This document shows, piece by piece, positions 1 to 64,000 of a DNA stretch of 64,000 bases. Within the stretch, counting starts at the first letter, position 1, and each line of letters opens with the position of its first letter. The notes beneath the pieces are model-generated. The model searched no databases and was not told where the DNA came from. It saw only the letters and a program-made list of their open reading frames with translations. Both the position numbers and the translations under genes were made by a program. Origin of the DNA: Mycobacteriales bacterium (GTDB lineage Bacteria; Actinomycetota; Actinomycetes; BP-191); contig DASTMB010000064.1 of assembly GCA_035714365.1 (NCBI GenBank), forward strand, positions 31,785 through 95,784, in the 5' to 3' direction.

Positions 1-522
1 GCGGCGCAGCAGGTACAGCACGTGCGGCCAGCCCGCGTGCACGACGTCGCCCGCGAACGTCATGCCGAGGCGTTCCATCACCGCGCGGGAGCGGGCGTTG
101 TCCGGCAGCGTCACCGCCGCGACCTCCGGCAGGCCGAGGCCCTCGAACGCGTAGCGGATCCCGCCGCGGGCCGCCTCCGTCGCGTAGCCGCGGCCCCACA
201 CGTCCGGGTGCAGCCGCCAGCCGAGGTCCAGGTAGGGCAGGTGGTCGAACGGCTTGAGCACCAGCAGCCCCACGACGCGGCCGGTGGCCTTCTCCACCAT
301 CGCGTGGAACCCCTGGCCCGCCGGCCAGCCGCGCCCGCGCCAGCCCGCGATCCGCGCGCGCTCCTCGTCCGGCCCGGTCGACGGCGCCGACTTCAGCCAG
401 TCCATCACCTGCGGGTGGCGGTGCAGCTCGTACAGCGCGCCCGCGTCCGTCTCTTCCAGCTCGCGGACCACGAGACGTTCGGTCTCCCACAGGACGGCCA
501 CGACGCGAGAGGGTAGCCGCAT
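1..522 (-). CDS. GNAT family N-acetyltransferase (RimJ/RimL-like); the C-terminal end runs off the window
   Basis: My own minus-strand translation from the start codon (CAT at 520-522) gives MRLPSRVVAVLWETERLVVRELEETDAGALYELHRHPQVM...LHPDVWGRGYATEAARGGIRYAFEGLGL...LPDNARSRAVMERLGMTFAGDVV. The frame is open to position 1, so it is absent from the ORF track. The sequence has a typical GNAT core. Confidence 0.75.
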   Translation of the reverse strand, partial: MRLPSRVVAVLWETERLVVRELEETDAGALYELHRHPQVMDWLKSAPSTGPDEERARIAGWRGRGWPAGQGFHAMVEKATGRVVGLLVLKPFDHLPYLDLGWRLHPDVWGRGYATEAARGGIRYAFEGLGLPEVAAVTLPDNARSRAVMERLGMTFAGDVVHAGWPHVLYLLRR

Positions 523-937
523 GGCAGCGATCCCCGAGACGGTCCGCGCGGTGCTCGACGCGTCGCCGCTGGGCCACCTCGTCACCCTCAACGCCGACGG
601 CTCGCCGCAGGTCAGCGTCGTCTGGGTCGGCGTCGAGGACGGTGAGCTGGTCGCCGGCTCCCTCGGCGCCCGGCAGAAGCTCCGCAACGTCGAGCGCGAC
701 CCGCGCGTCGCCGTGTCGTTCGAGACGGACCGGTCGAACGAGATCGGCCTGCGCGAGTACCTCGTCGTGCACGGCCGGGCGCGGGTGACCGAGGGCGGCG
801 CGCCGGAGCTGCTGCAACGGCTCGCGCGCGGCTACCTCGGCCCGGACGTGCCGTTCCCGCCGATGGCGGACCCGCCGCCCGGGTACGTGCTGCGGATCGC
901 GCCGGAGCGGTACGGCGGCCTCGGCCCCTGGGCGTAG
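521..937 (+). CDS. PPOX-class (pyridoxamine 5'-phosphate oxidase fold), probably F420-dependent oxidoreductase
   Basis: An internal ATG at 521 in ORF 254..937 gives MAAIPETVRAVLDASPLGHLVTLNADGSPQVSVVWVGVEDGELV...RVAVSFE...EYLVVHGRARV. The upstream part of that ORF is Arg/Ser-rich junk that overlaps the GNAT gene. Confidence 0.7.
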   Translation: MAAIPETVRAVLDASPLGHLVTLNADGSPQVSVVWVGVEDGELVAGSLGARQKLRNVERDPRVAVSFETDRSNEIGLREYLVVHGRARVTEGGAPELLQRLARGYLGPDVPFPPMADPPPGYVLRIAPERYGGLGPWA

Positions 938-1021
938 CGCGTCGCCGCCCGCGCCCGCCCCTGCTGCCGCCCGCCAGGGCCCGCCCTTCCCGCCTCCCCT
1001 CCCGCCGCCCGTCCCGGCGCA

Positions 1022-1087
1022 CTACTGGTGAGTAGCGACGTCGCCGTTCACCGAACGCCGCGTCGGCCGGTCGCTACTCACCAGTAG
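1022..1087. repeat. Perfect 18-bp inverted repeat (CTACTGGTGAGTAGCGAC / GTCGCTACTCACCAGTAG) with a 30-nt loop; candidate bidirectional terminator or insulator hairpin
   Basis: The arms lie at 1022-1039 and 1070-1087. The loop contains a nested CGTTC-acc-GAACG hairpin. The flanks are a C-rich tract (about 960-1020) and a roughly complementary G-rich tract (about 1090-1145). Confidence 0.6.
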
Positions 1088-1170
1088 CCGCCGCGCGGGG
1101 GGCGGGAGGCGGGTGGCGCGGGCGTGGGGGAGGCGGCGTAGGCGCGCCGGACGGCGTGTCGGGGACGCAC

Positions 1171-1199
1171 TTGTACTCGAACATGTGTTCGAATACTCT
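1171..1199 (+). promoter_or_regulatory. Putative sigma-70-type promoter of the imuA'-imuB-dnaE2 operon (-35 TTGTAC, 17-nt spacer, -10 TACTCT); geometry implies a leaderless mRNA
   Basis: TTGTAC lies at 1171-1176 and TACTCT at 1194-1199. The ATG at 1206 begins 7 nt after the -10 hexamer and there is no Shine-Dalgarno sequence in between. Confidence 0.55.
1177..1192. promoter_or_regulatory. LexA SOS box, TCGAAC-ATGT-GTTCGA
   Basis: This is a perfect match to the actinobacterial/mycobacterial LexA operator consensus TCGAAC-N4-GTTCGA. It lies entirely within the promoter spacer, 14 nt upstream of the imuA' ATG. Confidence 0.85.
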
Positions 1200-1205
1200 T
1201 GACCC

Positions 1206-1883
1206 ATGCCCGCCGCACTCGAGGACCTCCGCGAACGGCTCGCGCAGCCGCCGTCCCGGCCGGACGAGGTCCTGCCGGTGCGGGAGCCGCTCGACGCGCT
1301 GTTCCCGCGCCGCGGTCTGGTGCGGGGGAGCGTGGTATCGGTCGAGGGGTCGCTGTGGCTGGCGCTGGCCGTCGCGGCCGCGGCGAGCGAGGCCGGGTCG
1401 TGGTGCGCCGTCGTGGGCATGCGCGACCTGGGTGCCGCGGCGGCGGCCGAGTGCGGCATCGACCTCAACCGGCTGGTGCTCGTGCCGAGCCCCGGCGGGC
1501 AGTGGGCGACGGTGGTCGCCGCGCTGCTCGACGGGTTCGACCTGGTGCTCGTCGAGCCGTCGCGCGACGTCCGCGCCGGCGAGGCGCGGCGGCTGGCGGC
1601 GCGGGCGAGGGAGCGGCGTTCGGTGCTGATGCCGCTCGGCCCCGCGTGGCCGGAGACGGTCGACCTGCGGCTGCGCGTGGACGACTCGTCGTTCAGCGGC
1701 CTCCAGCGCGGCTACGGCCGGATCGCCGCGCGGCACTGCCGGATCGCGTCGTACGGCCGCGGCGCCGCCGCCCGCGAGCGCCGCGTCACGACGTCGCTCC
1801 CCCAGCCGGGGGTGCCGCCCGCCGCCGTCGCTCGCGCACGGCCCCTACCGGTGGGCGGCACCCCTACTTCCTCCACGGCGTGA
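1206..1883 (+). CDS. imuA: ImuA'-like (RecA-fold, SOS mutasome accessory) protein
   Basis: The 225-aa ORF reads MPAALEDLRERLAQ...GLVRGSVVSVEGSLWLALAVAAAASEAGSWCAVVGMRDLGAAAAAECGIDLNRLVLVP. It is the first gene of a three-gene cassette with imuB and dnaE2 behind an SOS box. Confidence 0.75.
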   Translation: MPAALEDLRERLAQPPSRPDEVLPVREPLDALFPRRGLVRGSVVSVEGSLWLALAVAAAASEAGSWCAVVGMRDLGAAAAAECGIDLNRLVLVPSPGGQWATVVAALLDGFDLVLVEPSRDVRAGEARRLAARARERRSVLMPLGPAWPETVDLRLRVDDSSFSGLQRGYGRIAARHCRIASYGRGAAARERRVTTSLPQPGVPPAAVARARPLPVGGTPTSSTA

Positions 1884-2011
1884 ACGGCGTGGCTTCCCCC
1901 ACCGCGTGCCGCGCTCCCCGGGCGACCGGGACGCGCGGGACGGGTGACGTCGCTCCGCGTCCCGCCGACCCGGCCGCTCGACGCGCCCGGGGGTCTGGAG
2001 CCCCATGAGTC

Positions 2012-3559
2012 ATGGCCGTCCGTACGCTCACCGCCTGGTGCCCCGACTGGCCCCTCGCGGCCGCCGGCATCGCCCCTGACGTCCCCGCCGCCGTGCTGTC
2101 GGGGGAGGAGGTGCTGGCCTGCACCGCCGCGGCCCGCGCCGACGGCGTCCGCCGCGGCCTGCGCCGCCGCGAGGCGCAACGCCGCAGCCCCGGCATCCGC
2201 CTGCTCCCGCGCGACGGCGACGCCGAGGCGAGGGCGTTCGAGCCGGTCGTCGCCTCGCTCGACAGCATCTGCCCGCGCGTCGAGGTGGTGCGGCCGGGGA
2301 CGGTGGTGTTCGCGACCAAGGGGCCGTCCCGCTACTTCGGCGGCGACGTGTCGCTCGCCGGCCTCGTCGCCGGGCAGCTCGACGACGCCGTCACCGGCCT
2401 CCCGGGCGTCGTGCGCGCGGCGCCGTGCCAGGTCGGCGTCGCCGACGGGCTGTTCGCGTCCCGGCTCGCCGCGCGGCAGGGGACGGTGGTGCCGCTGGGC
2501 GGCAGCGCGGCGTTCCTCGCGCCGTTCCCGGTGGCGGCGCTGGACCGGCCGGAGCTGGCCGACCTGCTGGTGCGGCTCGGGCTGCGCACGCTCGGCGCGT
2601 TCGCCGGGCTGCCGGCGTCGCGGGTGGCCTCCCGCTTCGGCGCCGACGGCCTGCTCGCGCACCGCCTCGCCCGCGGCCTGGACGAACGCCCCCTCGCCGC
2701 CCGCGAGATCCCGCCCGACCTCGCCGTCGAGTCGGAGGTCGACCCGCCGGCGGACCAGGTCGAGCCGCTCGCGTTCCTCGCCAAGACGCTCGCCGACACG
2801 CTGCGCGACGAGCTGGAGCACCGCGGCCTGGTCTGCACGCGGGTGCTGGTCGAGGCGGAGACCGAGCACGGCGAGACGCGCGGCCGGCTGTGGCGCCACG
2901 ACGGCGCCCTCACCGCTAACGCCGTCGCGCAACGCGTCCGCTGGCAGCTCGCGGGCTGGCTCGCCGGCCCGGCCGGCGACCGGCCCACCGCCGGCATCAC
3001 CCGGCTGCGCCTGGTGCCGGACGAGGTCCACCTCGACACCGGGCAGCAGCTCCCGCTCTGGGGCGGCGCCACCGATGCCGACGAACGCGCCGCCGACGCG
3101 CTCGCGCGCCTGCAGGGGCTGCTCGGCTTCGACGCCGTCCGGGTCGCCGTCCCGGCCGGGGGCCGCGCGCCCGACGAGACCGTCCGCCTCGTGCCGTGGG
3201 GGGAGCCCAAGGGGACGGTCTTCGACGGGACGCCGCCCTGGCCGGGGCGGCTGCCGGCCCCGTCGCCGTCGCTGGTGTACACCGACCCGCTGCCGTCGTC
3301 GGTGTGGGACCGGGCGGGCGCCGTCGTCACCGTGGACGACCGCGGCGAGCTGTCCGCGCCGCCCGCGCGGGTCGAGGTGCACAAGGCCGGCCGCGCCGGC
3401 GTCGTCGACTGGGCCGGCCCGTGGCCGGTGGACGAACGCTGGTGGGACGCCGGCGCCGCCCGCACCTCGGCGCGGGTGCAGGTCGTCACCGACGACGGCG
3501 CGGCGCGGCTGTTCGCCCGCGCGTACGGCGGCTGGTGGGTCGAGGCGGCCTACGACTGA
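2012..3559 (+). CDS. imuB: ImuB, Y-family-polymerase-like mutasome adaptor
   Basis: The 515-aa ORF reads MAVRTLTAWCPDWPLAAAG...EEVLACTAAARADGVRRGLRRREAQRRSP...VVRPGTVVFATKGPSRYFGG. The N-terminus is typical of ImuB, and the gene sits between imuA' and dnaE2. Confidence 0.85.
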   Translation: MAVRTLTAWCPDWPLAAAGIAPDVPAAVLSGEEVLACTAAARADGVRRGLRRREAQRRSPGIRLLPRDGDAEARAFEPVVASLDSICPRVEVVRPGTVVFATKGPSRYFGGDVSLAGLVAGQLDDAVTGLPGVVRAAPCQVGVADGLFASRLAARQGTVVPLGGSAAFLAPFPVAALDRPELADLLVRLGLRTLGAFAGLPASRVASRFGADGLLAHRLARGLDERPLAAREIPPDLAVESEVDPPADQVEPLAFLAKTLADTLRDELEHRGLVCTRVLVEAETEHGETRGRLWRHDGALTANAVAQRVRWQLAGWLAGPAGDRPTAGITRLRLVPDEVHLDTGQQLPLWGGATDADERAADALARLQGLLGFDAVRVAVPAGGRAPDETVRLVPWGEPKGTVFDGTPPWPGRLPAPSPSLVYTDPLPSSVWDRAGAVVTVDDRGELSAPPARVEVHKAGRAGVVDWAGPWPVDERWWDAGAARTSARVQVVTDDGAARLFARAYGGWWVEAAYD

Positions 3560-3719
3560 TGACACGTGCCGCCCGCCCCGCCGGACCTGCTGCGCGACGC
3601 CGTGACCGCGTCCGGCGGCGCCGGTCTCGTCGCGCGCAGCACCACTGCGCGCTCCTCGTCCTGCTGGCCGGCCCGCGCCCACGACGCCGCTCGCGACGGT
3701 TCGGCGAGGCGGGCGGCAC

Positions 3720-6700
3720 GTGAGCTTCGACAACCCGCCCATGCCGTGGTCGGAGCTGGAACGCCGCCTCTCCGACAAGCCGGTCGGCGACGGCAACGAC
3801 AGCCCCGCCTGGTCGCGCAAGCGCGCGCCGTACACGCCGCCGCCGGTGCCGCGCGGCCGGAGCAGCGTGCCGTACGCCGAGCTGCACGCGCACTCGCACT
3901 TCTCGTTCCTCGACGGCGCGTCCAGCCCGGAGGAGCTGGCGGAGGAGGCGGCGCGGCTCGGCCTGGCGGCGCTGGCGCTGACCGACCACGACGGGTTCTA
4001 CGGCGTCGTCCGCTTCGCCGAGGCGGCGCGCGCGGTGGGGCTGCCGACGGTGTTCGGCGCCGAGCTGAGCCTCGGCCTCACCCGGCCGCAGAACGGCGTA
4101 GCCGACCCGGAGGGCAGCCACCTCGTCGTCCTCGCCCGCGGCCCGCGCGGCTACGCGAGCCTCGCCCGCGCGATCAGCGAGGCGCAGCTCGCCGGTGCGG
4201 AGAAGGGCCGTCCGGCCTACGACCCGGCCCGCCTCGCCGAGCTGCACCGGAGGGACTGGACCGTCCTCACCGGCTGCCGCAAAGGTGCTGTGGCCCAGGC
4301 GCTGCGCGCCGGCGGCCCCGAGGCCGCCGACCGGGCGCTCGGCGAGCTGGTCGACACCTTCGGCCGCGACCGCGTCCTGGTCGAGCTGTGGGAGCGGCGC
4401 GACCCGCTCGACACCGAGCGCAACGACGCCCTGGTCGCGCTGGCCCGCCGGCACCGGCTGCCGTACGTCGCCACCAACAACGTCCACCACGCCACGCCCG
4501 CGGGCCACCGGCTGGCGACCGTCGTCGCCGCGGTCCGCGCCCGCCGCAGCCTGGACGAGGTCGACGGCTGGCTGCCCGCCAACGCCGCCGCGCACCTGCG
4601 GTCGGGGGAGGAGCAGGCGCGGCGGTTCGCGCGGTGGCCGGGCGCGGTGGAGACGGCGGCGGAGGTGGCGAAGGACTGCGCGTTCGACCTGTCGGTCGTC
4701 GCGCCGCGGCTGCCCGACTGCCCGGTGCCGGAGGGGCACACCGAGATGTCGTGGCTGCGCGAGCTGACCATGCGCGGCGCGGTCCGCCCGTACGGCACCC
4801 GCGACGCCGAGACCGCGCCCGGCGCGTACGCGATGCTCGACAAGGAGCTCGCGGTGATCGACGCGATGGGGTTCGCCGGGTACTTCCTGATCGTCCACGA
4901 CATCGTGCAGTTCTGCCGGCGCGAGAACATCTTCTGCCAGGGCCGCGGCTCCGCCGCGAACAGCGCCGTCTGCTACGTCATCGGCATCACCGCCGTCGAC
5001 GCGGTGCGGCTGAAGCTGCTGTTCGAGCGGTTCCTCTCGCCGCACCGCGACGGCCCGCCGGACATCGACCTCGACATCGAGAACGGCCGCCGCGAGGAGG
5101 TGATCCAGTACGTCTACGCCCGCTACGGCCGCGACCGCGCGGCCCAGGTCTGCAACGTCATCACCTACCGGCCGCGCAGCGCGATCCGCGAGGTGGGGCG
5201 CGCGTTCGGCTACCCGGAGGGGCAGCTCGACGTCTGGTCGCGGCACGTCGACGGCTGGGCGAGGCTGTCCGAGCAGCCGGACCTCGACGTGCCGGCGCCG
5301 GTCATGGAGCAGGCGGCGGCGTTGCAGCAGGCGCCGCGGCACCTCGGCATCCACTCCGGCGGCATGGTCGTCTGCGACCGGCCGATCCTCGAGGTCTGCC
5401 CGGTCGAGTGGGCGCGGATGCCCGGCCGCACCGTGCTCCAGTGGGACAAGGACGACTGCGCCGCGACGGGTCTGGTGAAGTTCGACCTGCTCGGGCTCGG
5501 CATGCTCACCGCGCTGCACAAGACGTTCGACCTGATGCGCGAGCACCACGGCGTCGACCTGGACCTCGCGACGATCCCGCAGGAGGACCCCGAGGTCTAC
5601 GACATGCTCTGCCGCGCCGACTCGGTCGGCGTGTTCCAGGTCGAGTCGCGGGCGCAGATGGCGACGCTGCCGCGGCTGCGCCCCAGGGAGTTCTTCGACC
5701 TCGTCATCGAGGTCGCGCTGATCCGCCCAGGCCCGATCCAGGGCGGCAGCGTCCACCCCTACCTGCGCCGCCGGCACGGCGCCGAGCCGGTCACCTACCT
5801 GCACCCGCTGCTGAAGCCGGCGCTGGAGAAGACGCTCGGCGTGCCGCTGTTCCAGGAGCAGCTCATGCAGATCGCCGTCGACGTCGCGGGCTTCACGCCC
5901 GCCGACGCCGACGAGCTGCGCATCGCCATGGGCGCCAAGCGGTCCAAGGAGCGCATGACCCGCCTCCGCGACCGGCTGATGGCCGGCATGGCCGCCAACG
6001 ACGTCCCACCGGACGTCGCGGAGCAGATCTACGACAAGCTCGTGGCGTTCGCCAACTACGGCTTCCCCGAGTCGCACTCGGTGTCGTTCGCCTACCTCGT
6101 CTACGCCAGCGCCTGGCTCAAGCTGCGCTACCCGGCGGCGTTCCTCGCCGCGCTGCTGAACTCCCAGCCGATGGGGTTCTACTCGCCGCAGTCGCTCGTC
6201 GCCGACGCCCGCCGGCACGGCGTCACCGTCCGCGGCGTCGACGTCAACGCCTCCCGCGCCGACGCCGACCTCGAGCCCGACGGCGCCGTGCGGCTCGGCC
6301 TGTCCTACGTGCGCTCGCTCTCCAAGACCGTCGCCGAACGCATCGAGGAGGGGCGGCCGTACGCGTCCATGGCCGAGCTGGTCCGCCGCGTCCCGCTCTC
6401 CCAGCGGCAGCTCGAGACGCTCGCGACGGCGGGCGCGTTCGGCTGCTTCGGCCTGGACCGGCGCGGCGCGCTGTGGGCGGCCGGCGCCGTCGCCGCCGGC
6501 ACCCCCGACCGCCTCGCCGGCGTCGTCGTCGGCGCCGAGCCGCCGCCGCTGCCGCCGATGACACCGGTCGAGGAGGTCGTCGCCGACGTCTGGGCCACGG
6601 GGGTGTCCGCCGACCGGCACGTGGTGTCGTTCGTCCGTGACCGGCTCGCCGAGGTCGGCGCCGTCAACGCCGCCGACCTGCGCGGCCTGCCCGACCGCAC

Positions 6701-6971
6701 CCGCGTCTGGGTCGGCGGCGCCGTCATCCACCGGCAGCGGCCCGCGACGGCCGGGGGGACGACGTTCGTCAACCTCGAGGACGAGACCGGCCAGATCAAC
6801 GTCATCTGCTCGCCCGGCGTCTGGCGGCGGTTCCGCCGCGTCGCGGTCGGCTCGCCGGGGCTGCTCGTCCGCGGCCGCCTGGAGAACGCCCACGGCGTCG
6901 CCAACGTCGTCGCCGACAAGCTGGAGCCGTTGCGGCTCGAGGTCACGATGCCGTCTCGGGACTTTCACTGA
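3720..6971 (+). CDS. dnaE2: Error-prone DNA polymerase III alpha homologue DnaE2
   Basis: The 1083-aa ORF has a GTG start and a PHP domain (YAELHAHSHFSFLDGAS...LTDHDGFYG), a Pol III alpha core and a C-terminal OB fold. It follows imuB in the same orientation. Confidence 0.95.
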   Translation: MSFDNPPMPWSELERRLSDKPVGDGNDSPAWSRKRAPYTPPPVPRGRSSVPYAELHAHSHFSFLDGASSPEELAEEAARLGLAALALTDHDGFYGVVRFAEAARAVGLPTVFGAELSLGLTRPQNGVADPEGSHLVVLARGPRGYASLARAISEAQLAGAEKGRPAYDPARLAELHRRDWTVLTGCRKGAVAQALRAGGPEAADRALGELVDTFGRDRVLVELWERRDPLDTERNDALVALARRHRLPYVATNNVHHATPAGHRLATVVAAVRARRSLDEVDGWLPANAAAHLRSGEEQARRFARWPGAVETAAEVAKDCAFDLSVVAPRLPDCPVPEGHTEMSWLRELTMRGAVRPYGTRDAETAPGAYAMLDKELAVIDAMGFAGYFLIVHDIVQFCRRENIFCQGRGSAANSAVCYVIGITAVDAVRLKLLFERFLSPHRDGPPDIDLDIENGRREEVIQYVYARYGRDRAAQVCNVITYRPRSAIREVGRAFGYPEGQLDVWSRHVDGWARLSEQPDLDVPAPVMEQAAALQQAPRHLGIHSGGMVVCDRPILEVCPVEWARMPGRTVLQWDKDDCAATGLVKFDLLGLGMLTALHKTFDLMREHHGVDLDLATIPQEDPEVYDMLCRADSVGVFQVESRAQMATLPRLRPREFFDLVIEVALIRPGPIQGGSVHPYLRRRHGAEPVTYLHPLLKPALEKTLGVPLFQEQLMQIAVDVAGFTPADADELRIAMGAKRSKERMTRLRDRLMAGMAANDVPPDVAEQIYDKLVAFANYGFPESHSVSFAYLVYASAWLKLRYPAAFLAALLNSQPMGFYSPQSLVADARRHGVTVRGVDVNASRADADLEPDGAVRLGLSYVRSLSKTVAERIEEGRPYASMAELVRRVPLSQRQLETLATAGAFGCFGLDRRGALWAAGAVAAGTPDRLAGVVVGAEPPPLPPMTPVEEVVADVWATGVSADRHVVSFVRDRLAEVGAVNAADLRGLPDRTRVWVGGAVIHRQRPATAGGTTFVNLEDETGQINVICSPGVWRRFRRVAVGSPGLLVRGRLENAHGVANVVADKLEPLRLEVTMPSRDFH

Positions 6972-7028
6972 CCGAACCCGCCACCGCCCCACATACTCGA
7001 ACGAGAGGGACGAGGAGAGGGAGCGCTC

Positions 7029-7628
7029 GTGGGACGTCGCTGGTGGGTTGCCGTGGTCGCGTCGCTGGTCGTCGCGGCCGGGATCGGCGCGGGCATCGGC
7101 GTCGTGACCGCGCGGCAGAAGGACACCGCCGCGCTGGTGCAGCTCGACCCGCTGCCCAGCGACCCGCCCACGCCGTCCGCGACCGCCACGCCGACGCCGA
7201 CGCCCACCCCGTCCGCCTCGAAGTCGCCCACGCCGTCGCCGACCCCCTCGCCGACGCCGAAGCCGACGCCGTCCCCCACGCCCTCGCCGACGCCGAAGCG
7301 CACGCCGTCCCCGACGCCGACCGCGCGGCGGGACGTCGCGTACGTGATCCTGCGCAACGACTTCTCCGGCACCGTGGAGGTGTTCGCGAAGGGCGGCCCG
7401 TGGACGCTGGCCGCCGGCGCGCACCGCACCGTCGAGGTCGTCCCGAGCGCCGACCACAACGACACGGTGTCCATCCGCTGGACCGCGCACCCCGAGTGCG
7501 GGCAGGGGACCGTGACCTACCTCGAGCCCGGCAAGACGTACCGGCTGGTCATCTCCACCGTCAAGCACTCCTGCACCGTCGACGGCAAGCAGCTCGACGC
7601 GCCGCAGTTCGAGATCTCGCCCGCGTAA
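7029..7628 (+). CDS. Membrane-anchored protein with a Pro/Thr/Ser-rich linker, unknown function
   Basis: GTG start preceded by a GAGGAGAGGGAG Shine-Dalgarno sequence. It has an N-terminal TM segment (WWVAVVASLVVAAGIGAGIGVV), a PTPSPTPSPTPKPTPSP linker and a roughly 100-aa C-terminal domain with 2 Cys. Confidence 0.6.
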   Translation: MGRRWWVAVVASLVVAAGIGAGIGVVTARQKDTAALVQLDPLPSDPPTPSATATPTPTPTPSASKSPTPSPTPSPTPKPTPSPTPSPTPKRTPSPTPTARRDVAYVILRNDFSGTVEVFAKGGPWTLAAGAHRTVEVVPSADHNDTVSIRWTAHPECGQGTVTYLEPGKTYRLVISTVKHSCTVDGKQLDAPQFEISPA

Positions 7629-8143
7629 CGAACGCGTCAAAAAAGTTCGTCCCGAACGTGTCCCGCTCGGGCGGTCTCACGCGTACTTCTTCATGACAGC
7701 GTGAGCCGGGGGAGGCCCACGGGGCCACGGTCGCAAGGCCGTCAGCACGCTGCCGCAGGAAGCCTCGTCTGGTGCTCGACGGCCGGCGGCGACAGGGTCG
7801 CCGCCGATCGACGAACGGCCCTCCGCTTCGGCCCCCCTACAGCCGGATCGGTGTGCCGGCGCCGCCCGGGAGCTCTCACCGGCTCCCGGGGGCGCCGCCC
7901 AGCACCCGCCGGGGCCTGCCGCGCGAGGACGCGCGGCGCCTTGCGAGAACGGTGTCGAGCATCCGCCGGCGCGTCACGGGGGTGCGCGCCGCCGGAGTCG
8001 TGGCGCCGGCGCGCGGGTGATCCTTCGTGCCCCGCGTGCCGGCGCCGGTCAACCCCCTCGCGCATTTCCCCGAATGTCCCGGTCGGGTCCCCTCGCGCGT
8101 ATCTCCTCCGCAGGCTGCTCGTTCCCAGCGCAAGGTGGCCACG

Positions 8144-8383
8144 ATGATTCGAGCTTTTGTCATGGGCGGTGCCGTCGCCGTGGCGGCGCTCACGTCCGCA
8201 CCCGCGGCGCACGCCGCCGTGTGCGAGCGCGTTGCCGTCACCGGCATCCTGCAGAGCACCCCGCCGCAGATCTGCGTCCCCTGGGGCGGCAACGACATCT
8301 GCGACAGCGGGACGATCGGGATCCCCGGGACGCTGAGCGTCTACAAGCAGATCTGCATCCCGAGCGTGTTCGGCGGGCGCTGA
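8144..8383 (+). CDS. Small secreted Cys-rich protein (79 aa precursor)
   Basis: An internal ATG at 8144 in ORF 8027..8383 gives a signal peptide MIRAFVMGGAVAVAALTSAPAAHA / AVCERV... The mature part is about 55 aa with 4 Cys. The upstream part of the ORF is non-coding-like. Confidence 0.5.
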   Translation: MIRAFVMGGAVAVAALTSAPAAHAAVCERVAVTGILQSTPPQICVPWGGNDICDSGTIGIPGTLSVYKQICIPSVFGGR

Positions 8384-8416
8384 CCGCCCGTCTGGAACGC
8401 GTACCGGCTCAGCCGG

Positions 8417-9445
8417 TCAGTCGCACTGCACCGACGGCAGGGTGCAGACCACGCCGTGGCCGTTGTCGCTCGCGCTGATCGTCTCGTCGACCACGATCGT
8501 GGTGCCGACGGGCGTCTGGAGCTCGCGGTGGATGCGGGTCCGGCTGCCGGGGCTGACCGGCGTGCGCGGGACCCGGACCAGGGCGTCGGGCCGCGGAGCG
8601 GTGACCCGCGGCTGGCGGAACGCGCCGCCGGCGGAGCCGCCCGCGGCCGCGCGGCGCACCGCGCGGGTCGTGGCCGCCCGCACCGGGACGGCGTCGCGCG
8701 CGTCGCGCGTGGACGCCGACGCGGTGACGCCGCGGTCCAGCCGGGGCGCGGCCGCCTCGGGGGCCGGGGTGACGCCGACGCTGAAGACGACCGTGCCGGC
8801 GAACGCGCAGACCGCCGTGCCGGCGGCCGCCGCGGACAGGCCGCGCGGGCGGCGGCGGAAGACCCCGCGCACGCCCCACACGACCGCCACGGCACCGCCG
8901 CCCAGCGCGCGGACCTCGTTCGCGAACGTCCGCCGCGCGCGCTGGAGCGCCTTGCGGACGGCGTACTCGGTGGAGCCGACGAGCTGCGCGATCGTCGGGC
9001 AGTTCAGCTCGTCCACCTCGTAGAGGACGAGGATGCGGCGCTGCGTCGCGGGGAGCGACTTCAACGCCCGCCGCACCAGGCTGCGCCGCTCGTCCAGCAG
9101 CAGCGCGGGCTCGGGGAGCGCCGCGTCGGCCGGGACCTCGTCGTGCAGCACGGTGTCGTCGTCGGTCGCCTCGCAGAGGCGGCGGGCCCGGGCGAGGTCG
9201 CACGCGATGTTGCGGGCGACGCGGACCAGCCAGGCCCACGTCTCCGCCTCGGTGCGCCGCCGGTCGAGCGACCGCAGGGCGCGCGTCAGCGCCTCCTGGG
9301 CGATCTCGTCGGCGTCCCGCGGCCCGAAATGGCAGGTCACGTAACGCAGGAGCTGCGGGTGGTACTGCCGGTACAGCCCGGTGAACTCGTCGTCGGAACT
9401 CCGCGACGGCTCGGTGGGAACCGGCGCCACAAGTGCGTTGCTCAC
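8417..9445 (-). CDS. ECF (sigma-70 family) sigma factor with a roughly 170-aa C-terminal extension containing a predicted transmembrane helix
   Basis: Region 2 reads FTGLYRQYHPQLLRYVTCHFGPRDADEIAQEALTRAL. Region 4 reads LKSLPATQRRILVLYEVDELNCPTIAQLVGSTEYAVRKALQRARRTF. These are followed by RRRPRGLSAAAAGTAVCAFAGTVVFSVGV and an Ala/Arg/Thr-rich tail ending in VCTLPSVQCD. Confidence 0.8.
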   Translation of the reverse strand: MSNALVAPVPTEPSRSSDDEFTGLYRQYHPQLLRYVTCHFGPRDADEIAQEALTRALRSLDRRRTEAETWAWLVRVARNIACDLARARRLCEATDDDTVLHDEVPADAALPEPALLLDERRSLVRRALKSLPATQRRILVLYEVDELNCPTIAQLVGSTEYAVRKALQRARRTFANEVRALGGGAVAVVWGVRGVFRRRPRGLSAAAAGTAVCAFAGTVVFSVGVTPAPEAAAPRLDRGVTASASTRDARDAVPVRAATTRAVRRAAAGGSAGGAFRQPRVTAPRPDALVRVPRTPVSPGSRTRIHRELQTPVGTTIVVDETISASDNGHGVVCTLPSVQCD

Positions 9446-9616
9446 GCCTGGGTGCCTCTGCGGGGGTCAGGTTCTCGCGCGACGTTCGCGCGGTGGGCTC
9501 AACGCATGATGAGGCGGTAGGTGACGGTTGGCAAGAGTGGCACAGGACCAATGTCCCGATCCGGGTGGCTCGTCCGTACTACGAGAGCCACACCTATCGG
9601 GAGGGGCCCAATCCGC

Positions 9617-11173
9617 ATGTCCGGCGCGAGCGTGACCACGTCCGTGGCACCCGCGCGCCCGGCGGAAGCGGACACCGTAGGACATTTCACTCCCTGGGTA
9701 CAGACCGACACCGTCCTCGCCGCCGGCTGCCGCCTCGCGCGGGACGTGCTCGGCGTGCGCCGCGCCAGCGTCCTCGTGCTGGACGAGCCCGGCCGCCTGG
9801 TGCCCGCCGTCTCCGTCGCCCGCGAGGACCACGCCGAGCTGTGGCAGCGGTTCCGCCGGATGCGCCCCATCGCGCTCGACGTCACCCCCGCCGTCGCGGC
9901 CGTCCTCACCGAGCCGCGCGTCGTCGTCGTCCCCGACGCCGCCCGCTCCGGGCTGGTGCCGGAGGAGTGGCGGACGGCGTTCGGGCTCACCTCGCTCGCC
10001 ATCGCGCCGTTGCACGTCGAGGGCCGCCCCTGGGGCGTGCTCGTCGTCGACGACGCCCGCGGGGCCGTCGGCGCCGGCTGTGTCCGCGCCCTCGCCGACC
10101 TCGCCGCCACCGTCACCGCCGCCGTCGCCGCCACCGAGCGCGCCGCCGCGCTCGACGCCGAGCACGCGCTGCGCGCGGCGCTGCCCGCCGTCCTGGACCG
10201 GCTCGCCGACGACCGCGACCTCGCCGCCGCCGTCGACGCCGTCGCCCCGCACCTGCTCGCCGCGACCGGCTACGAGCTGCTCGACGCCGTGCTCTCCGAC
10301 CGGCGCCTCGCCCCGGCGTTCCCGGTCGGCCGCACCGGCGAGTTCAAGACCGTCCTCCGCCAGCTCCGCGGCGGCGCCCCCGACGCGCCCTGCTCCGACG
10401 GCCGGCTCGTCGTCCCGCTGCGCGCCGCCGGGTCGCTGCTCGGGCTGCTCGAGCTGCGTTCGCGCGCCGCCGAGCCGCGCCGCCTCGACCTGCTGCACGA
10501 GACCGCCGACCGCTTCTCCACCACGATCGCGCTCGTCGCCGAGCGGGAGCGGGCGGCCGCGGCGGCCGCCGACGCCGAGCACGGCGCCGAGCGGGTCGCG
10601 CTCGCGCTCGCGACCATCGACCGCACGCTGCGGGCGTTCCGCGGCCCCGGCTACGCGCACCGTCTCGGCGCCGCGCTCGTCCCCGTCCCCTCGACCGCCG
10701 CCGGCCGGCGCGCCGTCGAGGAGCTCGACGAGGTACGCCGCGTGCTCGCCGTCAGCGGCCACGGCACCCTGCCGGCCGCCCTCCGTGCCCTCCTGGACGC
10801 CGGCGCGCTCGTGCCCGACGAGATCCAGTGGAACGTCACCGGTACCCCCCGGCCCCTCCCGCCGGCGACCGAGATCGCCGTGCTGCGCAGCGCCGCCCGG
10901 TTCCTCACGCTGGCGCGTGAGGCCCGGGGGCGTGTCGTTGTGGCCCGTCTCTCGTTCTCCCCGGCACGGCTCGAGTGCCTGTTCGCCACGAACGGCCTCC
11001 TGCCCGACCCGGTCGACCTCGACGGCGACCGGATCCACCCGTGGGTCAGAGAGGTGGGGGGCACGGTGGAGTGCGACTCGCTCGACGAGATCGTCGGCGT
11101 GCGGCTCAGCGTCCCGTACGTCCTGCCCGACCGCACGAGCGACCGCCGCCCAGCACCGGCCCGCGCCCGGTAA
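9617..11173 (+). CDS. Tandem-GAF sensor protein with a degenerate histidine-kinase-like C-terminus
   Basis: ATG at 9617 preceded by GGGAGGGG. There are two GAF-like blocks (ASVLVLDEPGRLVP...LAIAPLHVEGRPWGVLVVDD and LVVPLRAAGSLLGLLEL). A dimerisation-helix-like segment (ERVALALATIDRTLRAF) and an ATPase-like tail follow, both without clear H/N/G boxes. Confidence 0.55.
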   Translation: MSGASVTTSVAPARPAEADTVGHFTPWVQTDTVLAAGCRLARDVLGVRRASVLVLDEPGRLVPAVSVAREDHAELWQRFRRMRPIALDVTPAVAAVLTEPRVVVVPDAARSGLVPEEWRTAFGLTSLAIAPLHVEGRPWGVLVVDDARGAVGAGCVRALADLAATVTAAVAATERAAALDAEHALRAALPAVLDRLADDRDLAAAVDAVAPHLLAATGYELLDAVLSDRRLAPAFPVGRTGEFKTVLRQLRGGAPDAPCSDGRLVVPLRAAGSLLGLLELRSRAAEPRRLDLLHETADRFSTTIALVAERERAAAAAADAEHGAERVALALATIDRTLRAFRGPGYAHRLGAALVPVPSTAAGRRAVEELDEVRRVLAVSGHGTLPAALRALLDAGALVPDEIQWNVTGTPRPLPPATEIAVLRSAARFLTLAREARGRVVVARLSFSPARLECLFATNGLLPDPVDLDGDRIHPWVREVGGTVECDSLDEIVGVRLSVPYVLPDRTSDRRPAPARAR

Positions 11174-11193
11174 CCCAGCGAAGGAATCGTCAG

Positions 11194-11787
11194 ATGCCCA
11201 CTCGGAAGCTGCTCGCTCTCGCCGCCGTCACCCCGCTCGTCCTGACGGCGCCAGTCGCGCACGCCGCGACCAAGCCGAAGCCGAAGAAGCCGGTCTGCAA
11301 CCTGATCAAGGACGGGGCCAGCGACGGCACCGGCACCGCCACGGGCGCCGCGGGCCCGAACGACCCGAACCTCGACATCCTCGGCGCCGACATCGCCACC
11401 AACGCCAAGACGCTCACCACGTTGATCCGGCTCAGCGCCGTCGACGGCTCGGGTGACACGTCGCCGGCGGGCCGTTCGTTCACCGTGAGCTTCACGGTGA
11501 ACAAGAAGGACGTCTCGCTCCGCGCCAGCATCGGACCGAACAACCTCAACACCTGGCCGAACGGCGGCACCGGCGCGGTGGACACGAAGACGAAGTCGGT
11601 GCGGTTCTCGGTCCCGCTCTCGTCCCTGAACGTCCCGATCAAGGCCAACGACAAGTTCACCAACCTCGACGTCAAGTCGTGGCGCTGGGTCTCCGGCGGC
11701 AACGTCGCGCTGGGTGTCGTCGACGACGCCAGCAGCACGGCGACCTACCTCTCCGCCTGGCCGTCCTGCGTCAAGGTCGGCGTCTGA
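11194..11787 (+). CDS. Secreted protein, unknown function
   Basis: AAGGAA Shine-Dalgarno sequence, then ATG at 11194. The signal peptide is MPTRKLLALAAVTPLVLTAPVAHA. Its stop overlaps the next start (TGATG at 11785-11789). Confidence 0.65.
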   Translation: MPTRKLLALAAVTPLVLTAPVAHAATKPKPKKPVCNLIKDGASDGTGTATGAAGPNDPNLDILGADIATNAKTLTTLIRLSAVDGSGDTSPAGRSFTVSFTVNKKDVSLRASIGPNNLNTWPNGGTGAVDTKTKSVRFSVPLSSLNVPIKANDKFTNLDVKSWRWVSGGNVALGVVDDASSTATYLSAWPSCVKVGV

Positions 11788-12434
11788 TGCGTCGTTCGTC
11801 CCTCGCGGCCGTCGCCGCGCTGGCCACCGTGACGCTCGCCGCGTGCGGGTCGTCCGCGCCCGCGCGGCACGGCGCCGCGCCCGTGGCCGCGACATCGGGC
11901 GTCCCGGCCGCCACGTCCACCGCGAGCACCCGCCCCGGCCACGCCGGATCCGTCCCCACGACGGCGCCCGCGGGCCGGTCCGGGACCACCGGGACGAACG
12001 GCACCACGGGGTCGGCGCAGCCGCCCGCCGCGGGGACGGCGGGCACCACGCCGAGCACCGCGCAGCAGCAGCCGCCGTCGTACGAGGCCACGCCGGAGGA
12101 GCTGCCGATCGAGGCCGCCGTGCTCCCCGCGTGCGTCCCCGCCGGCGGCGTCGCGAAGCTCACCGTCCACACGGTGAAGAAGGCCGCGCTCGCCTTCGTC
12201 GCCGTCTACGCCGGCAACAAGAGCGGCGCCGCGCCGCCGTGGGGCCAGGGCTACGGCGGCAACGACAAGGGCACCGCGGACACCAACGGCGACTGGTCCG
12301 CCACCTGGACCGTCGCGGTCAACACGCCTCCGGGCCCGGCGAACGTGATCCTCGTCGCCGGCTCGAAGGGCAAGCAGCGCCAGATCACGGTGCCGTTCAC
12401 CGTGGGCGGGGGAGCGGGCGGCTGCGCCATGTAA
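11787..12434 (+). CDS. Lipoprotein, unknown function
   Basis: MRRSSLAAVAALATVTLAAC carries a lipobox (LAAC). A Thr/Gly/Pro-rich linker and a C-terminal domain follow. It is translationally coupled to the preceding gene. Confidence 0.65.
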   Translation: MRRSSLAAVAALATVTLAACGSSAPARHGAAPVAATSGVPAATSTASTRPGHAGSVPTTAPAGRSGTTGTNGTTGSAQPPAAGTAGTTPSTAQQQPPSYEATPEELPIEAAVLPACVPAGGVAKLTVHTVKKAALAFVAVYAGNKSGAAPPWGQGYGGNDKGTADTNGDWSATWTVAVNTPPGPANVILVAGSKGKQRQITVPFTVGGGAGGCAM

Positions 12435-12438
12435 GCGG

Positions 12439-12472
12439 GGGACCTGACGCGCCCCTACGTCGCGTCAGTCCC
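12439..12472 (+). terminator. Stem-loop after the lipoprotein gene
   Basis: GGGAC(c)TGACGCG - 9-nt loop - CGCGTCAGTCCC, starting 5 nt after the stop codon. Confidence 0.45.
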
Positions 12473-12566
12473 GGTAACCGCGTCTTCGGGCTGCAGACCG
12501 GAGACAAGGGAGCCGGATACAGCGGACCGAGCCGTTCGGTCCGTACGTCTCAATGAGGAGAGTGCA

Positions 12567-13031
12567 GTGAAGGCAATCCTGCGTAGTGCGGTCGTCGCGG
12601 CCGGTATCGCCGCGGCGTCGGTCGCCGGTGTCATGCCGGCGTCGGCCGCCCAGGGTGGCGCGTTCGCGTTCACCGGCGAGACCACGCTCACCTGCTTCGG
12701 CTGTGGGCACAAGGAGGGTCAGTCCGCGACCCTGAACGTCACGGGCGCGACCCTGACCCCGCCCGGCACCCTCGGTGGTTCCGCGAACGCCAGCTTCGCG
12801 ATCGACGAGCAGGGCGGCGCGCTCTGCCTCGTCACCGGCTCGGCGAACGGCTCCGTCTCCGGTGCCGGCCTGTCGGTGAACTTCAACTGGACCCGCGTGG
12901 GTGCCGTCGCCGTCATCACGACGACCGGTTCGGTCAACGGTGCCGGTGTCGCCGTGTTCGTGACCGACCCCGGCATCACCTGCGGTGGCCCGGTGCACGC
13001 CCAGTTCGCCGGTGCGGTTGCCGGTAGCTGA
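12567..13031 (+). CDS. Secreted protein, unknown function
   Basis: GAGGAG Shine-Dalgarno sequence, then GTG. The signal peptide is MKAILRSAVVAAGIAAASVAGVMPASA. The mature part is Gly/Thr-rich and looks beta-rich, with 5 Cys. Confidence 0.6.
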   Translation: MKAILRSAVVAAGIAAASVAGVMPASAAQGGAFAFTGETTLTCFGCGHKEGQSATLNVTGATLTPPGTLGGSANASFAIDEQGGALCLVTGSANGSVSGAGLSVNFNWTRVGAVAVITTTGSVNGAGVAVFVTDPGITCGGPVHAQFAGAVAGS

Positions 13032-13050
13032 CGCGTCCTGAAGACGGACG

Positions 13051-13087
13051 CCGTGGCGCGGGTCGGGGGCATCGACCCGCGCCACGG
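13051..13087 (+). terminator. Strong stem-loop (15-bp perfect stem, 7-nt loop) followed by a T-containing tract
   Basis: CCGTGGCGCGGGTCG ggggcat CGACCCGCGCCACGG, then tcgtcccttccgtttctg. Confidence 0.6.
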
Positions 13088-13138
13088 TCGTCCCTTCCGT
13101 TTCTGTAGTCGTCCCGTTACCGTGGGAGTCCCAGCGAC

Positions 13139-15910
13139 ATGATCGGTTCCCGACGCGCGTCCCGCGTCCTCGCGACGGCGGCACTCACAGTGCTCGCCGC
13201 GCCCTTCGTCGTCTCCGTCGCCCCGTCGACGCTGGCGGCCGGTGGCGGCGAGACCGGACCGTTGCACGTCGTCGGCTCGCTGCCGATGCCGCAGGGGGCC
13301 GCGAAGGACACCAACCGGTTCGGCACCATTGTCGGCATCGACGCCCCGAGCCGGCGGCTGTTCTACATGTACACGGACACGTCGCTGGTCAACCACCTGG
13401 TCACCTACGACCTGCGCTCGCGCATCCCCAAGCAGGTCGCGAACGGCGTGCTCGGCCCGGAGGGCGACTTCCCGGCCGCCAACAGCTACACCACCGCGTA
13501 CGACAGCCGCCGCCACCAGCTCGTGTTCATCACTCCGTCGGTGGAGGTCGCGGGCCAGTCGGCGCAGGTGGGTACCGGCGCGATCGCCGTGTACGACGAC
13601 GCGTCGCACAAGGTCGTCAAGAGGTGGAACCTCGGCTCCTCGGCGCCGGGCTTCTACCCGTTCGGCATCACCTACTCGGCGGCGGACGACCGGCTCTACG
13701 CGGTCGGGGAGTTCTCCGCGCAGCGGTTCGTCGCGGACGGCACCGTCGTCGGCGGCGGCAAGATCGTCGGCCCGGGCAGCGCCGTCGTCGCGCTGAACCC
13801 CAGCACCGGCGGGGCGGAGTGGATCCGCCCGATCACCGACTGCCAGCAGGTCCTGTACTCGAAGGGCATCGGGTCCCTCATCGCCCGCAGCCGCGCGCAC
13901 GCGGCGCTGTACTTCACCTGCGTGAGCGGCGGCTCGCCCGCCGGCCAGACCTACCCCGGCCAGGCCGGGCTGGTGCGGATGAACATCGACCCGAAGGGTG
14001 ACGCGGCCGCCCAGGCGAGCCACCCGCAGGAGTTCTTCGCGATCTCCGGCAGCTACTACTCCGGCGGCTCGGGCAGCGGCGTCGCCGCCTTCGACCCGAC
14101 GACCGACCGCTTCTACCTCCAGAGCATCTCGTTCAAGACCCCCGGCGCCTGGGTGTTCGACGGCCGCCTCACGTCGTGGGTCGGCTTCGTCTCCTCGAAG
14201 AGCGACGCCGACTTCTTCATCGGCATCAACGAGGGCCTCGGCCACCTCTACATCGGCACCAAGCGCGGCGGCAAGGTCGAGCCGAACGACGGCATCCTCG
14301 TCGCGGACGTGCGCCAGACCCCGGTGCCGGCCGGCGAGTTCCAGCAGCTCCTCACGACCGCGCTGCTGCCGACGGACGCCCAGAGCAGGCGGCTGTTCGT
14401 CCGGCCGGTCGACTCGGCGGCGCAGTACCTCGTGGTCGAGGACGTCACGGCCGTCACCGACGGCGTGAGCGACCTCGACTACGACGCGCAGACCTCCGGC
14501 GCGCCGGACGTCCCCGCGTCCCACATCTTCTTCGCCGCCGACGCGACCGGCTTCGGCGCCGAGTCCGTCCAGGTGGGCGGCACCGGGTCGCCGCCGACCG
14601 CCGTCGGCCCGGGGGCGCCCACGCTGCCGCTGCTGCCCGGCCCGCGCGCGCTCATGAGCGCGCACGTCGGCGGTATCGACCTGCGCACCGACGGCGCCGC
14701 GGCGGCGGCCCAGGCGGCGCAGCTCGACGCGGCGTCGCTCCAGGAGTACGAGAACCGCGGCCAGGTGTGGCCGTACCCCGGCGACGCCTGCCTCGACGCG
14801 GGTGGCCGCAAGGTCACCAAGACGTTCCGGGACGACGGCGCGACCGGCCCCGCCAACGGCGGCGCGTTCACGATCGTGTGCGACCTCGCGCACAACACTG
14901 TCACGGCGGACGTGCGCATGGGCGCCTCCGGCGCCGGGGGCACCACCGTCAGCAAGTCGTCGTACCACGTGGTCGCGACCCGCGACCGCAAGAACGGCGT
15001 CGTCAACAGCACCGAGGCCGCTGCCGACGGCGTGGCGTTCGACGTGCAGGGTGGCTACGCGGTCCGCTTCGGCCGCGTCGAGACGACCACGCGGGCCGAG
15101 GCACACGGTCGCGCCGGCACCGCCCACGCGACGTGGACGCGCACGCTCGAGGGCGTGCGGATCATCGACCCCCTCGGCAAGGTGCTGCTCAGCCTGCCCG
15201 GCTGCGCGTCGCACGTCGAGGCCAAGGACGGCAGGACGACCACCAGCACCGACAGCTGCCAGCGGCTCGCCGACGTCGTGAACAAGGCGCTGCCGACGCG
15301 GTTCCGGATGGAGTTCCCGGTGCCGTTGGTGCGCGCCACGGCAAAGGGCGCGTTCGCCACCGTCGAGCAGAGCGAGGCGCAGTACTTCCAGCAGAGCGTC
15401 GTCAACAGCCAGGGCGTCATCTACCGCGGCGACTCCGTCGGTCTCCGGCCGGCGCCCGCGGTCGTCACCGAGGCGTACAACGACACCACCGAGCGCTCGC
15501 GCACGGTGACCGTGCTCGCGGCGTCGCAGTCCAACGCGATCTTCAACGCGGTGCCGGCGTTCGATTTCGGCAACGGTGACGGCGGCGGTGGCGGGAGCGG
15601 CGGCGACGGTGGTGGTGGCGGCGACGGCACGCAGCCGGGTGTCAGCGGCGGCACCGGGACCGCCCTCGGGCCCGGCGGCACCGTGCGACCGCCGACCGGG
15701 AACGTCGACCAGCCGGTCCTGGGCAACGGCGGCACCGCGGCCGGCAACCCGACCAACCTCAGCGGCTACTTCTTCATGCGTCGCGGGCTGCGCGACGCGA
15801 TCCTGCTCGTCCTGCTCTCCGGGCTGCTGTTCGCCGGGTGTGGCACCTACTGGCGTCGCCGTCGTCTCGTCGACGTCCTCGTCACCGTCTCCGGGAAGGA
15901 AGCTCTGTGA
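13139..15910 (+). CDS. Large secreted protein, beta-propeller-like N-terminal region, Gly-rich spacer, C-terminal TM anchor
   Basis: 923 aa. The signal peptide is MIGSRRASRVLATAALTVLAAPFVVSVAPSTLAAG. Blade-like segments repeat (LVTYDL, LVFITP, IAVYDD, LYAVGE, ...). A GDGGGGGSGGDGGGGGDG tract is followed by AILLVLLSGLLFAGCGTYWRRRR. The stop overlaps the next start (GTGA at 15907-15910). Confidence 0.6.
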   Translation: MIGSRRASRVLATAALTVLAAPFVVSVAPSTLAAGGGETGPLHVVGSLPMPQGAAKDTNRFGTIVGIDAPSRRLFYMYTDTSLVNHLVTYDLRSRIPKQVANGVLGPEGDFPAANSYTTAYDSRRHQLVFITPSVEVAGQSAQVGTGAIAVYDDASHKVVKRWNLGSSAPGFYPFGITYSAADDRLYAVGEFSAQRFVADGTVVGGGKIVGPGSAVVALNPSTGGAEWIRPITDCQQVLYSKGIGSLIARSRAHAALYFTCVSGGSPAGQTYPGQAGLVRMNIDPKGDAAAQASHPQEFFAISGSYYSGGSGSGVAAFDPTTDRFYLQSISFKTPGAWVFDGRLTSWVGFVSSKSDADFFIGINEGLGHLYIGTKRGGKVEPNDGILVADVRQTPVPAGEFQQLLTTALLPTDAQSRRLFVRPVDSAAQYLVVEDVTAVTDGVSDLDYDAQTSGAPDVPASHIFFAADATGFGAESVQVGGTGSPPTAVGPGAPTLPLLPGPRALMSAHVGGIDLRTDGAAAAAQAAQLDAASLQEYENRGQVWPYPGDACLDAGGRKVTKTFRDDGATGPANGGAFTIVCDLAHNTVTADVRMGASGAGGTTVSKSSYHVVATRDRKNGVVNSTEAAADGVAFDVQGGYAVRFGRVETTTRAEAHGRAGTAHATWTRTLEGVRIIDPLGKVLLSLPGCASHVEAKDGRTTTSTDSCQRLADVVNKALPTRFRMEFPVPLVRATAKGAFATVEQSEAQYFQQSVVNSQGVIYRGDSVGLRPAPAVVTEAYNDTTERSRTVTVLAASQSNAIFNAVPAFDFGNGDGGGGGSGGDGGGGGDGTQPGVSGGTGTALGPGGTVRPPTGNVDQPVLGNGGTAAGNPTNLSGYFFMRRGLRDAILLVLLSGLLFAGCGTYWRRRRLVDVLVTVSGKEAL

Positions 15911-17463
15911 ACCGCCACTCCGGCGCGCGCGGCTCCGCCACGCTGCCGACCATCGTCGCTGTCTTCGTCGCCGGAGCGCTCGTCGGCGCCCTCGCCGCCG
16001 TGGAGGTCGTCCCGGCGGACCGCGTGCCCGTCGCCAACGCCGGTCCCGGCGCCGTCGACGGGGGCACCGGCACGGGCACCGGCACCGGCACCGGGACCGG
16101 CACCGGTACGAAGGGCGGCACCGGTACGGGCGCCGGCACCGGCACCGGCACGACGACCGGGACGGGCACCGGCACCGGCACCGGCACGGGCACCGGCACC
16201 GGCACGAGCGGGAAGGTCGCGCTCCCGCCGTCGAAGTTCGAGTGCCGCCCCGGCAAGAACGGCGGGGCGACCGACCGCGGCGTGACCGCGACCTCGGTCA
16301 ACCTGGCGACGACCATCGTCGCGTCCGGCCTCGCCCGGTCGTTCCTCAGCGAGATGAAGTACGCCATGGAGGCGGTGACCGACCAGGTCAACCGCGAGGG
16401 CGGCATCTGCGGCCGGCAGCTGTTCATCGAGACGCGCGACGACGCGTGGAACCCGCAGACCGGTGCGCAGTACCTCCGGAACTACATCGACAACCACAGC
16501 AAGTTCGGGGTGCCCGTCGGGGCCTCCTCGGAGGGGCTCCAGGTCGTCATCAAGAGCGGTGACCTGGACCGCGCGCACTTCCCGGTCGTCGGCACCGACG
16601 GTCTCGCCATCGACCAGTACGCCCGCTCCGACGGCACGGCCCAGCCCTGGGTCTGGCCGGTCGCGACGGCGACCGTGTCGTCCGCGCGGATCATGGCGGA
16701 CGAGGCCTACAAGCGCGGCGCCCGGAAGTTCGGCATCGTCTTCGACAAGAACTACCACTTCGGCAAGGAGGCGGCCGCCGCGTTCAGCGCCGAGGTCAAC
16801 CGGCTCGCGCCGGGCACCGCGCCGTCCGGTGGCTGCGCCGAGCGGTACTGCGGCATCCAGGCCGGCCTCAACAGCTACAGCAGCAACGTCCTCGACTTCT
16901 ACGGCGCGAACCCCGACTTCGTCGCGCTGTTCCTCGAGCCGGAGACCGCGCTCGCGTGGATGCAGGACGTGAACACCCCGTACGCCAACGACGCGTCCCG
17001 GATCAAGTACGGCTACGGCGGTGCGCAGCCGCTGTTCACGTACCAGTTCGAGACGCAGTGCGGCGCCAAGTGCGACCAGATGGTCGTGTGGTCCGGGTTC
17101 AAGCCGAACGTCGAGAAGTACCGCAACGACCCCGCCGTGATCGCGTACGTCCACGCCCTCCAGTCGAAGAACCCGCAGGCCGACCCGTACAACCAGTTCA
17201 CCGAGAGCGCGTACGTCGGCATGCAGTTCCTGGTCGCGGCGCTCAGGAAGGTCGGGCCGGAGCTGACGCGCGACCGGCTCAAGGCGGTGCTCGACCAGAT
17301 GAGCTACAACGACGGGCTGACGCTCCAGGGCACGTTGAAGTTCACGCCGAACAGCCGGTTCGCGAACATCACGATGCAGGCGTTCACCATGCAGTACAAG
17401 GGAACGCCCGGTGGCTGGCGGCTCGGCGTGATCATGCGCGACCCGCACCCGCGAGTCGACTGA
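15907..17463 (+). CDS. ABC transporter substrate-binding protein, PBP type 1 (LivJ/LivK branched-chain amino-acid family-like), N-terminally TM-anchored with a (Gly-Thr)n linker
   Basis: GTG at 15907. TM segment TLPTIVAVFVAGALVGALAAV, a GTGTGT... linker, then a Liv-type fold (VNLATTIVASG...REGGICGRQLFIETRDDAWNPQ...GVPVGASSEG...VVGTDGL). Liv permease and ATPase genes lie immediately downstream. Confidence 0.75.
   Translation: MNRHSGARGSATLPTIVAVFVAGALVGALAAVEVVPADRVPVANAGPGAVDGGTGTGTGTGTGTGTGTKGGTGTGAGTGTGTTTGTGTGTGTGTGTGTGTSGKVALPPSKFECRPGKNGGATDRGVTATSVNLATTIVASGLARSFLSEMKYAMEAVTDQVNREGGICGRQLFIETRDDAWNPQTGAQYLRNYIDNHSKFGVPVGASSEGLQVVIKSGDLDRAHFPVVGTDGLAIDQYARSDGTAQPWVWPVATATVSSARIMADEAYKRGARKFGIVFDKNYHFGKEAAAAFSAEVNRLAPGTAPSGGCAERYCGIQAGLNSYSSNVLDFYGANPDFVALFLEPETALAWMQDVNTPYANDASRIKYGYGGAQPLFTYQFETQCGAKCDQMVVWSGFKPNVEKYRNDPAVIAYVHALQSKNPQADPYNQFTESAYVGMQFLVAALRKVGPELTRDRLKAVLDQMSYNDGLTLQGTLKFTPNSRFANITMQAFTMQYKGTPGGWRLGVIMRDPHPRVD
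16063..16206 (+). repeat. Imperfect hexanucleotide tandem repeat (GGCACS)n encoding (Gly-Thr)n
   Basis: ggcaccggcacgggcaccggcaccggcaccgggaccggcaccggtacg...ggcaccggcacg. It lies in frame inside the substrate-binding-protein gene. Confidence 0.9.
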
Positions 17464-17468
17464 CGACG

Positions 17469-20444
17469 ATGACCAAGCTCCTGGTCTACTCGTTCCTGTC
17501 GATCCCGCTGATCGGCGCGTACATGATGTTCGCGATCGGGATCGTCGTGATCTACCGGTCGTCGCGCGTCCTCAACCTCGCGCACGGCGCGATGGCCATG
17601 GCGCCGGCGTACGTGTACTACTCGCTGACCAAGGCGCACCTTCCGGCGCTGATCGCGCTGCTGCTCGCGGTGGCGGCGGGAGCGGGCCTGGGGGTGCTGG
17701 TCGAGTTCGCGTTCGTCCGCCGGCTGCGGCCGCAGGGCGCGACGGCGCAGACCGTCGGGACCGTCGCTGTCACCGGGCTGCTCATCGCGCTCGTCGGACG
17801 CCTGTATGGCACGTCCGCGATCCAGCCGAAGCCGATCTTCCCGGCCGGGCAGCTCAAGCTCGGCCCCGCCATCGTGCGGTTCACCGACCTCGGCATCCTG
17901 CTGGTCGGGCTCGCCGTCGCGGCGGCGGTCCTCGCGTTCTTCAAGTTCACGCAGTTCGGGCTCGCGATGCGCGGCGCCGCGCAGAACCGCACCGCCGCGA
18001 CGCTCATGGGCATCAACCCGCAGGTCGCCGCGTCCAGCGCCTGGGCGCTCGGCGGCGGTCTCGCCGCCCTCGCCGGCGTGCTCCTCGCCGCCGCGACCAA
18101 CCTCAACCCGTACACGCTCTCGCTCGAGGTGCTGCCGGCGTTCGTCGCGGCGCTGCTCGGCGGGCTCGAGGCGCTCGGCGGCGCGCTCATCGGCGCCGTC
18201 GTCGCCGGTCTCGCGTTCGGCCTGGTGCCCCTCCTCGCGAAGTGGCCGATCATCGGGCCGGTGCTCCGGCTGTCCGGCGCCTCGCAGCTCATGCTGACCG
18301 TTCTCACGCTCGTCGTGCTCGCGCTCCGCGGCAACCGGATGTCGGCCGCCGACCGCGACGACGGCGGGCTCGGCACGTCGGCCGCCGCGTCGGTGGCCGG
18401 GTACCGGAAGCGCTCGCTCCGCCCGTCGGCGGTCGTGGTGTTCGTCCTGCTCCTGATCTGGCCGTTCGTCGCGCCGTTCTCGGCGCTGGGCAGCTCGCTG
18501 CTCGCCCTGGAGTACGCCGTCATCGCGTTCTCGCTCGTCATCCTCACCGGCTGGGTGGGCCAGATCTCACTCGCGCAGGCGACGTTCGTCGGCGTCGGCG
18601 CGCTCGTGACCGCGATGGTGGCCCGCGGCACCGGCCTCGGCTTCCCGCTCGACGTCGTCGTCGGGGCGCTGGCGGCGGGCGTCGCCGCGGTCGCGCTCGG
18701 CGCGGTGGCGCTGCGGGTCCGCGGGCTCTACCTCGCCGTCGCGACGCTGATCTTCGCCTGGATGGGCGACGCGTTCCTCTTCACGTCGCCGGTGCTCGGT
18801 CTCGGCGAAGGGTCGTCCACGCTGCCGAACCAGCGCATCGGCCGCGAGGGCGGGTACATCTCGCTCGACCTCACCAGCCGCCGGGTGCTGTTCATCGTCT
18901 TCCTCGCGATCGTCGTCACGACCGCGGTCTGCCTGTCGAACCTCCGGGACGCGCGGACCGGCCGGGCGCTGTCGGCGATCCGCGGCTCCGAGGTCGCGGC
19001 CGCGTCGCTCGGCATCGACGTCGTCCGGTACAAGCTCGTCGCCTTCGCCGTCAGTGGCGTCCTCGCCGGGCTCGGCGGCGGCATGCTGGTCGTGGAGCAG
19101 CGCACGGTCGTCCCGTCGCAGTTCTTCTACACGGTGTCGTTGCAGTTCCTCGCGATCGCCGTCGTCGGCGGCCTCGCCAGCCTCGGCGGCGCCGTTGCCG
19201 CCGGCATCCTGTTCGCCGGCCTGAGCGAGCTGTTCTTCCGCGTCAACGCCCTGAGCGGCTGGCTGGACGTCGTCTCCGCCCTGCTGCTGGCCGGCGTCCT
19301 GCTGCTGTACCCGACCGGCCTCGCCGGCCTGCTGGCCCGGGCCGGGCGGGTGTTCCAGCAGGTGGCGGACGAGGCCGACCGGGCGCTGGCGCCCGCGAAG
19401 CAGGCGGCGGCCGCTCGGTGGGCGAAGGTGCGGGAGTCGTTGCCGAAGCGCCGGGCCGCGGCCGCGGGCGTGCCCGACTCCGAGGACTGGATGGCGGCCC
19501 GGCTCAACGCCGAGGTCCCCGAGGTGTCCGACGAGGCCGCGGCCGAGGCGGTGCTCGCCGAGGCGGCGAGCGCGGTGGCCGAGGCGGCGGCGCCGCCGCA
19601 GGCCGTGCGCACCTACCGGCGCGAGCGCGACTACGCCGCGCCGATCCGGCTGGAGGCGCGCGACGTCACGGTCCGCTTCGGCGGCCTGACCGCCGTCGAC
19701 ACCGCGAGCCTCGAGGTCCGCGAGGCGGAGGTCGTCGGGCTCATCGGCCCCAACGGCGCCGGCAAGACGACGCTGTTCAACGCGATCCTCGGCCTCAACG
19801 AGCCTCAGGCCGGCCACGTGTACCTCTACGGCAACGACGCCACCAAGGCCAAGGCGCACGTCCGTGCGACCATGGGCGTGGCGCGGACGTTCCAGGTGCT
19901 CCAGCTCTTCCGCGGCCTCACCGTGTTCGACAACCTGCTCGTCGCGACGCATCAGCACAACGCGAGCACGCCGCTCGGCAACCTCGTCGCCAGCGCGACG
20001 ACGGTGCGGGACGAGCACGCGTGCCGGGAGCGGGTCCGCGAGGTGCTGCGGCTGCTCGGGCTCGAGGACGTGGCGGACCAGCAGGTGAGCGGGCTGCCGT
20101 TCGGCATCCTGCGGCTGGTCGAGCTCGGCCGCGCGCTCGTCACCGGCGCCAACCTGCTGCTGCTGGACGAGGCGGCGTCGGGCCTCAACGACCACGAGAC
20201 GGACCGGCTCATCGACGTCATCGGGATGGTCCGCGAGCTGGGCGTCTCGGTGCTGCTCATCGAGCACGACATCCGCATGGTCAACGCCGCGTGCGACTAC
20301 GTCTACGTCCTCGACCGCGGCCGGATGATCTCGGAGGGCACGCCGGGCGAGATCTCCGCCGACCCCGCCGTGCTGGCGGCGTACCTCGGCACGACGACCG
20401 CCGACGACGGCGCGGCGCCCGACACGGAGCTGGTGGGTACCTGA
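17469..20444 (+). CDS. Fused LivH-LivM-LivG: two branched-chain amino-acid ABC permease domains plus an ATPase in one 992-aa polypeptide
   Basis: A single open frame runs from ATG 17469 to the stop at 20442-20444. The LivH-like part is about aa 1-290 (MTKLLVYSFLSIPLIGAYMMFAIGIVVIYRS...). The LivM-like part is about aa 291-620. An Ala/Glu-rich linker of roughly 100 aa follows, then a LivG-like ATPase (GPNGAGKTTLFN, LSGLPFGILRLVELGRAL, LLLLDEAASG). The ORF-track start at 16956 is an artefact that overlaps the substrate-binding-protein gene. Confidence 0.85.
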   Translation: MTKLLVYSFLSIPLIGAYMMFAIGIVVIYRSSRVLNLAHGAMAMAPAYVYYSLTKAHLPALIALLLAVAAGAGLGVLVEFAFVRRLRPQGATAQTVGTVAVTGLLIALVGRLYGTSAIQPKPIFPAGQLKLGPAIVRFTDLGILLVGLAVAAAVLAFFKFTQFGLAMRGAAQNRTAATLMGINPQVAASSAWALGGGLAALAGVLLAAATNLNPYTLSLEVLPAFVAALLGGLEALGGALIGAVVAGLAFGLVPLLAKWPIIGPVLRLSGASQLMLTVLTLVVLALRGNRMSAADRDDGGLGTSAAASVAGYRKRSLRPSAVVVFVLLLIWPFVAPFSALGSSLLALEYAVIAFSLVILTGWVGQISLAQATFVGVGALVTAMVARGTGLGFPLDVVVGALAAGVAAVALGAVALRVRGLYLAVATLIFAWMGDAFLFTSPVLGLGEGSSTLPNQRIGREGGYISLDLTSRRVLFIVFLAIVVTTAVCLSNLRDARTGRALSAIRGSEVAAASLGIDVVRYKLVAFAVSGVLAGLGGGMLVVEQRTVVPSQFFYTVSLQFLAIAVVGGLASLGGAVAAGILFAGLSELFFRVNALSGWLDVVSALLLAGVLLLYPTGLAGLLARAGRVFQQVADEADRALAPAKQAAAARWAKVRESLPKRRAAAAGVPDSEDWMAARLNAEVPEVSDEAAAEAVLAEAASAVAEAAAPPQAVRTYRRERDYAAPIRLEARDVTVRFGGLTAVDTASLEVREAEVVGLIGPNGAGKTTLFNAILGLNEPQAGHVYLYGNDATKAKAHVRATMGVARTFQVLQLFRGLTVFDNLLVATHQHNASTPLGNLVASATTVRDEHACRERVREVLRLLGLEDVADQQVSGLPFGILRLVELGRALVTGANLLLLDEAASGLNDHETDRLIDVIGMVRELGVSVLLIEHDIRMVNAACDYVYVLDRGRMISEGTPGEISADPAVLAAYLGTTTADDGAAPDTELVGT

Positions 20445-21181
20445 TGCTCGACGTCAACGGGATCGACGTCTACTACGGGCCGGTCCAGGCGCTGCGCGAC
20501 CTGAGCCTGCACGTCGGCGACGGCGAGATGGTCGCCCTCCTCGGCGCGAACGGCGCCGGCAAGACCACGACGTTGCGCGCCATCTCCGGGCTGCTGCCGT
20601 ACAAGCGCGGCTCGATCCGGGTCGGCGACGTCGAGGTCAGCAGCCTGCCGGCGCACAAGGTCGTCACGTCCGGCGTCGCGCACCTGGCGCAGGGCCGCGA
20701 GCTGTTCGCCGACCTCACCGTCACCGAGAACCTCCGGCTCGGCCACTGGACGCGGCGGCACCACCGCGGCGACTTCGACGAGCGGTGCGAGCGGGTGTTC
20801 CAGCTCTTCCCGCGGCTGCGGGAGCGGGCGCACCAGGCGTCCGGCACCATGTCCGGCGGCGAGCAGCAGATGCTCGCGGTCGGCCGCGCGCTGATGAGCG
20901 ACCCGAAGCTGCTGCTCGTGGACGAGGCGTCGATGGGCCTCGCCCCGAACCTCGTCGAGCAGCTCTTCGAGGCGCTCGCCGCCGTCAACGCCGCCGGCAC
21001 CAGCGTGCTCGTGGTCGAGCAGTTCATCGGCATGGCGCTGCGCTACACCAAGCGGGCGTACGTGCTCGCGAAGGGGACGGTCGTGCTGGAGGGGCCGAGC
21101 GCCGAGCTGGCGAAGTCCGAGGACGTCGTCGGCGCCTACCTCGGCCACGACACGCACGACGAGGAGCCGGCAACCGCCTGA
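20444..21181 (+). CDS. livF: Branched-chain amino-acid ABC transporter ATP-binding protein LivF
   Basis: ATG overlaps the preceding stop (TGATG). MLDVNGIDVYYGPVQALRDLSLHVGDGEMVALLGANGAGKTTTLRAISG...MSGGEQQMLAVGRALMSDPKLLLVDEASMGLAP. Confidence 0.9.
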   Translation: MLDVNGIDVYYGPVQALRDLSLHVGDGEMVALLGANGAGKTTTLRAISGLLPYKRGSIRVGDVEVSSLPAHKVVTSGVAHLAQGRELFADLTVTENLRLGHWTRRHHRGDFDERCERVFQLFPRLRERAHQASGTMSGGEQQMLAVGRALMSDPKLLLVDEASMGLAPNLVEQLFEALAAVNAAGTSVLVVEQFIGMALRYTKRAYVLAKGTVVLEGPSAELAKSEDVVGAYLGHDTHDEEPATA

Positions 21182-21208
21182 CCCTCCCCTCACCGAACGG
21201 AGCCCCTC

Positions 21209-21388
21209 ATGAAGCGCACCCTCACCCTGCGCACCGAGCGCCTCGCCGAGCTCACCGCGGCCGACCTCGGCGCGGTCGCCGGCGCGTCCGGCCTGCCCTG
21301 CGAGGTCCAGGTTGAGCTGACCAAGGAGCTCTGCCCGTCGTACGGCTGCACCGGCTACTACCCGTCGATCTTCGACCCCTGCGGCTGA
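21209..21388 (+). CDS. Small ORF (59 aa) with a double-glycine-type leader and a 33-aa four-Cys core; candidate bacteriocin/RiPP-like precursor
   Basis: It is not in the ORF track because it is under 60 aa. A GGAG lies 7 nt upstream of the ATG. The sequence is MKRTLTLRTERLAELTAADLGAVAGA / SGLPCEVQVELTKELCPSYGCTGYYPSIFDPCG. The leader matches L(-12) S/T(-11) E/D(-8) L(-7) I/V(-4) G(-2) G/A(-1). A 15-bp terminator stem follows. Confidence 0.5.
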   Translation: MKRTLTLRTERLAELTAADLGAVAGASGLPCEVQVELTKELCPSYGCTGYYPSIFDPCG

Positions 21389-21401
21389 GCCGTCACGAGC
21401 G

Positions 21402-21438
21402 CGGCGGCGCGGCGTGACCACTCCACGCCGCGCCGCCG
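21402..21438 (+). terminator. Stem-loop with a 15-bp perfect GC-rich stem
   Basis: CGGCGGCGCGGCGTG accactc CACGCCGCGCCGCCG, starting 14 nt after the small-ORF stop codon. Confidence 0.55.
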
Positions 21439-21479
21439 GACCCGTCCGGCCCCGGTCGTCCGGCCGCGTTACCGCAACC

Positions 21480-21508
21480 TGGACACTCCGCGCAAACTGT
21501 GTCATTCT
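21480..21508 (+). promoter_or_regulatory. Possible promoter (-35 TGGACA, 17-nt spacer, -10 CATTCT) for the downstream secreted-protein gene
   Basis: Sequence pattern only. Confidence 0.3.
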
Positions 21509-21692
21509 CCGGTCCGCCGCGACGCGGCGAAACCCCCGCCCCTACCAGTCACGTCACTCCGACGTCCGTTGTGCGTCGAGTACCCCAGCGACTCGCGCCG
21601 GTGGAGCCCCCGCCCCGCCCCGTGACCGCTGGCGCCCCTACCGTTGCCAGCCAGGTCGGCTGCCAGCGACTCGTCCCGGGAGGAGTACCACC

Positions 21693-22085
21693 GTGTCCAC
21701 CAAGGTCGTCCGCACGCTCGGCGCGCTCGTCGTCGCCGCCGCTCCGTTCGTCATGTTCACCGCCCCCGCCGCCAACGCCACCGGCGGGTGCAGCGTCGAC
21801 GTCGCGAGCACGTCGCAGAGCGGCTCCGTCTCCGCCGAGCTGCCCTCCGGCACCGTCAGCGCGCAGACGAGCGCCACGTCGTGCACGTACGTCTCCGGCG
21901 GCGGCCGCGTCGAGTGGGGCTGCACCGTCGGCCGCTGCTCGGTGACCCGCTCGGACAGCACCCAGGCCCCGGCCTGCGTCGCCGACGTCGCCGTCACGTG
22001 CGGTGGCGGCTTCGACGCCGCCCCGGGCGCGACGATCACGCTCACCGTGACCGTGGGCCAGGGCTACATCCACGACACCGTCTGA
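21693..22085 (+). CDS. Secreted Cys-rich protein (130 aa), unknown function
   Basis: GGGAGGAG Shine-Dalgarno sequence, then GTG at 21693. The signal peptide is VSTKVVRTLGALVVAAAPFVMFTAPAANA. The mature part has 7 Cys. Confidence 0.55.
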   Translation: MSTKVVRTLGALVVAAAPFVMFTAPAANATGGCSVDVASTSQSGSVSAELPSGTVSAQTSATSCTYVSGGGRVEWGCTVGRCSVTRSDSTQAPACVADVAVTCGGGFDAAPGATITLTVTVGQGYIHDTV

Positions 22086-22148
22086 CTCACCGCGACACCG
22101 CCCGAGGGCGCCGTTCCCGCCAGGGACCGGCGCCCTCGGCGTGTCCGC

Positions 22149-22901
22149 CTACGTGCGGAAGCGGCGGCCGGTGCGGGACGCGACGCGGGCCGCGAGGGTG
22201 CGCGGCACGAGCGAGCCGGCGCCGACGATCGCCTTGTACTGCCACCCCGGCACGCTGACCGGGCGGTCCGCGGCGAGGTCCGCCAGCGCGGTGTCGACCA
22301 CGTCGTCCGCGTCCAGCCAGAGGAACGGCCGCACCCCCGACATGTCCATGCCCGCGCGGTCGTGGAACTCCGTGTGCACGAACCCCGGGCAGAGCGCGAG
22401 CACCCGCACGCCGGTGCCCGCCAGGTCCTGGCGGACCGCCTGGCTGAAGCTCACCACCCACGCCTTGGACGCGCCGTACGTGCCCCGGGGGAAGAACGCC
22501 GCGACGCTCGCGACGTTGACCACGGCGCCCTTCGCGCCGCGGTCGACCAGGGCCCGGGTCGCCGCCGAGGTGAGCCGCAGCACCGCCTCGCAGTGGACCT
22601 TGAGCATCGTCAGCTCGTCGGTGACGGGCACCTCGAGGAAGCGGCCGCGGTGGCCGAAGCCGGCATTGTTGACGAGCAGGTCCACGTCGCCGCGGCCGAG
22701 GCGCTCCTAGACGCGCGCGATGCCCGCGTCGGTGGCGAGGTCGGCCACGAGGTACTCGGCGCCGCCCAGCTCGGCCGCGCAACCGGCGAGCTGGTCCTCG
22801 GTGCGGGCGACGAGCACCAGGCGGAAGCCGTCGCGGTGCAGCCGCCGCGCGAACGCGGCGCCGATGCCGGCGGTCGCGCCGGTGACGAGTGCGGTCGGCA
22901 T
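22149..22901 (-). pseudogene. Short-chain dehydrogenase/reductase (SDR) interrupted by an in-frame TAG (plus-strand cta at 22707-22709)
   Basis: The N-terminal part is [21 protein letters not shown]...[11 protein letters not shown], followed by a stop. The same frame continues as ERLGRGDVDLLVNNAGFG...ASVAAF...YGASKAWVVSF...LCPGFVHTEF. The TGxxxGxG, NNAG and YxxxK motifs are therefore split across the stop. Confidence 0.75.
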
Positions 22902-22924
22902 GCCGGGACCGTACCGGGCGGTCG

Positions 22925-23368
22925 TCAGTTGACGTCGAACTCGTTGCCCTCGGGGTCGCGCATCCCGACCGCGTAGTGGTCGAGGCCCTCGTCGTCCAGC
23001 GGGCCGGCGACGGTCGCGCCGAGGCCGGCCAGCCGCCGCACCTCCGCGTCCACCCGCTGCGCCCGGACCGCCAGTGGGAGCGAACGGTCGCCGCTCGCGT
23101 GGACGTCGAGGTGCAGCCGGTTCTTCACCGCCTTGACGTCCGGCACCACCTGGAACCAGATCCGCGGGCCGTGCCCGTCCGGGTCGACGATCGAGTCCGC
23201 GCCGCCGCCGAGCTCGGCCTCCGGCAGACCGATGTCGCGCCGCCAGTCGTCCCAGGTGGCGAAGCCGGGCGGGGGTGGTTCGAGCAAGTAGCCGAGCGCG
23301 GCGGCCCAGAAGCGGGCGAGGCGGTCGGGGTCGGCGCAGTCGACGACGAGCTGGAAGCGGACCGCCAT
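22925..23368 (-). CDS. VOC/glyoxalase-fold family protein
   Basis: 147 aa. [27 protein letters not shown]...[23 protein letters not shown]...[12 protein letters not shown]. Confidence 0.7.
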
Positions 23369-23394
23369 CGGCCCCTCCGTCCGGTCGGCCGTGC

Positions 23395-23469
23395 TGGCGC
23401 CCCCGGCAGGATTCGAACCTGCGCACCCGCCTCCGGAGGGCGGTGCTCTATCCCCTGAGCTACGGGGGC
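23395..23469 (-). tRNA. tRNA-Arg (anticodon CCG), CCA end encoded
   Basis: The reverse complement is GCCCCCGTAGCTCAGGGGATAGAGCACCGCCCTCCGGAGGCGGGTGCGCAGGTTCGAATCCTGCCGGGGGCGCCA. It folds as a cloverleaf with acceptor GCCCCCG/CGGGGGC, anticodon stem CCGCC/GGCGG, loop CTCCGGA and a T-loop TTCGAAT. Confidence 0.9.
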
Positions 23470-23540
23470 CCGGGTCCCGGCGATGCTACCGGATGCCGCG
23501 TTCGGTAGCGTTCGGCCCGAGACGGCAGGGAGGCGGTCGG

Positions 23541-23915
23541 ATGGCGGGCGAGCGGGTCCTCGTCGTGGACGACGATGCCGTGATCCGGCAGCTCATCTGC
23601 GTCAACCTCGAGCTCGAGGGCTACGAGGTGCACACCGCGGAGGACGGCCAGGACGCGCTGGAGAAGATCCGGTCCGTCGACCCGGCCGTCGTGACCCTGG
23701 ACATCATGATGCCCCGGCTCGACGGCTGGGAGACCGCCGCCCGGCTGCGCAACGACCCGGACACCGCGCACGTGAAGGTGATCCTGCTCAGCGCCCGGGC
23801 GCAGGAGGCGGACCTGCGGCGCGGCCACGGGATCGGCGTGGACGCCTACCTCACCAAGCCGTTCGACCCGGACGACCTCGTGGAGGCGGTCCGGCGGCTC
23901 GCCGAGGGCCAGTAA
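23541..23915 (+). CDS. Single-domain (CheY-like) response regulator receiver protein
   Basis: MAGERVLVVDDDAVIRQLICVNLELEGYEVHTAEDGQDALEKIRSVDPAVVTLDIMMPRLDGWE...KVILLSARAQ...GVDAYLTKPFDPDDL. There is no output domain and no adjacent kinase. Confidence 0.85.
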   Translation: MAGERVLVVDDDAVIRQLICVNLELEGYEVHTAEDGQDALEKIRSVDPAVVTLDIMMPRLDGWETAARLRNDPDTAHVKVILLSARAQEADLRRGHGIGVDAYLTKPFDPDDLVEAVRRLAEGQ

Positions 23916-23994
23916 ACCGAGTCCGGTTCGAGACAGGAGTCGCGGCAGCGTGCGGCGAAGGGGACGAAACGCCCGTACTACGCACGGAGGACCG

Positions 23995-26900
23995 ATGACC
24001 CGCCGCCTGTCCCTGCGCGCCCGCGCCTTCGCGGCCGCCCTCGCGCTCGTTCCCGCCGGCTTCGCCGGTGTGTTCGGCCAGGGCGCCGACGCCACGGCGC
24101 CGAAGCCGGCCAAGCAGGGGCCCGAGATCTTCGGGGACCTCTTCCCGGCGAACCCGGCCACCCAGCTCCTCAAGCAGCCGGACGGCACGACGTTCGCCGC
24201 CACGCTGACCAACGGCGAGATCGGCGGCGCGTTCGAGACGCCCGAGGGCTACACCGTGGTCCGCGGCAAGGACCGGGTGTGGCGCTACGCCACCGGCCGC
24301 GACGCGAAGGGCAACCTGCTCGCGTCGTCGGTGGTCGCGCGTTCCGGCCGGGTGCCGAACGGCGTCAAGCCGCACGCGGGCCGCACGAAGAACATCTGGG
24401 ACGACGGCCACGGCGGCGACGTGCGCGCGCAGACGTTCCGCGCGCTGCAGATCGCGTCGCGCAAGGCGCAGGACCAGGCGCGGGCGAAGGGCGAGCCGCG
24501 CGTCTTCCGGTTCCCGGCGCTGATGCTGGCCACCTGGTACGACGAGGACACCCAGACCGAGCCGCAGTTCCAGGACGGCACCGACACCCCCGAGTACTTC
24601 AAGAAGATCCTCGACGGCTTCGGCGGCAACCCGGAGGGGACGCTGACGGAGTTCTACTTCGAGGACTCGTTCGGCCAGTTCCTCGTGCAGGTCGACGTGT
24701 TCGGCCCGTACACGTCGGAGCGGTCGCGGGAGGATCCGTGCTACTACGGCGGCATCGGCCAGACCGAGGACGACGGTGACCTCGACCTGCTCGACACGCA
24801 GCTCGGCGTCGGCGGCGGCGGCGCGATCGGCATGGCGATCGAGGCGTTCCCGCAGGCCGACCCGACGGTGAACTTCGGCCCGTACGACAACGACAACGAC
24901 GGCGAGGTCGACTTCACCGCGATCATCCACTCGGGCGCGGACATGGCCGTCACCGGCAACCCGTGCAACACGTGGTCGCACGCGACGACGGTCAACCTGG
25001 CCGGGCCGATCATCGAGGGCCTGGTCGGCCTCGACAAGAACAAGATCAAGGCCGGGCTCCAGTCGACGGACGTCAACGGCGAGGGCATGCCGGTGCACAT
25101 CAACCGCGTGTTCACGATGCCGGAGTTCGCCAGCCCGACCGGCCCGCTGACGATCGGCGTCGCGACGCACGAGATGAGCCACGCGCTCGGCGAGCCCGAC
25201 TACTACGACACCACCAGCCAGTCGCAGGGCAACGGCGACTGGGACATCATGGCCGGCGGCTCGTACCTCGGTAACCCGTCGGGCAGCAACCCGGCGCTGC
25301 ACAACCCGGCGACCCGCGTCTTCCAGGGCTTCCTCCAGCCGACGATCGTGCACGACACGAAGAAGGCCGCGACGCTCAAGCCGCGCAACCAGCTCCCGTT
25401 CCCCGGCTACACGACCGACTCGCCTGACCCGAACCTCCTCCTCGTGCCGCTCTACGAGATCGAGCCGGGGGAGGAGGACAGCACCGGGTACACGTGGACC
25501 GAGAACGACGTCTACGGCCTGGCGAAGGACCCGCAGACCGGCAAGTACGTGGTCGAGGGCTACTACCTCGAGAACATCAACCGGATGTGGCACACGGCAC
25601 CGACCTACGCGGACTTCTCGCGCGGCGGCTACTTCGACCGCAAGGTGCACCAGTCCGGCCTGATGATCTGGCACTTCGACTACTGGCTGCGCTCCAACGT
25701 CTACTTCAACAGCAACAACGCGCAGAGCTTCGCGAACCGCCCGCAGATGGACCCGCTGGAGTTCGACCGCAACGACAACACGCAGGAGCTCCAGCTCAAC
25801 TACTCCCGCGGCAACGTCGGTGACCTCGTCGTCGGCGCGGCCGGCGGCATCTCGTCCGGCACCCGCAAGATCCAGCCGAACCTCGTGGTGCTGACCGGTG
25901 ACCCGCAGGACCCGATCGAGTTCACCGGCGTGGTCGCGGCCGGCGGCGACAACCCGTTCACCGTCGAGAACAACCCGAACAACTACCGGATGACCGTCAC
26001 CGCGGTGAGCAAGACGACGCCCGGCGACTGCAAGCTCCAGCTCTTCTACAACGGCGAGGCGTACGGCAAGGAGTCCGACTCCGGCAGCGTCGGCGACCCC
26101 GAGACGATCGTCGTCTCGAAGCCGAAGCCGGGTAACTGGAGCGCCAAGGTCAGCGACTTCGCCGGCTGCCTCGACTACGAGGGCAGCGTGACGTTCAGCA
26201 ACGGCTCGGACGAGCTGCCGACGAAGGGCGCGGCCGACACCTGGTCGAACTGGAGCAAGGAGCCGACCGGCTGGGCGTTCACGAACGTCGGCCCGGCCGA
26301 CGTCGACGGCATCGCGCAGAGCACCGACTCGAACGGCACCGAGAACATCACGCTCGACCTGATGCACTACGGCGGCGGCGACGTCGACGTGGCCCCCGGC
26401 TTCGTCGAGGGCGCCCTGAACGCCAACGGCGGCGCCGGGCCGTTCAACGTCGGCGCGGCGAACGCGATGAGCGTGCCGGTGTTCAACCACGGCGGGAAGG
26501 GCGCGGGCACGTTCCGCGTCGACGTCCGCCTCGGTGCCGCCGACGGCCCGGTCGTCGCGACGAAGAACGTCAGCCTCAACGGCTACGAGCGCAAGGACGT
26601 GGCGTTCACGCTCACGCCGAAGCAGGAGGGCTGGACCGACGTCTACGTCACCGTCGACGGCGGCCGCGCGCTCACCGAGGGCTCGGAGACGAACAACACG
26701 CAGAAGACGACGCTGTGGGCCGGCCCGGCCAACCCGCGCGTCGCGGTCGTGGACGACGACGCCGAGCTGACCAGCGAGATGTCGACCATCGGCGCGCTGG
26801 CGGCGCTCGGCGTGCCGTACGCGGTGCTGCGCGAGCACCCGACGGGCGCGCAGCTCAAGCAGTACCAGGCGGTGATCTGGGAGGCGGGCGTCGACCGGCT

Positions 26901-27963
26901 CAACGGCCAGTTCAACCTCGCCGACCGCACCGCGCTGCGCGAGTACCTCAACGCCGGCGGCAAGCTGCTCGTCCAGAGCAACCGCGTCGCCTCCGCGCTC
27001 GGCACCGCCCAGCAGGGCGAGAACGCCGACAGCGTGGACTTCCTGAAGAACTACCTCGGTGGCACCTACGGCGGCTCGGACGACACCGTGTCGCGCGAGC
27101 GGCCGTCGGACATCAAGGGCACCGGCCACGTCCTCGGCGACGTGGCGGGCGAGATCGTGCCGTTCGCGGCGCGGCAGTTCTTCGAGACGATCGTCCCGGC
27201 CGCGGCCGAGGACGTGTTCGGCACGGTGCAGTCCGAGCTGACCATCAACGACGTCAAGGACGGCCACTTCCTCGGCGTCTCCGTCGACGGCGACTCGGCG
27301 CACAAGGGCTTCAAGACGATCACGCTCGGCTACAACTTCGCGCAGCACGCGACCGCCGACACCAGCGTGTCGATCGTGCGGTCGGCGCTGAGCCACTTCG
27401 GCGTCGCGATGGGCACCTACACCGTCAAGACGCCGCAGCCGGTCGTCTACCACTCGGCGATCCGCGACCAGGTCAGCGGCCGGGAGACGCCGATCACGGC
27501 GATCTCGCTCGGCGGCCCGGCCGGCTCGCCGATGACGCTGAACTACCGGCGCCACAACCTCGGCGGCTTCTACGTCCAGAAGATGACCGGCGGCAACGAG
27601 CCGGGCGTGTTCAACGGGCAGATCCCGCGGTTCGCGGCGACGCCGGACGGCATCGACTACTACCTCAAGGCCGGCACGGCCTCGACGTACGAGCCGCGCG
27701 GCGCGGGGCTCGGGCGGCTGACGTTCGGCATCGGCGTGCAGCTCCCCGAGATCTCGGACGCGCTGCCGATCCTGCCCGGCGGCCTGACCCGCATCCCGGA
27801 CAAGCCGACGAAGCCGGAGAACCCGCCGACCAGGCCGACCCGTCCGACGAAGCCGACCGAGCCGACGATCCCCACCACCGGCCTGCCGGGCGCGCTGCCG
27901 CTCGTCGCGCTGGTGCTGGCCGGCTCCGCGGTCGTCGTGCGGCGGCGGTACGTCAACCGGTAG
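23995..27963 (+). CDS. Secreted M6-family (immune inhibitor A-like) zinc metalloprotease with a C-terminal sorting/anchor signal
   Basis: GGAGGA Shine-Dalgarno sequence, then ATG at 23995. Signal peptide MTRRLSLRARAFAAALALVPAGFAG. HEMSH at 25168-25182 (GVATHEMSHALGEPDYYD). Pro/Thr/Lys-rich stalk, then IPTTG-LPGALPLVALVLAGSAVVV-RRR. Confidence 0.75.
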   Translation: MTRRLSLRARAFAAALALVPAGFAGVFGQGADATAPKPAKQGPEIFGDLFPANPATQLLKQPDGTTFAATLTNGEIGGAFETPEGYTVVRGKDRVWRYATGRDAKGNLLASSVVARSGRVPNGVKPHAGRTKNIWDDGHGGDVRAQTFRALQIASRKAQDQARAKGEPRVFRFPALMLATWYDEDTQTEPQFQDGTDTPEYFKKILDGFGGNPEGTLTEFYFEDSFGQFLVQVDVFGPYTSERSREDPCYYGGIGQTEDDGDLDLLDTQLGVGGGGAIGMAIEAFPQADPTVNFGPYDNDNDGEVDFTAIIHSGADMAVTGNPCNTWSHATTVNLAGPIIEGLVGLDKNKIKAGLQSTDVNGEGMPVHINRVFTMPEFASPTGPLTIGVATHEMSHALGEPDYYDTTSQSQGNGDWDIMAGGSYLGNPSGSNPALHNPATRVFQGFLQPTIVHDTKKAATLKPRNQLPFPGYTTDSPDPNLLLVPLYEIEPGEEDSTGYTWTENDVYGLAKDPQTGKYVVEGYYLENINRMWHTAPTYADFSRGGYFDRKVHQSGLMIWHFDYWLRSNVYFNSNNAQSFANRPQMDPLEFDRNDNTQELQLNYSRGNVGDLVVGAAGGISSGTRKIQPNLVVLTGDPQDPIEFTGVVAAGGDNPFTVENNPNNYRMTVTAVSKTTPGDCKLQLFYNGEAYGKESDSGSVGDPETIVVSKPKPGNWSAKVSDFAGCLDYEGSVTFSNGSDELPTKGAADTWSNWSKEPTGWAFTNVGPADVDGIAQSTDSNGTENITLDLMHYGGGDVDVAPGFVEGALNANGGAGPFNVGAANAMSVPVFNHGGKGAGTFRVDVRLGAADGPVVATKNVSLNGYERKDVAFTLTPKQEGWTDVYVTVDGGRALTEGSETNNTQKTTLWAGPANPRVAVVDDDAELTSEMSTIGALAALGVPYAVLREHPTGAQLKQYQAVIWEAGVDRLNGQFNLADRTALREYLNAGGKLLVQSNRVASALGTAQQGENADSVDFLKNYLGGTYGGSDDTVSRERPSDIKGTGHVLGDVAGEIVPFAARQFFETIVPAAAEDVFGTVQSELTINDVKDGHFLGVSVDGDSAHKGFKTITLGYNFAQHATADTSVSIVRSALSHFGVAMGTYTVKTPQPVVYHSAIRDQVSGRETPITAISLGGPAGSPMTLNYRRHNLGGFYVQKMTGGNEPGVFNGQIPRFAATPDGIDYYLKAGTASTYEPRGAGLGRLTFGIGVQLPEISDALPILPGGLTRIPDKPTKPENPPTRPTRPTKPTEPTIPTTGLPGALPLVALVLAGSAVVVRRRYVNR

Positions 27964-27997
27964 GGCCTCGCCCCTGGGCTTTCGATAGCCTCTGCCC

Positions 27998-29653
27998 GTG
28001 ACCCCGGCAGAGCTGTCCGCCCTCGTCGTCGCCGCCGTCCGGCGTGCCGTCGACGACGGCGAGCTGGCCGTCGCCGTGCCGGGGACGGCCACGGTCGAGC
28101 GGCCGAAGCAGCGCGACCACGGGGACTACGCGACCAACGTCGCGCTCCAGCTCGCCAAGCCGGCGGGCCGGCCGCCGCGCGACGTGGCGGCGTTGCTCGC
28201 GCGGCACCTGTCGGCGGCCGACGGCATCGCGGGCGTCGAGGTCGCGGGCCCCGGCTTCCTCAACATCACCCTCGCCGACGACGCGCTCGGCCGCCTCGCC
28301 GGCACGATCGTCGCGGCCGGTCCGGCGTACGGCCGCACCGACGCGGGCGCCGGGCGCCGGGTCAACCTGGAGTTCGTCAGCGCCAACCCCACCGGCCCGA
28401 TGCACGTCGGCCACGCCCGCTGGGCGGCCTGCGGCGACGCCTTGGGGCGGCTGCTGGAGGCGACCGGCCACGCGGTGACCCGCGAGTTCTACGTCAACGA
28501 CGCCGGCGCGCAGACCGACCGCCTCGCCACGAGCCTGCTCTCCCGGGCGCGCGGCGAGGAGGTGGCGGACGACGGCTACCACGGCGACTACGTCGCGGAG
28601 ACCGCGCGGGCGATCCTGCGCGAGCACCCGGACCTCCTGGACCGCCCGGAGGACGAGGCGTTGCGCGTCCTCAAGGAGCGCGGGCTGGCGATCCTGCTCG
28701 GGGAGATCCAGCGGTCGCTGCGGGAGTTCGGCGTGGAGTTCGACGTGTGGGCGTCGGAGAAGGCGCTGCACGACTCCGGCGAGATCCGGAAGGCGATCGA
28801 GCGCTTCCGGGCACAGGGCCGCGTCTACGACGAGGGCGGGGCGGTCTGGCTGCGCACCACCGACTTCGGCGACGACAAGGACCGGGTGCTGGTGCGCTCG
28901 GACGGGACGCCGACGTACTTCGCCGCGGACTGCGCGTACTACCTGGACAAGCGCGAGCGCGGCGCCGACAAGATCGTGATCCAGGTCGGCGCCGACCACC
29001 ACGGCTACACCGGTCGGATGAAGGCCATGGTCGCCTGCTACGGCGACGACCCCGACCGCGACTTCCACCTGCTCATCGGCCAGCTCGTCAAGGTGATCCG
29101 CGACGGCCAGGTCGTGAAGATGAGCAAGCGGGCCGGCACCTACGTCGACTTCGACTCGGTGGTCGAGGCGGTCGGCGTCGACGCGGCGCGGTACTCGCTG
29201 GTCCGGCAGAGCATGGACAGCGACCTCACCCTCGACGTCGACCTGGTGACCCGGCACGACCCGGAGAACCCGGTCTTCTACGTCCAGTACGCGCACGCGC
29301 GGATCGCGTCGCTGCTGCGCAACGCGCGCGACCTCGGCGTCGAGCGCGGCGACTCCTACGATGCGTCGCTGCTCACCCACGAGCGGGAGAGCGACCTGCT
29401 GCGGGCGCTGGGGGAGTTCCCGCGGATCGTGCTGTCGGCGACCGAGCTGGACGCGCCGCACCGCGTCGCGCGGTACCTCGAGGAGCTGGCCGGGGTCTAC
29501 CACCGGTTCTACGACGCCTGCCGCGTGCTGCCCGGCGAGACCGGCCCGGAGCCGGCCGTGACGGTCGCCCGGCTGTGGCTGTGCGAGGCGACCCGCACCG
29601 TCCTCGCCAACGGGCTCGCGCTGCTCGGGGTGACCGCCCCGGAGCGGATGTGA
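27998..29653 (+). CDS. argS: Arginine--tRNA ligase
   Basis: 551 aa, GTG start. [21 protein letters not shown]...[17 protein letters not shown]...KMSKRAG. Confidence 0.95.
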
Positions 29654-29675
29654 CCGGCGCCCCCCGCGGGGCGGC

Positions 29676-30983
29676 GTGAGCGTCCTCGAGCCGGCCGTCT
29701 GGCCGGCCACCGCGCGGACCGACGCGTCCGGCGTCCTCGTCGTCGGCGGGGTGTCGGTGCGCGAGCTGGCCGCGGAGTTCGGGACGCCCGCGTTCGTGCT
29801 GGACGAGGCGGACTTCCGGGAGCGGGCGCGGGCCTGGCGCGAGGCGTTCGCCGACGCCGACCCGTACTACGCCGGCAAGGCGTTCCTCTGCCACGCCGTC
29901 GCGCGCTGGGTGAACGAGGAGGGGCTCGGCCTCGACGTCTGCACCGGCGGCGAGCTCGCGGTCGCCGAGCGGGCGGCGTTCCCGCCGGAACGCCTGCTGT
30001 TCCACGGCAACAACAAGTCCGTCGCCGAGCTGCGCCGCGCCGTCGCGTACGGCGTCGGCCGCGTCGTCGTGGACTCGTTCGAGGAGATCGCCCGGCTCGC
30101 CGACGTGGCCGCCGCGGCGGGCGTGACGCAGCGCGTGCTGGTCCGCGTGACGCCGGGCGTCGAGGCCCACACCCACGAGTACGTGCAGACCGGCCAGGAG
30201 GACCAGAAGTTCGGGTTCTCGCTCGCGTCCGGCGCGGCCGCGAAGGCCGTCGACGCGGTCGCGTCGGCGCCGTCGCTCGCGCTCGCCGGGCTGCACGCCC
30301 ACATCGGGTCGCAGATCTTCGAGACGCAGGGGTTCGCGCTCGCCGCGCACCGGATGCTCGGGCTGCTCGCGTCGGTGCGCGAGTCGTTCGCCGGGCCGCC
30401 GGAGCTGAACCTCGGCGGCGGCCTCGGCATCGCGTACACGCCGGAGGACGCTCCGCTGGAGGTGGCGGAGTTCGCGGACCGGCTGCGTGCGCTGGTCGCC
30501 GACGAGTGCGCCGCGCTCGGCATCGCCGTGCCGCGGCTCGCCGTCGAGCCGGGCCGCGCGATCGTCGGCCCCACGACGGTGACGCTCTACGAGGTCGGCA
30601 CGGTGAAGGAGCTGCCCGGCCTGCGGACCTACGTCAGCGTCGACGGCGGGATGAGCGACAACATCCGCACCGTCCTCTACGACGCGCACTACACGGCGCG
30701 GCTCGCCTCCCGGCGCAGCGACGCCGACCCGCGGCGGGTGACGTTGTGCGGCAAGCACTGCGAGAGCGGCGACATCGTCATCCGCGACGTCCCGCTGCCG
30801 GCCGACCTGCGCCCCGGCGACCTGGTCGCGGTGCCGGCGACCGGCGCGTACTGCCGGGCGATGGCGAGCAGCTACAACCACGTCCCGCGCCCGCCGGTGG
30901 TCGCCGTGCGCGACGGGCAGGCCCGGCTCGTCGTGCGCCGGGAGACCGAGGACGACCTGCTGCGTCTGGACGTCGCGCCATGA
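29676..30983 (+). CDS. lysA: Diaminopimelate decarboxylase
   Basis: 435 aa. [17 protein letters not shown]...YAGKAFLC...LLFHGNNKS...[12 protein letters not shown]...CGKHCESGD. Confidence 0.95.
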
Positions 30984-32257
30984 GGCCGCTGCGGGTCGCG
31001 CTGCTCGGCTGCGGCGTCGTCGGGTCGAGCGTCGTGCGGCTGGTCACCGAGCAGTCCGCCGACCTCGCGCACCGCGTCGGCGCGCCGGTCGAGGTGGCCG
31101 GCATCGCCGTCCGCCGGCCGGGGCTGCGCCGCGACGTCGATGTCGACCCGGCACTGCTCACGACCGACGCGCACGGGCTGGTGACGCGCGACGACGTCGA
31201 CATCGTCGTCGAGGTCATCGGCGGCATCGAGCCGGCCCGGTCGCTGCTGCTGGCGGCGTTCGCGGCCGGCAAGCCGGTCGTCACCGCGAACAAGGCGCTG
31301 CTCGCCTCCGACGGCGCCACCATCCACGACGCCGCCGCCAAGGCCGGCGTCGACCTCTACTTCGAGGCGTCGGTGGCGGGCGGGATCCCGCTGCTGCGGC
31401 CGTTGAAGGAGTCGCTGGCGGGCGAACGGCTGACCCGCGTCCTCGGCATCGTCAACGGCACCACCAACTTCATCCTCACCCGCATGCACGAGACCGGCGC
31501 GGGCTTCGCCGACGCGCTGGACGAGGCGACCGCGCTCGGCTACGCGGAGGCCGACCCGAGCGCGGACATCGAGGGGTTCGACGCCGCCGCGAAGGCCGCG
31601 ATCCTCGCGTCGATCGCGTTCCACTCGCGGGTCACCGTCGCGGACGTCCACCGCGAGGGCATCGTCGACGTCACCGCCGCCGACATCGCGAGCGCGCGCG
31701 CGATGGGCCGCGTCGTGAAGCTGCTCGCCATCTGCGAACGCGCCGGCGACGGCGTGTCCGTGCGCGTCCACCCGGCGATGATCCCGGCGACGCACCCGCT
31801 CGCGTCGGTGCGGGACGCGTTCAACGCGGTGTTCGTGGAGGGCGAGTCGGTCGGGCAGCTCATGTTCTACGGCCGGGGCGCGGGCGGGCTGCCGACGGCG
31901 AGCGCGGTCCTCGGCGACGTGGTCGCCGTCGCGCGCAACCTGCGGTCCGGCTCGCGCGGCGTCGGCGAGTCGGCGTACGCGTCGCTGCGCGCACTGCCGA
32001 TGGGCGACGTGCTGACCCGCTACCACGTGAACCTCGACGTCGCCGACAAGGCCGGCGTGCTCGCGGCGGTGGCGACGGCGTTCGCCGACCACGACGTCTC
32101 GATCGGCACGGTCCGCCAGGAGGGGCACGGCGACGACGCGACGCTGGTGCTCGTCACGCACACCGCGCGCGACGACGCGTTGCGGCGCACGGTGGAGGTG
32201 CTGCGTTCTCTCGACGTCGTGCGGGCTGTGACGTCGGTCATGCGGGTAGAGGACTGA
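30980..32257 (+). CDS. hom: Homoserine dehydrogenase
   Basis: ATGA overlap with the lysA stop. [21 protein letters not shown]...[10 protein letters not shown]...[17 protein letters not shown]...[13 protein letters not shown], with a C-terminal ACT-like region. Confidence 0.95.
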
Positions 32258-32259
32258 GC

Positions 32260-33312
32260 ATGGCCTGGCGCGGAGTGGTGGAGGAGTACCGGTCGCGGCT
32301 GCCGGTGGACGACGGCGTCGCGCCGGTGACGTTGCTGGAGGGCGGCACGCCGCTCGTGCCGGCGCCGCACCTGTCGTCGCTCACCGGCTGCGACGTGTGG
32401 CTGAAGGTCGAGGGGCTCAACCCGACCGGCTCGTTCAAGGACCGCGGCATGACGATGGCCATCACCAAGGCCGTCGAGGAGGGCAGCCGCGCCGTCATCT
32501 GCGCGTCCACCGGCAACACGTCCGCCTCGGCCGCGGCGTACGCCGCCCGCGCCGGACTGGTCTGCGCGGTGCTGGTGCCGCAGGGGAAGATCGCGCTCGG
32601 CAAGCTCGCCCAGGCGCTCGTGCACGGCGCGACGCTGCTCCAGGTCACCGGCAACTTCGACGACTGCCTGGACCTCGCCCGTGACCTGGCGAAGAACTAC
32701 CCGGTGACGCTGGTCAACTCGGTCAACCCGTTCCGGATCGAGGGGCAGAAGACGGCGGCGTTCGAGGTCTGCGACGCGCTCGGCCGCGCGCCCGACGTGC
32801 ACTGCCTGCCGGTCGGCAACGCCGGCAACGTCACGGCGTACTGGAAGGGGTACCGCGAGTACGCCCGCGACGGCGTGGTGCCGGCGACGCCGGCGATGCG
32901 CGGCTACCAGGCCGCCGGGGCGGCGCCATTGGTGAGCGGCCGGCCGGTGCCGCAGCCGGAGACGATCGCGACCGCGATCCGCATCGGCAACCCCGCGTCG
33001 TGGGACACCGCGATCCTCGCTCGGGACGAGTCCGGCGGCGCGATCGAGGCGGTGACCGACGGGCAGATCCTCGACGCGTACCGGCTGGTGGCGCGGCACG
33101 AGGGCGTGTTCGTGGAGCCGGCGTCGGCGGCGTCCGTCGCGGGGCTGCTGATGTCGGCCGAGGCGGGCGACGTGCCGCGTGGCTCGCTCGTCGTCTGCAC
33201 CGTCACCGGGCACGGCCTGAAGGACCCGGAGACGGCGCTCGCCGGGCTGCCGGAGCCGCGGGTGGTGGGGGTCGACGCCGACGCGGCGGCCGCGTTGCTC
33301 GACCTGTCGTGA
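32260..33312 (+). CDS. thrC: Threonine synthase
   Basis: 350 aa. [11 protein letters not shown]...[25 protein letters not shown]...[17 protein letters not shown]. Confidence 0.95.
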
Positions 33313-33346
33313 CCCGCCGCGCCCGCGCCGCCGCGGGGAGCCCGGC

Positions 33347-34594
33347 ATGAGGGCGTACTGGGACCTGCTCCGGCGGGAGCGCGACTTCCGCCGCGTCTTC
33401 GTCTCCGAGCTGGTGTCGCTGGGCGGCGACTGGTTCGCGCTGGTGCCGCTGCTCGCGCTGCTGCCGCGGCTCACCGGCTCCGGCGCGTGGGGCGGGCTGG
33501 TGCTGGCCGCGGACACGGCGGTGTTCGCGCTGCTGTCGCCGTACGCCGGCTCGGTGGTCGACCGGCTGGACCGGCGCCGCATCATGGTCGGCGCCGACCT
33601 GGTGTCGGCCGTGCTGATCCTCGGGCTGCTGCTCGTCCGCTCGTCCGGCACCGCGTGGGTCGCGCTCGTCGCGCTGTCCGGCGTCGCGGGCGCGAAGGCG
33701 TTCTACAGCCCGGCCGCCGCGGCGGCGTTGCCGAACCTCGTCGACGCCGAGGACCTCCCCGTCGCCACCGTCCTCAACGGCGCCACCTGGGGCACCATGC
33801 TCGCCGTCGGCGCGGGCGTCGGCGGCCTGGCGGCGTCGGTCCTGGGGCCGCGCGCCTGCTTCGTCATCGACGCCGGGTCGTTCCTGCTGTCGGCGTGGTT
33901 CACCTGGCGCACGACGCGGCCGTTCGGCGAGGACCGGCGGCACCTGCCGCGCGCGGGCGTGCGGGCGGACCTGCGGGAGACGGCGGCGTTCGCGCGCACC
34001 GACCCGCGCGTCGTCGGCCTGCTGGCCTGCAAGGTCGGGCCGTCCATCGGCAACGGCGCCATCGCGATGTTCCCGATCTTCGCCGCGACGGTGTTCGGCT
34101 ACGGCCGCGACGACGTCGCGTTCGCGGTCGGCATGCTGCTCGCCGCGCGCGGGTTCGGCGCGTTGCTGGGGCCGATCCTCGGGCGGCGGGTCATCGCGCG
34201 CGAGGACCGCTACCTGTGGTCGGTGCTCGGCGCCGCGATGACGGTGTTCGGCGTCGGCTACATGGTGCTGCCGCTGGCCCACTGGCTCTGGCTGGCGATG
34301 CTCGTCGTGGTGTTCGCGCACCTCGGCGGCGGCGGCAACTGGATCCTCTCCACCTACGGCCTGCAGACGATCGTGCCGGACCGCGTGCGCGGCCGGGTGT
34401 TCTCCGTCGACTACATGATCTCGACCGTCGTCATCGCGGTGTCGCAGGCGTCCGCGGGCGCGCTGGCGGACCGCGCCGACCCGCGGTGGGTGTCGTTCGG
34501 GCTCGGGTCCCTCGTCCTTCTCTACGCTGCGGGCTGGCTCGTCGCGACGCGGTCGTTCCGCCGCGTGCCCGCGGGCGTGCCGGTGGAGGTGTAG
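33347..34594 (+). CDS. MFS transporter (EntS/MFS_3-like), inserted between thrC and thrB
   Basis: 415 aa with about 12 hydrophobic segments. FRRVFVSELVSLGGDWFALVPLLAL...AGSVVDRLDRRRIMV. Confidence 0.8.
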   Translation: MRAYWDLLRRERDFRRVFVSELVSLGGDWFALVPLLALLPRLTGSGAWGGLVLAADTAVFALLSPYAGSVVDRLDRRRIMVGADLVSAVLILGLLLVRSSGTAWVALVALSGVAGAKAFYSPAAAAALPNLVDAEDLPVATVLNGATWGTMLAVGAGVGGLAASVLGPRACFVIDAGSFLLSAWFTWRTTRPFGEDRRHLPRAGVRADLRETAAFARTDPRVVGLLACKVGPSIGNGAIAMFPIFAATVFGYGRDDVAFAVGMLLAARGFGALLGPILGRRVIAREDRYLWSVLGAAMTVFGVGYMVLPLAHWLWLAMLVVVFAHLGGGGNWILSTYGLQTIVPDRVRGRVFSVDYMISTVVIAVSQASAGALADRADPRWVSFGLGSLVLLYAAGWLVATRSFRRVPAGVPVEV

Positions 34595-34596
34595 CC

Positions 34597-35478
34597 GTGG
34601 CGGGTCCCGCGTTCCGTGCCGCGCCGGTGCGCGTGCGCGTGCCGGCGACGTCGGCGAACCTCGGTCCCGGCTTCGACGCGTTCGGGCTGGCGCTCGGGCT
34701 CTACGACGACGTCGTCGCGCGCATCGGCGAGTCCGGCGTCGCTGTCGACGTCGCCGGCGAGGGCGCCGACACGGTGCCGCGCGACAAGCGCAACCTCGTC
34801 GTCCGCGCCATGCGCGCGACGTTCGACGCGCTCGGCGGCCAGCCGCGCGGCATCGAGGTCGTCTGCGCCAACCGGATCCCGCACGGCCGCGGCCTCGGCT
34901 CGTCCGCCGCCGCGATCGTCGCCGGCGTGCTGGCCGCGCGGTCGCTGGTGCTCGGGCCGTTCCCCGACGAGGCCGTGCTGGCGCTCTGCACCGAGCTCGA
35001 GGGCCACCCCGACAATGTCGCCGCCTGCCTGCTCGGCGGGCTGGTGCTGTCGTGGCGTTCGGACTCGGGCGTCGAGGCGGTGCGGCTGCCGGTCGACGCG
35101 TCGGTGGCGCCGGTGGCGTTCGTGCCGGCGACGAAGTCGTCGACCGCCAAGGCGCGGCGCCTGCTGCCGGAGTCGGTGCCGCACGAGGACGCGGCGTTCA
35201 ACGCCGCCCGCGCCGCGCTGCTCGTGGAGGCGCTGGGGCGCCGGCCCGACCTGCTGCTGGCCGCGACGGAGGACCGGCTGCACCAGCCGTACCGCGCCGA
35301 GGCGATGCCGCGGTCGGCGGCCCTGGTCGCGTCGCTGCGCGCGGCGGGCGTGCCCGCCGTGGTGTCGGGTGCCGGGCCGACGGTGCTGGCGTTCGGCGCG
35401 GCCGACGTGAACCCCGGGCGCGGCTGGACCGCCATGCCGCTGGCCGTCGCGGGTGGCGCCGAGGTGCTTCCCGTGTGA
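34597..35478 (+). CDS. thrB: Homoserine kinase
   Basis: GTG at 34597. VRVPATSANLGPGFDAFGLAL...NRIPHGRGLGSSAAAIVAG...HPDNVAACLLGG. Confidence 0.9.
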   Translation: MAGPAFRAAPVRVRVPATSANLGPGFDAFGLALGLYDDVVARIGESGVAVDVAGEGADTVPRDKRNLVVRAMRATFDALGGQPRGIEVVCANRIPHGRGLGSSAAAIVAGVLAARSLVLGPFPDEAVLALCTELEGHPDNVAACLLGGLVLSWRSDSGVEAVRLPVDASVAPVAFVPATKSSTAKARRLLPESVPHEDAAFNAARAALLVEALGRRPDLLLAATEDRLHQPYRAEAMPRSAALVASLRAAGVPAVVSGAGPTVLAFGAADVNPGRGWTAMPLAVAGGAEVLPV

Positions 35479-35529
35479 TCAATGCTGCGCCGCAACGCGC
35501 GCGACCGTACGCCGTGCAGCATTGATCAC
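35476..35529. repeat. Perfect 13-bp inverted repeat TGATCAATGCTGC / GCAGCATTGATCA with a 28-nt spacer, starting at the thrB stop codon
   Basis: The arms lie at 35476-35488 and 35517-35529 and are AT-richer than their surroundings. It could be a terminator hairpin or a protein operator ahead of the next gene's Shine-Dalgarno sequence (GGAGGAG at 35531). Confidence 0.55.
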
Positions 35530-35547
35530 CGGAGGAGGGCGGGCGTC

Positions 35548-36108
35548 GTGACGGTGCGTTCCGAGTGGGGGCCGGCGAACGGCCCGCGGCCGGAGCCGGA
35601 CCCGGCCAACGCCGCGCTGTTCGCGGACGTGCGCGCGTCGGTGACGGCGGAGGTGGACGCGCCCGCGGAGGCGGTGTGGGACCTGCTCGCCGACCCGGCG
35701 CGCGTCGGCGAGGTGTCGCCGGAGTGCGTCGAGGGGCGGTGGATCGAGGGGGCGTCGCGGCCGGAGCCGGGCGCGCGGTTCGAGGGCGTCAACCGGCTCG
35801 GCGACTACGAGTGGGTGCGGCCGTGCACGGTCACGACCGCCGAGCGCCCGACCGCGTACGCCTACGTCGCGCACGACCGGTGGGACGTGCCGGCGGCGGA
35901 CTGGTCGTTCGCGATCGAGCCGCTGGGGGAGCGGTGCCGGGTGACGGAGACGTTCGCGCACCGGCCGGACGGGCTGAGCGGGCTGCGGATCGCCGCCGAC
36001 GCCGACCCGGCCAACGCCGCCGCGGCGGTGGCGGCGCGGCTCGCGTCGTTGCGCGAGGGGATGGCGGCGACGCTGGCGCGGCTGGGGGAGGCGGCGCGGC
36101 GGACGTAG
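35548..36108 (+). CDS. SRPBCC (polyketide cyclase/dehydrase-like, START fold) family protein
   Basis: GGAGGAG Shine-Dalgarno sequence, then GTG at 35548. VTAEVDAPAEAVWDLLADPARVGEVSPECVEGRW...RFEGVNRLGDYEW...WSFAIEPLGERCRVTETF. Confidence 0.65.
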   Translation: MTVRSEWGPANGPRPEPDPANAALFADVRASVTAEVDAPAEAVWDLLADPARVGEVSPECVEGRWIEGASRPEPGARFEGVNRLGDYEWVRPCTVTTAERPTAYAYVAHDRWDVPAADWSFAIEPLGERCRVTETFAHRPDGLSGLRIAADADPANAAAAVAARLASLREGMAATLARLGEAARRT

Positions 36109-36142
36109 GAACGCGGGCGCCGCGCGTCGAACCGTTGTCCGC

Positions 36143-37552
36143 ATGATCCGGCCCCGCCTGCTCCTGCTCGCGCTCGTCGCCCCGGCCCTCGCTGTGCTCG
36201 CGCTGCCCGCCACCGCGTCGAAGCCGCCCGCGCGGCCCGCCGTCTCCGGCCTGCTGCCCGGCACCGGCAACAAGCGCGTCAACCACAACGCCGAGCCGGC
36301 GCTCGCGGCCGCCCCCGACGGCACCCTCTGGGCCACCTCGAACGCGCTCGCCACCGGCTGCGGCCGCCCCACCAACTGCGGCTCCGACATCTGGTCGTCG
36401 CGCGACGGCGGGCGGCACTGGCGCTGGGTCGCGAACCCGTTCGTGACCGCCGACCCCACCGGCACGTACATGATGGGCGGCGGCGACAACGACATCGCCG
36501 TCGCGCCGGAGAAGAACTCCTCCGGCCACTACAACGTCTACGTCGCGAGCCTCTGGGTCAGCAACTCGATCGCGGTCAGCGGCGACGGCGGCGAGACGTG
36601 GCGGGTGCTGCCGATCGAGTCGCCGCCGGGGACGTACGGGCTGTTCCCGATGGGCGCGCCCGCGACCATGCCGGCGAACGCGTACGCGGACCGGCCGTGG
36701 ATCGGCGCGGACGGGCCGTGCACGCTGCTGTTCGCGTTCAACGAGGTGCCCGGCAACCAGACCCTGCTCCAGCGCTACGACGCCTGCCAGGCCGGGCTGC
36801 CGGTGCGCGACGGCGCGTCGCTGCCGTTCGGCGACACGGCGTCGGTGCTCGGCAAGGTGAGCGGGCGGTTCGTCGTCGACACCGGCGCGAGGTCACCGCA
36901 CCGGCACGCCGTCTACTACCCGGCGGTCGGCAGCAACAAGGTCTTCGTGCAGGCCAGCACCGACGGGCTGACGTGGACGCGGCACGTCGTGGCGCCGTTT
37001 TCCGACGACTCCACCACCGTGCCGATCTGGCCGGTCACCGCCGCGGTCGACGCGGCCGGCCGGGTCTACGTCGCCTGGCACGACACGTTCCACGCGTACT
37101 TCGCCTCCTCCGGCGACGGCGGCGCCACCTGGACCGAGCCGGTGCGGCTGGACGGGGCGCGGTCGACGGCGGCGTACCCGACGGTCGCGGCGGCGGGGAA
37201 GGGGGTCGTGTCGGTCCTCTGGTACGGCACCGCGCGCCCAGGACCGGCAAACGACCCGGAGGGCATGGGCGCGCCCGCGAGCAAGAAGGGCGCCGTCTGG
37301 CAGGTGTACGAGACGCGCAGCAGCGACGGCGGGCGGCACTTCACGAAGCCGGTGCCGGTGAGCGGGCCGGTGCACCGCGGCATCGTCTGCGTGGGCGGCG
37401 GTGGCTGCGCCGCCGACGGCAGCCGGAACCTGCTGGACGACTTCGGCGTGGTGTTCGTGCCGGGGACGTCGCGGGTGGCGGCGGTCTACACGACCGACCA
37501 GCCGGGCGGTCAGCGCGTCGACCGCAAGACCGCCTACGTCGCCCTGGGCTGA
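36143..37552 (+). CDS. Secreted BNR/Asp-box repeat (sialidase-fold beta-propeller) protein
   Basis: Signal peptide MIRPRLLLLALVAPALAVLALPATA. Asp-boxes SRDGGRHW, SGDGGETW, STDGLTW, SSGDGGATW and SSDGGRHF. Confidence 0.75.
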   Translation: MIRPRLLLLALVAPALAVLALPATASKPPARPAVSGLLPGTGNKRVNHNAEPALAAAPDGTLWATSNALATGCGRPTNCGSDIWSSRDGGRHWRWVANPFVTADPTGTYMMGGGDNDIAVAPEKNSSGHYNVYVASLWVSNSIAVSGDGGETWRVLPIESPPGTYGLFPMGAPATMPANAYADRPWIGADGPCTLLFAFNEVPGNQTLLQRYDACQAGLPVRDGASLPFGDTASVLGKVSGRFVVDTGARSPHRHAVYYPAVGSNKVFVQASTDGLTWTRHVVAPFSDDSTTVPIWPVTAAVDAAGRVYVAWHDTFHAYFASSGDGGATWTEPVRLDGARSTAAYPTVAAAGKGVVSVLWYGTARPGPANDPEGMGAPASKKGAVWQVYETRSSDGGRHFTKPVPVSGPVHRGIVCVGGGGCAADGSRNLLDDFGVVFVPGTSRVAAVYTTDQPGGQRVDRKTAYVALG

Positions 37553-37674
37553 GGCCCTTGCGGCTCGCGGGGTGGCACGGCAGACTCTCGCGCCGACCGC
37601 GACGGGGGAGCCGCACGGCGTAGCTGGCGCCCCCTGAGCGGGGCCCGACCCCCCTACGTCGAGAGGCCGTTCCG

Positions 37675-38517
37675 GTGCACCGTTCCGTCCTGCTCACGCT
37701 CGCGTCCGTTACCGTCTCGGCGGCCGTCGGGCTCCCGTCCGCGGCGGCCGACGGCACCGCCGCTCTCGCGCCGGACGGACGGACGCTGGCCGTCGGTGCC
37801 GTCGTCACGACCGGCACCCGCTCCGGTGACCTCTGCACCTTCGTGAACGACCACGTGACGCTGGTCGCGACCGCCGGCGCGGACGCCGGGATCACGCTGC
37901 GGGCCGACGACGCGTGCCGCCTCGTCGTCACCTCGCTCGGCGCGGTGCGCGCGGACGCGCCCGCGATCGAGGCACCGCGCTACACCGAGCCCCGCGGCTA
38001 CGACGGGTCGGCTCCCGCCGAGACCGGCGCACCGTTCGACGCGGACGCCGCCGACGACCCGGCGACGCTGCCCGCCGAGGTCGTGGCCACGGCCACGTCG
38101 ACGGAGGTGGTCGACGTCCAGACGGTCCAGCTCGTGCTGAACGAGGCGGGCGTGCAGGAGTACCGCGACTACACGGCGGCGCAGTACGTCCGCAACCGGC
38201 GCACCCGCACTGTCGGTGCCCTGGCTCTCACCGACGGCTCGTGCGAGGGCTCGTACATCGACGAGTACGTGCTCTACGGGCCATACGCGAACCGGCCGCT
38301 GACGTGCTTCTTCAAGCCGACCTACAACGGGTCCGCGCGCGTCGGGTTCGTGTCCGGCGGCACCTACCGCAAGGCGGTCGCGACGATCACCATCGACCAG
38401 CGGAAGCTCACCGAGACGTCCGAGGCGACGTACGGCGGGACGACGAGGTCGGTGTGCAGCACGGGCGGCACCCTCCGCACCGGGTGGTCGTCGGTCTGCT
38501 ACTTCGACGTCAACTGA
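37675..38517 (+). CDS. Secreted protein, unknown function
   Basis: GTG start after GAGAGG. Signal peptide MHRSVLLTLASVTVSAAVGLPSAAA. 280 aa with 6 Cys. Confidence 0.55.
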   Translation: MHRSVLLTLASVTVSAAVGLPSAAADGTAALAPDGRTLAVGAVVTTGTRSGDLCTFVNDHVTLVATAGADAGITLRADDACRLVVTSLGAVRADAPAIEAPRYTEPRGYDGSAPAETGAPFDADAADDPATLPAEVVATATSTEVVDVQTVQLVLNEAGVQEYRDYTAAQYVRNRRTRTVGALALTDGSCEGSYIDEYVLYGPYANRPLTCFFKPTYNGSARVGFVSGGTYRKAVATITIDQRKLTETSEATYGGTTRSVCSTGGTLRTGWSSVCYFDVN

Positions 38518-38582
38518 CGGGAGGAGCGGCCCCGCGAGCGCCGAAAGCAGTCGCGGTACGCCACGCGTATACGGGAGGACCG

Positions 38583-39407
38583 ATGCTCCGCCGGCTCGCC
38601 GCCTGCGCCGCCGCCGTGACCGCGCTCGCGGTGGCGCCGGTGCCGCGCGCGGTCGCCGAGCCCGGCCTGCTGGAGGTCACCGGCACCGGGGCCACCGCTG
38701 CCGACGTCACCGTGGCGAGCCGCGTCTCGTTCGACCTCGGCAACGCGGTCGTCACCGGCTCCGGCCGCTACGCCGGGTTCGCGCTCTGGACGACGGGGCG
38801 TTCGCCGCGGCCGCTCGGCGGGGTGCTCGCGAGCCGGGACCTCGACATGCCGCAACGTCCGGTGCTCCTGGCGGCGACGACGCGGCACGCGGTGCTCGCG
38901 CCGACGCAGCTCGGCGGTCAGCCGGTCGTCACGCTGGAGCCCGGGCGGTACCGGGTGCTGCTGCTCGCCGACGGCGATGCCGACGTGCGCGTGCCGTTGA
39001 CGCCCGGCTCGACCGGCGGCCTCAGCGTGCGGACGACGCGGCCGTTCCGGCGCTCGTACACGGTGGCGGCCAGAGCGGTCACGGCGGCCGACCGGCACGT
39101 CGCCCTCCGCGGGCCGCTCACCTCCGGCCGGACCCGCCGCTACGACGTGATCGCGCAATGGCGCCCGGACGTGCCGCAGGACGTCGAGCTCGTGGCGTGT
39201 GTGACACGCCGCGCCGCCTCCTGCGCCCGGGCGCCGTACGCGACCGGAAACACCAGCGCGGGCGGGACCATGCCGACCACGAGCGGGCTCGGTGTGCGTG
39301 GCGGGCTGCTCGCGCGCGACGTCAGGGAGGCGCGCGCGGAGGCGGGGCTCGCCGGCGGTGGCTCCGGGACGTTCACGCTCGTCGTGCTCGACTACGACTA
39401 CGCGTAG
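38583..39407 (+). CDS. Secreted protein, unknown function
   Basis: GGGAGGA Shine-Dalgarno sequence, then ATG at 38583. Signal peptide MLRRLAACAAAVTALAVAPVPRAVA. 274 aa. Confidence 0.55.
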   Translation: MLRRLAACAAAVTALAVAPVPRAVAEPGLLEVTGTGATAADVTVASRVSFDLGNAVVTGSGRYAGFALWTTGRSPRPLGGVLASRDLDMPQRPVLLAATTRHAVLAPTQLGGQPVVTLEPGRYRVLLLADGDADVRVPLTPGSTGGLSVRTTRPFRRSYTVAARAVTAADRHVALRGPLTSGRTRRYDVIAQWRPDVPQDVELVACVTRRAASCARAPYATGNTSAGGTMPTTSGLGVRGGLLARDVREARAEAGLAGGGSGTFTLVVLDYDYA

Positions 39408-39457
39408 CTGTGGACGGCGGGGAAGCCGCGGGGACGAAGCACCGCATACTGTCCGGC

Positions 39458-40690
39458 GTGGACTCGCTGCGGATCGTCGAGACCGAGGTGCGCGAGCTGG
39501 TGCGCCGGCGCGGCCTCGACCCGGCGTCGGACCAGGCCGCGATCCGGCGGCTCGTCGACGACGTGCTCGCCGACTACGACGAGCGCACGCTCACCTCGAC
39601 GCTGCCGCCGCTGCCCGAACGCGCCCGCGCGACCCGCGAGGTCTACGACGCGGTCGTCGGCTACGGGCCGTTGCAGCGGTACCTGGACGACCCGACGGTC
39701 GAGGAGATCTGGGTCAACGAGCCGGGCCGGGTGTTCGTGGCCCGGCGCGGCCGCAGCGAGCTGACGAACACGATCCTCGGCGAGGGCCAGGTCCAGGACC
39801 TGTGCGAGAAGATGCTGAAGTCCAGCGGGCGCCGCGTGGACCTGTCGACGCCGTTCGTGGACGCGATGCTGCCGGACGGCAGCCGGCTGCACATCGTGAT
39901 CCCGGACATCACGCGGCGGCACTGGTCCGTGAACATCCGCAAGTTCGTGCTGACCGCGCACAGCCTGGACGAGCTGGTGGCGCTGGGCAGCCTGACGAAC
40001 CAGGCGGCGCGGTTCCTGGAGGCGGCGGTCGCCAGCGGCCTCAACGTCATCGTGGCCGGCGGCACGCAGGCCGGGAAGACGACGCTGCTCAACTGCCTGG
40101 CGGCGGCGATCCCGGCGCGGGAGCGGGTCATCACCTGCGAGGAGGTGTTCGAGCTCCGCATCCCGCTGCCGGACGTCGTGTCGATGCAGACCCGCCAGGC
40201 CAACCTCGAAGGCACCGGCGAGGTCCGGCTGCGCCGCCTGGTGAAGGAGGCGTTGCGGATGCGCCCGGACCGGATCATCGTCGGCGAGGTCCGGCAGGAG
40301 GAGTGCCTGGACCTGCTCATCGCCCTGAACTCCGGCCTGCCCGGCATGTGCTCGATCCACGCGAACAGCGCGCGCGAGGCGGTCGTGAAGATGTGCACGC
40401 TGCCGTTGCTGGCCGGCGAGAACGTCTCGCACGCGTTCGTGGTGCCGACGGTCGCGAGCAGCATCGACCTGGTCGTGCACACGCAGACGACCCGCACCGG
40501 GCAACGCCGGGTGAGCGAGATCGTGGGCATCCCCGGCCGGGTCGAGGGCGACGTGGTGGAGACGGCGCAGGTCTTCGCGACGCAGGGGGAGGCGCTGGTC
40601 CGCGCCGACGGGTACCCGCCGCACCCGGAGCGGTTCGAACGCGCCGGCTACGACCTGGCGGCGCTGCTCGCGCAGCCGCAGTACGCGTAG
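39458..40690 (+). CDS. tadA: Tad/Flp pilus assembly ATPase TadA/CpaF
   Basis: GTG at 39458. EIWVNEPGRVFVARRG...NIRKF...VIVAGGTQAGKTTLLN (Walker A)...RMRPDRIIVGEVR...LIALNSGLPGMCSIHANS. Confidence 0.9.
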   Translation: MDSLRIVETEVRELVRRRGLDPASDQAAIRRLVDDVLADYDERTLTSTLPPLPERARATREVYDAVVGYGPLQRYLDDPTVEEIWVNEPGRVFVARRGRSELTNTILGEGQVQDLCEKMLKSSGRRVDLSTPFVDAMLPDGSRLHIVIPDITRRHWSVNIRKFVLTAHSLDELVALGSLTNQAARFLEAAVASGLNVIVAGGTQAGKTTLLNCLAAAIPARERVITCEEVFELRIPLPDVVSMQTRQANLEGTGEVRLRRLVKEALRMRPDRIIVGEVRQEECLDLLIALNSGLPGMCSIHANSAREAVVKMCTLPLLAGENVSHAFVVPTVASSIDLVVHTQTTRTGQRRVSEIVGIPGRVEGDVVETAQVFATQGEALVRADGYPPHPERFERAGYDLAALLAQPQYA

Positions 40691-41551
40691 ATGGGCGTCT
40701 TCCTCGGGCTGCTGCTCGGCGTCGGCCTGTTCCTGGTCTGGCGGGCGTTGACGACCGAGCCGGCCGGCAAGGACCCGGACGCAGTCACCTGGCGGACGCG
40801 GCTCGAGGAGCTGCTGGCGCAGGCCGGCATCGAGGGCGTGTCGCCGGGCCAGCTCGTGGGGGCGAGCGTGGCGCTGGGGCTGGTGACGTTCGTGCTGGTG
40901 GCGGGGCTGTCGCGGGTGGCGCTGATCGGGCTCGTGTTCGGCGGGTTCGCGGCGAGCCTGCCCGTCAACGTCGTCCGCTCGCGGCGGCGCAAGCGCACGC
41001 TGGAGCTGCGCGACGTCTGGCCGGAGGTCGTCGACAACCTCGCGTCCGGCATCCGCGCCGGCCTGTCGCTGCCGGAGGCGGTGAGCCAGCTCGGGCTGCG
41101 CGGGCCGGAGCTGCTGCGGCCGGCGTTCGACCGGTTCGCGGCCGACTACCGGGCGACCGGGCGGTTCGGCGACTGCCTGGACCGGCTGAAGGCGTCGCTG
41201 GCCGACCCGGTCGGCGACCGGGTCATCGAGTCGCTGCGGATGGCCCGCGAGGTCGGCGGCACCGACCTGGGTCGGCTGCTGCGCACGCTGTCGGCGTTCC
41301 TGCGCGAGGACGCGCGGACCCGCGCCGAGCTGGAGACGCGGCAGGGCTGGACCGTCAACGCCGCCCGCCTCGCGCTGGCGGCGCCGTGGCTGCTGCTCCT
41401 GCTGCTGTCGACGCGGCCCGGCGCGGTCGAGGCGTACGGCAGCGCGGCGGGCGCACTGGTGCTGCTGGTCGGCGGCGGCGTGTCGTTCCTGGCGTACCGG
41501 ATCATGCTGCGGATCGCCCGGCTGCCGGAGGAACGGCGGGTGCTGCGGTGA
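40691..41551 (+). CDS. tadB: Type II secretion system F family protein (TadB)
   Basis: 286 aa. It has N- and C-terminal TM segments and a T2SF-like core (WPEVVDNLASGIRAGLSLPEAV). Confidence 0.8.
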   Translation: MGVFLGLLLGVGLFLVWRALTTEPAGKDPDAVTWRTRLEELLAQAGIEGVSPGQLVGASVALGLVTFVLVAGLSRVALIGLVFGGFAASLPVNVVRSRRRKRTLELRDVWPEVVDNLASGIRAGLSLPEAVSQLGLRGPELLRPAFDRFAADYRATGRFGDCLDRLKASLADPVGDRVIESLRMAREVGGTDLGRLLRTLSAFLREDARTRAELETRQGWTVNAARLALAAPWLLLLLLSTRPGAVEAYGSAAGALVLLVGGGVSFLAYRIMLRIARLPEERRVLR

Positions 41552-42483
41552 TCCTGCTCGGCATGCTGATCGGGCTGCTCGCGGGTGGCGGGCTGGCGCT
41601 CGCGGTCGCGTACTCGCCGCCGATGCGGACGCCGCGGCTGGACGACCGGCTGGCGCCGTACCTGCGGGACGCGCCGCGGCCGTCGCGGCTGCTCGCGACC
41701 AAGGAGACGTTGACGCCGTTCCCGACGCTGGAACGCATCCTGTCGCCGGTGCTCTCGGACGCGACGCGGTTCCTCGACCGCTGGCTCGGCGGGGTGACGT
41801 CGTTGCGGCGGCGGCTGGTGCAGGCCGGGCGCGGGATGACGTTGGAGGAGTTCCGCGCGGAGCAGGTCGTGTGGGGCGCGCTGGGGCTGCTCGCCGGGCT
41901 GGCGGTGTCGGTGCTCGCGGTCGTCACCGGCCGCGGCGCGCCGCCGCTCGCGCTGCTCGTGCTCTGCCTGGGGCTGACGCTGTTCGGCGTGCTGGCGCGG
42001 GACCGGTGGCTGACGCGCGAGGTCGCGCAGCGCGAGGAGCGGATGCTCGCGGAGTTCCCGACGATCGCCGAGCTGCTCGCGCTCGCCGTCACGGCGGGGG
42101 AGGGGCCGGTCGGCGCGCTGGAACGCGTCACCCGCATCAGCACCGGCGAGCTCGCGGCGGAGCTGCGGGCTGCCCTCGCCGACGCCAAGGCGGGGGCGTC
42201 GCTGGTGACGGCGCTGGAGGGCATCGCCGCGCGGACGTCGTTGCCGCCGCTGTCGCGGTTCGTCGACGGCGTCGCGATCGCGGTCGAGCGCGGCACGCCG
42301 CTGGCGGAGGTGCTGCGCGCGCAGGCGGTCGACGTGCGCGAGGCGGGGCGGCGGCGGCTGCTCGAAGCCGGCGGCAAGAAGGAGATCGGCATGCTGGTGC
42401 CGGTCGTGTTCCTGGTGCTGCCGGTGACGATCGTCTTCGCGCTGTTCCCCGGGTTCTACGGCTTGCAGGTGCTCACGCCGTGA
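41548..42483 (+). CDS. tadC: Type II secretion system F family protein (TadC)
   Basis: GTGA overlap with tadB. EFPTIAELLALAVTAGEGPVGALERV...LVPVVFLVLPVTIVFALFPGF. Confidence 0.8.
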   Translation: MILLGMLIGLLAGGGLALAVAYSPPMRTPRLDDRLAPYLRDAPRPSRLLATKETLTPFPTLERILSPVLSDATRFLDRWLGGVTSLRRRLVQAGRGMTLEEFRAEQVVWGALGLLAGLAVSVLAVVTGRGAPPLALLVLCLGLTLFGVLARDRWLTREVAQREERMLAEFPTIAELLALAVTAGEGPVGALERVTRISTGELAAELRAALADAKAGASLVTALEGIAARTSLPPLSRFVDGVAIAVERGTPLAEVLRAQAVDVREAGRRRLLEAGGKKEIGMLVPVVFLVLPVTIVFALFPGFYGLQVLTP

Positions 42484-42502
42484 GCGACGAACAGGGGGAG
42501 CC

Positions 42503-42718
42503 ATGACCGCGTCCGACCTGCTGACCTACCTGCGCGCCCGGCTCTCCGACGGCGACCGCTCCGACCGGGGCGACGTGCCCGGCTGGGTGCTGATCACGTT
42601 GATGACGGCCGTGATCGTGGCCGGCATCTGGGGGTTCGCGCAGGGCGCGTTGTCGAACATCCTCCGGTCCGCCCTCTGCACCATCGGCGTGAACGGCTCC
42701 GGCGCGGCCTGCGAGTAA
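42503..42718 (+). CDS. Small Flp/DUF4244-like putative pilin
   Basis: 71 aa. It has a charged N-terminus and a single hydrophobic helix, DRGDVPGWVLITLMTAVIVAGIWGFAQGAL. Its position directly after tadC is typical of actinobacterial tad loci. The canonical G/xxxxEY motif is not present. Confidence 0.5.
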   Translation: MTASDLLTYLRARLSDGDRSDRGDVPGWVLITLMTAVIVAGIWGFAQGALSNILRSALCTIGVNGSGAACE

Positions 42719-42720
42719 CG

Positions 42721-43116
42721 GTGCGACGGGACGAGGGGGCCGCGGTCGTCGAGTTCGTGCTCGTCGGCGTCCTCGTCGTCACGCTGTTCATGGGGATCCT
42801 CCAGGTCGGCCTCTACCTGCACATGCGCAACGTCGTCGTCGCGTCGCTCGCGGAGGGCGCGCGCGAGGCCGCGAACGCCGACCGCACCTGCGACGACGGC
42901 GTCGACCGCGCCCGCGAGCTGGTCGCCCGGTCGATCGGCACGCGCGTCGCGGACGGGCTGACGTTCGACGTGCCGCCGGACGGGTGCGAGGTCACCGCCG
43001 ACGGCGGCGTCGTGCTCGTGCAGGTGCGCGCGCACGGGCCGTTGCCGCTGCTGTTCCCGCCGGTCGGGTCGGTGTCGATGAACGCCACCGCGCACGCCAT
43101 CAAGGAGGGCCAGTGA
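42721..43116 (+). CDS. tadE: TadE-like pseudopilin
   Basis: GTG start. RRDEGAAVVEFVLVGVLVVTLFMGILQVGLY is a TadE N-terminal motif. Confidence 0.75.
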   Translation: MRRDEGAAVVEFVLVGVLVVTLFMGILQVGLYLHMRNVVVASLAEGAREAANADRTCDDGVDRARELVARSIGTRVADGLTFDVPPDGCEVTADGGVVLVQVRAHGPLPLLFPPVGSVSMNATAHAIKEGQ

Positions 43117-43535
43117 CCCGGCCCGCGCGGCCGCCGCGCGACGACTCCGGCAACGCCGTCCTGGAGTTCGTGACGATCGCGGTCGTCCTCATGGTGCCGT
43201 TGGTCTACATCATGCTGACGGTGTTCCAGCTCCAGCGCGCGGCGTTCGCGGTGAGCGCCGCGTCGCGCGAGGCGGGCCGCGCCTACGTCACGGCCGACTC
43301 CGCCGACACCGCCGGCGAACGCGCGCAGACCGCCGCCGACCTCGCGCTCGCCGACCAGCTCCCCGGCTCGCCGCGCGCCGACGTCGCGGTCTCGGAGGAG
43401 GGGCTGGTGCCGGGGGCTGCGGTGACGGTGCGGGTGACGTACCGGGTCACGCTGCCGCTGTCCGGTGGCGTCGCGACCATCCCGGTGACCGCGAAGCACG
43501 TCGCGACCGTCGACCGGTACCGGAGCGCGGGGTGA
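43113..43535 (+). CDS. TadE-like pseudopilin (second copy)
   Basis: GTGA overlap with the preceding gene. DDSGNAVLEFVTIAVVLMVPLVYIMLTVFQL. Confidence 0.7.
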   Translation: MTRPARPPRDDSGNAVLEFVTIAVVLMVPLVYIMLTVFQLQRAAFAVSAASREAGRAYVTADSADTAGERAQTAADLALADQLPGSPRADVAVSEEGLVPGAAVTVRVTYRVTLPLSGGVATIPVTAKHVATVDRYRSAG

Positions 43536-43963
43536 GGCGCCATCTGGCGCCGCCGCGCGACGACGACGGGCAGCTCCTCATCCTCATCGCGTTCTTCGGC
43601 GTCGTGCTGATCCTGTTCGTGGCGGTGGTGGTCGACGCGTCGGCGGCGTTCCTGGCACGGCGCGGGCTGGCGAGCGAGGCGGACGGCGCGGCGCTGGCGG
43701 CGGCGCAGTCGCTGGACGAGCCTGCGTTCTACGCGGGCGCCGGCGGCGACCTGCTGCCGTTGGGCGACGTCGCGGAGGTGGTGGACGACTACGTCGCCGC
43801 GAACTTCCCCGGCACGACGGTCGAGGACGTGACGCTGGTCGACGGCGGCACCGCCGTGCACGTGGTGCTGCGGCGGCACCTCGCGCTGCCGCTGTCGCCG
43901 CCCGGCTACGAGGACGGCGTCGAGATCACCGCCGAGGCGACGGCGAGGCTTCCGCTGCGGTAG
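43532..43963 (+). CDS. TadG-like/pilus-assembly protein
   Basis: GTGA overlap with the preceding gene. DDDGQLLILIAFFGVVLILFVAVVVDASAAFLARRGLASEADGAALAAAQ. Confidence 0.65.
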   Translation: MRRHLAPPRDDDGQLLILIAFFGVVLILFVAVVVDASAAFLARRGLASEADGAALAAAQSLDEPAFYAGAGGDLLPLGDVAEVVDDYVAANFPGTTVEDVTLVDGGTAVHVVLRRHLALPLSPPGYEDGVEITAEATARLPLR

Positions 43964-44138
43964 CGCCGGGCGTACGCTCGGCGAGCAGCCGCGGGTGGGG
44001 GTCGCTCCGCAGTGAGTTCCCGACTGGGGCCGGCGGCTGGCCGGGTGGCGCGAGCCGTCCGTGGGACAGGGTCCGCGACCGTCTATCGCCGGATTCTCCG
44101 GGGTGTCTCAGAAGCCTTGTTCGCCGTGGCTTCTGGGA

Positions 44139-44291
44139 GTGCGCGTGGGTGTCGTCTACGTCAGTGCGGCCGTCGTCGCCGTCTGCGGCGTCGTGCGGTG
44201 GTGGCTGTACCTGCGGCTCTGCCGCCACGTGTTCGACCAGACGAAGGACCCGCAGGCGGTCGCGCGGGTGGCGCGGTCGGTGCGGCGGTGA
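44139..44291 (+). CDS. Possible small single-TM membrane protein (about 50 aa)
   Basis: GTG at 44139 or 44145 after GGGAG. V(R)VGVVYVSAAVVAVCGVVRWWLYLRLCRHVFDQTKDPQAVARVARSVRR. The only support is a hydrophobic helix followed by a basic tail. Confidence 0.3.
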   Translation: MRVGVVYVSAAVVAVCGVVRWWLYLRLCRHVFDQTKDPQAVARVARSVRR

Positions 44292-44394
44292 CGCCGGCCG
44301 CCCGGCCGTATCTGGTCACCATGGGCCATACCGGCGCGGACCGGGACGACGTAGCGTCGGTGAGTCACCTAGAGCACCGTGGGGGGTCGCGCGC

Positions 44395-47300
44395 ATGGCC
44401 GTTCGCCGCCGCGGGCTGCTCGCTGCGCTGGTGGCGGCGTTCCTGCTGCTCGGCGCGGCCCCCGCGACCGCGGCGCCGCCGGGCCGGCGGGTCTCCGGCA
44501 CGTACCGGCTGCTCGCGAAGGACGTGGTCGAGGGCGGCGGCCTGCGGCACGTCTACGAGGACGTGCTCGACACCGGCACCCGCATGCACCGGCTGCACCT
44601 GCCGCGCGGCCACGGGCTGCGCCCCGGCGACCGCGTGCTCGTCTCCGCCGACACGGCCGGTGACGGGAGCACGCTGAACGTCACGTCGTTCGCGCCGCTC
44701 GGCACGACGGCGGCGACCGCCACGACCGGCACGACGGACGTGCTGGTGGTGCTGGCGTACTGGACGGCGCCCGACTCGGTGACGCCGCAGCGGGCGTCGG
44801 ACCAGATCCTCGGCGACGACGACCGGTGGTTCCGCGAGGTGTCGTACGGCGCGGTCGGCCTGACCGGTGCGGTCACGCCGTGGCTGCGGATCCCGGCACC
44901 GGCCAACGGCCAGTGCTACGCGGGCGCGGACACGATCATGACCGGCGCGATCGACGCGGCCGGCCGGGCCGGGTACGCCGCGATCGGCTACGACCGGGTC
45001 GTCGTCTACTTCCCGCGCTGCACCGGCTCGGACACGAGCAACGTCGCCGGCTGGGCGTACGAGCCGGGCGCCCGCGTCTGGCTCAACGGGTACATGGACC
45101 GCCGCACGTCGGTGCACGAGCAGGGCCACAACTACGGCATGGGCCACGCCCGCGCGTACGCCTGCACGAACAACGGCGTCCGCGTCACGCTCGGCGGCAC
45201 CTGCGCGAGGTCGGAGTACGGCGACCCGTACGACGCGATGGGCCAGTCGTCGTACGCCGCCCACTTCGACGGCTACAACAAGTACGTGGCCGGCTGGCTC
45301 GGCACCCGGCGGCGCATCCTCACGACCTCGTCGTCGTCGTTCACGCTGCCGCCGTACGAGTCGGCGTCGGCGACGGCGCCGCAGGTCGTCGTCGCGAACT
45401 CGCCCACGCGCGGCTCGTACTGGCTCGAGTACCGGAGACCGGTCGGCTACGACGCGGCGCTGCCGGCGGGCGCGACCGGTGGCGTGCTGGTCCACCTGCG
45501 GGACACGGTCGTGGGCGTCGGCAACTACCTCCTCGACGGCACGCCGGGCGACGCGACGTTCGCGACGGCGGTGCTGCGCGCGGGCACGACGTGGACGGCG
45601 CCGGACGGCGTGCGCATCGCGGTCGGCAGCGCCACGTCCACGGGCATCGCGGTCAGCATCACCGGCGCCAGGCCGGAGCCGCAGGTGGCGACCGCGCCCC
45701 GGTCGTTCGCCGCGAGCGCGCGGGACATGGCGGTGCGGCTGACCTGGACGGCGCCGTCGTCCGACGGCGGCGCGGCGATCAGCGGCTACCGGGTCACGGT
45801 CGACCCGCCGCCGCCGGGGGGCGGCACCGGCGTCCTCGCCGCGAGCCCCAACGCCACCTCGCTGCTCGTCAGCGGCCTCGGCAACGGCACCACGTACACG
45901 TTCGAGATCCGCGCGCTCAACTCCGTCGGGCCGGGCGCGCCGGCCACCGCGCAGGCGGTCCCCGTCGTGCTGCCGCCGGTGGTGTCGATCACCTCGCCGG
46001 CCGACGGCGCGGCCCTCACCGGGCGGGTGACCGTCGTCGCGTCCGCCTCGCCGAACCCGCTCAGCGGCAGCGCGATCTCGCAGACCCGCCTCGTCGTCGA
46101 CGACCGGACCGTCGTGTACGGCTACGGCGCGCAGACGTCGTTCGAGTGGAACACCGGCACCGTCGCCAACGGCCGTCACCACGTCGAGGTCGTGGTGACC
46201 GACGCCAACTACCGCACCGCCGTCGCCGCCGTCGACGTGACGACCAGCAACCCGTTCCCGGTCGTCGCCGTCACCGCGCCGGCGGAGGGCACGACGTTCG
46301 ACGCCCCGCAGGTCGTGCTGGAGGCGGCGGCGTCGGTGCCGGAGGGCTCGACGGCGGCGATCCAGTCGGTGGCGTTCGAGGTCGACGGCTACCTGCGGGC
46401 GACCGTGTACTCCGCGCCGTACCGGATGACCTTCCCGACGATCGACAACGGCTGGCACTCGGTCGTCGCGGTCGCGACCGACACGAACGGCCTGACCGCG
46501 CGGTCCCGGCCGGTGTCGTTCGTCGTCTCGCACCCGCCGCCGACGGTGAAGATCACCTCCCCTGCCAACGACGCCGTCGTGCGCGGCACCAGCCTGACCA
46601 TCACCGCCGACGCGAGCGTCACCGCCAACGGCAGCGCGCTCGCCGAGGTGCGGTTCTGGGCCGGCTACCAGCCCATCGGTACCGACACCACCGCGCCGTT
46701 CACGGCGACGTGGGACATCAGCGGCCTCAGCGGCTCGGGCCGGGTGCAGGCCGAGGTCGTCGAGACGAGCGGCCGGCGCGCGACGACGTACCTCTCGGTG
46801 CGGATCGACAACGCGCTCCCGACGGCGACCCTGAACCTCACGTACAACCAGCCGTTCGACGCGAAGCCGATGACGCTGACCGGCACGGCGACCGCGCGGA
46901 CGGCGGGTGCCTCGGTGGCGCGAGTCGACCTCATGGTGGACAACGTCGCGGTGCCCGCGGAGGTGGCCGCCGACGGCACCTGGTCGGCGCCGTGGGACGC
47001 GACCGGCCGCTACGGCATCCACCGGGTGACGGTGGTCGCGTACGACTCCGCCGGGCTGCACTCGCCCACCCCCGTGTCGCAGTCGTTCCAGGTCGTGCGC
47101 CAGCCGCCCGCGGTCGTCTGGACGGCGCCGGAGGCCGGGTCCCTCGTGCCGGCCGGGACGGTGGACGTCGTCGCGTCGGCGACGCCCGGGACGTACGACA
47201 CGAGCACCGTGACGAGGATCTGCTTCCGCAAGACCATGCCGTGGTGGCAGTACGCGCCGGAGCTCGGCTGCGGCACCCTCGGCGACGACGGCCGGTACCA

Positions 47301-48255
47301 CCTCGCGTGGAACACCACGGCCGTGCCCGACGGGGCGTTCGCTCTGACGGCGGTGGTGTGGATGAGCGACGGCGCGACGTTCGCGGTGCCCGGCCCGACC
47401 GTGACGGTCGCGCGGCCGCCGCTCGCGCCGGAGGTCTACAGCGACGACGGCTTCGACGGCGACGCCGACCTCTGGTGGTCGACCGCGCCCTCCGCCGCGC
47501 CGGTGACGTCGTGGGTCGTCGCCGTGCCGGGGCGGGCACCGGTCACCGTCACCGAGCCGCGGGCCTACCTCACCGGGCTGGCGAACTGGCACACGTACGA
47601 CGTCGCCGTGAGCGCCGTCAACGCCATGGGCACCGGCCCGGCCACCCACGTCTCGGTCACGCCGGGGCTGCGCACGCGGATCGAGCTGACGTCGCAGCCG
47701 GCGCGCACGGTCGTCTACGGCAGCCGCGTGACGTTCGGCGCCGTCGTGTCGCGGCAGAAGGACGACCAGCCGGTGGCCGGCCGGACCGTCGAGCTCGTCG
47801 GCTGCCCGGTCGCCGGGCCGCCGTGCCCGGTCGTCGCCCGCGCGACCACCTCCGCGACGGGCATGGTCACCCTCTCCGCCGTGCCGCGCACGGGCACCGA
47901 CTACTACCTGCACGTGCCGGTGCAGGTCGCGATCGGCCAGTCGTACGTCTTCCCGCCACCGGTGTCGGTCTCGACCAAGGTGACCGGCACGTTCTCGGCC
48001 GGGCGGGTGCCGCTCGGCGCGACGTCGTACCTGCGCGGCTACGTCACGCCGGCGCGCACGGGCGGGTTCGTCTACCTCCAGCGGTACTACTCCGGCACCT
48101 GGCACAACGTCACGTACCGCACGATGAGCGCCACCGGCTACGTCTCGGTGCCGGTCAAGGTCGCGCGGGGGACGTACACGTACCGGCTCCGCTACGGCGG
48201 GGACGGCGGCCGCCTCCCCGGCGCCTCCCCCGCTCGAACACTCGTCGTGTACTAG
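44395..48255 (+). CDS. Large secreted metzincin-like metalloprotease (M11/gametolysin-like HExxHxxGxxH) with FN3 and multiple Ig-like domains
   Basis: ATG at 44395. Signal peptide MAVRRRGLLAALVAAFLLLGAAPATAAP. HEQGHNYGMGH at 45115-45147. An FN3 domain (RLTWTAPSSDGGAAISGYRV...TYTFEIRALNSVGPG). About 6 Ig-like repeats of the form V.ITSPA.GA...G.V.V.A.AS, then a second FN3. Confidence 0.7.
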   Translation: MAVRRRGLLAALVAAFLLLGAAPATAAPPGRRVSGTYRLLAKDVVEGGGLRHVYEDVLDTGTRMHRLHLPRGHGLRPGDRVLVSADTAGDGSTLNVTSFAPLGTTAATATTGTTDVLVVLAYWTAPDSVTPQRASDQILGDDDRWFREVSYGAVGLTGAVTPWLRIPAPANGQCYAGADTIMTGAIDAAGRAGYAAIGYDRVVVYFPRCTGSDTSNVAGWAYEPGARVWLNGYMDRRTSVHEQGHNYGMGHARAYACTNNGVRVTLGGTCARSEYGDPYDAMGQSSYAAHFDGYNKYVAGWLGTRRRILTTSSSSFTLPPYESASATAPQVVVANSPTRGSYWLEYRRPVGYDAALPAGATGGVLVHLRDTVVGVGNYLLDGTPGDATFATAVLRAGTTWTAPDGVRIAVGSATSTGIAVSITGARPEPQVATAPRSFAASARDMAVRLTWTAPSSDGGAAISGYRVTVDPPPPGGGTGVLAASPNATSLLVSGLGNGTTYTFEIRALNSVGPGAPATAQAVPVVLPPVVSITSPADGAALTGRVTVVASASPNPLSGSAISQTRLVVDDRTVVYGYGAQTSFEWNTGTVANGRHHVEVVVTDANYRTAVAAVDVTTSNPFPVVAVTAPAEGTTFDAPQVVLEAAASVPEGSTAAIQSVAFEVDGYLRATVYSAPYRMTFPTIDNGWHSVVAVATDTNGLTARSRPVSFVVSHPPPTVKITSPANDAVVRGTSLTITADASVTANGSALAEVRFWAGYQPIGTDTTAPFTATWDISGLSGSGRVQAEVVETSGRRATTYLSVRIDNALPTATLNLTYNQPFDAKPMTLTGTATARTAGASVARVDLMVDNVAVPAEVAADGTWSAPWDATGRYGIHRVTVVAYDSAGLHSPTPVSQSFQVVRQPPAVVWTAPEAGSLVPAGTVDVVASATPGTYDTSTVTRICFRKTMPWWQYAPELGCGTLGDDGRYHLAWNTTAVPDGAFALTAVVWMSDGATFAVPGPTVTVARPPLAPEVYSDDGFDGDADLWWSTAPSAAPVTSWVVAVPGRAPVTVTEPRAYLTGLANWHTYDVAVSAVNAMGTGPATHVSVTPGLRTRIELTSQPARTVVYGSRVTFGAVVSRQKDDQPVAGRTVELVGCPVAGPPCPVVARATTSATGMVTLSAVPRTGTDYYLHVPVQVAIGQSYVFPPPVSVSTKVTGTFSAGRVPLGATSYLRGYVTPARTGGFVYLQRYYSGTWHNVTYRTMSATGYVSVPVKVARGTYTYRLRYGGDGGRLPGASPARTLVVY

Positions 48256-48431
48256 AGGCCGGGCACGAACACCCCGAGCAGCATGACGACGGTCGCCGTG
48301 ACCGCGAGCCAGGCGCCGGCCTTGTCGGGCAGCGGCCCGAACATCCCCAGCGCGCCGAGCACCGCGAGGATCACGGCGACGAGGATCGTCAGGTAGCGGG
48401 GGGCGCGGTTCGAGCCGGGTGCGAACGCCAT
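48252..48431 (-). CDS. Small two-TM membrane protein (59 aa)
   Basis: [59 protein letters not shown]. Its start overlaps the upstream gene's stop (ATGA on the minus strand). Confidence 0.5.
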   Translation of the reverse strand: MAFAPGSNRAPRYLTILVAVILAVLGALGMFGPLPDKAGAWLAVTATVVMLLGVFVPGL

Positions 48432-48760
48432 CAGATCCCCCGGAAGAACGAGCCGACGACAAGCAGCGCGGGCGACGCGAGCAGCGCGAGGTACCCCTGC
48501 TGCCGGGTCAGCTCGACGTCCCGGTCGGCGAGGAAGTCGAGGATCGGGCGGATCTCGTAGACGTGCGAGACGGCCAGCCCCACGACCGTGAGCAGCACGG
48601 CGAGCACGATCGTCACGAACTTCGGGGCGTTCGGCCGCCGGGACAGGCCGATGTCCTCCCCGGCGCGCGACCGGCGGTAGCCGCCGCGGGCGGGGACGGA
48701 CGCGCGTTGCATCAGGACGCGGGCGAGCTGCCCGAGGACGTCGGCGTTGCCGGCCATCAC
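48431..48760 (-). CDS. Small membrane protein (109 aa), paralogous in its core to the downstream 59-aa protein
   Basis: [26 protein letters not shown]...[21 protein letters not shown]. Compare APRYLTILVAVILAVLGALG in the neighbouring gene. Confidence 0.5.
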
Positions 48761-48840
48761 GATCTCCCTCCGACGCGCGGACCGTAGCAGCGCGCGGGGC
48801 GGCCGGGGACGCAGGCGCGCCGACCGGTACCCTGGCGCGC

Positions 48841-49953
<1,113 letters not shown>

Positions 49954-49990
49954 TCACCCGGTCGGGTCTTCAGTGTCCGACTACGGGTAG

Positions 49991-50019
49991 TTGACACGCT
50001 CGCTACACAGTGTCACAGT
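49991..50019 (+). promoter_or_regulatory. Putative promoter: -35 TTGACA, 17-nt spacer, -10 CACAGT
   Basis: The same architecture recurs at 51011-51039 and, in weaker form, at 52281-52310. Confidence 0.4.
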
Positions 50020-50044
50020 CACTCGCTGTAACTACCCACTTCGG

Positions 50045-50135
50045 GGAAGCGACGATCCGCGGCCGTATCTCGGTCACCGGCCAGGCCGCGGGGAGCAAGT
50101 GGTGAGACCGGCCCCGGACTCGAGAGGAGTCCGTC
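50045..50135 (+). promoter_or_regulatory. Conserved 5' leader element, copy 1 (core 50045-50119 plus Shine-Dalgarno-sequestering hairpin 50116-50132)
   Basis: GGAAGCGACGATCCGCGGCCgtatctCGGTCACCggccaGGCCGCGGGGAGCaAGTGGTGAGACCGgCCcCGGACtcgagagGAGTCC. It is shared with copies 2 and 3. An in-frame TGA at 50103-50105 shows it is not coding. Confidence 0.6.
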
Positions 50136-51014
50136 ATGGTCGTCCGGTCTGCCCGCTCCACGGTCGCGGCGTTCGCCGCCACCGTCCTGCTGCTCGCCGC
50201 GCTCGTCACGCTGCTCACCCGCCCCGCCTCGGCCGCGCAGGCCACCGGCGGCCCGGCGCGCAGCGACAAGGCCGCCGCCGCGCAGGAGCAGAAGGGCCAC
50301 GGCAAGCCGAGCCCGGCCGCCACGACCTCCCCGCAGCCGAAGTCCAACGCCGACATGAACAAGGGCGGCGCCAACAACGGCGGCGACTGCGGCGCCTACT
50401 GCTCCACCCGCGACGGCTCGCCGTCCGGGAACGGCAACGGCAAGGGCGAGGCCAAGGGCAAGCCGTGCGCCGGCTGCGTCGGCAAGGCCGACAACAAGAA
50501 CCCGCCCGGCCAGCAGCCCGACGGCACCGACCACAACGCCGGCTACGAGTGCGACCGCAACCACGGCATCGGCCGGACCAACCCGGCGCACACCGGCTGC
50601 ACCCCCGCCCCGACCGTCCAGCCGACCGTGACGCCGACCACCCCGCCGCCGTGCGTGCCGACCGAGACCGAGCCGTGCGGCACGCCCACCGCGTGCGTGC
50701 CGACCGAGGCGGAGCCGTGCGGCACGCCCACCCCGTGCGTGCCGGCCGAGGGCGCCCCGTGCGGGAACCCGACCCCGACGCCGTCGGTGCTCCCCACCAC
50801 CCTGACCCAGACCCCCGCCCCGGAGACGGCCACGCCGCCCGCCCAGGTCAAGGGCGTCAAGCTCGTCCGCCCGGCCGCCACGGCCCCGAAGGTGCTCGGC
50901 GGCCGCCTGCCGAAGACGGGCTCGCCGGTGCCGGTGGCGCTGCTGCTGCTGGTGGGCTTCGGCACCATCGCGCTGGGTATCACTGTCACTGTCGCGACGC
51001 CCGCGTCGCGTTGA
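50136..51014 (+). CDS. LPXTG (LPKTG) cell-wall-anchored surface protein with a Cys-rich domain and a Cys-containing stalk repeat
   Basis: Signal peptide MVVRSARSTVAAFAATVLLLAALVTLLTRPASA. GDCGAYCS...KPCAGCVGKADNKNPPGQ...GYECDRNHGIGRTNPAHTGC. Three copies of CVPTExEPCGTPT. LPKTG followed by a hydrophobic tail. Confidence 0.8.
   Translation: MVVRSARSTVAAFAATVLLLAALVTLLTRPASAAQATGGPARSDKAAAAQEQKGHGKPSPAATTSPQPKSNADMNKGGANNGGDCGAYCSTRDGSPSGNGNGKGEAKGKPCAGCVGKADNKNPPGQQPDGTDHNAGYECDRNHGIGRTNPAHTGCTPAPTVQPTVTPTTPPPCVPTETEPCGTPTACVPTEAEPCGTPTPCVPAEGAPCGNPTPTPSVLPTTLTQTPAPETATPPAQVKGVKLVRPAATAPKVLGGRLPKTGSPVPVALLLLVGFGTIALGITVTVATPASR
50651..50776 (+). repeat. 3 x 42-nt tandem repeat encoding CVPTE(T/A)EPCG(T/N)PT(A/P/P)
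   Basis: The units lie at 50651-50692, 50693-50734 and 50735-50776. Units 1 and 2 are nearly identical and unit 3 has diverged. Confidence 0.9.
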
Positions 51015-51039
51015 CGTAACACAGGCTTACTGTCACAGT
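51011..51039 (+). promoter_or_regulatory. Putative promoter: -35 TTGACG, 17-nt spacer, -10 CACAGT (the -35 overlaps the upstream stop codon)
   Basis: TTGACGtaacacaggcttactgtCACAGT. It contains the palindrome ACTGTcACAGT. Confidence 0.4.
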
Positions 51040-51084
51040 TCGTGATAAGTACGACACGATCCGAAGGGGATCGTGACGTTCCGA

Positions 51085-51181
51085 GGAAGCGACGAGCCGC
51101 GGCTTTGTTCGGTCACCAGCCGGCCGCGGGGAGCGAGTGGTGAGACCGGCCTCGGACTGGTTCCCGGGAGGGAAAGTCCAC
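51085..51181 (+). promoter_or_regulatory. Conserved 5' leader element, copy 2 (core 51085-51157 plus Shine-Dalgarno-sequestering hairpin 51154-51179)
   Basis: GGAAGCGACGAGCCGCGGCtttgttCGGTCACCagccgGCCGCGGGGAGCgAGTGGTGAGACCGgCCtCGGACTggTTCCCgggaGGGAAAGTCC. Confidence 0.6.
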
Positions 51182-52096
51182 ATGTCGGCCTTCACGCGAC
51201 GTGCTCGCTACCTGACGTTCGCCGGTCTCGCGACGATCGGCCTCGCGGCCGCGGCGCAGCTCGCGGTGACGCCCGCGGCGACCTCCGTCGAGACGTACAC
51301 CGTGCCGCTCCACCAGGACACGCCCATCCAGAACTCCACCTACTCCGAGCAGGGCGACTGCCCGCTCTCGCCGTCGCAGTGGGGCTGGCACTTCGTGCTG
51401 CCCGGCCACGACGCGGAGTTCGTCTCGCTGACGGCGACGTTCGAGACGGCCGGCGAGGTCGAGGCGACGATCGGCGAGCCGACCGCGCAGCACGCCTACG
51501 TCTACACGGCGACCGACGACACGCTGCTCTCGGCGACGGCGGAGGTGACCGGCGGCGAGGTCGAGTTCTTCAACCTCTCGCACGTCTGCGCGGGCGGTGG
51601 CACGACCAGCGAGACGCCGACCCCGAGCGTGTCGGCCTCGGCGACCAAGACCCCCTCGGCCACCCCGAGCGAGACGCCCAGCGAGACCCCGAGCGAGACC
51701 CCGTCGGTGACGCCCACCGCCGAGGTGAGCGCGACCGAGACGGCGACCACGCCGCCGCCGACCACCGTGCCGCCGACGACGGTCCCGCCGACGTCCGAGA
51801 GCGCCACGCCGACCGCCGAGGTCAGCGCGACCGAGACCGAGACGGCGACGCCGACCGGCACCTCCGAGGTCCTGCCGACCCGCCTCACCAACACCCCGAC
51901 CCCGTCGGCCTCCGTCCAGGGCGTCAAGATCGTCCAGCCGCCGGCGGTCCTCCCGCGCCGCCTGCCCTCGACCGGCACCCCGGTCCCGGTGGCCGTCCTG
52001 CTGCTCCTCGGCTTCGGCATGGTCGCTGCCGGTGTCGTGACCACCGTCGCCGGTGAGCCCCGCACCGCGAGCGCCGACGGCCGTCACCGCCGCTAG
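51182..52096 (+). CDS. LPXTG (LPSTG) cell-wall-anchored surface protein
   Basis: ATG at 51182. Signal peptide MSAFTRRARYLTFAGLATIGLAAAAQLAV. A globular domain of about 130 aa, a Thr/Pro/Ser/Glu-rich stalk (SETPSETPSETPS, duplicated ATPTAEVSATET), then LPSTG, a hydrophobic segment and a basic tail. Confidence 0.8.
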   Translation: MSAFTRRARYLTFAGLATIGLAAAAQLAVTPAATSVETYTVPLHQDTPIQNSTYSEQGDCPLSPSQWGWHFVLPGHDAEFVSLTATFETAGEVEATIGEPTAQHAYVYTATDDTLLSATAEVTGGEVEFFNLSHVCAGGGTTSETPTPSVSASATKTPSATPSETPSETPSETPSVTPTAEVSATETATTPPPTTVPPTTVPPTSESATPTAEVSATETETATPTGTSEVLPTRLTNTPTPSASVQGVKIVQPPAVLPRRLPSTGTPVPVAVLLLLGFGMVAAGVVTTVAGEPRTASADGRHRR

Positions 52097-52134
52097 CGCA
52101 CACCGCGCGTAGCCGCGCGGACCCGTACCACCGC

Positions 52135-52167
52135 GAAAGGCCCGTCCCCTCCCGGGACGGGCCTTTC
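52135..52167 (+). terminator. Intrinsic-terminator-like hairpin (14-bp stem GAAAGGCCCGTCCC/GGGACGGGCCTTTC)
   Basis: It lies 39 nt after the stop codon. The 3' arm ends in TTTC. Confidence 0.65.
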
Positions 52168-52280
52168 GTGTACGCACCGTCACGTCCCGCGGCCGTTCGG
52201 TGATCACGCGGGACCCCGGAATGTCCTGTCTCGCAGCGATTCCGGACTCTCGGCCGGGCGAAGATGGTCCGAAGCGACCA

Positions 52281-52310
52281 TTGCCGCCCCCGGACACGCT
52301 GCGTCACGGT
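52281..52310 (+). promoter_or_regulatory. Putative promoter: -35 TTGCCG, 18-nt spacer, -10 CACGGT
   Basis: This is a weaker version of the two upstream promoters. It is followed by the inverted repeat GTCACGGT-N12-ACCGTGAC. Confidence 0.3.
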
Positions 52311-52356
52311 CGTGGAGCGCTCACCGTGACGACCGTCACGTGTCCGTGAGCGCCGG

Positions 52357-52458
52357 GGAAGCGAAGATCCGCGGCCGTCCTTGGACCGGTCACCGTACGC
52401 CGGGCCGCGGGGAGCGAGTGGTGAGACCGACCTCGGACCGTCCTCAGGAAGGCGTCCG
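52357..52458 (+). promoter_or_regulatory. Conserved 5' leader element, copy 3 (core 52357-52438 plus Shine-Dalgarno-sequestering hairpin 52435-52457)
   Basis: GGAAGCGAAGATCCGCGGCCgtccttggacCGGTCACCgtacgccgGGCCGCGGGGAGCgAGTGGTGAGACCGaCCtCGGACcgtcctcaggaaggcGTCC. Confidence 0.6.
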
Positions 52459-55400
52459 ATGTCGCATCGCAGGTTCCGTCCCCTCGCCGCACTCGTCGCG
52501 TTCGTGGTCGCGCTCGTCTGGCTGCCGCTGCTGGCCGGCCCGGCGAGCGCCGCCGGCCCGGTCCTCGTGCCGGACACGACCATCAACGGCTGCAACGGCG
52601 TCCTCCCGACGCCGGGCAGCGAGAACACCCACAAGCGGCTCGACCCGTCGTTCCCGAGCGACTTCAACCCGGGCGGCGTCGTCGGCTACATCGTCGACTT
52701 CCCGGTGTCGGCCGCCGACGTCGGCGGCGACTTCGAGATCACCGACTGCGTCTACGTCGACCCGCCCGGCGGCGGCACCGACGCGCCGATCGCGAAGTAC
52801 TTCGTGCACTTCGTGCCCAACGCCGAGGACTTCCACCTCCAGTTCGCCGTGCCGATCCCGGCGAACACGCCGCTCGGCTCGCAGTTCTGCAACTACGTCA
52901 AGACCACGGCCTCGCCGAGCGCCTCGCAGGCCAGCAACCGCAAGGCCGGCCCGGCCTGCTTCACCGTCGGCGGCGGCCTGCGCATCGAGAAGCGCACCGG
53001 TAGCACGACCGGCCCGCTGCTCCCCGGCGCGTCGTTCAGCGTCGTCTGCTCGCCGACGACCACGCAGCCGCCGACGATCATCACCGGCCTGTCGAACCAG
53101 AGCCACACCAACGCCAACGGCACCGTGTCGGCGACCGGCGTCGCGGACGACGGCACCATCGCGATCAACGGGCCCAGCGGCACGCCGTGCGTCGTCACCG
53201 AGACGGCGGCACCGGCCGGGTACCTGCTCGACGCGACGCCGCGCAACCTGGTCATCCCGGTCGGCGCCAGCCAGACCATCAACGTCTTCGTCAACCACCA
53301 GCAGGGCTCGCTCACCGTCACCAAGCACGCGGTCGGCGCGGGCGGCACGTTCCACTTCACCGTCTCCTGCGACGACGGCGAGACGTACGCGCCGTTCGAC
53401 CTGACCGTCGCCGCGGGCGCCACCGGCAGCCACCTGGTCAGCGACGCGATCGTCGTCGGCACCGAGTGCACCGTCGCCGAGACCGCGAACGCGCTGTTCT
53501 CGACGACCAGCTCGCCGGTCGACGGCACCGTCACGATCGACGCCGACGGCGAGACGGTCGCGTTCACGAACACGCGCCTCACCGGCTCGCTCGTCGTCAC
53601 CAAGACCTCGAACGAGGACGGCACGTTCCACTTCGACGTCGACTGCGACGGCACCGCGTACGACACGACGCTCGACATCACCACCGCGAGCGGCGCCGGC
53701 GACGCGCGCATCGACGGCATCCCGACCGGCACGAGCTGCACGGTCAGCGAGCAGTCGAACCCGCTGTTCTCCTCCGTCGTCGTCCCGGCCGGCGGCACCG
53801 TGACGATCGCCACCGGCGACACCACGGTGGCGTTCGCCAACACCCGCCTCACCGGCTCGCTCGTCATCACCAAGTCGGCGGACGTCAACGGCACGTTCAC
53901 GTTCGACGTCGAGTGCACCGGCACCGCCTACGACGCGACCGGCGTCACGATCACCACGACCGGCGGCAGCGGCTCGTACACGATCCCGAGCGTGCCGACC
54001 GGCACCGTCTGCACCGTCACCGAGCGGTCCGACGCCCACTGGACGACGCAGGTCGTGCCGGCCGACGGCACCGTGACGATCGCCACCGGCGACAACACGG
54101 TCGCGTTCACCAACACCCGCGTCCGGGGCGCGCTGAGCATCACCAAGTCGAGCGACGTGGACGGGACGTTCACGTTCGACGTCGACTGCTCGGACGACGC
54201 CTACGACGCGTCGAACGTCTCCATCACCACCGGCGGCTCCGGCTCGGCGTCGATCTCGGGCATCCCGACCGGCGTCACCTGCACCGTCACCGAGGACGCC
54301 GACCCGCACTTCACGGTCACCGTCGTCCCCGCGGACGGCACCGTCACGATCGACGCGAACGGCGAGACGGTGGCGTTCAGCAACGTCCGCGTCCGCGGCT
54401 CGCTGGTCGTGACCAAGGCGATCGTCGACGAGAGCCCGAACGCGGGCCTCGCGGCGTTCACCTTCCACGTGACCTGCGACGGGACCGCGCTGCCCGACTT
54501 CGAGCTCGGCACGCAGGCCGGCCTGGCGCTCTCGAAGACCATCGAGGGCATCCCGACCGACCAGGTCTGCACGGTCACCGAGGACCACGACCCGACCTGG
54601 TCGACCGTCGTCACGCCCACCGGCGGGACCGCGACGATCGGCACCGAGCCGGTGACGGTGGCGTTCACGAACACCCGGCAGTTCACCGACACGTCGATCA
54701 CGAAGTCCGCCGACCCGGTCTCCGGCACGGCGGTCACCGACGGCGACACGATCGAGTACACCGTCCACTACGCGAACGACGGGAACGTCGCCGACGAGAT
54801 CACCATCACCGACGCGATCCCGGCCGGTACGACGTACGTCGACGGCTCCGCGAGCGACGGCGGCACCCTGGCCGGCGGCACGCTGAGCTGGCACCTCACG
54901 GCCGGGCCCGGCACCTCCGGGGACGTGTCGTTCTCGGTCACGGTCGACGACGCACTGCCGGACCCGACCACGGTCGTCAACCAGGCGGTCCTTGAACAGG
55001 TCGGGCCGAAGATCACCCGGTCCAACAAGACCGAGCACCCGGTCGCGCACGTCAAGGTCGTGAAGTCGGTCGACAAGACCAGCGCCGCCTACGGCGACGT
55101 CCTGCTCTACACGCTGTCGGTCACCAACCCGTCGGCGGCCGACCTGACCGGCGTCGTGGTCACCGACCCGCTGCCGAAGGGCGTGACGTTCGTCGGCGCC
55201 AGCAACGGCGGCACCTGCGACAGCCCCTGCACGACGATCACCTGGCCGGCGCGCTCGCTGGCGGCGGGCGGGGCGTTCGACGTGACGTTCCAGGCGCGGA
55301 TCGTCCGCCCGGCCGCGGCGGCCGACGGCGCGATCCCGGCGGGCGTCATCGAGAACAGCGGCGCGGTCGACAGCACCGAGACCCCGAAGGTGCCGTCGAA

Positions 55401-55587
55401 CAAGGTCGTCACCAAGGTCACCGCGGTCGAGGGCACGAAGTTCATCAAGCCCCCGGTCCTCCCCCAGACCGGCGGCCCGATCTCCGACGCCGTCGCCCTG
55501 GCCCTCGGCCTGCTCCTCGCGGGCGCGGGACTGACTTTCGGTACGAGCTGGCGGGCCCGCCTCGCGAAGGCGGCCGGAGAGGAGTGA
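52459..55587 (+). CDS. Large LPXTG (LPQTG) surface protein/adhesin: SpaA/Cna-B-like domain, five tandem DUF5979-like repeats, two DUF11-like repeats
   Basis: ATG at 52459. Signal peptide MSHRRFRPLAALVAFVVALVWLPLLAGPASA. TETAAPAGYLLD. Five repeats of about 95 aa, of the form L(T/R)GSL.(V/I)TK......GTF.F.V.C.G......C TV(T/S)E....... V.F.NTR. Then ITKSADPVSGTAVTDGDTIEYTV and VVKSVDKTSAAYGDVLLYTLSV. LPQTG followed by a TM segment. Confidence 0.8.
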   Translation: MSHRRFRPLAALVAFVVALVWLPLLAGPASAAGPVLVPDTTINGCNGVLPTPGSENTHKRLDPSFPSDFNPGGVVGYIVDFPVSAADVGGDFEITDCVYVDPPGGGTDAPIAKYFVHFVPNAEDFHLQFAVPIPANTPLGSQFCNYVKTTASPSASQASNRKAGPACFTVGGGLRIEKRTGSTTGPLLPGASFSVVCSPTTTQPPTIITGLSNQSHTNANGTVSATGVADDGTIAINGPSGTPCVVTETAAPAGYLLDATPRNLVIPVGASQTINVFVNHQQGSLTVTKHAVGAGGTFHFTVSCDDGETYAPFDLTVAAGATGSHLVSDAIVVGTECTVAETANALFSTTSSPVDGTVTIDADGETVAFTNTRLTGSLVVTKTSNEDGTFHFDVDCDGTAYDTTLDITTASGAGDARIDGIPTGTSCTVSEQSNPLFSSVVVPAGGTVTIATGDTTVAFANTRLTGSLVITKSADVNGTFTFDVECTGTAYDATGVTITTTGGSGSYTIPSVPTGTVCTVTERSDAHWTTQVVPADGTVTIATGDNTVAFTNTRVRGALSITKSSDVDGTFTFDVDCSDDAYDASNVSITTGGSGSASISGIPTGVTCTVTEDADPHFTVTVVPADGTVTIDANGETVAFSNVRVRGSLVVTKAIVDESPNAGLAAFTFHVTCDGTALPDFELGTQAGLALSKTIEGIPTDQVCTVTEDHDPTWSTVVTPTGGTATIGTEPVTVAFTNTRQFTDTSITKSADPVSGTAVTDGDTIEYTVHYANDGNVADEITITDAIPAGTTYVDGSASDGGTLAGGTLSWHLTAGPGTSGDVSFSVTVDDALPDPTTVVNQAVLEQVGPKITRSNKTEHPVAHVKVVKSVDKTSAAYGDVLLYTLSVTNPSAADLTGVVVTDPLPKGVTFVGASNGGTCDSPCTTITWPARSLAAGGAFDVTFQARIVRPAAAADGAIPAGVIENSGAVDSTETPKVPSNKVVTKVTAVEGTKFIKPPVLPQTGGPISDAVALALGLLLAGAGLTFGTSWRARLAKAAGEE

Positions 55588-55596
55588 GTTGACACG

Positions 55597-55634
55597 CTGA
55601 CGGCCCGGCGGCCCGCGAGGCGCCGGGCCGTCAG
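55597..55634 (+). terminator. Stem-loop with a 14-bp perfect stem
   Basis: CTGACGGCCCGGCG gcccgcgagg CGCCGGGCCGTCAG, starting 10 nt after the stop codon. Confidence 0.6.
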
Positions 55635-55766
55635 CCTGTCCGGGGTCAGGCGGCGGTGGAGAGGGAAGCGGCGGCCGGGGAGCGGCGGCCGATCCCGCGA
55701 CTGAAGGGAGCGGCGCGCAGCGCCGCGGAATCTAGCGGGAGCGGTTGCCGCTCCCCGGGCGCCGCG

Positions 55767-55949
55767 TCAGTGGGTGTGCGCGGCGACAAGCACGGCGAGC
55801 GTGACGAGGAGCACGGCGAGGGCGGCGACCCAGTCCGGCACGACCGGGGCGGCGGCGTGCAGCCGGGCGCGGGCGGCGGCGCAGGCGGGGCAGCGGGCGT
55901 CCACGACGTGCCCCGCGCAGGAGGCACAGACCAGGTGCTCGCAGCACAC
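55767..55949 (-). CDS. Possible small zinc-ribbon plus single-TM protein (60 aa)
   Basis: GTG after [66 protein letters not shown]. It has a CxxC-x8-CxxC motif followed by a TM helix. It lies divergent from ftsE. Confidence 0.3.
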
Positions 55950-56028
55950 GCGCGAACGCTCCCTCACCGACGGCCGTAGACTCGGAAAGGAACCCTGTAC
56001 CCCGACACCCCCGAGGGGCAAACCCCGC

Positions 56029-56718
56029 ATGATCCGGCTCGACCACGTCACCAAGGTCTACCCGACGGCGACCAAGCCGGCGTTGAACGACGTCAGCGTC
56101 GACGTGGACAAGGGCGAGTTCGTCTTCCTGGTGGGCTCGTCCGGCTCGGGGAAGTCGACGTTCCTGCGGCTGCTGCTCAAGGAGGAGACGCCGACGACGG
56201 GCAGCGTGTTCGTCGCGGGGAAGGACCTGGCGCGGCTGTCGCACTGGAAGGTGCCGACGTTGCGGCGGCAGATCGGCTGCGTGTTCCAGGACTTCCGGCT
56301 GCTGCCGAACAAGACCGTCTTCGAGAACGTCGCGTTCGCGCTCGAGGTGATCGGCAAGCCGAAGCACTCGATCGACAAGGTCGTGCCGGAGGTGCTGGAC
56401 CTCGTCGGCCTGGACGGCAAGGCGGGGCGGCTGCCGGACGAGCTGTCGGGCGGTGAGCAGCAGCGGGTGGCGATCGCGCGGGCGTTCGTCAACCGGCCGA
56501 TGATCCTCATCGCGGACGAGCCGACGGGCAACCTCGACCCGACGACGTCGTTCGAGATCATGCGGCTGCTGGAACGCATCAACCGGACCGGGACGACGGT
56601 CGTCATGGCCACGCACGACGCGAACATCGTGGACTCGATGCGCCGGCGCGTGGTCGAGCTCGAGGGGGGTCGCGTGGTGCGCGACCAGGCCCGCGGCGTC
56701 TACGGCTACTCGAAGTAA
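56029..56718 (+). CDS. ftsE: Cell-division ATP-binding protein FtsE
   Basis: [12 protein letters not shown]...[17 protein letters not shown]...[33 protein letters not shown]. Confidence 0.95.
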
Positions 56719-56728
56719 GGAAGCGTTC

Positions 56729-57604
56729 GTGCGAGCTCAGTTCGTGCTGTCCGAGATCGGGATCGGTCTGCGGCGCAACATCACCATGACCGTCGCCGTC
56801 ATCGTCATCACCGCGGTGTCGCTGACGATGTTCGGGTCGGCGTTGATGATGCGCAACCAGGTCAACGGCATGAAGGACTACTGGTACGGCAAGGTCGAGG
56901 TCTCGATCTTCCTCAAGAAGGACGTGACGCAGGACCAGCGGGACCAGCTCCGGACCGAGCTCGAGTCGATGCCGGACGTCGAGCGCGTCTACTACGAGAG
57001 CAAGGACGACGCCTGGAAGCGGTTCAAGGAGCAGTTCAAGGACGCGCCGGACGTCGTGGCGAACACCGACCCGGACGTGCTGCCGGAGTCGTTCCGGGTG
57101 AAGCTGAAGGACCCGCGGAAGTTCGAGGTCGTGAGCAGCGCCTTCGCGGACCGGCCGGGTGTGGTGAACGTCTACAACCAGAAGGAGGTCCTGAAGAAGT
57201 TCTTCAAGGTCCTCAACGGCATCCGCTTCGCGATGCTGCTCTTCGCCAGCCTCAGCCTCGCCGCCGCCGCCGTGCTGATCGGGATCACGGTGCGGGTGGC
57301 GGCGTTCAGCCGGCGCCGGGAGACCGGCATCATGCGCCTCGTCGGCGCCTCGAACCTCTACATCCAGCTGCCGTTCCTGCTGGAGGGCGTGCTGGCGGGC
57401 GTCGCCGGCGCGCTGATCGCGACGGTGCTGCTGTCGGCGGCGCAGTGGGGGCTGATCAACAAGACGTTGCGGCCGGCGATCCAGGCGTTCCCGTGGACGG
57501 GCTGGAACCAGTTCTGGGTGATCGTGCCGATCCTCGTGCTCACGGGTGTGGCGCTCGCGGGCGCCTCGTCGTTCTGGACCCTGCGCAAGTACCTGCGGGT
57601 GTAG
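56729..57604 (+). CDS. ftsX: Cell-division permease-like protein FtsX
   Basis: 291 aa, GTG start. It has the FtsX topology and an extracellular domain, and follows ftsE. Confidence 0.9.
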   Translation: MRAQFVLSEIGIGLRRNITMTVAVIVITAVSLTMFGSALMMRNQVNGMKDYWYGKVEVSIFLKKDVTQDQRDQLRTELESMPDVERVYYESKDDAWKRFKEQFKDAPDVVANTDPDVLPESFRVKLKDPRKFEVVSSAFADRPGVVNVYNQKEVLKKFFKVLNGIRFAMLLFASLSLAAAAVLIGITVRVAAFSRRRETGIMRLVGASNLYIQLPFLLEGVLAGVAGALIATVLLSAAQWGLINKTLRPAIQAFPWTGWNQFWVIVPILVLTGVALAGASSFWTLRKYLRV

Positions 57605-57651
57605 GTGACGTGTGGTTCTCTTGTGACTGATGTGACGTCACGGGAGGTGCC

Positions 57652-58860
57652 ATGCGGGTCGGGCGGGTACGGCGGCTGGCCGCCGTCGCGCTGCTCGGCG
57701 CCCTGCTGCCGCTGACGCCCGCGCGCGCCGACGACCCCCATGCGCAACGCCGCGCCGTCCAGGCCCGGCTGGCGACCACCAAGGACGACCTGGACGAGGC
57801 GAGCGCCGTCGTCCGCGAGGCCGCCGCCGCGCTGTCGGCGACCGCCGCCGCCCTGCCGGGGGCACGGACGCGGCTGGCCGAGGCGGAGGGCCGGCTGTCC
57901 GCCGCTCAGGCCGCCGCCGGGGCGAGCGCCCGGGCCGCCGAGGCCGCGCGGCGCGACCTCGCCGCCGCCACCGCGTCGTACGCCGCCGCCGAGACCGCGC
58001 TGGGCGCCGCGCGCGAACGGGCGGGCGACGTCGCCAGGATGCTCTACATGACCGGCTCGGCGGGCCTCGCCGCCGCGCTGCTCGACGCGCGCACGCCCGC
58101 TGACCTGGCCGCGCGGGCGGCGTACACGCACGCGATCCTCGCCGACGGCGACGCCCGCGTCCGCGCCGCCGGCGACGCCCGGGTCGCGCTCGCCAACGCC
58201 GCCAGCCTGCTCGCCGCCCGCCGCGCCGCCGTCGAGGCCCGCGACGCCGAGGCACGGGCCGCGCTGGCCCGCGTCACCACCCTCGCCGAGGCCGCGCGGG
58301 CCGCCGCCGCCGAGGTCGAACGCCACGTCGCCGCCCGCCGCGCCGCCCTCGCCGTCGCCGCCCGCGAACGCGCCGCCGACCTCGCCCGCTACCGCGCGCT
58401 CGAGGCCGAGTCGGCGCGGCTCGCCGCGCTGATCCGCCGCCTCGCCGCGCGCCGCCCCAGCACCGTCCGAGTGTCCGTCTCCGGGCTGCTCTGGCCGACG
58501 CCGGGGCCGGTCACGAGCGGGTTCGGCTGGCGGATCCACCCGATCTACGGCTACCGCCGGTTCCACGCGGGCGTCGACATCGGCGCGCCCACCGGGCAGC
58601 CGATCGTCGCCGCGCTCGGCGGCGTCGTCGTCACCGCCGGCCCGCTCGGCACGTACGGCAACCTCGTCGTCGTCGACCACGGCAACGGCTTCGCCACGGC
58701 GTACGGCCACCAGTCCCGCGTGCTCGTCCGCGTGGGGCAGCGCGTGGCGCGCGGGGAGCGCATCGGGCTGGTCGGCGCGACCGGCGCGGCCACCGGCCCG
58801 CACCTGCACTTCGAGACCCGGGTCGACGGCGACCCGGTCGACCCCCTCCGTTACTTCTAG
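57652..58860 (+). CDS. Secreted coiled-coil M23 family metallopeptidase (EnvC/PcsB-like candidate FtsEX partner)
   Basis: Signal peptide, then a long Ala-rich coiled coil, then an M23 domain HAGVDIGAPTGQPIVA...GNLVVVDHGNGFATAYGH...ATGPHLHFE. Confidence 0.85.
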   Translation: MRVGRVRRLAAVALLGALLPLTPARADDPHAQRRAVQARLATTKDDLDEASAVVREAAAALSATAAALPGARTRLAEAEGRLSAAQAAAGASARAAEAARRDLAAATASYAAAETALGAARERAGDVARMLYMTGSAGLAAALLDARTPADLAARAAYTHAILADGDARVRAAGDARVALANAASLLAARRAAVEARDAEARAALARVTTLAEAARAAAAEVERHVAARRAALAVAARERAADLARYRALEAESARLAALIRRLAARRPSTVRVSVSGLLWPTPGPVTSGFGWRIHPIYGYRRFHAGVDIGAPTGQPIVAALGGVVVTAGPLGTYGNLVVVDHGNGFATAYGHQSRVLVRVGQRVARGERIGLVGATGAATGPHLHFETRVDGDPVDPLRYF

Positions 58861-58870
58861 ACTGCTGGGC

Positions 58871-60049
58871 GTGACCAACGCCCGGACGCGCCGCCGCCGC
58901 GCGCTGCTCGCGACCGCGGGCACGCTCACGGTCGCGGCGGCGTTCGTGTTCGGCTTCCTCGCCGGGCGCGCGGGCCGCACCGGGCCGGGCGACGGGGCGC
59001 CGTCCGGCGTCGTCGCCGAGGCCGCCGAACGCCTGCGCGGCAGCGCCGCCCGCGAGGTCAGCCCGCACGAGCTGGACGAGGCGGCGATCCGCGGCATGCT
59101 CGCCGCGCTCGGCGACAAGTACGCCACCTACTACGACACCAGCGACTACGCGCAGTTCCAGCGGCTGCTGGACGGCCGCTACTCCGGCGTCGGACTCTGG
59201 CTCGGCCGCGACCCCGACGGCAGCGTCGAGGTCACCAGCGTCGTCCCCGACTCGCCCGCCGCCGACGCCGGGCTGCGCGTCGGCGACCGGCTGGTCGACG
59301 TGGCGGGGGAGGCGGTCGACGGGCTGCCCGTCGCCGAGATCGTGCGCCGCATGCACGGCGACGTCGGCACCGCCGTCGCCGTCACCGTCCGCCGCGCCGA
59401 CGCCGTCCGCACCGTGCGGCTGCGCCGCGCCGACCTGGTCACCGCCGACGTCACCAGCGACCTGCTCGAGAGCAACGTCGGCCGCATCCGCGTCGCGGCG
59501 TTCACCCGCGGCACCGGGCGCGAGGTACGGGCCGCGCTGGCGCGGCTGCGTTCGCGCAAGGTCGCCGGCGTCGTGCTCGACCTGCGCGGCAACCCGGGCG
59601 GCCTGCTGGACGAGGGCGTCGACGCGGCGTCAGCGTTCCTCGACAAGGGCGTCGTCGTCAGCTACCGCGGCCGCGGCGTGGACGAGAAGACGTACGATGT
59701 CGTCGGCCGCGGCGACACCGCCACCCCGCTCGTCGTGCTCGTCGACGCCGGCACCGCCAGCGCCGCCGAGGTCGTCGCGGGCGCGTTGCAGGACCACAAC
59801 CGCGCGCTCGTCGTCGGCAGCCGCACGTACGGCAAGGGGTCGGTGCAGCAGCCGCTCGTGCTCTCCGACGGCTCCGCCATCGAGCTCACCGTCGCGCGCT
59901 ACGTCACGCCGTCGGGGCGTTCCGTCGAGCAGGTCGGCATCACGCCGGACGTCGACCTGCCCGCCGGCTACGACGCCGCCGCGGCGCTGCGCCGCGCCGT
60001 CGAGGTGCTCTCCGGGACCGTCGCCAGCGTCGCGGTCCCCCGCGGCTGA
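58871..60049 (+). CDS. S41 family C-terminal processing peptidase (Ctp) with a PDZ domain
   Basis: GTG start. PDZ domain ([27 protein letters not shown]). [31 protein letters not shown]. Confidence 0.85.
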
Positions 60050-60525
60050 TGCCCAAGGAGACCGGGCGGAAGCTCATCGCCCAGAACAAGAAGGCGCGCC
60101 ACGACTACGCCATCGAGGACGTCTACGAGGCCGGGCTGGTGCTCACCGGCACCGAGGTGAAGTCGCTGCGCGCCGGCCGCGCCAGCCTGGTCGACGCCTA
60201 CGCCACCATCAAGGACGGCGAGGCCTGGCTGCACAACGCGCACATCCCCGAGTACACGCTCGGCACCTGGACCAACCACCAGCCGCGCCGCGTCCGTAAG
60301 CTGCTGCTGCACCGCGAGGAGATCGCCAAGCTCGTCGGCAAGACCAAGGAGAGCGGCCTCGCGCTCGTGCCGTTGCAGCTCTACTTCAAGGACGGGCGCG
60401 CCAAGGTGGAGATCGCGCTCGCCCGCGGCAAGAAGGCGTACGACAAGCGGCAGTCGCTCGCCACCCGCGACGCCGCCCGCGAGGTCGCCCGCGAGATGGG
60501 CCGGCGGGCGAAGGGCCGGGAGTAG
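60049..60525 (+). CDS. smpB: SsrA-binding protein SmpB
   Basis: [32 protein letters not shown]...LLLHREEI...[24 protein letters not shown]. Confidence 0.95.
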
Positions 60526-60614
60526 CCCGGTCTGTCCGCACCACCCGGAAATGGCCCGTTCTGCCCATGGCCAGACGGCCGACCGGCCGCGCAGACTGTG
60601 CCCGAAGGTCCTGA

Positions 60615-61727
60615 ATGTCCGTTTCGGGCCGAGCACTACCGGGGATGGGGGCGGAGATGACTTCCGCAGACGACGCGCGACCCGTGACGTGGAGCGCGCA
60701 CGGGATCTCCCTCGCCACCAGGCCCGAGTTCGCGGCCGCCTCCGCGTCCACCCTCCGCCTGCTGCACCAGCAGCTCGGCCTCGACCTGTGGATGGTCACC
60801 CGCATCGACGCCGACGACCTCGTCGTCCTCGACTGCCTGGACTACGCCTACCGGCTCCGCCCCGGCGACGTGCTGCCCTGGTCCGCCAGCCTCGACTGGC
60901 GGATGGTCAACGGCCAGGGCCCCCGCGTCGCGCCCCGCATCGCCGACGTCCCCGCCTACGCCACCGCCGGCCTCACCCAGGTCATGCCCGTCGGCGCCTA
61001 CGTCGGCGTCCCCCTGCTGATCGACGGCCACGTCTTCGGCACCCTCAGCGGCCTCGACCCGCTGCCCCGCGACGACACCCTCGTCGCGGCGCTGCCGCTG
61101 GTCGAGACCCTCGCCGGGCTGCTGACCTCCGTCATCTCGCTCGAGCTGCGGTCCACCCAGGTCGTCCGCCGCGCCGAACGCGCCGAGGTCGAGGCCCACG
61201 TCGACCCCCTCACCCAGCTCGGCAACCGCCTCGCCTGGAGCAAGGTCCTGGTCGAGGAGGAGGCCCGCTGCCGCCGCTACGGCCGCCCCGCCTGCGTCAT
61301 CTCCGTCGACCTCGACGGGCTGAAGCGCCGCAACGACACCGAGGGCCACGACGCCGGCGACGCGCTGCTGCGGTCCGCCGCCCTCGTGCTGCGCCGCGTC
61401 TCCCGCATGTGCGACCAGGTCGCCCGCGTCGGCGGCGACGAGTTCGCGGTCCTCGCGGTCGAGGCGTCCGAGCTCGAGGGGCGCGCGCTGCTCGACCGGA
61501 TCGCGCACGCCTTCGCCACGGCGGGCGTGGAGGCGTCGCTCGGCATGGCGGTGCGGGAGGGTCACTCGACGCTCGGCGAGACGTGGAAGGCCGCCGACGC
61601 CGCCATGTACCGGCACAAGCGCCGCCGCCTCCAGGACCGCGTCTCCGCCGCCCTCGCCGCCCCCGAGGTGGCGCCCCAGGTCGTGCGCCACATCGAGGTG
61701 CCGGACTACTCCGCCGCGGGTTCCTGA
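60615..61727 (+). CDS. GAF-GGDEF diguanylate cyclase (start uncertain: 60615, 60645 or 60657)
   Basis: GAF-like N-terminus (LDLWMVTRIDADDLVVLD...YVGVPLLIDGHVFGTLSGLD). GGDEF domain DPLTQLGNRLAW...SVDLDGLKRRNDTEGHDAGDALL...ARVGGDEFAVL. Confidence 0.85.
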   Translation: MSVSGRALPGMGAEMTSADDARPVTWSAHGISLATRPEFAAASASTLRLLHQQLGLDLWMVTRIDADDLVVLDCLDYAYRLRPGDVLPWSASLDWRMVNGQGPRVAPRIADVPAYATAGLTQVMPVGAYVGVPLLIDGHVFGTLSGLDPLPRDDTLVAALPLVETLAGLLTSVISLELRSTQVVRRAERAEVEAHVDPLTQLGNRLAWSKVLVEEEARCRRYGRPACVISVDLDGLKRRNDTEGHDAGDALLRSAALVLRRVSRMCDQVARVGGDEFAVLAVEASELEGRALLDRIAHAFATAGVEASLGMAVREGHSTLGETWKAADAAMYRHKRRRLQDRVSAALAAPEVAPQVVRHIEVPDYSAAGS

Positions 61728-61829
61728 GCCCGGACGCGCCGGCCCGGGGTCCGGGCCGGGCCGGCTAGTTCCGCGCCGCTGCGCGGCGCTCCCTTAGTCG
61801 CCGGCCCCACCCGGACCCCGGCCCGTCGC

Positions 61830-64000
61830 TCACGCGCGTCTGGTGCCTCGGCGGAGCCAGGCCGCCAGCGCGAGCAGCAGCACTCCGGCGGCGGCCAGGG
61901 TGTCGTTGAGGCCGGTGGAGGGGATCTTGGTGCCGCCGGTGCCGGTGCCGCCGCCCGTGTGCTTCGCGGGGGGCTTGGGGACGAAGACGCCGGTGCCGGG
62001 GGCCTTGGCTCCGACATCGAGGACCCAGACGCCGCGGCCGTAGGTGGCGGCGACGACGTAGCGGCCGGTGGTGTCGTTGCGGACGTCGCGGACCGACGCC
62101 TTGGGGAGCTGGCCGAGGCGCTGCCAGACCAGGCCCGACTTCGGGCCGATGAAGACACCGTCGTCGCCCGCGACGATCAGGTTGTCGCCGCGGACGATGA
62201 CGGCGTTCGCGCCGGAGCGGGGCAGGTTGCCGGTGAGGTCGGTGAAGTGCTCGCCGCAGTCGTGGCTGACGAACACCCGGCCGTCGCCGCCGGTCGACTT
62301 CGCGTCGAAGCCGATCGTGTTGCCGGAGGTCACGGTGACGTAGACGGTCGACGTGTCCTTCGGGTCGATCGCGATGCGGCTGATGTTGCCGCGCACCAGG
62401 CCCTGGCCGGCCGCCTTGTGCCAGCAGTCCGCGGCGCCGGTCTTCGCCTCGCAGCCGGGCTTGGCGTTCGTGAACACGGCGTTGAGCAGGCTCTGCCCCG
62501 GGTACGCGAGCGAGCACGCGCCGCAGGCGCCGTCGTAGACGACCGGCCCCTGCACGGCGACCGCGCTGGACTGCCAGTTCACCGGGTTGCCGGCGGCGTT
62601 CTTCGTCGGGCTGGCGCCCTTCGTGAACGACGTCACCCAGTCGCCGTCGTCGACCATCGTGCCGAGCAGCGGGTCCTTCGTGATCGACGTCGCGGCGCCC
62701 TTCGTCGTCTCCTTGAGGTCGTTGCCGGCGGCCACCAGGTGGTTCGCGTCGAGCGGGTCGATGGCGTACGGCGCGCTGAACAGCGCCCCCGTCAGGCCCG
62801 GGTCGATGTCCTTCGTGTTCTTGCCGGCGTCGGTCGTGACGTAGAGCTTGTCCTGCACGTAGGAGCAGTAGAAGACGTTCGGGTCCGGCGTGACCTGCAC
62901 CTCGAAGCCGTCGCCGCCGCAGACCGAGAAGTACTCCTTGTTCGGCGTGATCTTGACGGTGCCGTTGTCCTGGAGGCCCGCGACGATCGTGCCGTCCGGG
63001 CCCATCGCCGCGTGGTAGACGAGCGCCGTGCCGATGGTGTTCGCGTCGATCCAGCCGTCGTTGTCGAACCCGCCCGGCTCGGTGGTCGAGTCGTGCGAGT
63101 CCTGGTGCCAGAAGCCGCCGTCGTTGCCGGTGTAGAGGCGGATGCCGCCGGCGTCCTTCGTCGCGATCGCCCACGAGTGCTGGTCGGGGTGCGTGCTCAG
63201 GCCGTTGTACTCGGGCTGGCTGGTGTCCGGGCACGGGTAGCCGTTGGTGATGCCCTGCGTGTAGGTGACGAAGCCGCAGACGTCGGCGTAGCGCTGGATG
63301 ACGTGCGCCTCGGCGGGGCCGGGGCCGTCGGCGTTCGCGACGACCTGGTAGACCTCCTCGAGCCCGAAGAACACGCGGCTCGGGTCGGTCGGGTCGACGC
63401 CGACCCAGTTGTTGTACCAGGACTGCACGCCCGGCCCGTAGCCGATCGCGGCGAGCGCCGCGACCGTGCTGTTCGGTGCCGCCAGGAGGCTCGCCTCGTT
63501 CGCCTTCAACGTCCACGTCGCACCGTCGTCGGCGCTGCGGTACAGGCCGTTCAGCGTCGTGGACGTGCCGACGAGCGGCACGTCACTGGTCGGGATCTGC
63601 TCGTTGGCGCCGTTGAGCTTGCCGGCGTCGCTGACCAGCGCCCACAGCACCGGCGCGTCGCCCTGCGAGTACGCCAGCGACGTGCGGCCGATCGGGTCGT
63701 CGGTCGCGGCCGGGTTGGTCAGGCCGGACGTGCCGGCGAGGTAGGCCCACGTCGTACCGCCGTCGGTGCTGCGGTACAGGCCGTTGCCCTCCGACGCCTT
63801 GCCGTCCAGGAGCTGGATCTTCCCGGCCGGGAAGCCGACCGCGGCCGTGATCTCGTTCGCGTTGTTCGGGTGCGTCACGACGGCGGTCACCCAGTTGCCG
63901 AACTTCAGCGGCGACGGCGCCGTGTGCGCGGCGTTGGTCGGCAGCATCGTGTCGGCGAACGCGTCGCTGCCCTTCGCCGCGTGGAACAACCCGTCGGTCG
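61830..64000 (-). CDS. BNR/Asp-box beta-propeller (GH74/sortilin-like) surface protein with a C-terminal IPSTG sorting signal; the N-terminus lies outside the window
   Basis: Asp-boxes YRSTDGGTTW and YRSADDGATW. FVSHDCGEHF. The C-terminus is KIPSTGLNDTLAAAGVLLLALAAWLRRGTRRA. There is no signal peptide at the first Met, and the frame is open to the window edge. Confidence 0.7.
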   Translation of the reverse strand, partial: TDGLFHAAKGSDAFADTMLPTNAAHTAPSPLKFGNWVTAVVTHPNNANEITAAVGFPAGKIQLLDGKASEGNGLYRSTDGGTTWAYLAGTSGLTNPAATDDPIGRTSLAYSQGDAPVLWALVSDAGKLNGANEQIPTSDVPLVGTSTTLNGLYRSADDGATWTLKANEASLLAAPNSTVAALAAIGYGPGVQSWYNNWVGVDPTDPSRVFFGLEEVYQVVANADGPGPAEAHVIQRYADVCGFVTYTQGITNGYPCPDTSQPEYNGLSTHPDQHSWAIATKDAGGIRLYTGNDGGFWHQDSHDSTTEPGGFDNDGWIDANTIGTALVYHAAMGPDGTIVAGLQDNGTVKITPNKEYFSVCGGDGFEVQVTPDPNVFYCSYVQDKLYVTTDAGKNTKDIDPGLTGALFSAPYAIDPLDANHLVAAGNDLKETTKGAATSITKDPLLGTMVDDGDWVTSFTKGASPTKNAAGNPVNWQSSAVAVQGPVVYDGACGACSLAYPGQSLLNAVFTNAKPGCEAKTGAADCWHKAAGQGLVRGNISRIAIDPKDTSTVYVTVTSGNTIGFDAKSTGGDGRVFVSHDCGEHFTDLTGNLPRSGANAVIVRGDNLIVAGDDGVFIGPKSGLVWQRLGQLPKASVRDVRNDTTGRYVVAATYGRGVWVLDVGAKAPGTGVFVPKPPAKHTGGGTGTGGTKIPSTGLNDTLAAAGVLLLALAAWLRRGTRRA

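Follow-up and report, generated by a model that had tools for sequence, protein, structure and literature searches.

Members of the c-di-GMP-II-GAG riboswitch family precede three consecutive surface protein genes in a Mycobacteriales bacterium

A 64,000-nucleotide stretch of DNA from a Mycobacteriales bacterium, hereafter the window, carries the same block in front of three consecutive genes for cell-wall-anchored proteins, which raises the question of what this block is and how it might control the genes behind it. A reading made from the sequence alone had proposed a non-coding, structured cis-regulatory leader, a candidate novel RNA not reconcilable with the c-di-GMP-II riboswitches, and a dedicated module for surface display. 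According to our analysis, the leader is an already known riboswitch family, in its usual place before cell-wall-anchored surface protein genes (Table 1).

Table 1. Coordinates of the features of the three leader units and of the cyclase gene in the window.
Feature	Position	Strand	Details
Promoter-like motif, unit 1	49991–50019	+	TTGACA 49991–49996, 17-nt spacer, CACAGT 50014–50019, TGT before it
Aptamer 1 (RF03169)	50036–50122	+	cmscan 74.1 bits, E 2.2e-14; own covariance model 83.4 bits
Aptamer 1 helices	P1 50036–50046/50112–50122; P2 50057–50064/50084–50091; pseudoknot 50071–50078/50101–50110	+	
Putative expression platform 1	50115–50133	+	CGGACUC (part of P1 3′ strand) with GAGUCCG around SD GAGAGGAG (50122–50129)
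Gene 1	50136–51014	+	292-aa secreted protein, LPKTG anchor
Promoter-like motif, unit 2	51011–51039	+	TTGACG 51011–51016, 17-nt spacer, CACAGT 51034–51039
Aptamer 2 (RF03169)	51076–51160	+	cmscan 67.5 bits, E 1.1e-12, full model
Putative expression platform 2	51154–51179	+	GGACU/AGUCC and UUCCC/GGGAA hairpin around SD GGGAGGGAA; −14.3 kcal/mol; ATG 51182
Gene 2	51182–52096	+	304-aa secreted protein, LPSTG anchor
Terminator-like GC-rich hairpin after gene 2	52136–52170	+	GAAAGGCCCGUCCC ... GGGACGGGCCUUUC, then UUUCGUGU
Promoter-like motif, unit 3	52281–52310	+	TTGCCG 52281–52286, 18-nt spacer, CACGGT 52305–52310
Aptamer 3 (RF03169)	52348–52441	+	cmscan 64.4 bits, E 6.7e-12, full model; longer P2 loop (26 nt)
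Putative expression platform 3	52433–52459	+	UCGGAC (P1 3′ strand) with GUCCGA around SD AGGAAGG; −11.1 kcal/mol
Gene 3	52459–55587	+	1042-aa adhesin-like surface protein, LPQTG anchor
GAF-GGDEF protein, candidate diguanylate cyclase	60615–61727	+	PF00990 92.8 bits, PF01590 27.5 bits
Composite motif occurrences	50071–50110, 51110–51148, 52387–52429	+	Pattern search of the window

The repetition of the block before the ATGs at 50136, 51182 and 52459 was confirmed. A search of the window with the composite motif CGGTCACC-N3-12-GGCCGCGGGGAGCNAGTGGTGAGACCG gave exactly three matches, always on the plus strand, with a chance expectation of 0.00 in 100 dinucleotide shuffles, and no further copy of the 23-nt core was detected in the window with up to three mismatches allowed. 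Each element is about 90 nt long and ends 13–21 nt before the ATG on the same strand; at the 5′ ends the elements extend slightly beyond the blocks given earlier, in which some 9 nt of the outer strand of P1 had been missed. Pairwise identity of the three aptamers is 77–83%, while it is only 49–54% in the 90 nt upstream of them and 59–61% in the first 90 nt of the three coding sequences. The conserved block is located 35, 43 and 39 nt before the ATGs and is thus placed in three different frames, and in copy 1 a TGA at 50103–50105 is in frame with the ATG, so that the conservation is at the nucleotide level, as had been proposed. That the block encodes N-terminal protein extensions, as longer ORFs traversing copies 2 and 3 from GTG 51137 and TTG 52381 in the ORF listing might suggest, is hardly conceivable: the frame analysis contradicts it, nucleotides and structure are what is conserved, and each ATG is preceded by a Shine-Dalgarno (SD) sequence.

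For identification of the element, Rfam cmscan was used. All three copies matched RF03169, the c-di-GMP-II-GAG riboswitch aptamer, over the full model (positions 1–86 of 86) at 64–74 bits, with a gathering score of 40 bits. RF03169 was the best-scoring model of clan CL00127; six overlapping matches from the same clan scored lower and were suppressed, and the canonical c-di-GMP-II model (RF01786) was not the top model of the clan for the window copies in cmscan. At ligand-contacting positions, the GAG variant would have G(C/U)GAGACCG in its 3′ pseudoknot strand versus GCAACCG in canonical class II. The GAG signature GGTGAGACCG is present in this strand in all three copies, and we take GAG here to be the position that separates the variant from canonical class II and the source of its name. 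The three leader elements are members of this catalogued family. A significant match to an existing Rfam family was what the sequence-only reading itself had named as removing its claim of novelty; the claim therefore does not hold, and the supposed incompatibility with c-di-GMP-II falls with the match to a member of that clan. Between RF03169 and the window copies there is no difference of substance: they share the P1 and P2 helices, the pseudoknot and the GGYGAGACCG strand, the phylum-level distribution (mostly Actinomycetota) and the kind of downstream gene. In detail, one pseudoknot pair (CGGUCACC / GGUGAGACCG) is U-A in the window copies and C-G in the Rfam consensus, and the innermost P1b pair of the window copies is A·A or A·G rather than G-C. 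Variant riboswitch classes, the GAG and GCG variants among them, were reportedly described by Weinberg et al. in PNAS in 2017; the c-di-GMP-II-GAG variant is not described in the NAR paper of 2017 on 224 motifs, and literature searches on the variant name returned two method papers only.

For analysis of the fold, 131 relatives from 100 sources, mostly Actinomycetota, were aligned. They were collected by a pattern in which GGYGAGACCG was fixed and the loop strand was left free, so that the conservation of GGYGAGACCG is partly due to construction. About 9 of 126 pattern matches lay in coding sequence, and eight such loci (L009, L052, L059, L078, L084, L090, L097 and L116) were excluded from the covariance-model search. 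The covariance model was built from 14 cleanly aligned seeds out of 32, and all relatives were then realigned by the model; all those re-checked against Rfam were RF03169. Paired cells amounted to 88.4% in this alignment versus 71.4% in shuffles and 30–42% with partners slid. The 8-bp stem P2 was 96.8% paired, and each of its eight pairs changed on both sides; the pseudoknot, in which CGGUCRCC of the P2 loop pairs with GGYGAGACCG of the 3′ joining strand, was 98.7% paired. Altogether, 18 of 27 pairs showed double-sided compensatory changes, including the pseudoknot. One pseudoknot pair was A-U in 80 sequences, the form of the window copies, and G-C in 33; the three unpaired cells at this pair fall in rows with an apparently misaligned loop motif. 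P1 was paired to 68% overall: of the eight pairs in the model, the inner four are kept in most relatives, and the outer four are standard in less than 60% of them. In all three window copies, outer P1 pairs are mismatched according to cmscan. P1b was 93.3% paired in the relatives. In the window, each of the three copies has the stem CCGCGGCC/GGCCGCGG and the complementarity of the loop to the 3′ strand (CGGTCACC with GGT-GA-GACCG). The covariation shows the nested helices and the pseudoknot predicted for the leader element; thereby the proposal of a 7–8 bp stem and an H-type pseudoknot, made up of precisely the segments named in the sequence-only reading, and of a structured cis-regulatory leader RNA, is upheld by covariance-model matches as well as compensatory changes. 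It is very improbable that the repeat works as DNA, be it as a transcription-factor operator or as a small dispersed repeat that was duplicated together with the genes. Such a role might account for the high identity of the three copies and their location near promoter-like motifs, but it is contradicted by the compensatory changes across 131 sequences, which fit an RNA fold rather than a binding site for a protein; furthermore, every copy lies on the sense strand 3′ of the promoter motif, and the curated covariance-model scores are far over threshold.

The three downstream proteins have signal-peptide-like N termini, and their C-terminal LPXTG-type motifs are followed by a hydrophobic stretch and a terminal R/K, in agreement with their earlier description as sortase substrates; the gene 1 protein, with a single terminal R, fails a strict sorting-signal heuristic. 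This protein also carries a Cys-rich GYECDxNxGxGxxNPAHTGC motif. A Pfam search found no family for the gene 1 or gene 2 protein, while the gene 3 protein contains the Pfam domains SpaA, DUF5979 (five times), DUF7601, DUF11 and DUF7927 and matches NCBIfam TIGR01167 (LPXTG_anchor) at 18.4 bits (cut-off 15.9). A search of the window for the TLxTC motif revealed no sortase gene. Among the relatives, 111 of 122 downstream ORFs have a signal-peptide-like N terminus, and at least 54 of 88 complete downstream ORFs passed the strict LPXTG-type sorting-signal test, a lower bound because the GC3-based ORF picker at times took the wrong frame or start. Two to three aptamers, one per consecutive gene, are present in 26 of the 100 sources. 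In orthologous arrays in two Frankiaceae MAG loci (L087 and L073), aptamers and promoter motif are kept and the proteins are only 49–80% identical; behind the aptamers, the gene 1 protein has 52% identity to its ortholog in L087, and the gene 2 protein 55% and 49% to those in L073 and L087, respectively. RF03169 aptamers are thus associated with sortase-anchored surface protein genes, and the family as a whole is strongly associated with LPXTG/LPFTG proteins and frequently arranged as one-aptamer-per-gene arrays. Of the dedicated surface-display module, the gene association stands, but not its special status, since this is the ordinary gene association of RF03169; it also resembles that of published class II c-di-GMP riboswitches (PMC6200980, PMC9481103). 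Pseudoknot covariation, LPXTG/LPFTG association, one-per-gene arrays and complementarity of the P1 3′ strand to the ribosome binding site are not stated in the literature that we reached.

A scan with an E. coli-type consensus detected no promoter and only one irrelevant terminator-like site; therefore, the promoter call is based on motif conservation with the orthologous loci. In both L087 and L073, GTTGAC-N17-TGTCAC(A/T/G)(G/A)T precedes the orthologous aptamers by the same distance as in unit 1, and the motif of unit 3 has a near-identical counterpart in the orthologous L073 locus. In unit 2, TTGACG overlaps the stop codon of gene 1. Each unit would be transcribed from its own TTGAC-N17/18-CAC(A/G)GT motif, about 15–40 nt before the aptamer, from a putative start site. 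Folding predicted 5′ leader hairpins at 51051–51079 before aptamer 2 and at 52317–52353 for aptamer 3. The GC-rich hairpin after gene 2 was left unlisted by the terminator scan because its T-run is too short. It also accounts for two cmscan matches to Thr_leader at 52099–52204, which at 39 and 23 bits are below the gathering score of 55; a Thr_leader identity of this site was rejected.

With regard to the mode of control, the P1 3′ strand (CGGAC) would have two alternative partners, namely its counterpart in aptamer closure or GUCCG at the ribosome binding site or start codon; in platform 3, GUCCGA extends to the A of the AUG. The anti-SD hairpins of the three copies have −11.1 to −14.3 kcal/mol and the P1 core duplexes −9.8 to −11.3 kcal/mol (−12.5 versus −10.5 kcal/mol in copy 1, where the hairpin is also part of the leader MFE structure), a rough comparison because nested MFE folding cannot model a pseudoknot. 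Local hairpin and duplex energies were used alone; whole-leader MFE folding with forced P1 gave non-native aptamer folds. Across the family, the ribosome-binding zone exceeded its shuffled versions in complementarity to the P1 3′ strand in 74 of 86 cases (median z −1.0). Without ligand, the hairpin sequestering the ribosome binding site would prevail, whereas with ligand the pseudoknotted aptamer would lock P1, exposing SD and AUG and increasing translation. A terminator would have no room in the 13–21 nt between aptamer and AUG, so that only translational control fits, and from the pairing of the P1 3′ strand with the ribosome-binding region we infer translational ON switches. In copy 2, a 5-bp inner hairpin containing the SD can survive P1 formation, and the switch logic is least clear there. 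This persistence, together with the start of the SD only 0–6 nt past the Rfam P1 3′ end, so near that the ribosome could be obstructed by a compact fold with bound ligand, would suit OFF switches, in which the ligand represses translation or destabilizes the mRNA. We regard OFF switches as improbable, as P1 formation should release the SD rather than hide it: the SD is located outside the aptamer, and its sequence complements the P1 3′ strand. Moreover, this complementarity holds family-wide, and those class II switches that have been characterized are of the ON type (PMC6200980).

The proposed ON logic agrees with that of canonical class II (RF01786) in Clostridioides difficile, for example Cdi-2-2 and Cdi-2-3, which belong to the same clan and likewise have a hairpin loop pseudoknotted with the 3′ tail. 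The C. difficile switches control sortase-dependent surface proteins (PMC6200980), and tandem c-di-GMP-II riboswitches occur upstream of surface-anchor genes (PMC9481103). The switches of C. difficile were measured at the transcript level, whereas only translational control fits the spacing in the window, and the canonical cases are from Firmicutes, whereas the hosts of the window type are Actinomycetota. A further c-di-GMP-responsive leader controlling an LPXTG-type adhesin is the c-di-GMP-I riboswitch Bc2 before the collagen adhesion protein gene (cap/cbpA) of Bacillus thuringiensis (PMC4933901, PMC7423583); unlike the window copies, it has a class I (GEMM) fold and a transcription-termination mechanism.

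The ligand of the three window aptamers is most probably c-di-GMP, and therefore a high level of the second messenger would turn on the three surface proteins together. The link to a second messenger, earlier called pure speculation, is what the RF03169 family is named for. The GAF-GGDEF cyclase gene noted about 5 kb downstream is present, with the GGDEF motif at residue 272, and serves as context only for the riboswitches. No published ligand validation for the GAG variant was found in the literature that we reached, and the variant is absent from a 2022 list of validated specificity changes (PMC9295807). Less probably, aptamer family and ON architecture are the same, but the GAG variant senses another signal, such as a linear breakdown product or a cyclic dinucleotide other than c-di-GMP. 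The nucleotides of its binding pocket would differ from canonical class II, Rfam keeps a separate GAG model that outscores canonical c-di-GMP-II here, and the 2017 PNAS abstract of Weinberg et al. reportedly raises the possibility that these variants sense other signaling molecules of bacteria. Also, changes in a conserved pocket usually mean changed specificity, with further proposed changes remaining unvalidated (PMC9295807). On the other hand, the regulated genes match the canonical c-di-GMP-II targets, i.e. sortase-dependent adhesins and surface anchors (PMC6200980, PMC9481103), a GGDEF cyclase gene is nearby, and in locus L024 a canonical c-di-GMP-I riboswitch shares one sortase/adhesin locus with GAG aptamers. 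Taken together, RF03169 aptamers in their own transcription units, with translational ON logic and most probably c-di-GMP as ligand, are the best joint explanation, which we hold to be probable though by a good way short of certain.

For discovery, the locus has little weight, as any Rfam-based annotation would label the elements. Its value is descriptive: it is a clean example of three consecutive surface protein genes, each with its own putative promoter, aptamer and a platform predicted to occlude the ribosome binding site, and it is suited to tests of the GAG variant with regard to its ligand and its ON or OFF mode. Tentatively, the GAG class including the window copies might respond to a nucleotide second messenger other than c-di-GMP, or to c-di-GMP at a markedly shifted threshold; if this unlikely case were true, surface display in many Actinomycetota would depend on a signal that no riboswitch of this fold has so far been assigned.

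A conserved block occurs three times in the window, each copy ending 13-21 nt short of a start codon, namely the ATGs of genes 1 (50136), 2 (51182) and 3 (52459). A composite pattern of loop motif, 3′ half of the stem and 3′ conserved strand gave exactly three matches in the 64 kb, with none expected from dinucleotide shuffles, and a search of the window with a 23-nt core and up to three mismatches did not yield a fourth copy. Pairwise identity among the three elements is 77-83%, compared with about 50% for the 90 nt upstream of them and about 60% for the initial 90 nt of coding sequence. Since each copy is in another frame with respect to its ATG and copy 1 contains an in-frame TGA (50103-50105), the block is non-coding. 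Both the three-fold repeated leader and its non-coding nature had been noticed in an earlier sequence-only reading by a model and were confirmed. The positions reported there for the three copies also held, while the elements reach about 9 nt further to the 5′ side because the outer strand of the closing helix P1 had been missed. Longer ORFs running through copies 2 and 3 were rejected as artefacts of high-GC sequence, as the block cannot be coding.

Using Rfam cmscan at a permissive threshold for 49900-52600 and at gathering thresholds for the whole window, all three copies were assigned to RF03169, the c-di-GMP-II-GAG riboswitch aptamer of clan CL00127 (see table). Each match spans model positions 1-86 of 86, and the sole further Rfam match in the window was a tRNA. 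We are therefore nearly certain that the three elements belong to this known riboswitch family. The sequence-only reading had proposed a candidate novel RNA and had itself named a significant match to an existing Rfam family as evidence against this; RF03169 is such a match. It had also considered the element irreconcilable with c-di-GMP-II, which proved incorrect for these c-di-GMP-II-GAG copies. In the strand examined there, the GAG variant presumably diverges from the class II consensus in its canonical form, and this divergence was probably the reason for the exclusion.

Coordinates of features in the window and at relative loci (L numbers)
Feature	Position	Details
Copy 1	50036-50122	RF03169 74.1 bits, gathering score 40
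Copy 2	51076-51160	RF03169 67.5 bits, gathering score 40
Copy 3	52348-52441	RF03169 64.4 bits, gathering score 40
Promoter-like motif, unit 1	49991-50019	TTGACA-17-CACAGT
Promoter-like motif, unit 2	51011-51039	TTGACG-17-CACAGT
Promoter-like motif, unit 3	52281-52310	TTGCCG-18-CACGGT
Leader hairpin, copy 2	51051-51079	
Leader hairpin, copy 3	52317-52353	
Terminator-like hairpin	52136-52170	GC-rich, after gene 2
tRNA	23398-23469	
fn3/Big_7 protein gene	44149-48255 (+)	
prfB	48841-49953	upstream flank of three-gene cluster
ftsE/ftsX	~55990-57604	downstream flank of three-gene cluster
M23 peptidase gene	57652-58860	after ftsE/ftsX
GAF-GGDEF gene	60615-61727	
ORFs sharing gene 1 Cys-rich motif		behind aptamers L017:1067-1190 and L074:2241-2375
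c-di-GMP-I riboswitch	L024:5523-5615 (-)	RF01051, 41.7 bits
L024 associated genes	4775-5710 (-), 5755-6468 (+), 1334-4648 (+)	
Tandem GAG aptamers	L011:5528-5803 (-), L107:4005-4259 (-)	

A search for GGAGCNRGTGGYGAGACCGNCC in representative genomes, one for each species, gave at least 120 loci, from which relatives were collected. The source MAGs of the listed matches are almost all Actinomycetota (Acidimicrobiia, Nitriliruptoraceae, Frankiales/Frankiaceae, Acidothermaceae, Mycobacteriales, Coriobacteriia), and a few listed matches are labelled Acidobacteriota or other phyla. About nine pattern matches were plain coding sequence, and the eight named ones were excluded from the covariance-model search. 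With this model, for which 14 cleanly aligning seeds were used, 131 elements were identified in 100 sources among the matches listed; 18 of these loci were rescanned with Rfam and returned only RF03169 for the elements. In the 131-sequence alignment, 88.4% of the cells are standard pairs, compared with 71.4% after shuffling, and shifting the partners by 1-3 columns lowers pairing to 30-42%. Stem P2, 8 bp long (CCGCGGCC/GGCCGCGG in the window), shows 96.8% pairing, with changes on both sides at each of the 8 pairs, so that the stem suggested earlier was borne out. The same applies to the proposed loop-to-3′ pseudoknot, as the loop CGGUCACC and GGU-GA-GACCG (partner in the window: GGUGAGACCG) are 98.7% paired, with the reading that the 3′ strand was fixed by the search pattern except for Y and free evidence therefore comes from the loop side only. 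At one pseudoknot pair, 80 sequences have A-U and 33 have G-C; the window copies have A-U at this pair, in contrast to C-G in the Rfam consensus.

At many loci, the P2 loop accommodates an additional hairpin next to the pseudoknot strand, on its 5′ side in Mycobacteriales/Frankiales-type sequences (often CCUCACCGAC...GCACGGAGA) and on its 3′ side in Nitriliruptoraceae; examples of such inserts are L043, L045, L048, L049, L055 and L057 versus L022, L025 and L069. The aptamers and downstream LPFTG genes of loci from MAGs labelled Acidobacteriota (L007, L018, L038, L062, L091, L092, L115) are nearly of the same type as those of Acidimicrobiia MAGs such as L008, L027, L046 and L067, which points to mis-binning of contigs or a wrong lineage label.

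The products of genes 1-3 have signal-peptide-like N termini and C termini with LPKTG, LPSTG or LPQTG followed by a hydrophobic segment, in agreement with their earlier description as sortase substrates. Gene 3 carries SpaA, DUF5979, DUF7601, DUF11 and DUF7927 domains and scores above the TIGR01167 LPXTG-anchor cut-off; genes 1 and 2 matched no Pfam family. A Cys-rich motif of gene 1 (NxGYECDxNxGxGxxNPAHTGC, window 50500-50600), itself without a Pfam match, is also present in otherwise dissimilar proteins after GAG aptamers of other genomes. Among the matches listed, two Frankiaceae MAG loci, L087 and L073, are closest to the window locus; there, an aptamer of its own precedes each ortholog (identity of 52% for gene 1, 49-55% for gene 2 and 80% over 226 aa for gene 3). 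The three-gene adhesin cluster, which with its flanks prfB and ftsE/ftsX spans 48841-57604, gives the impression of having been inserted among conserved housekeeping genes. The GAF-GGDEF gene reported downstream is indeed present, and no sortase motif was found within the window. Just upstream of prfB lies the gene of a secreted protein of ~1286-1368 aa that carries fn3 as well as three Big_7 Ig-like domains; no aptamer precedes this gene.

An intrinsic terminator cannot fit into the short gap between aptamer and AUG, and control must act at translation initiation or mRNA stability. In the three window and four orthologous copies, a (G/A)UCCG at the start codon or directly in front of it is complementary to the P1 3′ strand CGGAC, which reads CGGGC in one of the orthologs; the hairpin that would result encloses the Shine-Dalgarno (SD) sequence. 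By nested folding, which cannot represent the pseudoknot, the SD-enclosing hairpins of copies 1, 2 and 3 have energies of -12.5, -14.3 and -11.1 kcal/mol and the P1 core duplexes of -10.5, -11.3 and -9.8 kcal/mol. Complementarity of the P1 3′ strand to the 22 nt ending at the start codon was higher than in shuffled sequences in 74 of 86 cases among the matches listed (median z -1.0), and many pairings are near-perfect, e.g. CCUGUCCCAU against GAAGGGAUAGG. In the proposed mechanism, ligand binding would stabilize the pseudoknotted aptamer and P1, P1 formation would remove the anti-SD strand, and translation would be switched on; weak points of this ON model are the nested folding and copy 2, where a 5-bp SD-containing helix persists with P1 formed. 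As modelled, the platform has the layout standard for translational ON switches, and we consider the full mechanism, such a switch responding to c-di-GMP, to be somewhat probable.

The promoter-like motifs share GTTGAC-N17-TGTCAC(A/T/G)(G/A)T, common to the three window units and the orthologous L087 and L073 units, and lie at equal positions before the L087/L073 aptamers, with differing spacers. An E. coli-type promoter scan did not call the motif, so a promoter role can only be inferred. Transcription would presumably start 10-30 nt upstream of the aptamers, near 50026, 51046 and 52317; the TGTCAC core could also be a regulator binding site. In units 2 and 3, a stable 5′ leader hairpin separates the presumed transcription start from the aptamer and overlaps the outer P1 positions, which pair poorly; such a hairpin is absent from copy 1. 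The terminator-like hairpin after gene 2 gave rise to two Thr_leader (RF00506) matches below threshold, which were discarded as false positives.

Family name and clan point to c-di-GMP as ligand, and by analogy the surface-protein biology fits: In C. difficile, class II c-di-GMP riboswitches are uniformly ON and induce sortase-dependent surface proteins and pili (PMC6200980), and in Paraclostridium tandem class II riboswitches are located upstream of surface-anchor genes (PMC9481103). Within one 8-kb stretch, relative locus L024 contains two GAG aptamers, an LPFTG adhesin, a sortase (PF04203) and a canonical c-di-GMP-I riboswitch before a secreted HExxH protein, for which no Pfam match was obtained. 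There, the c-di-GMP-I element and the secreted protein adjoin the sortase gene and the LPFTG adhesin controlled by a GAG aptamer, resembling the C. difficile circuit of class I/ZmpI protease versus class II/adhesin. Variants such as GAG might also sense a different ligand; the abstract of Weinberg et al. (PNAS, 2017) reportedly mentions that they possibly recognize other bacterial signaling molecules, and no experimental validation of the GAG-variant ligand was found in the literature searched. Pocket mutations usually mean changed specificity, and the GAG variant is missing from the validated specificity changes in a 2022 paper of the discovering laboratory (PMC9295807). Taking these points together, we regard a ligand other than c-di-GMP as unlikely.

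Among the matches listed, 122 family members are followed within 130 nt by an ORF start, and 111 of these have a signal-peptide-like N terminus; 54 of 88 complete ORFs passed a strict LPXTG-type sorting-signal test, which is a lower bound because the ORF picker sometimes took the wrong frame; LPFTG is by far the commonest sorting motif. In 26 of the 100 sources, two or three aptamers share a strand within 8 kb, typically spaced by 0.9-2 kb with one aptamer per consecutive gene, and L022, L023, L081 and L089 have three, as in the window. Two loci differ from these one-per-gene arrays by true tandem aptamers, i.e. two GAG aptamers 157-182 nt apart with no intervening gene. The arrangement in the window is not unusual for the family, and its three elements are ordinary members of an already known family in the genomic setting ordinary for it.

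Follow-up and report, generated by a model that had tools for sequence, protein, structure and literature searches.

Introduction

Class II c-di-GMP riboswitches have been linked to surface proteins in several clostridial settings. In Clostridioides difficile, they lie 5' of the adhesins CD2831 and CD3246, the production of which goes up at high c-di-GMP (PMC11477304). Tandem class II copies have also been described before surface-anchor genes (PMC9481103). The canonical c-di-GMP-II family of Clostridia, which also occurs at a type IV pilus operon, belongs to the same clan (CL00127) as the c-di-GMP-II-GAG variant (RF03169) and has sortase-anchored surface-protein genes downstream, as does the locus described here. 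The clostridial examples act mainly via transcription termination. RF03169 reportedly originates in the variant-riboswitch survey that Weinberg et al. published in PNAS in 2017, and its model comprises the aptamer only. In the literature that we searched, which lay outside that defining survey, we found neither an experimental report on the ligand of the GAG variant nor a description of RF03169 expression platforms. The literature found beyond the defining paper gives the family name only.

Here, we analyzed three repeated leaders in a 64,000-nucleotide stretch of DNA (the window) from a metagenomic contig of an uncultured high-G+C actinobacterium, in which three units are inserted between prfB and ftsEX. 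Each leader ends in a hairpin that contains the Shine-Dalgarno sequence (SD) and adjoins an RF03169 aptamer. We consider it likely that these hairpins are the expression platforms of RF03169 riboswitches controlling translation of the surface-protein gene that follows. The window has single aptamers before three successive genes, in contrast to the clostridial tandem aptamers within one leader, and its platform is an SD hairpin without the U-tail of the clostridial c-di-GMP-II systems. In the add adenine riboswitch of Vibrio vulnificus, P1 and an SD-containing helix likewise compete for one strand with similar stabilities, although the aptamer fold and ligand differ, and the hairpins in the window keep part of the SD in the loop and have stems that reach up to the start codon. 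All three hairpins are well formed, yet they are ordinary cases of an established design, while the instances themselves are new and record a probable coupling of the GAG variant to translation.

Three RF03169 aptamers precede genes for sortase-anchored proteins

Judged by their sequence, the three leader cores are copies of the catalogued c-di-GMP-II-GAG riboswitch, a variant of the class II c-di-GMP riboswitch. As shown in Table 1, all three copies exceeded the curated RF03169 gathering score of 40 bits, and each aligned to model positions 1-86 of 86. A custom-built model gave 105.5 bits for aptamer 1. RF03169 was the best-scoring member of clan CL00127 at each of the three sites, and the window copies scored better on it than on the canonical c-di-GMP-II model. 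They share the P1, P2 and P3 helices and the pseudoknot with RF03169, with no structural difference.

The conserved core (GGGGAGCNAGUGGYGAGACCG) is the same as that of RF03169, with GGYGAGACCG invariant, and covariance-model alignments placed an intact P3 (CCGCGGCC/GGCCGCGG) in all three aptamers. In the window copies, the outer pairs of P1 and the first pair of P2 depart from canonical pairing. Elsewhere, P1 varies between copies at one position from G-C to A-U or G-U (GGGG/CCCC versus GAGG/CCUC), keeping the pairing. Both strands of the pseudoknot, which joins the P3 loop (CGGUCRCC) to the 3' joining strand (GGYGAGACCG), were present in 3/3 copies. Across approximately 108 homologous aptamers from other genomes, the pseudoknot pair was A-U in 73 and G-C in 31, with 4 exceptions. 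An earlier note on this DNA, which did not identify the RNA family, had left it undecided whether the hairpins were coupled to an aptamer, as an expression platform, or to a protein-binding site. The full-length RF03169 matches in all three leaders bear out the former, and nothing supports the latter.

Table 1. Features of the three riboswitch units, in window coordinates.
Feature	Positions	Strand	Details
Promoter-like element, unit 1	49991-50019	+	TTGACA, 17-nt spacer, TGT-CACAGT (extended -10-like motif); putative, found by eye
Aptamer 1, c-di-GMP-II-GAG (RF03169)	50036-50122	+	P1 5' strand 50036-50046, P1 3' strand 50112-50122; pseudoknot strands CGGUCACC 50071-50078 and GGUGAGACCG 50101-50110; 74.1 bits, E = 5e-13
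Hairpin 1	50115-50133 (core 50116-50132)	+	CGGACUC-gagag-GAGUCCG; SD GAGAGGAG 50122-50129
Gene 1	50136-51014	+	ATG 50136; 292 aa; signal peptide, Pro/Thr-rich region, LPKTG sorting signal, hydrophobic tail
Promoter-like element, unit 2	51011-51039	+	TTGACG, 17-nt spacer, TGT-CACAGT; overlaps gene 1 stop codon; putative, found by eye
Aptamer 2, RF03169	51076-51160	+	P1 5' strand 51076-51086, P1 3' strand 51150-51160; 67.5 bits, E = 2.6e-11
Hairpin 2	51154-51179	+	Outer stem GGACU/AGUCC, inner stem UUCCC/GGGAA, loop GGGA; SD GGGAGGGAA 51166-51174
Gene 2	51182-52096	+	ATG 51182; 304 aa; signal peptide, Thr/Pro-rich region, LPSTG sorting signal
Terminator-like hairpin 3' of gene 2	52139-52166	+	GGCCCGUCCC-cuccc-GGGACGGGCC then UUU; putative
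Aptamer 3, RF03169	52348-52441	+	P1 5' strand 52348-52358, P1 3' strand 52431-52441; 64.4 bits, E = 1.6e-10
Hairpin 3	52434-52458 (core 52435-52457)	+	CGGAC.G.CCU-cagga-AGG.C.GUCCG; SD AGGAAGG 52447-52453
Gene 3	52459-55587	+	ATG 52459; 1042 aa; signal peptide, SpaA, DUF5979 (five stretches), DUF7927, DUF11, LPQTG sorting signal

All three gene products in the window combine a signal peptide with an LPXTG sorting signal. The product of gene 1 is without a Pfam domain, the C-terminal region of gene 2 resembles that of gene 1, and the product of gene 3 has the look of an adhesin or pilin-like protein anchored to the wall. Among the homologues, an LPXTG-type signal ends 28 of 74 complete downstream open reading frames. 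A GAF-GGDEF diguanylate cyclase gene lies approximately 5 kb downstream, and BldD orthologues are among the genes associated with the riboswitch family in Frankiales-like genomes. BldD is a master developmental regulator and is itself a c-di-GMP receptor protein. The LPXTG proteins, the BldD orthologues and the nearby GGDEF enzyme together are circumstantial evidence for a ligand within c-di-GMP signalling. We regard it as rather unlikely that the GAG variant senses another cyclic dinucleotide or related nucleotide signal, defines an actinobacterial RNA-level regulon that includes sortase-anchored proteins and BldD, or both.

Hairpins at the start codons share a strand with P1

The earlier note described a hairpin before each start codon (GGACUC-gagag-GAGUCC, GGACU-gg-UUCCC-ggga-GGGAA-AGUCC and GGAC-c-G-u-CCU-cagga-AGG-C-GUCC), and its coordinates and sequences proved exact for all three copies. 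The hairpins were the minimum-energy folds of their local segments in RNAfold, with copy 3 giving a close variant that has an 8-nt loop. The ATG start codons agree with independent JGI and Logan gene calls. Whereas the note placed the hairpins 2-4 nt before the ATG, the unpaired gap is 3, 2 and 1 nt in copies 1-3, which becomes 2, 2 and 0 nt once the additional C-G pair is included. The purine-rich SD does lie in the loop and 3' arm in all three copies, as had been noted. To say that the SD is buried is too strong, as it is partly held but roughly half of each SD falls in the small loop rather than the helix.

The hairpins had also been said to covary between copies, which finds weak support. 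The CGGAC/GUCCG pairs are invariant, but the sixth and seventh pairs change: reading past bulges, the sixth goes from U-A to G-C and the seventh from C-G to U-A, in three sequences only. RNAalifold on the three platforms and one relative returned zero consensus pairs because the loops and interiors differ in length and do not align column by column. Covariation among the three copies alone lends the hairpins weak, thin support.

Every structure reported here was predicted from thermodynamics, and stable helices are frequent in RNA of 74% G+C. Relative to same-length windows of the 74% G+C stretch, hairpin 1 ranked in the top 0.6%, hairpin 2 in the top 4.7%, and hairpin 3 in the top 26%. Their z-scores against dinucleotide shuffles were -2.2, -0.7 and -1.5, respectively. 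By these two measures, hairpin 1 is conspicuous by itself, hairpin 2 is borderline and hairpin 3 is unremarkable. Folds of whole leaders were not more stable than shuffles. The case against chance rests on the repeated position relative to the aptamer and ATG and on the family-wide comparison described below.

The CGGAC segment, which the earlier note recognized as the end of the conserved core, is inside the P1 3' strand of the aptamer. More precisely, the 5' arms of the hairpins (50115-50121, 51154-51158 and 52434-52440) fall within the three P1 3' strands. Since both P1 and the SD hairpin need the shared bases CGGAC(U/C), the two are mutually exclusive. They are also near-equal in predicted stability, with P1 duplex and SD hairpin at -11.2 and -11.5 kcal/mol in copy 1, -12.9 and -12.8 kcal/mol in copy 2, and -10.4 and -8.4 kcal/mol in copy 3. 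Blocking the P1 3' strand left residual structure over the SD of -1.2, -6.9 and -1.7 kcal/mol in copies 1, 2 and 3. The SD hairpin was present in unconstrained folds of all three leaders. When the aptamer was enforced, RNAfold still predicted weak pairs between the SD and codons further downstream for copies 1 and 3. The UUCCC/GGGAA inner stem of copy 2 is independent of P1 and keeps the GGG of the SD paired with P1 enforced, so that relief of the SD would be partial.

We propose that, when ligand is absent, CGGAC(U/C) pairs with GUCCG just 5' of the ATG. The SD would then sit in a small loop with a stem abutting the start codon, which would make 30S binding poor. Bound ligand, presumably c-di-GMP or a close relative, would stabilize the pseudoknotted core and P1 and thereby withdraw the 5' arm of the hairpin. 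The hairpin would collapse, and the SD and AUG would become accessible. Because the 5' arm would be taken by ligand-stabilized P1, each unit would be an ON switch at translation initiation. Three elements of this model are inferred: which way the switch works, that it acts on translation, and what the ligand is. Such a switch would explain the three repeated leaders, in that one signal, probably c-di-GMP, would govern and switch on three sortase-anchored wall proteins. Given that we found no report on the ligand, these compact ON-type units could serve as reporters or test constructs for finding it.

The layout is kept across homologous riboswitches

Comparison of related leaders, as the earlier note had proposed, showed the layout kept with different arm sequences in most of approximately 100 homologues. 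Of the homologous aptamers, 93 were testable, meaning that they had an SD and a start codon no more than 90 nt from the aptamer. At least 4 bases of positions -16 to -4 pair with the homologue's own P1 3' strand in 83% of these 93. The arms themselves diverge while pairing is kept, for example GUGGU/ACCAC, CCUGUCCC/GGGAUAGG, CCCGCCCC/GGAGGCGG and CCCACUCC/GGAGUGUGG.

A plain duplex test of the P1 3' strand against 64 nt of own or foreign downstream sequence gave -12.8 versus -11.4 kcal/mol, with the window copies not standing out. This test is insensitive because its target is long and G+C-rich and its cut-off clips short hairpins. We therefore used a chimera test, in which the SD region was stabilized more by its own P1 3' strand than by the strands of other members (mean z = -1.05, p = 1.9e-10). 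The difference persisted after dereplication to 72 clusters (mean z = -0.90, p = 2.4e-7). Copies 2 and 3 of the window had modest own-strand specificity (z = -1.4 and -1.3). Foreign strands from the family also pair with SD regions, at a mean of 4.6 bases versus 5.7 for own strands, and the P1 3' strand begins with a generic pyrimidine run, CCY.

About 8 homologues, from Coriobacteriia, Chloroflexi and related metagenome-assembled genomes, have a U-tailed terminator instead, with the aptamer's own GAGACCGRCC strand as its 5' arm. These terminator-type homologues give the same ON logic. In most homologues, the P1 3' strand seems to serve as a built-in anti-SD, and a minority rely on terminators instead. 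Separately, a metagenome scan for relatives with the CGGAC base recovered one true relative (L125), along with four hits that lay inside genes and matched by chance.

Alternative explanations

Hairpins in a G+C-rich leader could be incidental or constitutive structure that may dampen translation with no switching, in which case the riboswitch would act otherwise or be inactive. Such structure would account for hairpins 3 and 2 ranking at only 26% and 4.7% of background, for the shuffle z-scores of copies 2 and 3 (-0.7 and -1.5), for whole leaders not exceeding shuffles, and for unrelated P1 3' strands pairing fairly well with SD regions. It would not be expected to recur at the same position relative to P1 and ATG across the three paralogous leaders as well as 83% of the 93 homologues, nor to retain significant own-strand specificity after dereplication. 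The closeness of P1 and hairpin to isoenergetic and the employment of the same aptamer strand by terminator-type homologues also argue for a switch, and we judge purely incidental structure to be very unlikely. A role in transcription is likewise improbable, whether as a U-tract-less terminator or pause or through exposure to Rho, either of which would control read-through. Intrinsic terminators built on the same aptamer strand clearly exist in some family members, Rho naturally targets untranslated leaders, and terminators poor in U-tracts have been proposed for Actinobacteria, a matter of dispute. However, there is no U-run 3' of any of the three hairpins, a terminator scan found no terminator there, and the terminating homologues have obvious U-tails, which are the family's recognizable terminator form. 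The stems in the window are instead short, at 6-10 bp, include the SD and stop 1-3 nt from the ATG, which is the geometry of translational control.

Control of translation by a protein would require the CGGAC...GUCCG hairpin to be a repressor site, of the CsrA or ribosomal-protein-leader type. GGA or GGGA does occur in the loops, and all three copies have the same stem base, but that identity is accounted for by the base being made of the P1 3' strand together with its complement. Among homologues, arm and loop sequences vary widely while complementarity and a purine-rich SD persist. Conserved pairing between unconserved arms is unlike a sequence-specific protein site and, with no candidate regulator gene adjoining the units, we give a repressor site very little credence. 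It also seems highly improbable that the units are OFF switches, in which ligand would favor the SD hairpin and lower expression. The ON direction is a prediction, and RNAfold keeps some SD pairing with the aptamer enforced. Nevertheless, the hairpin has the P1 3' strand as its 5' arm, which means that a ligand-stabilized P1 removes the hairpin instead of favoring it, and the terminator-type relatives share the ON polarity. The C. difficile adhesins behind class II riboswitches rise at high c-di-GMP as well (PMC11477304). A translational ON switch accordingly remains our preferred reading of the three leaders.

Promoter-like elements and a possible outer stem

The locus consists of three independent units, and each seems to have a promoter of its own. 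Promoter-like elements were seen before units 1 and 2, and a terminator-like hairpin follows gene 2 (Table 1). A consensus scan for promoters and terminators returned nothing relevant: the promoter-like element of unit 1 went undetected, and the terminator-like hairpin was missed because its U-run is short.

When folded without constraints, the leaders pair codons 2-6 with the pseudoknot strand GAGACCGG to make an outer stem, which in copy 1 is AGACCGG/CCGGUCU (7 bp). As a general feature of the family, this stem was rejected in 89 homologues (mean z = +0.13, p = 0.11). Among the window copies it was found only in copy 1 (z = -2.0), as well as in a few homologues, and it is a possible extra feature of copy 1 only.

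Riboswitch aptamers upstream of the Shine-Dalgarno hairpins

An Rfam scan of the window matched each of the three leaders over the full length of RF03169, the family of the c-di-GMP-II-GAG riboswitch aptamer (GAG variant; threshold 40 bits), and the sole further match was a tRNA. Each aptamer is closed by helix P1 and has two inner helices plus a pseudoknot that pairs the P3 loop CGGUCACC with the 3' joining strand GGUGAGACCG. P1 displays a compensatory change among the copies (GGGG/CCCC versus GAGG/CCUC). The earlier note had interpreted the hairpins near the start codons as an expression platform coupled to an aptamer or a protein-binding site. The platform reading was correct, and the partner is a riboswitch aptamer rather than a protein site.

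All three hairpins lie exactly where they had been placed. In RNAfold they were the minimum-energy fold of both the local segments and the whole leaders, with copy 3 adopting a near variant that has an 8-nt loop. The purine-rich Shine-Dalgarno (SD) sequences are indeed divided between the loop and the 3' arm. Unpaired gaps of 3, 2, and 1 nt separate hairpins 1, 2, and 3 from ATG codons that match independent gene calls on two public assemblies of the same DNA (a 115 kb JGI metagenome contig and a Logan assembly); the encoded proteins are 292, 304, and 1042 aa long, respectively. The hairpin observation is real in its essentials.

Since the window has 74% G+C, stable helices are common within it. 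Compared with 6000 random windows of the same length from the same DNA, hairpins 1, 2, and 3 ranked in the top 0.6%, 4.7%, and 26%, with dinucleotide-shuffle z-scores of -2.2, -0.7, and -1.5. Taken singly, hairpin 1 alone is clearly unusual. The covariation claimed among the three leaders proved thin, as the CGGAC/GUCCG pairs are invariant and the interiors are unequal in length. Past the bulges, the sixth pair changes from U-A to G-C and the seventh from C-G to U-A, in three sequences only. RNAalifold predicted zero pairs from the three copies plus one relative. The real support for the hairpins is their context and their relatives.

As shown in the table, the hairpin 5' arms fall within the P1 3' strands, which makes P1 and the SD hairpin mutually exclusive, and their predicted stabilities are close. 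Copy 2 differs from the other two: even with the P1 3' strand blocked, part of its SD is still held by an inner stem, UUCCC/GGGAA, that is independent of P1. Ligand binding would stabilize P1 and the pseudoknot, depriving the SD hairpin of its 5' arm, and without that arm the ribosome-binding site would open. We read this layout as an ON switch, whose direction, step under control, and ligand are all inferred.

An additional outer stem is predicted in copy 1, where all of AGACCGG (the pseudoknot strand) is complementary to CCGGUCU in codons 4-6; without ligand, this stem also surrounds the AUG. Pairing of the pseudoknot strand with codons 2-6 in unconstrained folds was rejected as a family feature because it is not general in homologs; copy 1 alone has it among the window copies, and a homolog (L007:7444) has the same.

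Coordinates of features in the window and at homologous loci from other genomes (L-numbers). Energies are predictions in kcal/mol; "blocked" is the value over the SD with the P1 3' strand blocked.
Feature	Position	Strand	Detail
Promoter-like block 1	49991-50019
Aptamer 1	50036-50122		74.1 bits
Pseudoknot strand 1	50105-50111
P1 3' strand 1	50112-50122		P1 duplex -11.2
Hairpin 5' arm 1	50115-50121
SD hairpin 1	50116-50132		GGACUC-gagag-GAGUCC; -11.5; blocked -1.2
SD 1	50122-50129
ATG 1	50136
Codons 4-6, gene 1	50145-50151
Promoter-like block 2	51011-51039
Aptamer 2	51076-51160		67.5 bits
P1 3' strand 2	51150-51160		P1 duplex -12.9
Hairpin 5' arm 2	51154-51158
SD hairpin 2	51154-51179		GGACU-gg-UUCCC-ggga-GGGAA-AGUCC; -12.8; blocked -6.9
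SD 2	51166-51174
ATG 2	51182
Terminator-like hairpin	52139-52166
Promoter-like block 3	52281-52310
Aptamer 3	52348-52441		64.4 bits
P1 3' strand 3	52431-52441		P1 duplex -10.4
Hairpin 5' arm 3	52434-52440
SD hairpin 3	52435-52457		GGAC-c-G-u-CCU-cagga-AGG-C-GUCC; -8.4; blocked -1.7
SD 3	52447-52453
ATG 3	52459
GAF-domain protein	9521-11173	+	~9.5-11.2 kb
tRNA	23398-23469	-
Large secreted-looking protein	23782-27963	+
T2SSF-family gene	40691-41551
Large secreted-looking protein	44149-48255	+
prfB	48841-49953
prfB to smpB run	48841-60525
GAF-GGDEF diguanylate cyclase	60615-61727	+
Riboswitches upstream of BldD	L011:1017-1115, L023:752-855, L031:2937-3041, L084:3395-3505	-
Riboswitches upstream of BldD	L025:5422-5530, L053:2563-2662, L073:4046-4161, L088:436-533, L097:1832-1935	+
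Riboswitches before short ORFs	L013:4877-4958, L045:182-263, L054:1027-1108, L068:7806-7887, L078:7300-7381, L090:623-704	-
Riboswitches before short ORFs	L012:3250-3331, L026:2832-2913, L036:7568-7649	+

Pairing in homologous riboswitches

A pattern scan on the conserved core, using one genome per species, yielded 120 loci, and a covariance model of the window's own three aptamers yielded ~108 homologous aptamers. Their sources were mostly Acidimicrobiia, Nitriliruptoria, Frankiales and Mycobacteriales-like MAGs, and Acidothermaceae, with a few Coriobacteriia and Chloroflexi. RF03169 was the top family in 18 of 18 loci re-scanned with Rfam (47-74 bits), and the pseudoknot pair was A-U in 73 homologs and G-C in 31, leaving 4 exceptions.

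An SD and start codon lay no more than 90 nt from the aptamer in 93 homologs, and the start codon followed the beginning of the P1 3' strand by a median of 38 nt. In their minimum-energy folds, 83% of these homologs had 4 or more bases of the -16 to -4 window paired with their own P1 3' strand. We also applied a chimera test, free of any chosen structure, in which each linker-plus-SD region was joined to its own or other members' P1 3' strands. Own strands were more stabilizing (mean z = -1.05, Wilcoxon p = 1.9e-10), and remained so across 72 dereplicated clusters (mean z = -0.90, 76% negative, p = 2.4e-7), and window copies 1, 2, and 3 scored -4.7, -1.4, and -1.3. Other members' strands also paired moderately well (4.6 bases versus 5.7 for own strands) because all P1 3' strands start with a pyrimidine run that fits any SD. 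A plain duplex permutation test between the P1 3' strand and downstream sequence was insensitive.

Across related leaders, arm sequences vary widely while pairing is kept, as in GUGGU/ACCAC (Longivirga), CCUGUCCC/GGGAUAGG (many Acidimicrobiia), CCCGCCCC/GGAGGCGG, and CCCACUCC/GGAGUGUGG. About 8 homologs have an obvious terminator in place of the SD hairpin (e.g., GAGACCGGCCC...GGGCCGGUCUUUUU), and polarity is unchanged in these because the terminator 5' arm is the aptamer's own 3' strand.

Downstream genes and neighborhood

Neither gene 1 nor gene 2 has a Pfam domain; both products carry a signal peptide, a region rich in Pro and Thr, and a sorting signal (LPKTG or LPSTG). Gene 3 encodes SpaA, DUF5979, DUF7927, and DUF11 domains with LPQTG. 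Leader and gene appear to have been duplicated jointly, because the C-terminal regions of genes 1 and 2 are similar (...VKGVKLVRP...LPKTGSPVPVALLLLVGFG in one, ...VQGVKIVQP...LPSTGTPVPVAVLLLLGFG in the other). The units are flanked by prfB on one side and ftsE, ftsX, M23 peptidase, S41 peptidase, and smpB on the other, and the three surface-protein genes appear to have been inserted into this run. A diguanylate cyclase gene lies directly after smpB, ~5 kb downstream of the riboswitch cluster, and the window holds a second GAF-domain gene. Among homologs, 28 of 74 complete downstream ORFs had an LPXTG-type end and 63 of 93 a secreted-protein-like start; several loci (e.g., L044) carry two or three consecutive riboswitch-gene units, like the window.

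Upstream lie genes for two very large proteins that look secreted. One carries Big_7 and fn3 domains plus a weak match to Peptidase_M66, under the Pfam cut-off; the other carries Peptidase_M6 and CARDB domains. A T2SSF-family gene (Tad/type II secretion protein F) is also present in the window.

A similar promoter-like block lies ahead of every riboswitch unit (TTGACA or TTGACG, 17-nt spacer, TGT-CACAGT; in copy 3, TTGCCG, 18-nt spacer, CACGGT), which suggests that the three units are transcribed separately. The repeated TGTCACAGT could in addition serve as an operator. The unit 2 block overlaps the gene 1 stop codon. A strong terminator-like hairpin, GGCCCGUCCC-cuccc-GGGACGGGCC plus UUU, follows gene 2, and the interval between genes 1 and 2 is without a visible one. 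A simple scan for promoters and terminators gave nothing relevant.

Relation to known systems

The RNA family is already in the Rfam catalogue, and platforms that sequester the SD are a standard design; the window copies are further members of this known kind. In C. difficile, the sortase substrates CD2831 and CD3246 lie behind class II c-di-GMP riboswitches and are produced at high c-di-GMP (PMC11477304); the window units likewise precede LPXTG-type genes. Paraclostridium has tandem class II riboswitches before surface-anchor genes (PMC9481103). For the ligand of the GAG variant, no experimental report was found in the library searched. The associated genes point to c-di-GMP signaling, though they are not proof of the ligand's identity.

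In Frankiales and Mycobacteriales-like MAGs, RF03169 matches (47-57 bits) occur directly upstream of a BldD ortholog of ~162 aa. This ortholog keeps the RGD-x8-RQED motif and matches PDB 4oaz, 4oay, and 2ewt (E ~1e-36), which are entries for BldD. BldD is itself a c-di-GMP receptor. A link between bldD and a riboswitch was not found in the literature search.

Some Acidimicrobiia copies have an ORF of 26-29 codons directly 3', typically M..ETT.VVWG...R..CVGG..., in a region with two G+C-rich hairpins followed by a second strong SD and a longer ORF ~115 nt downstream. This region could encode a small peptide or be a second RNA element.
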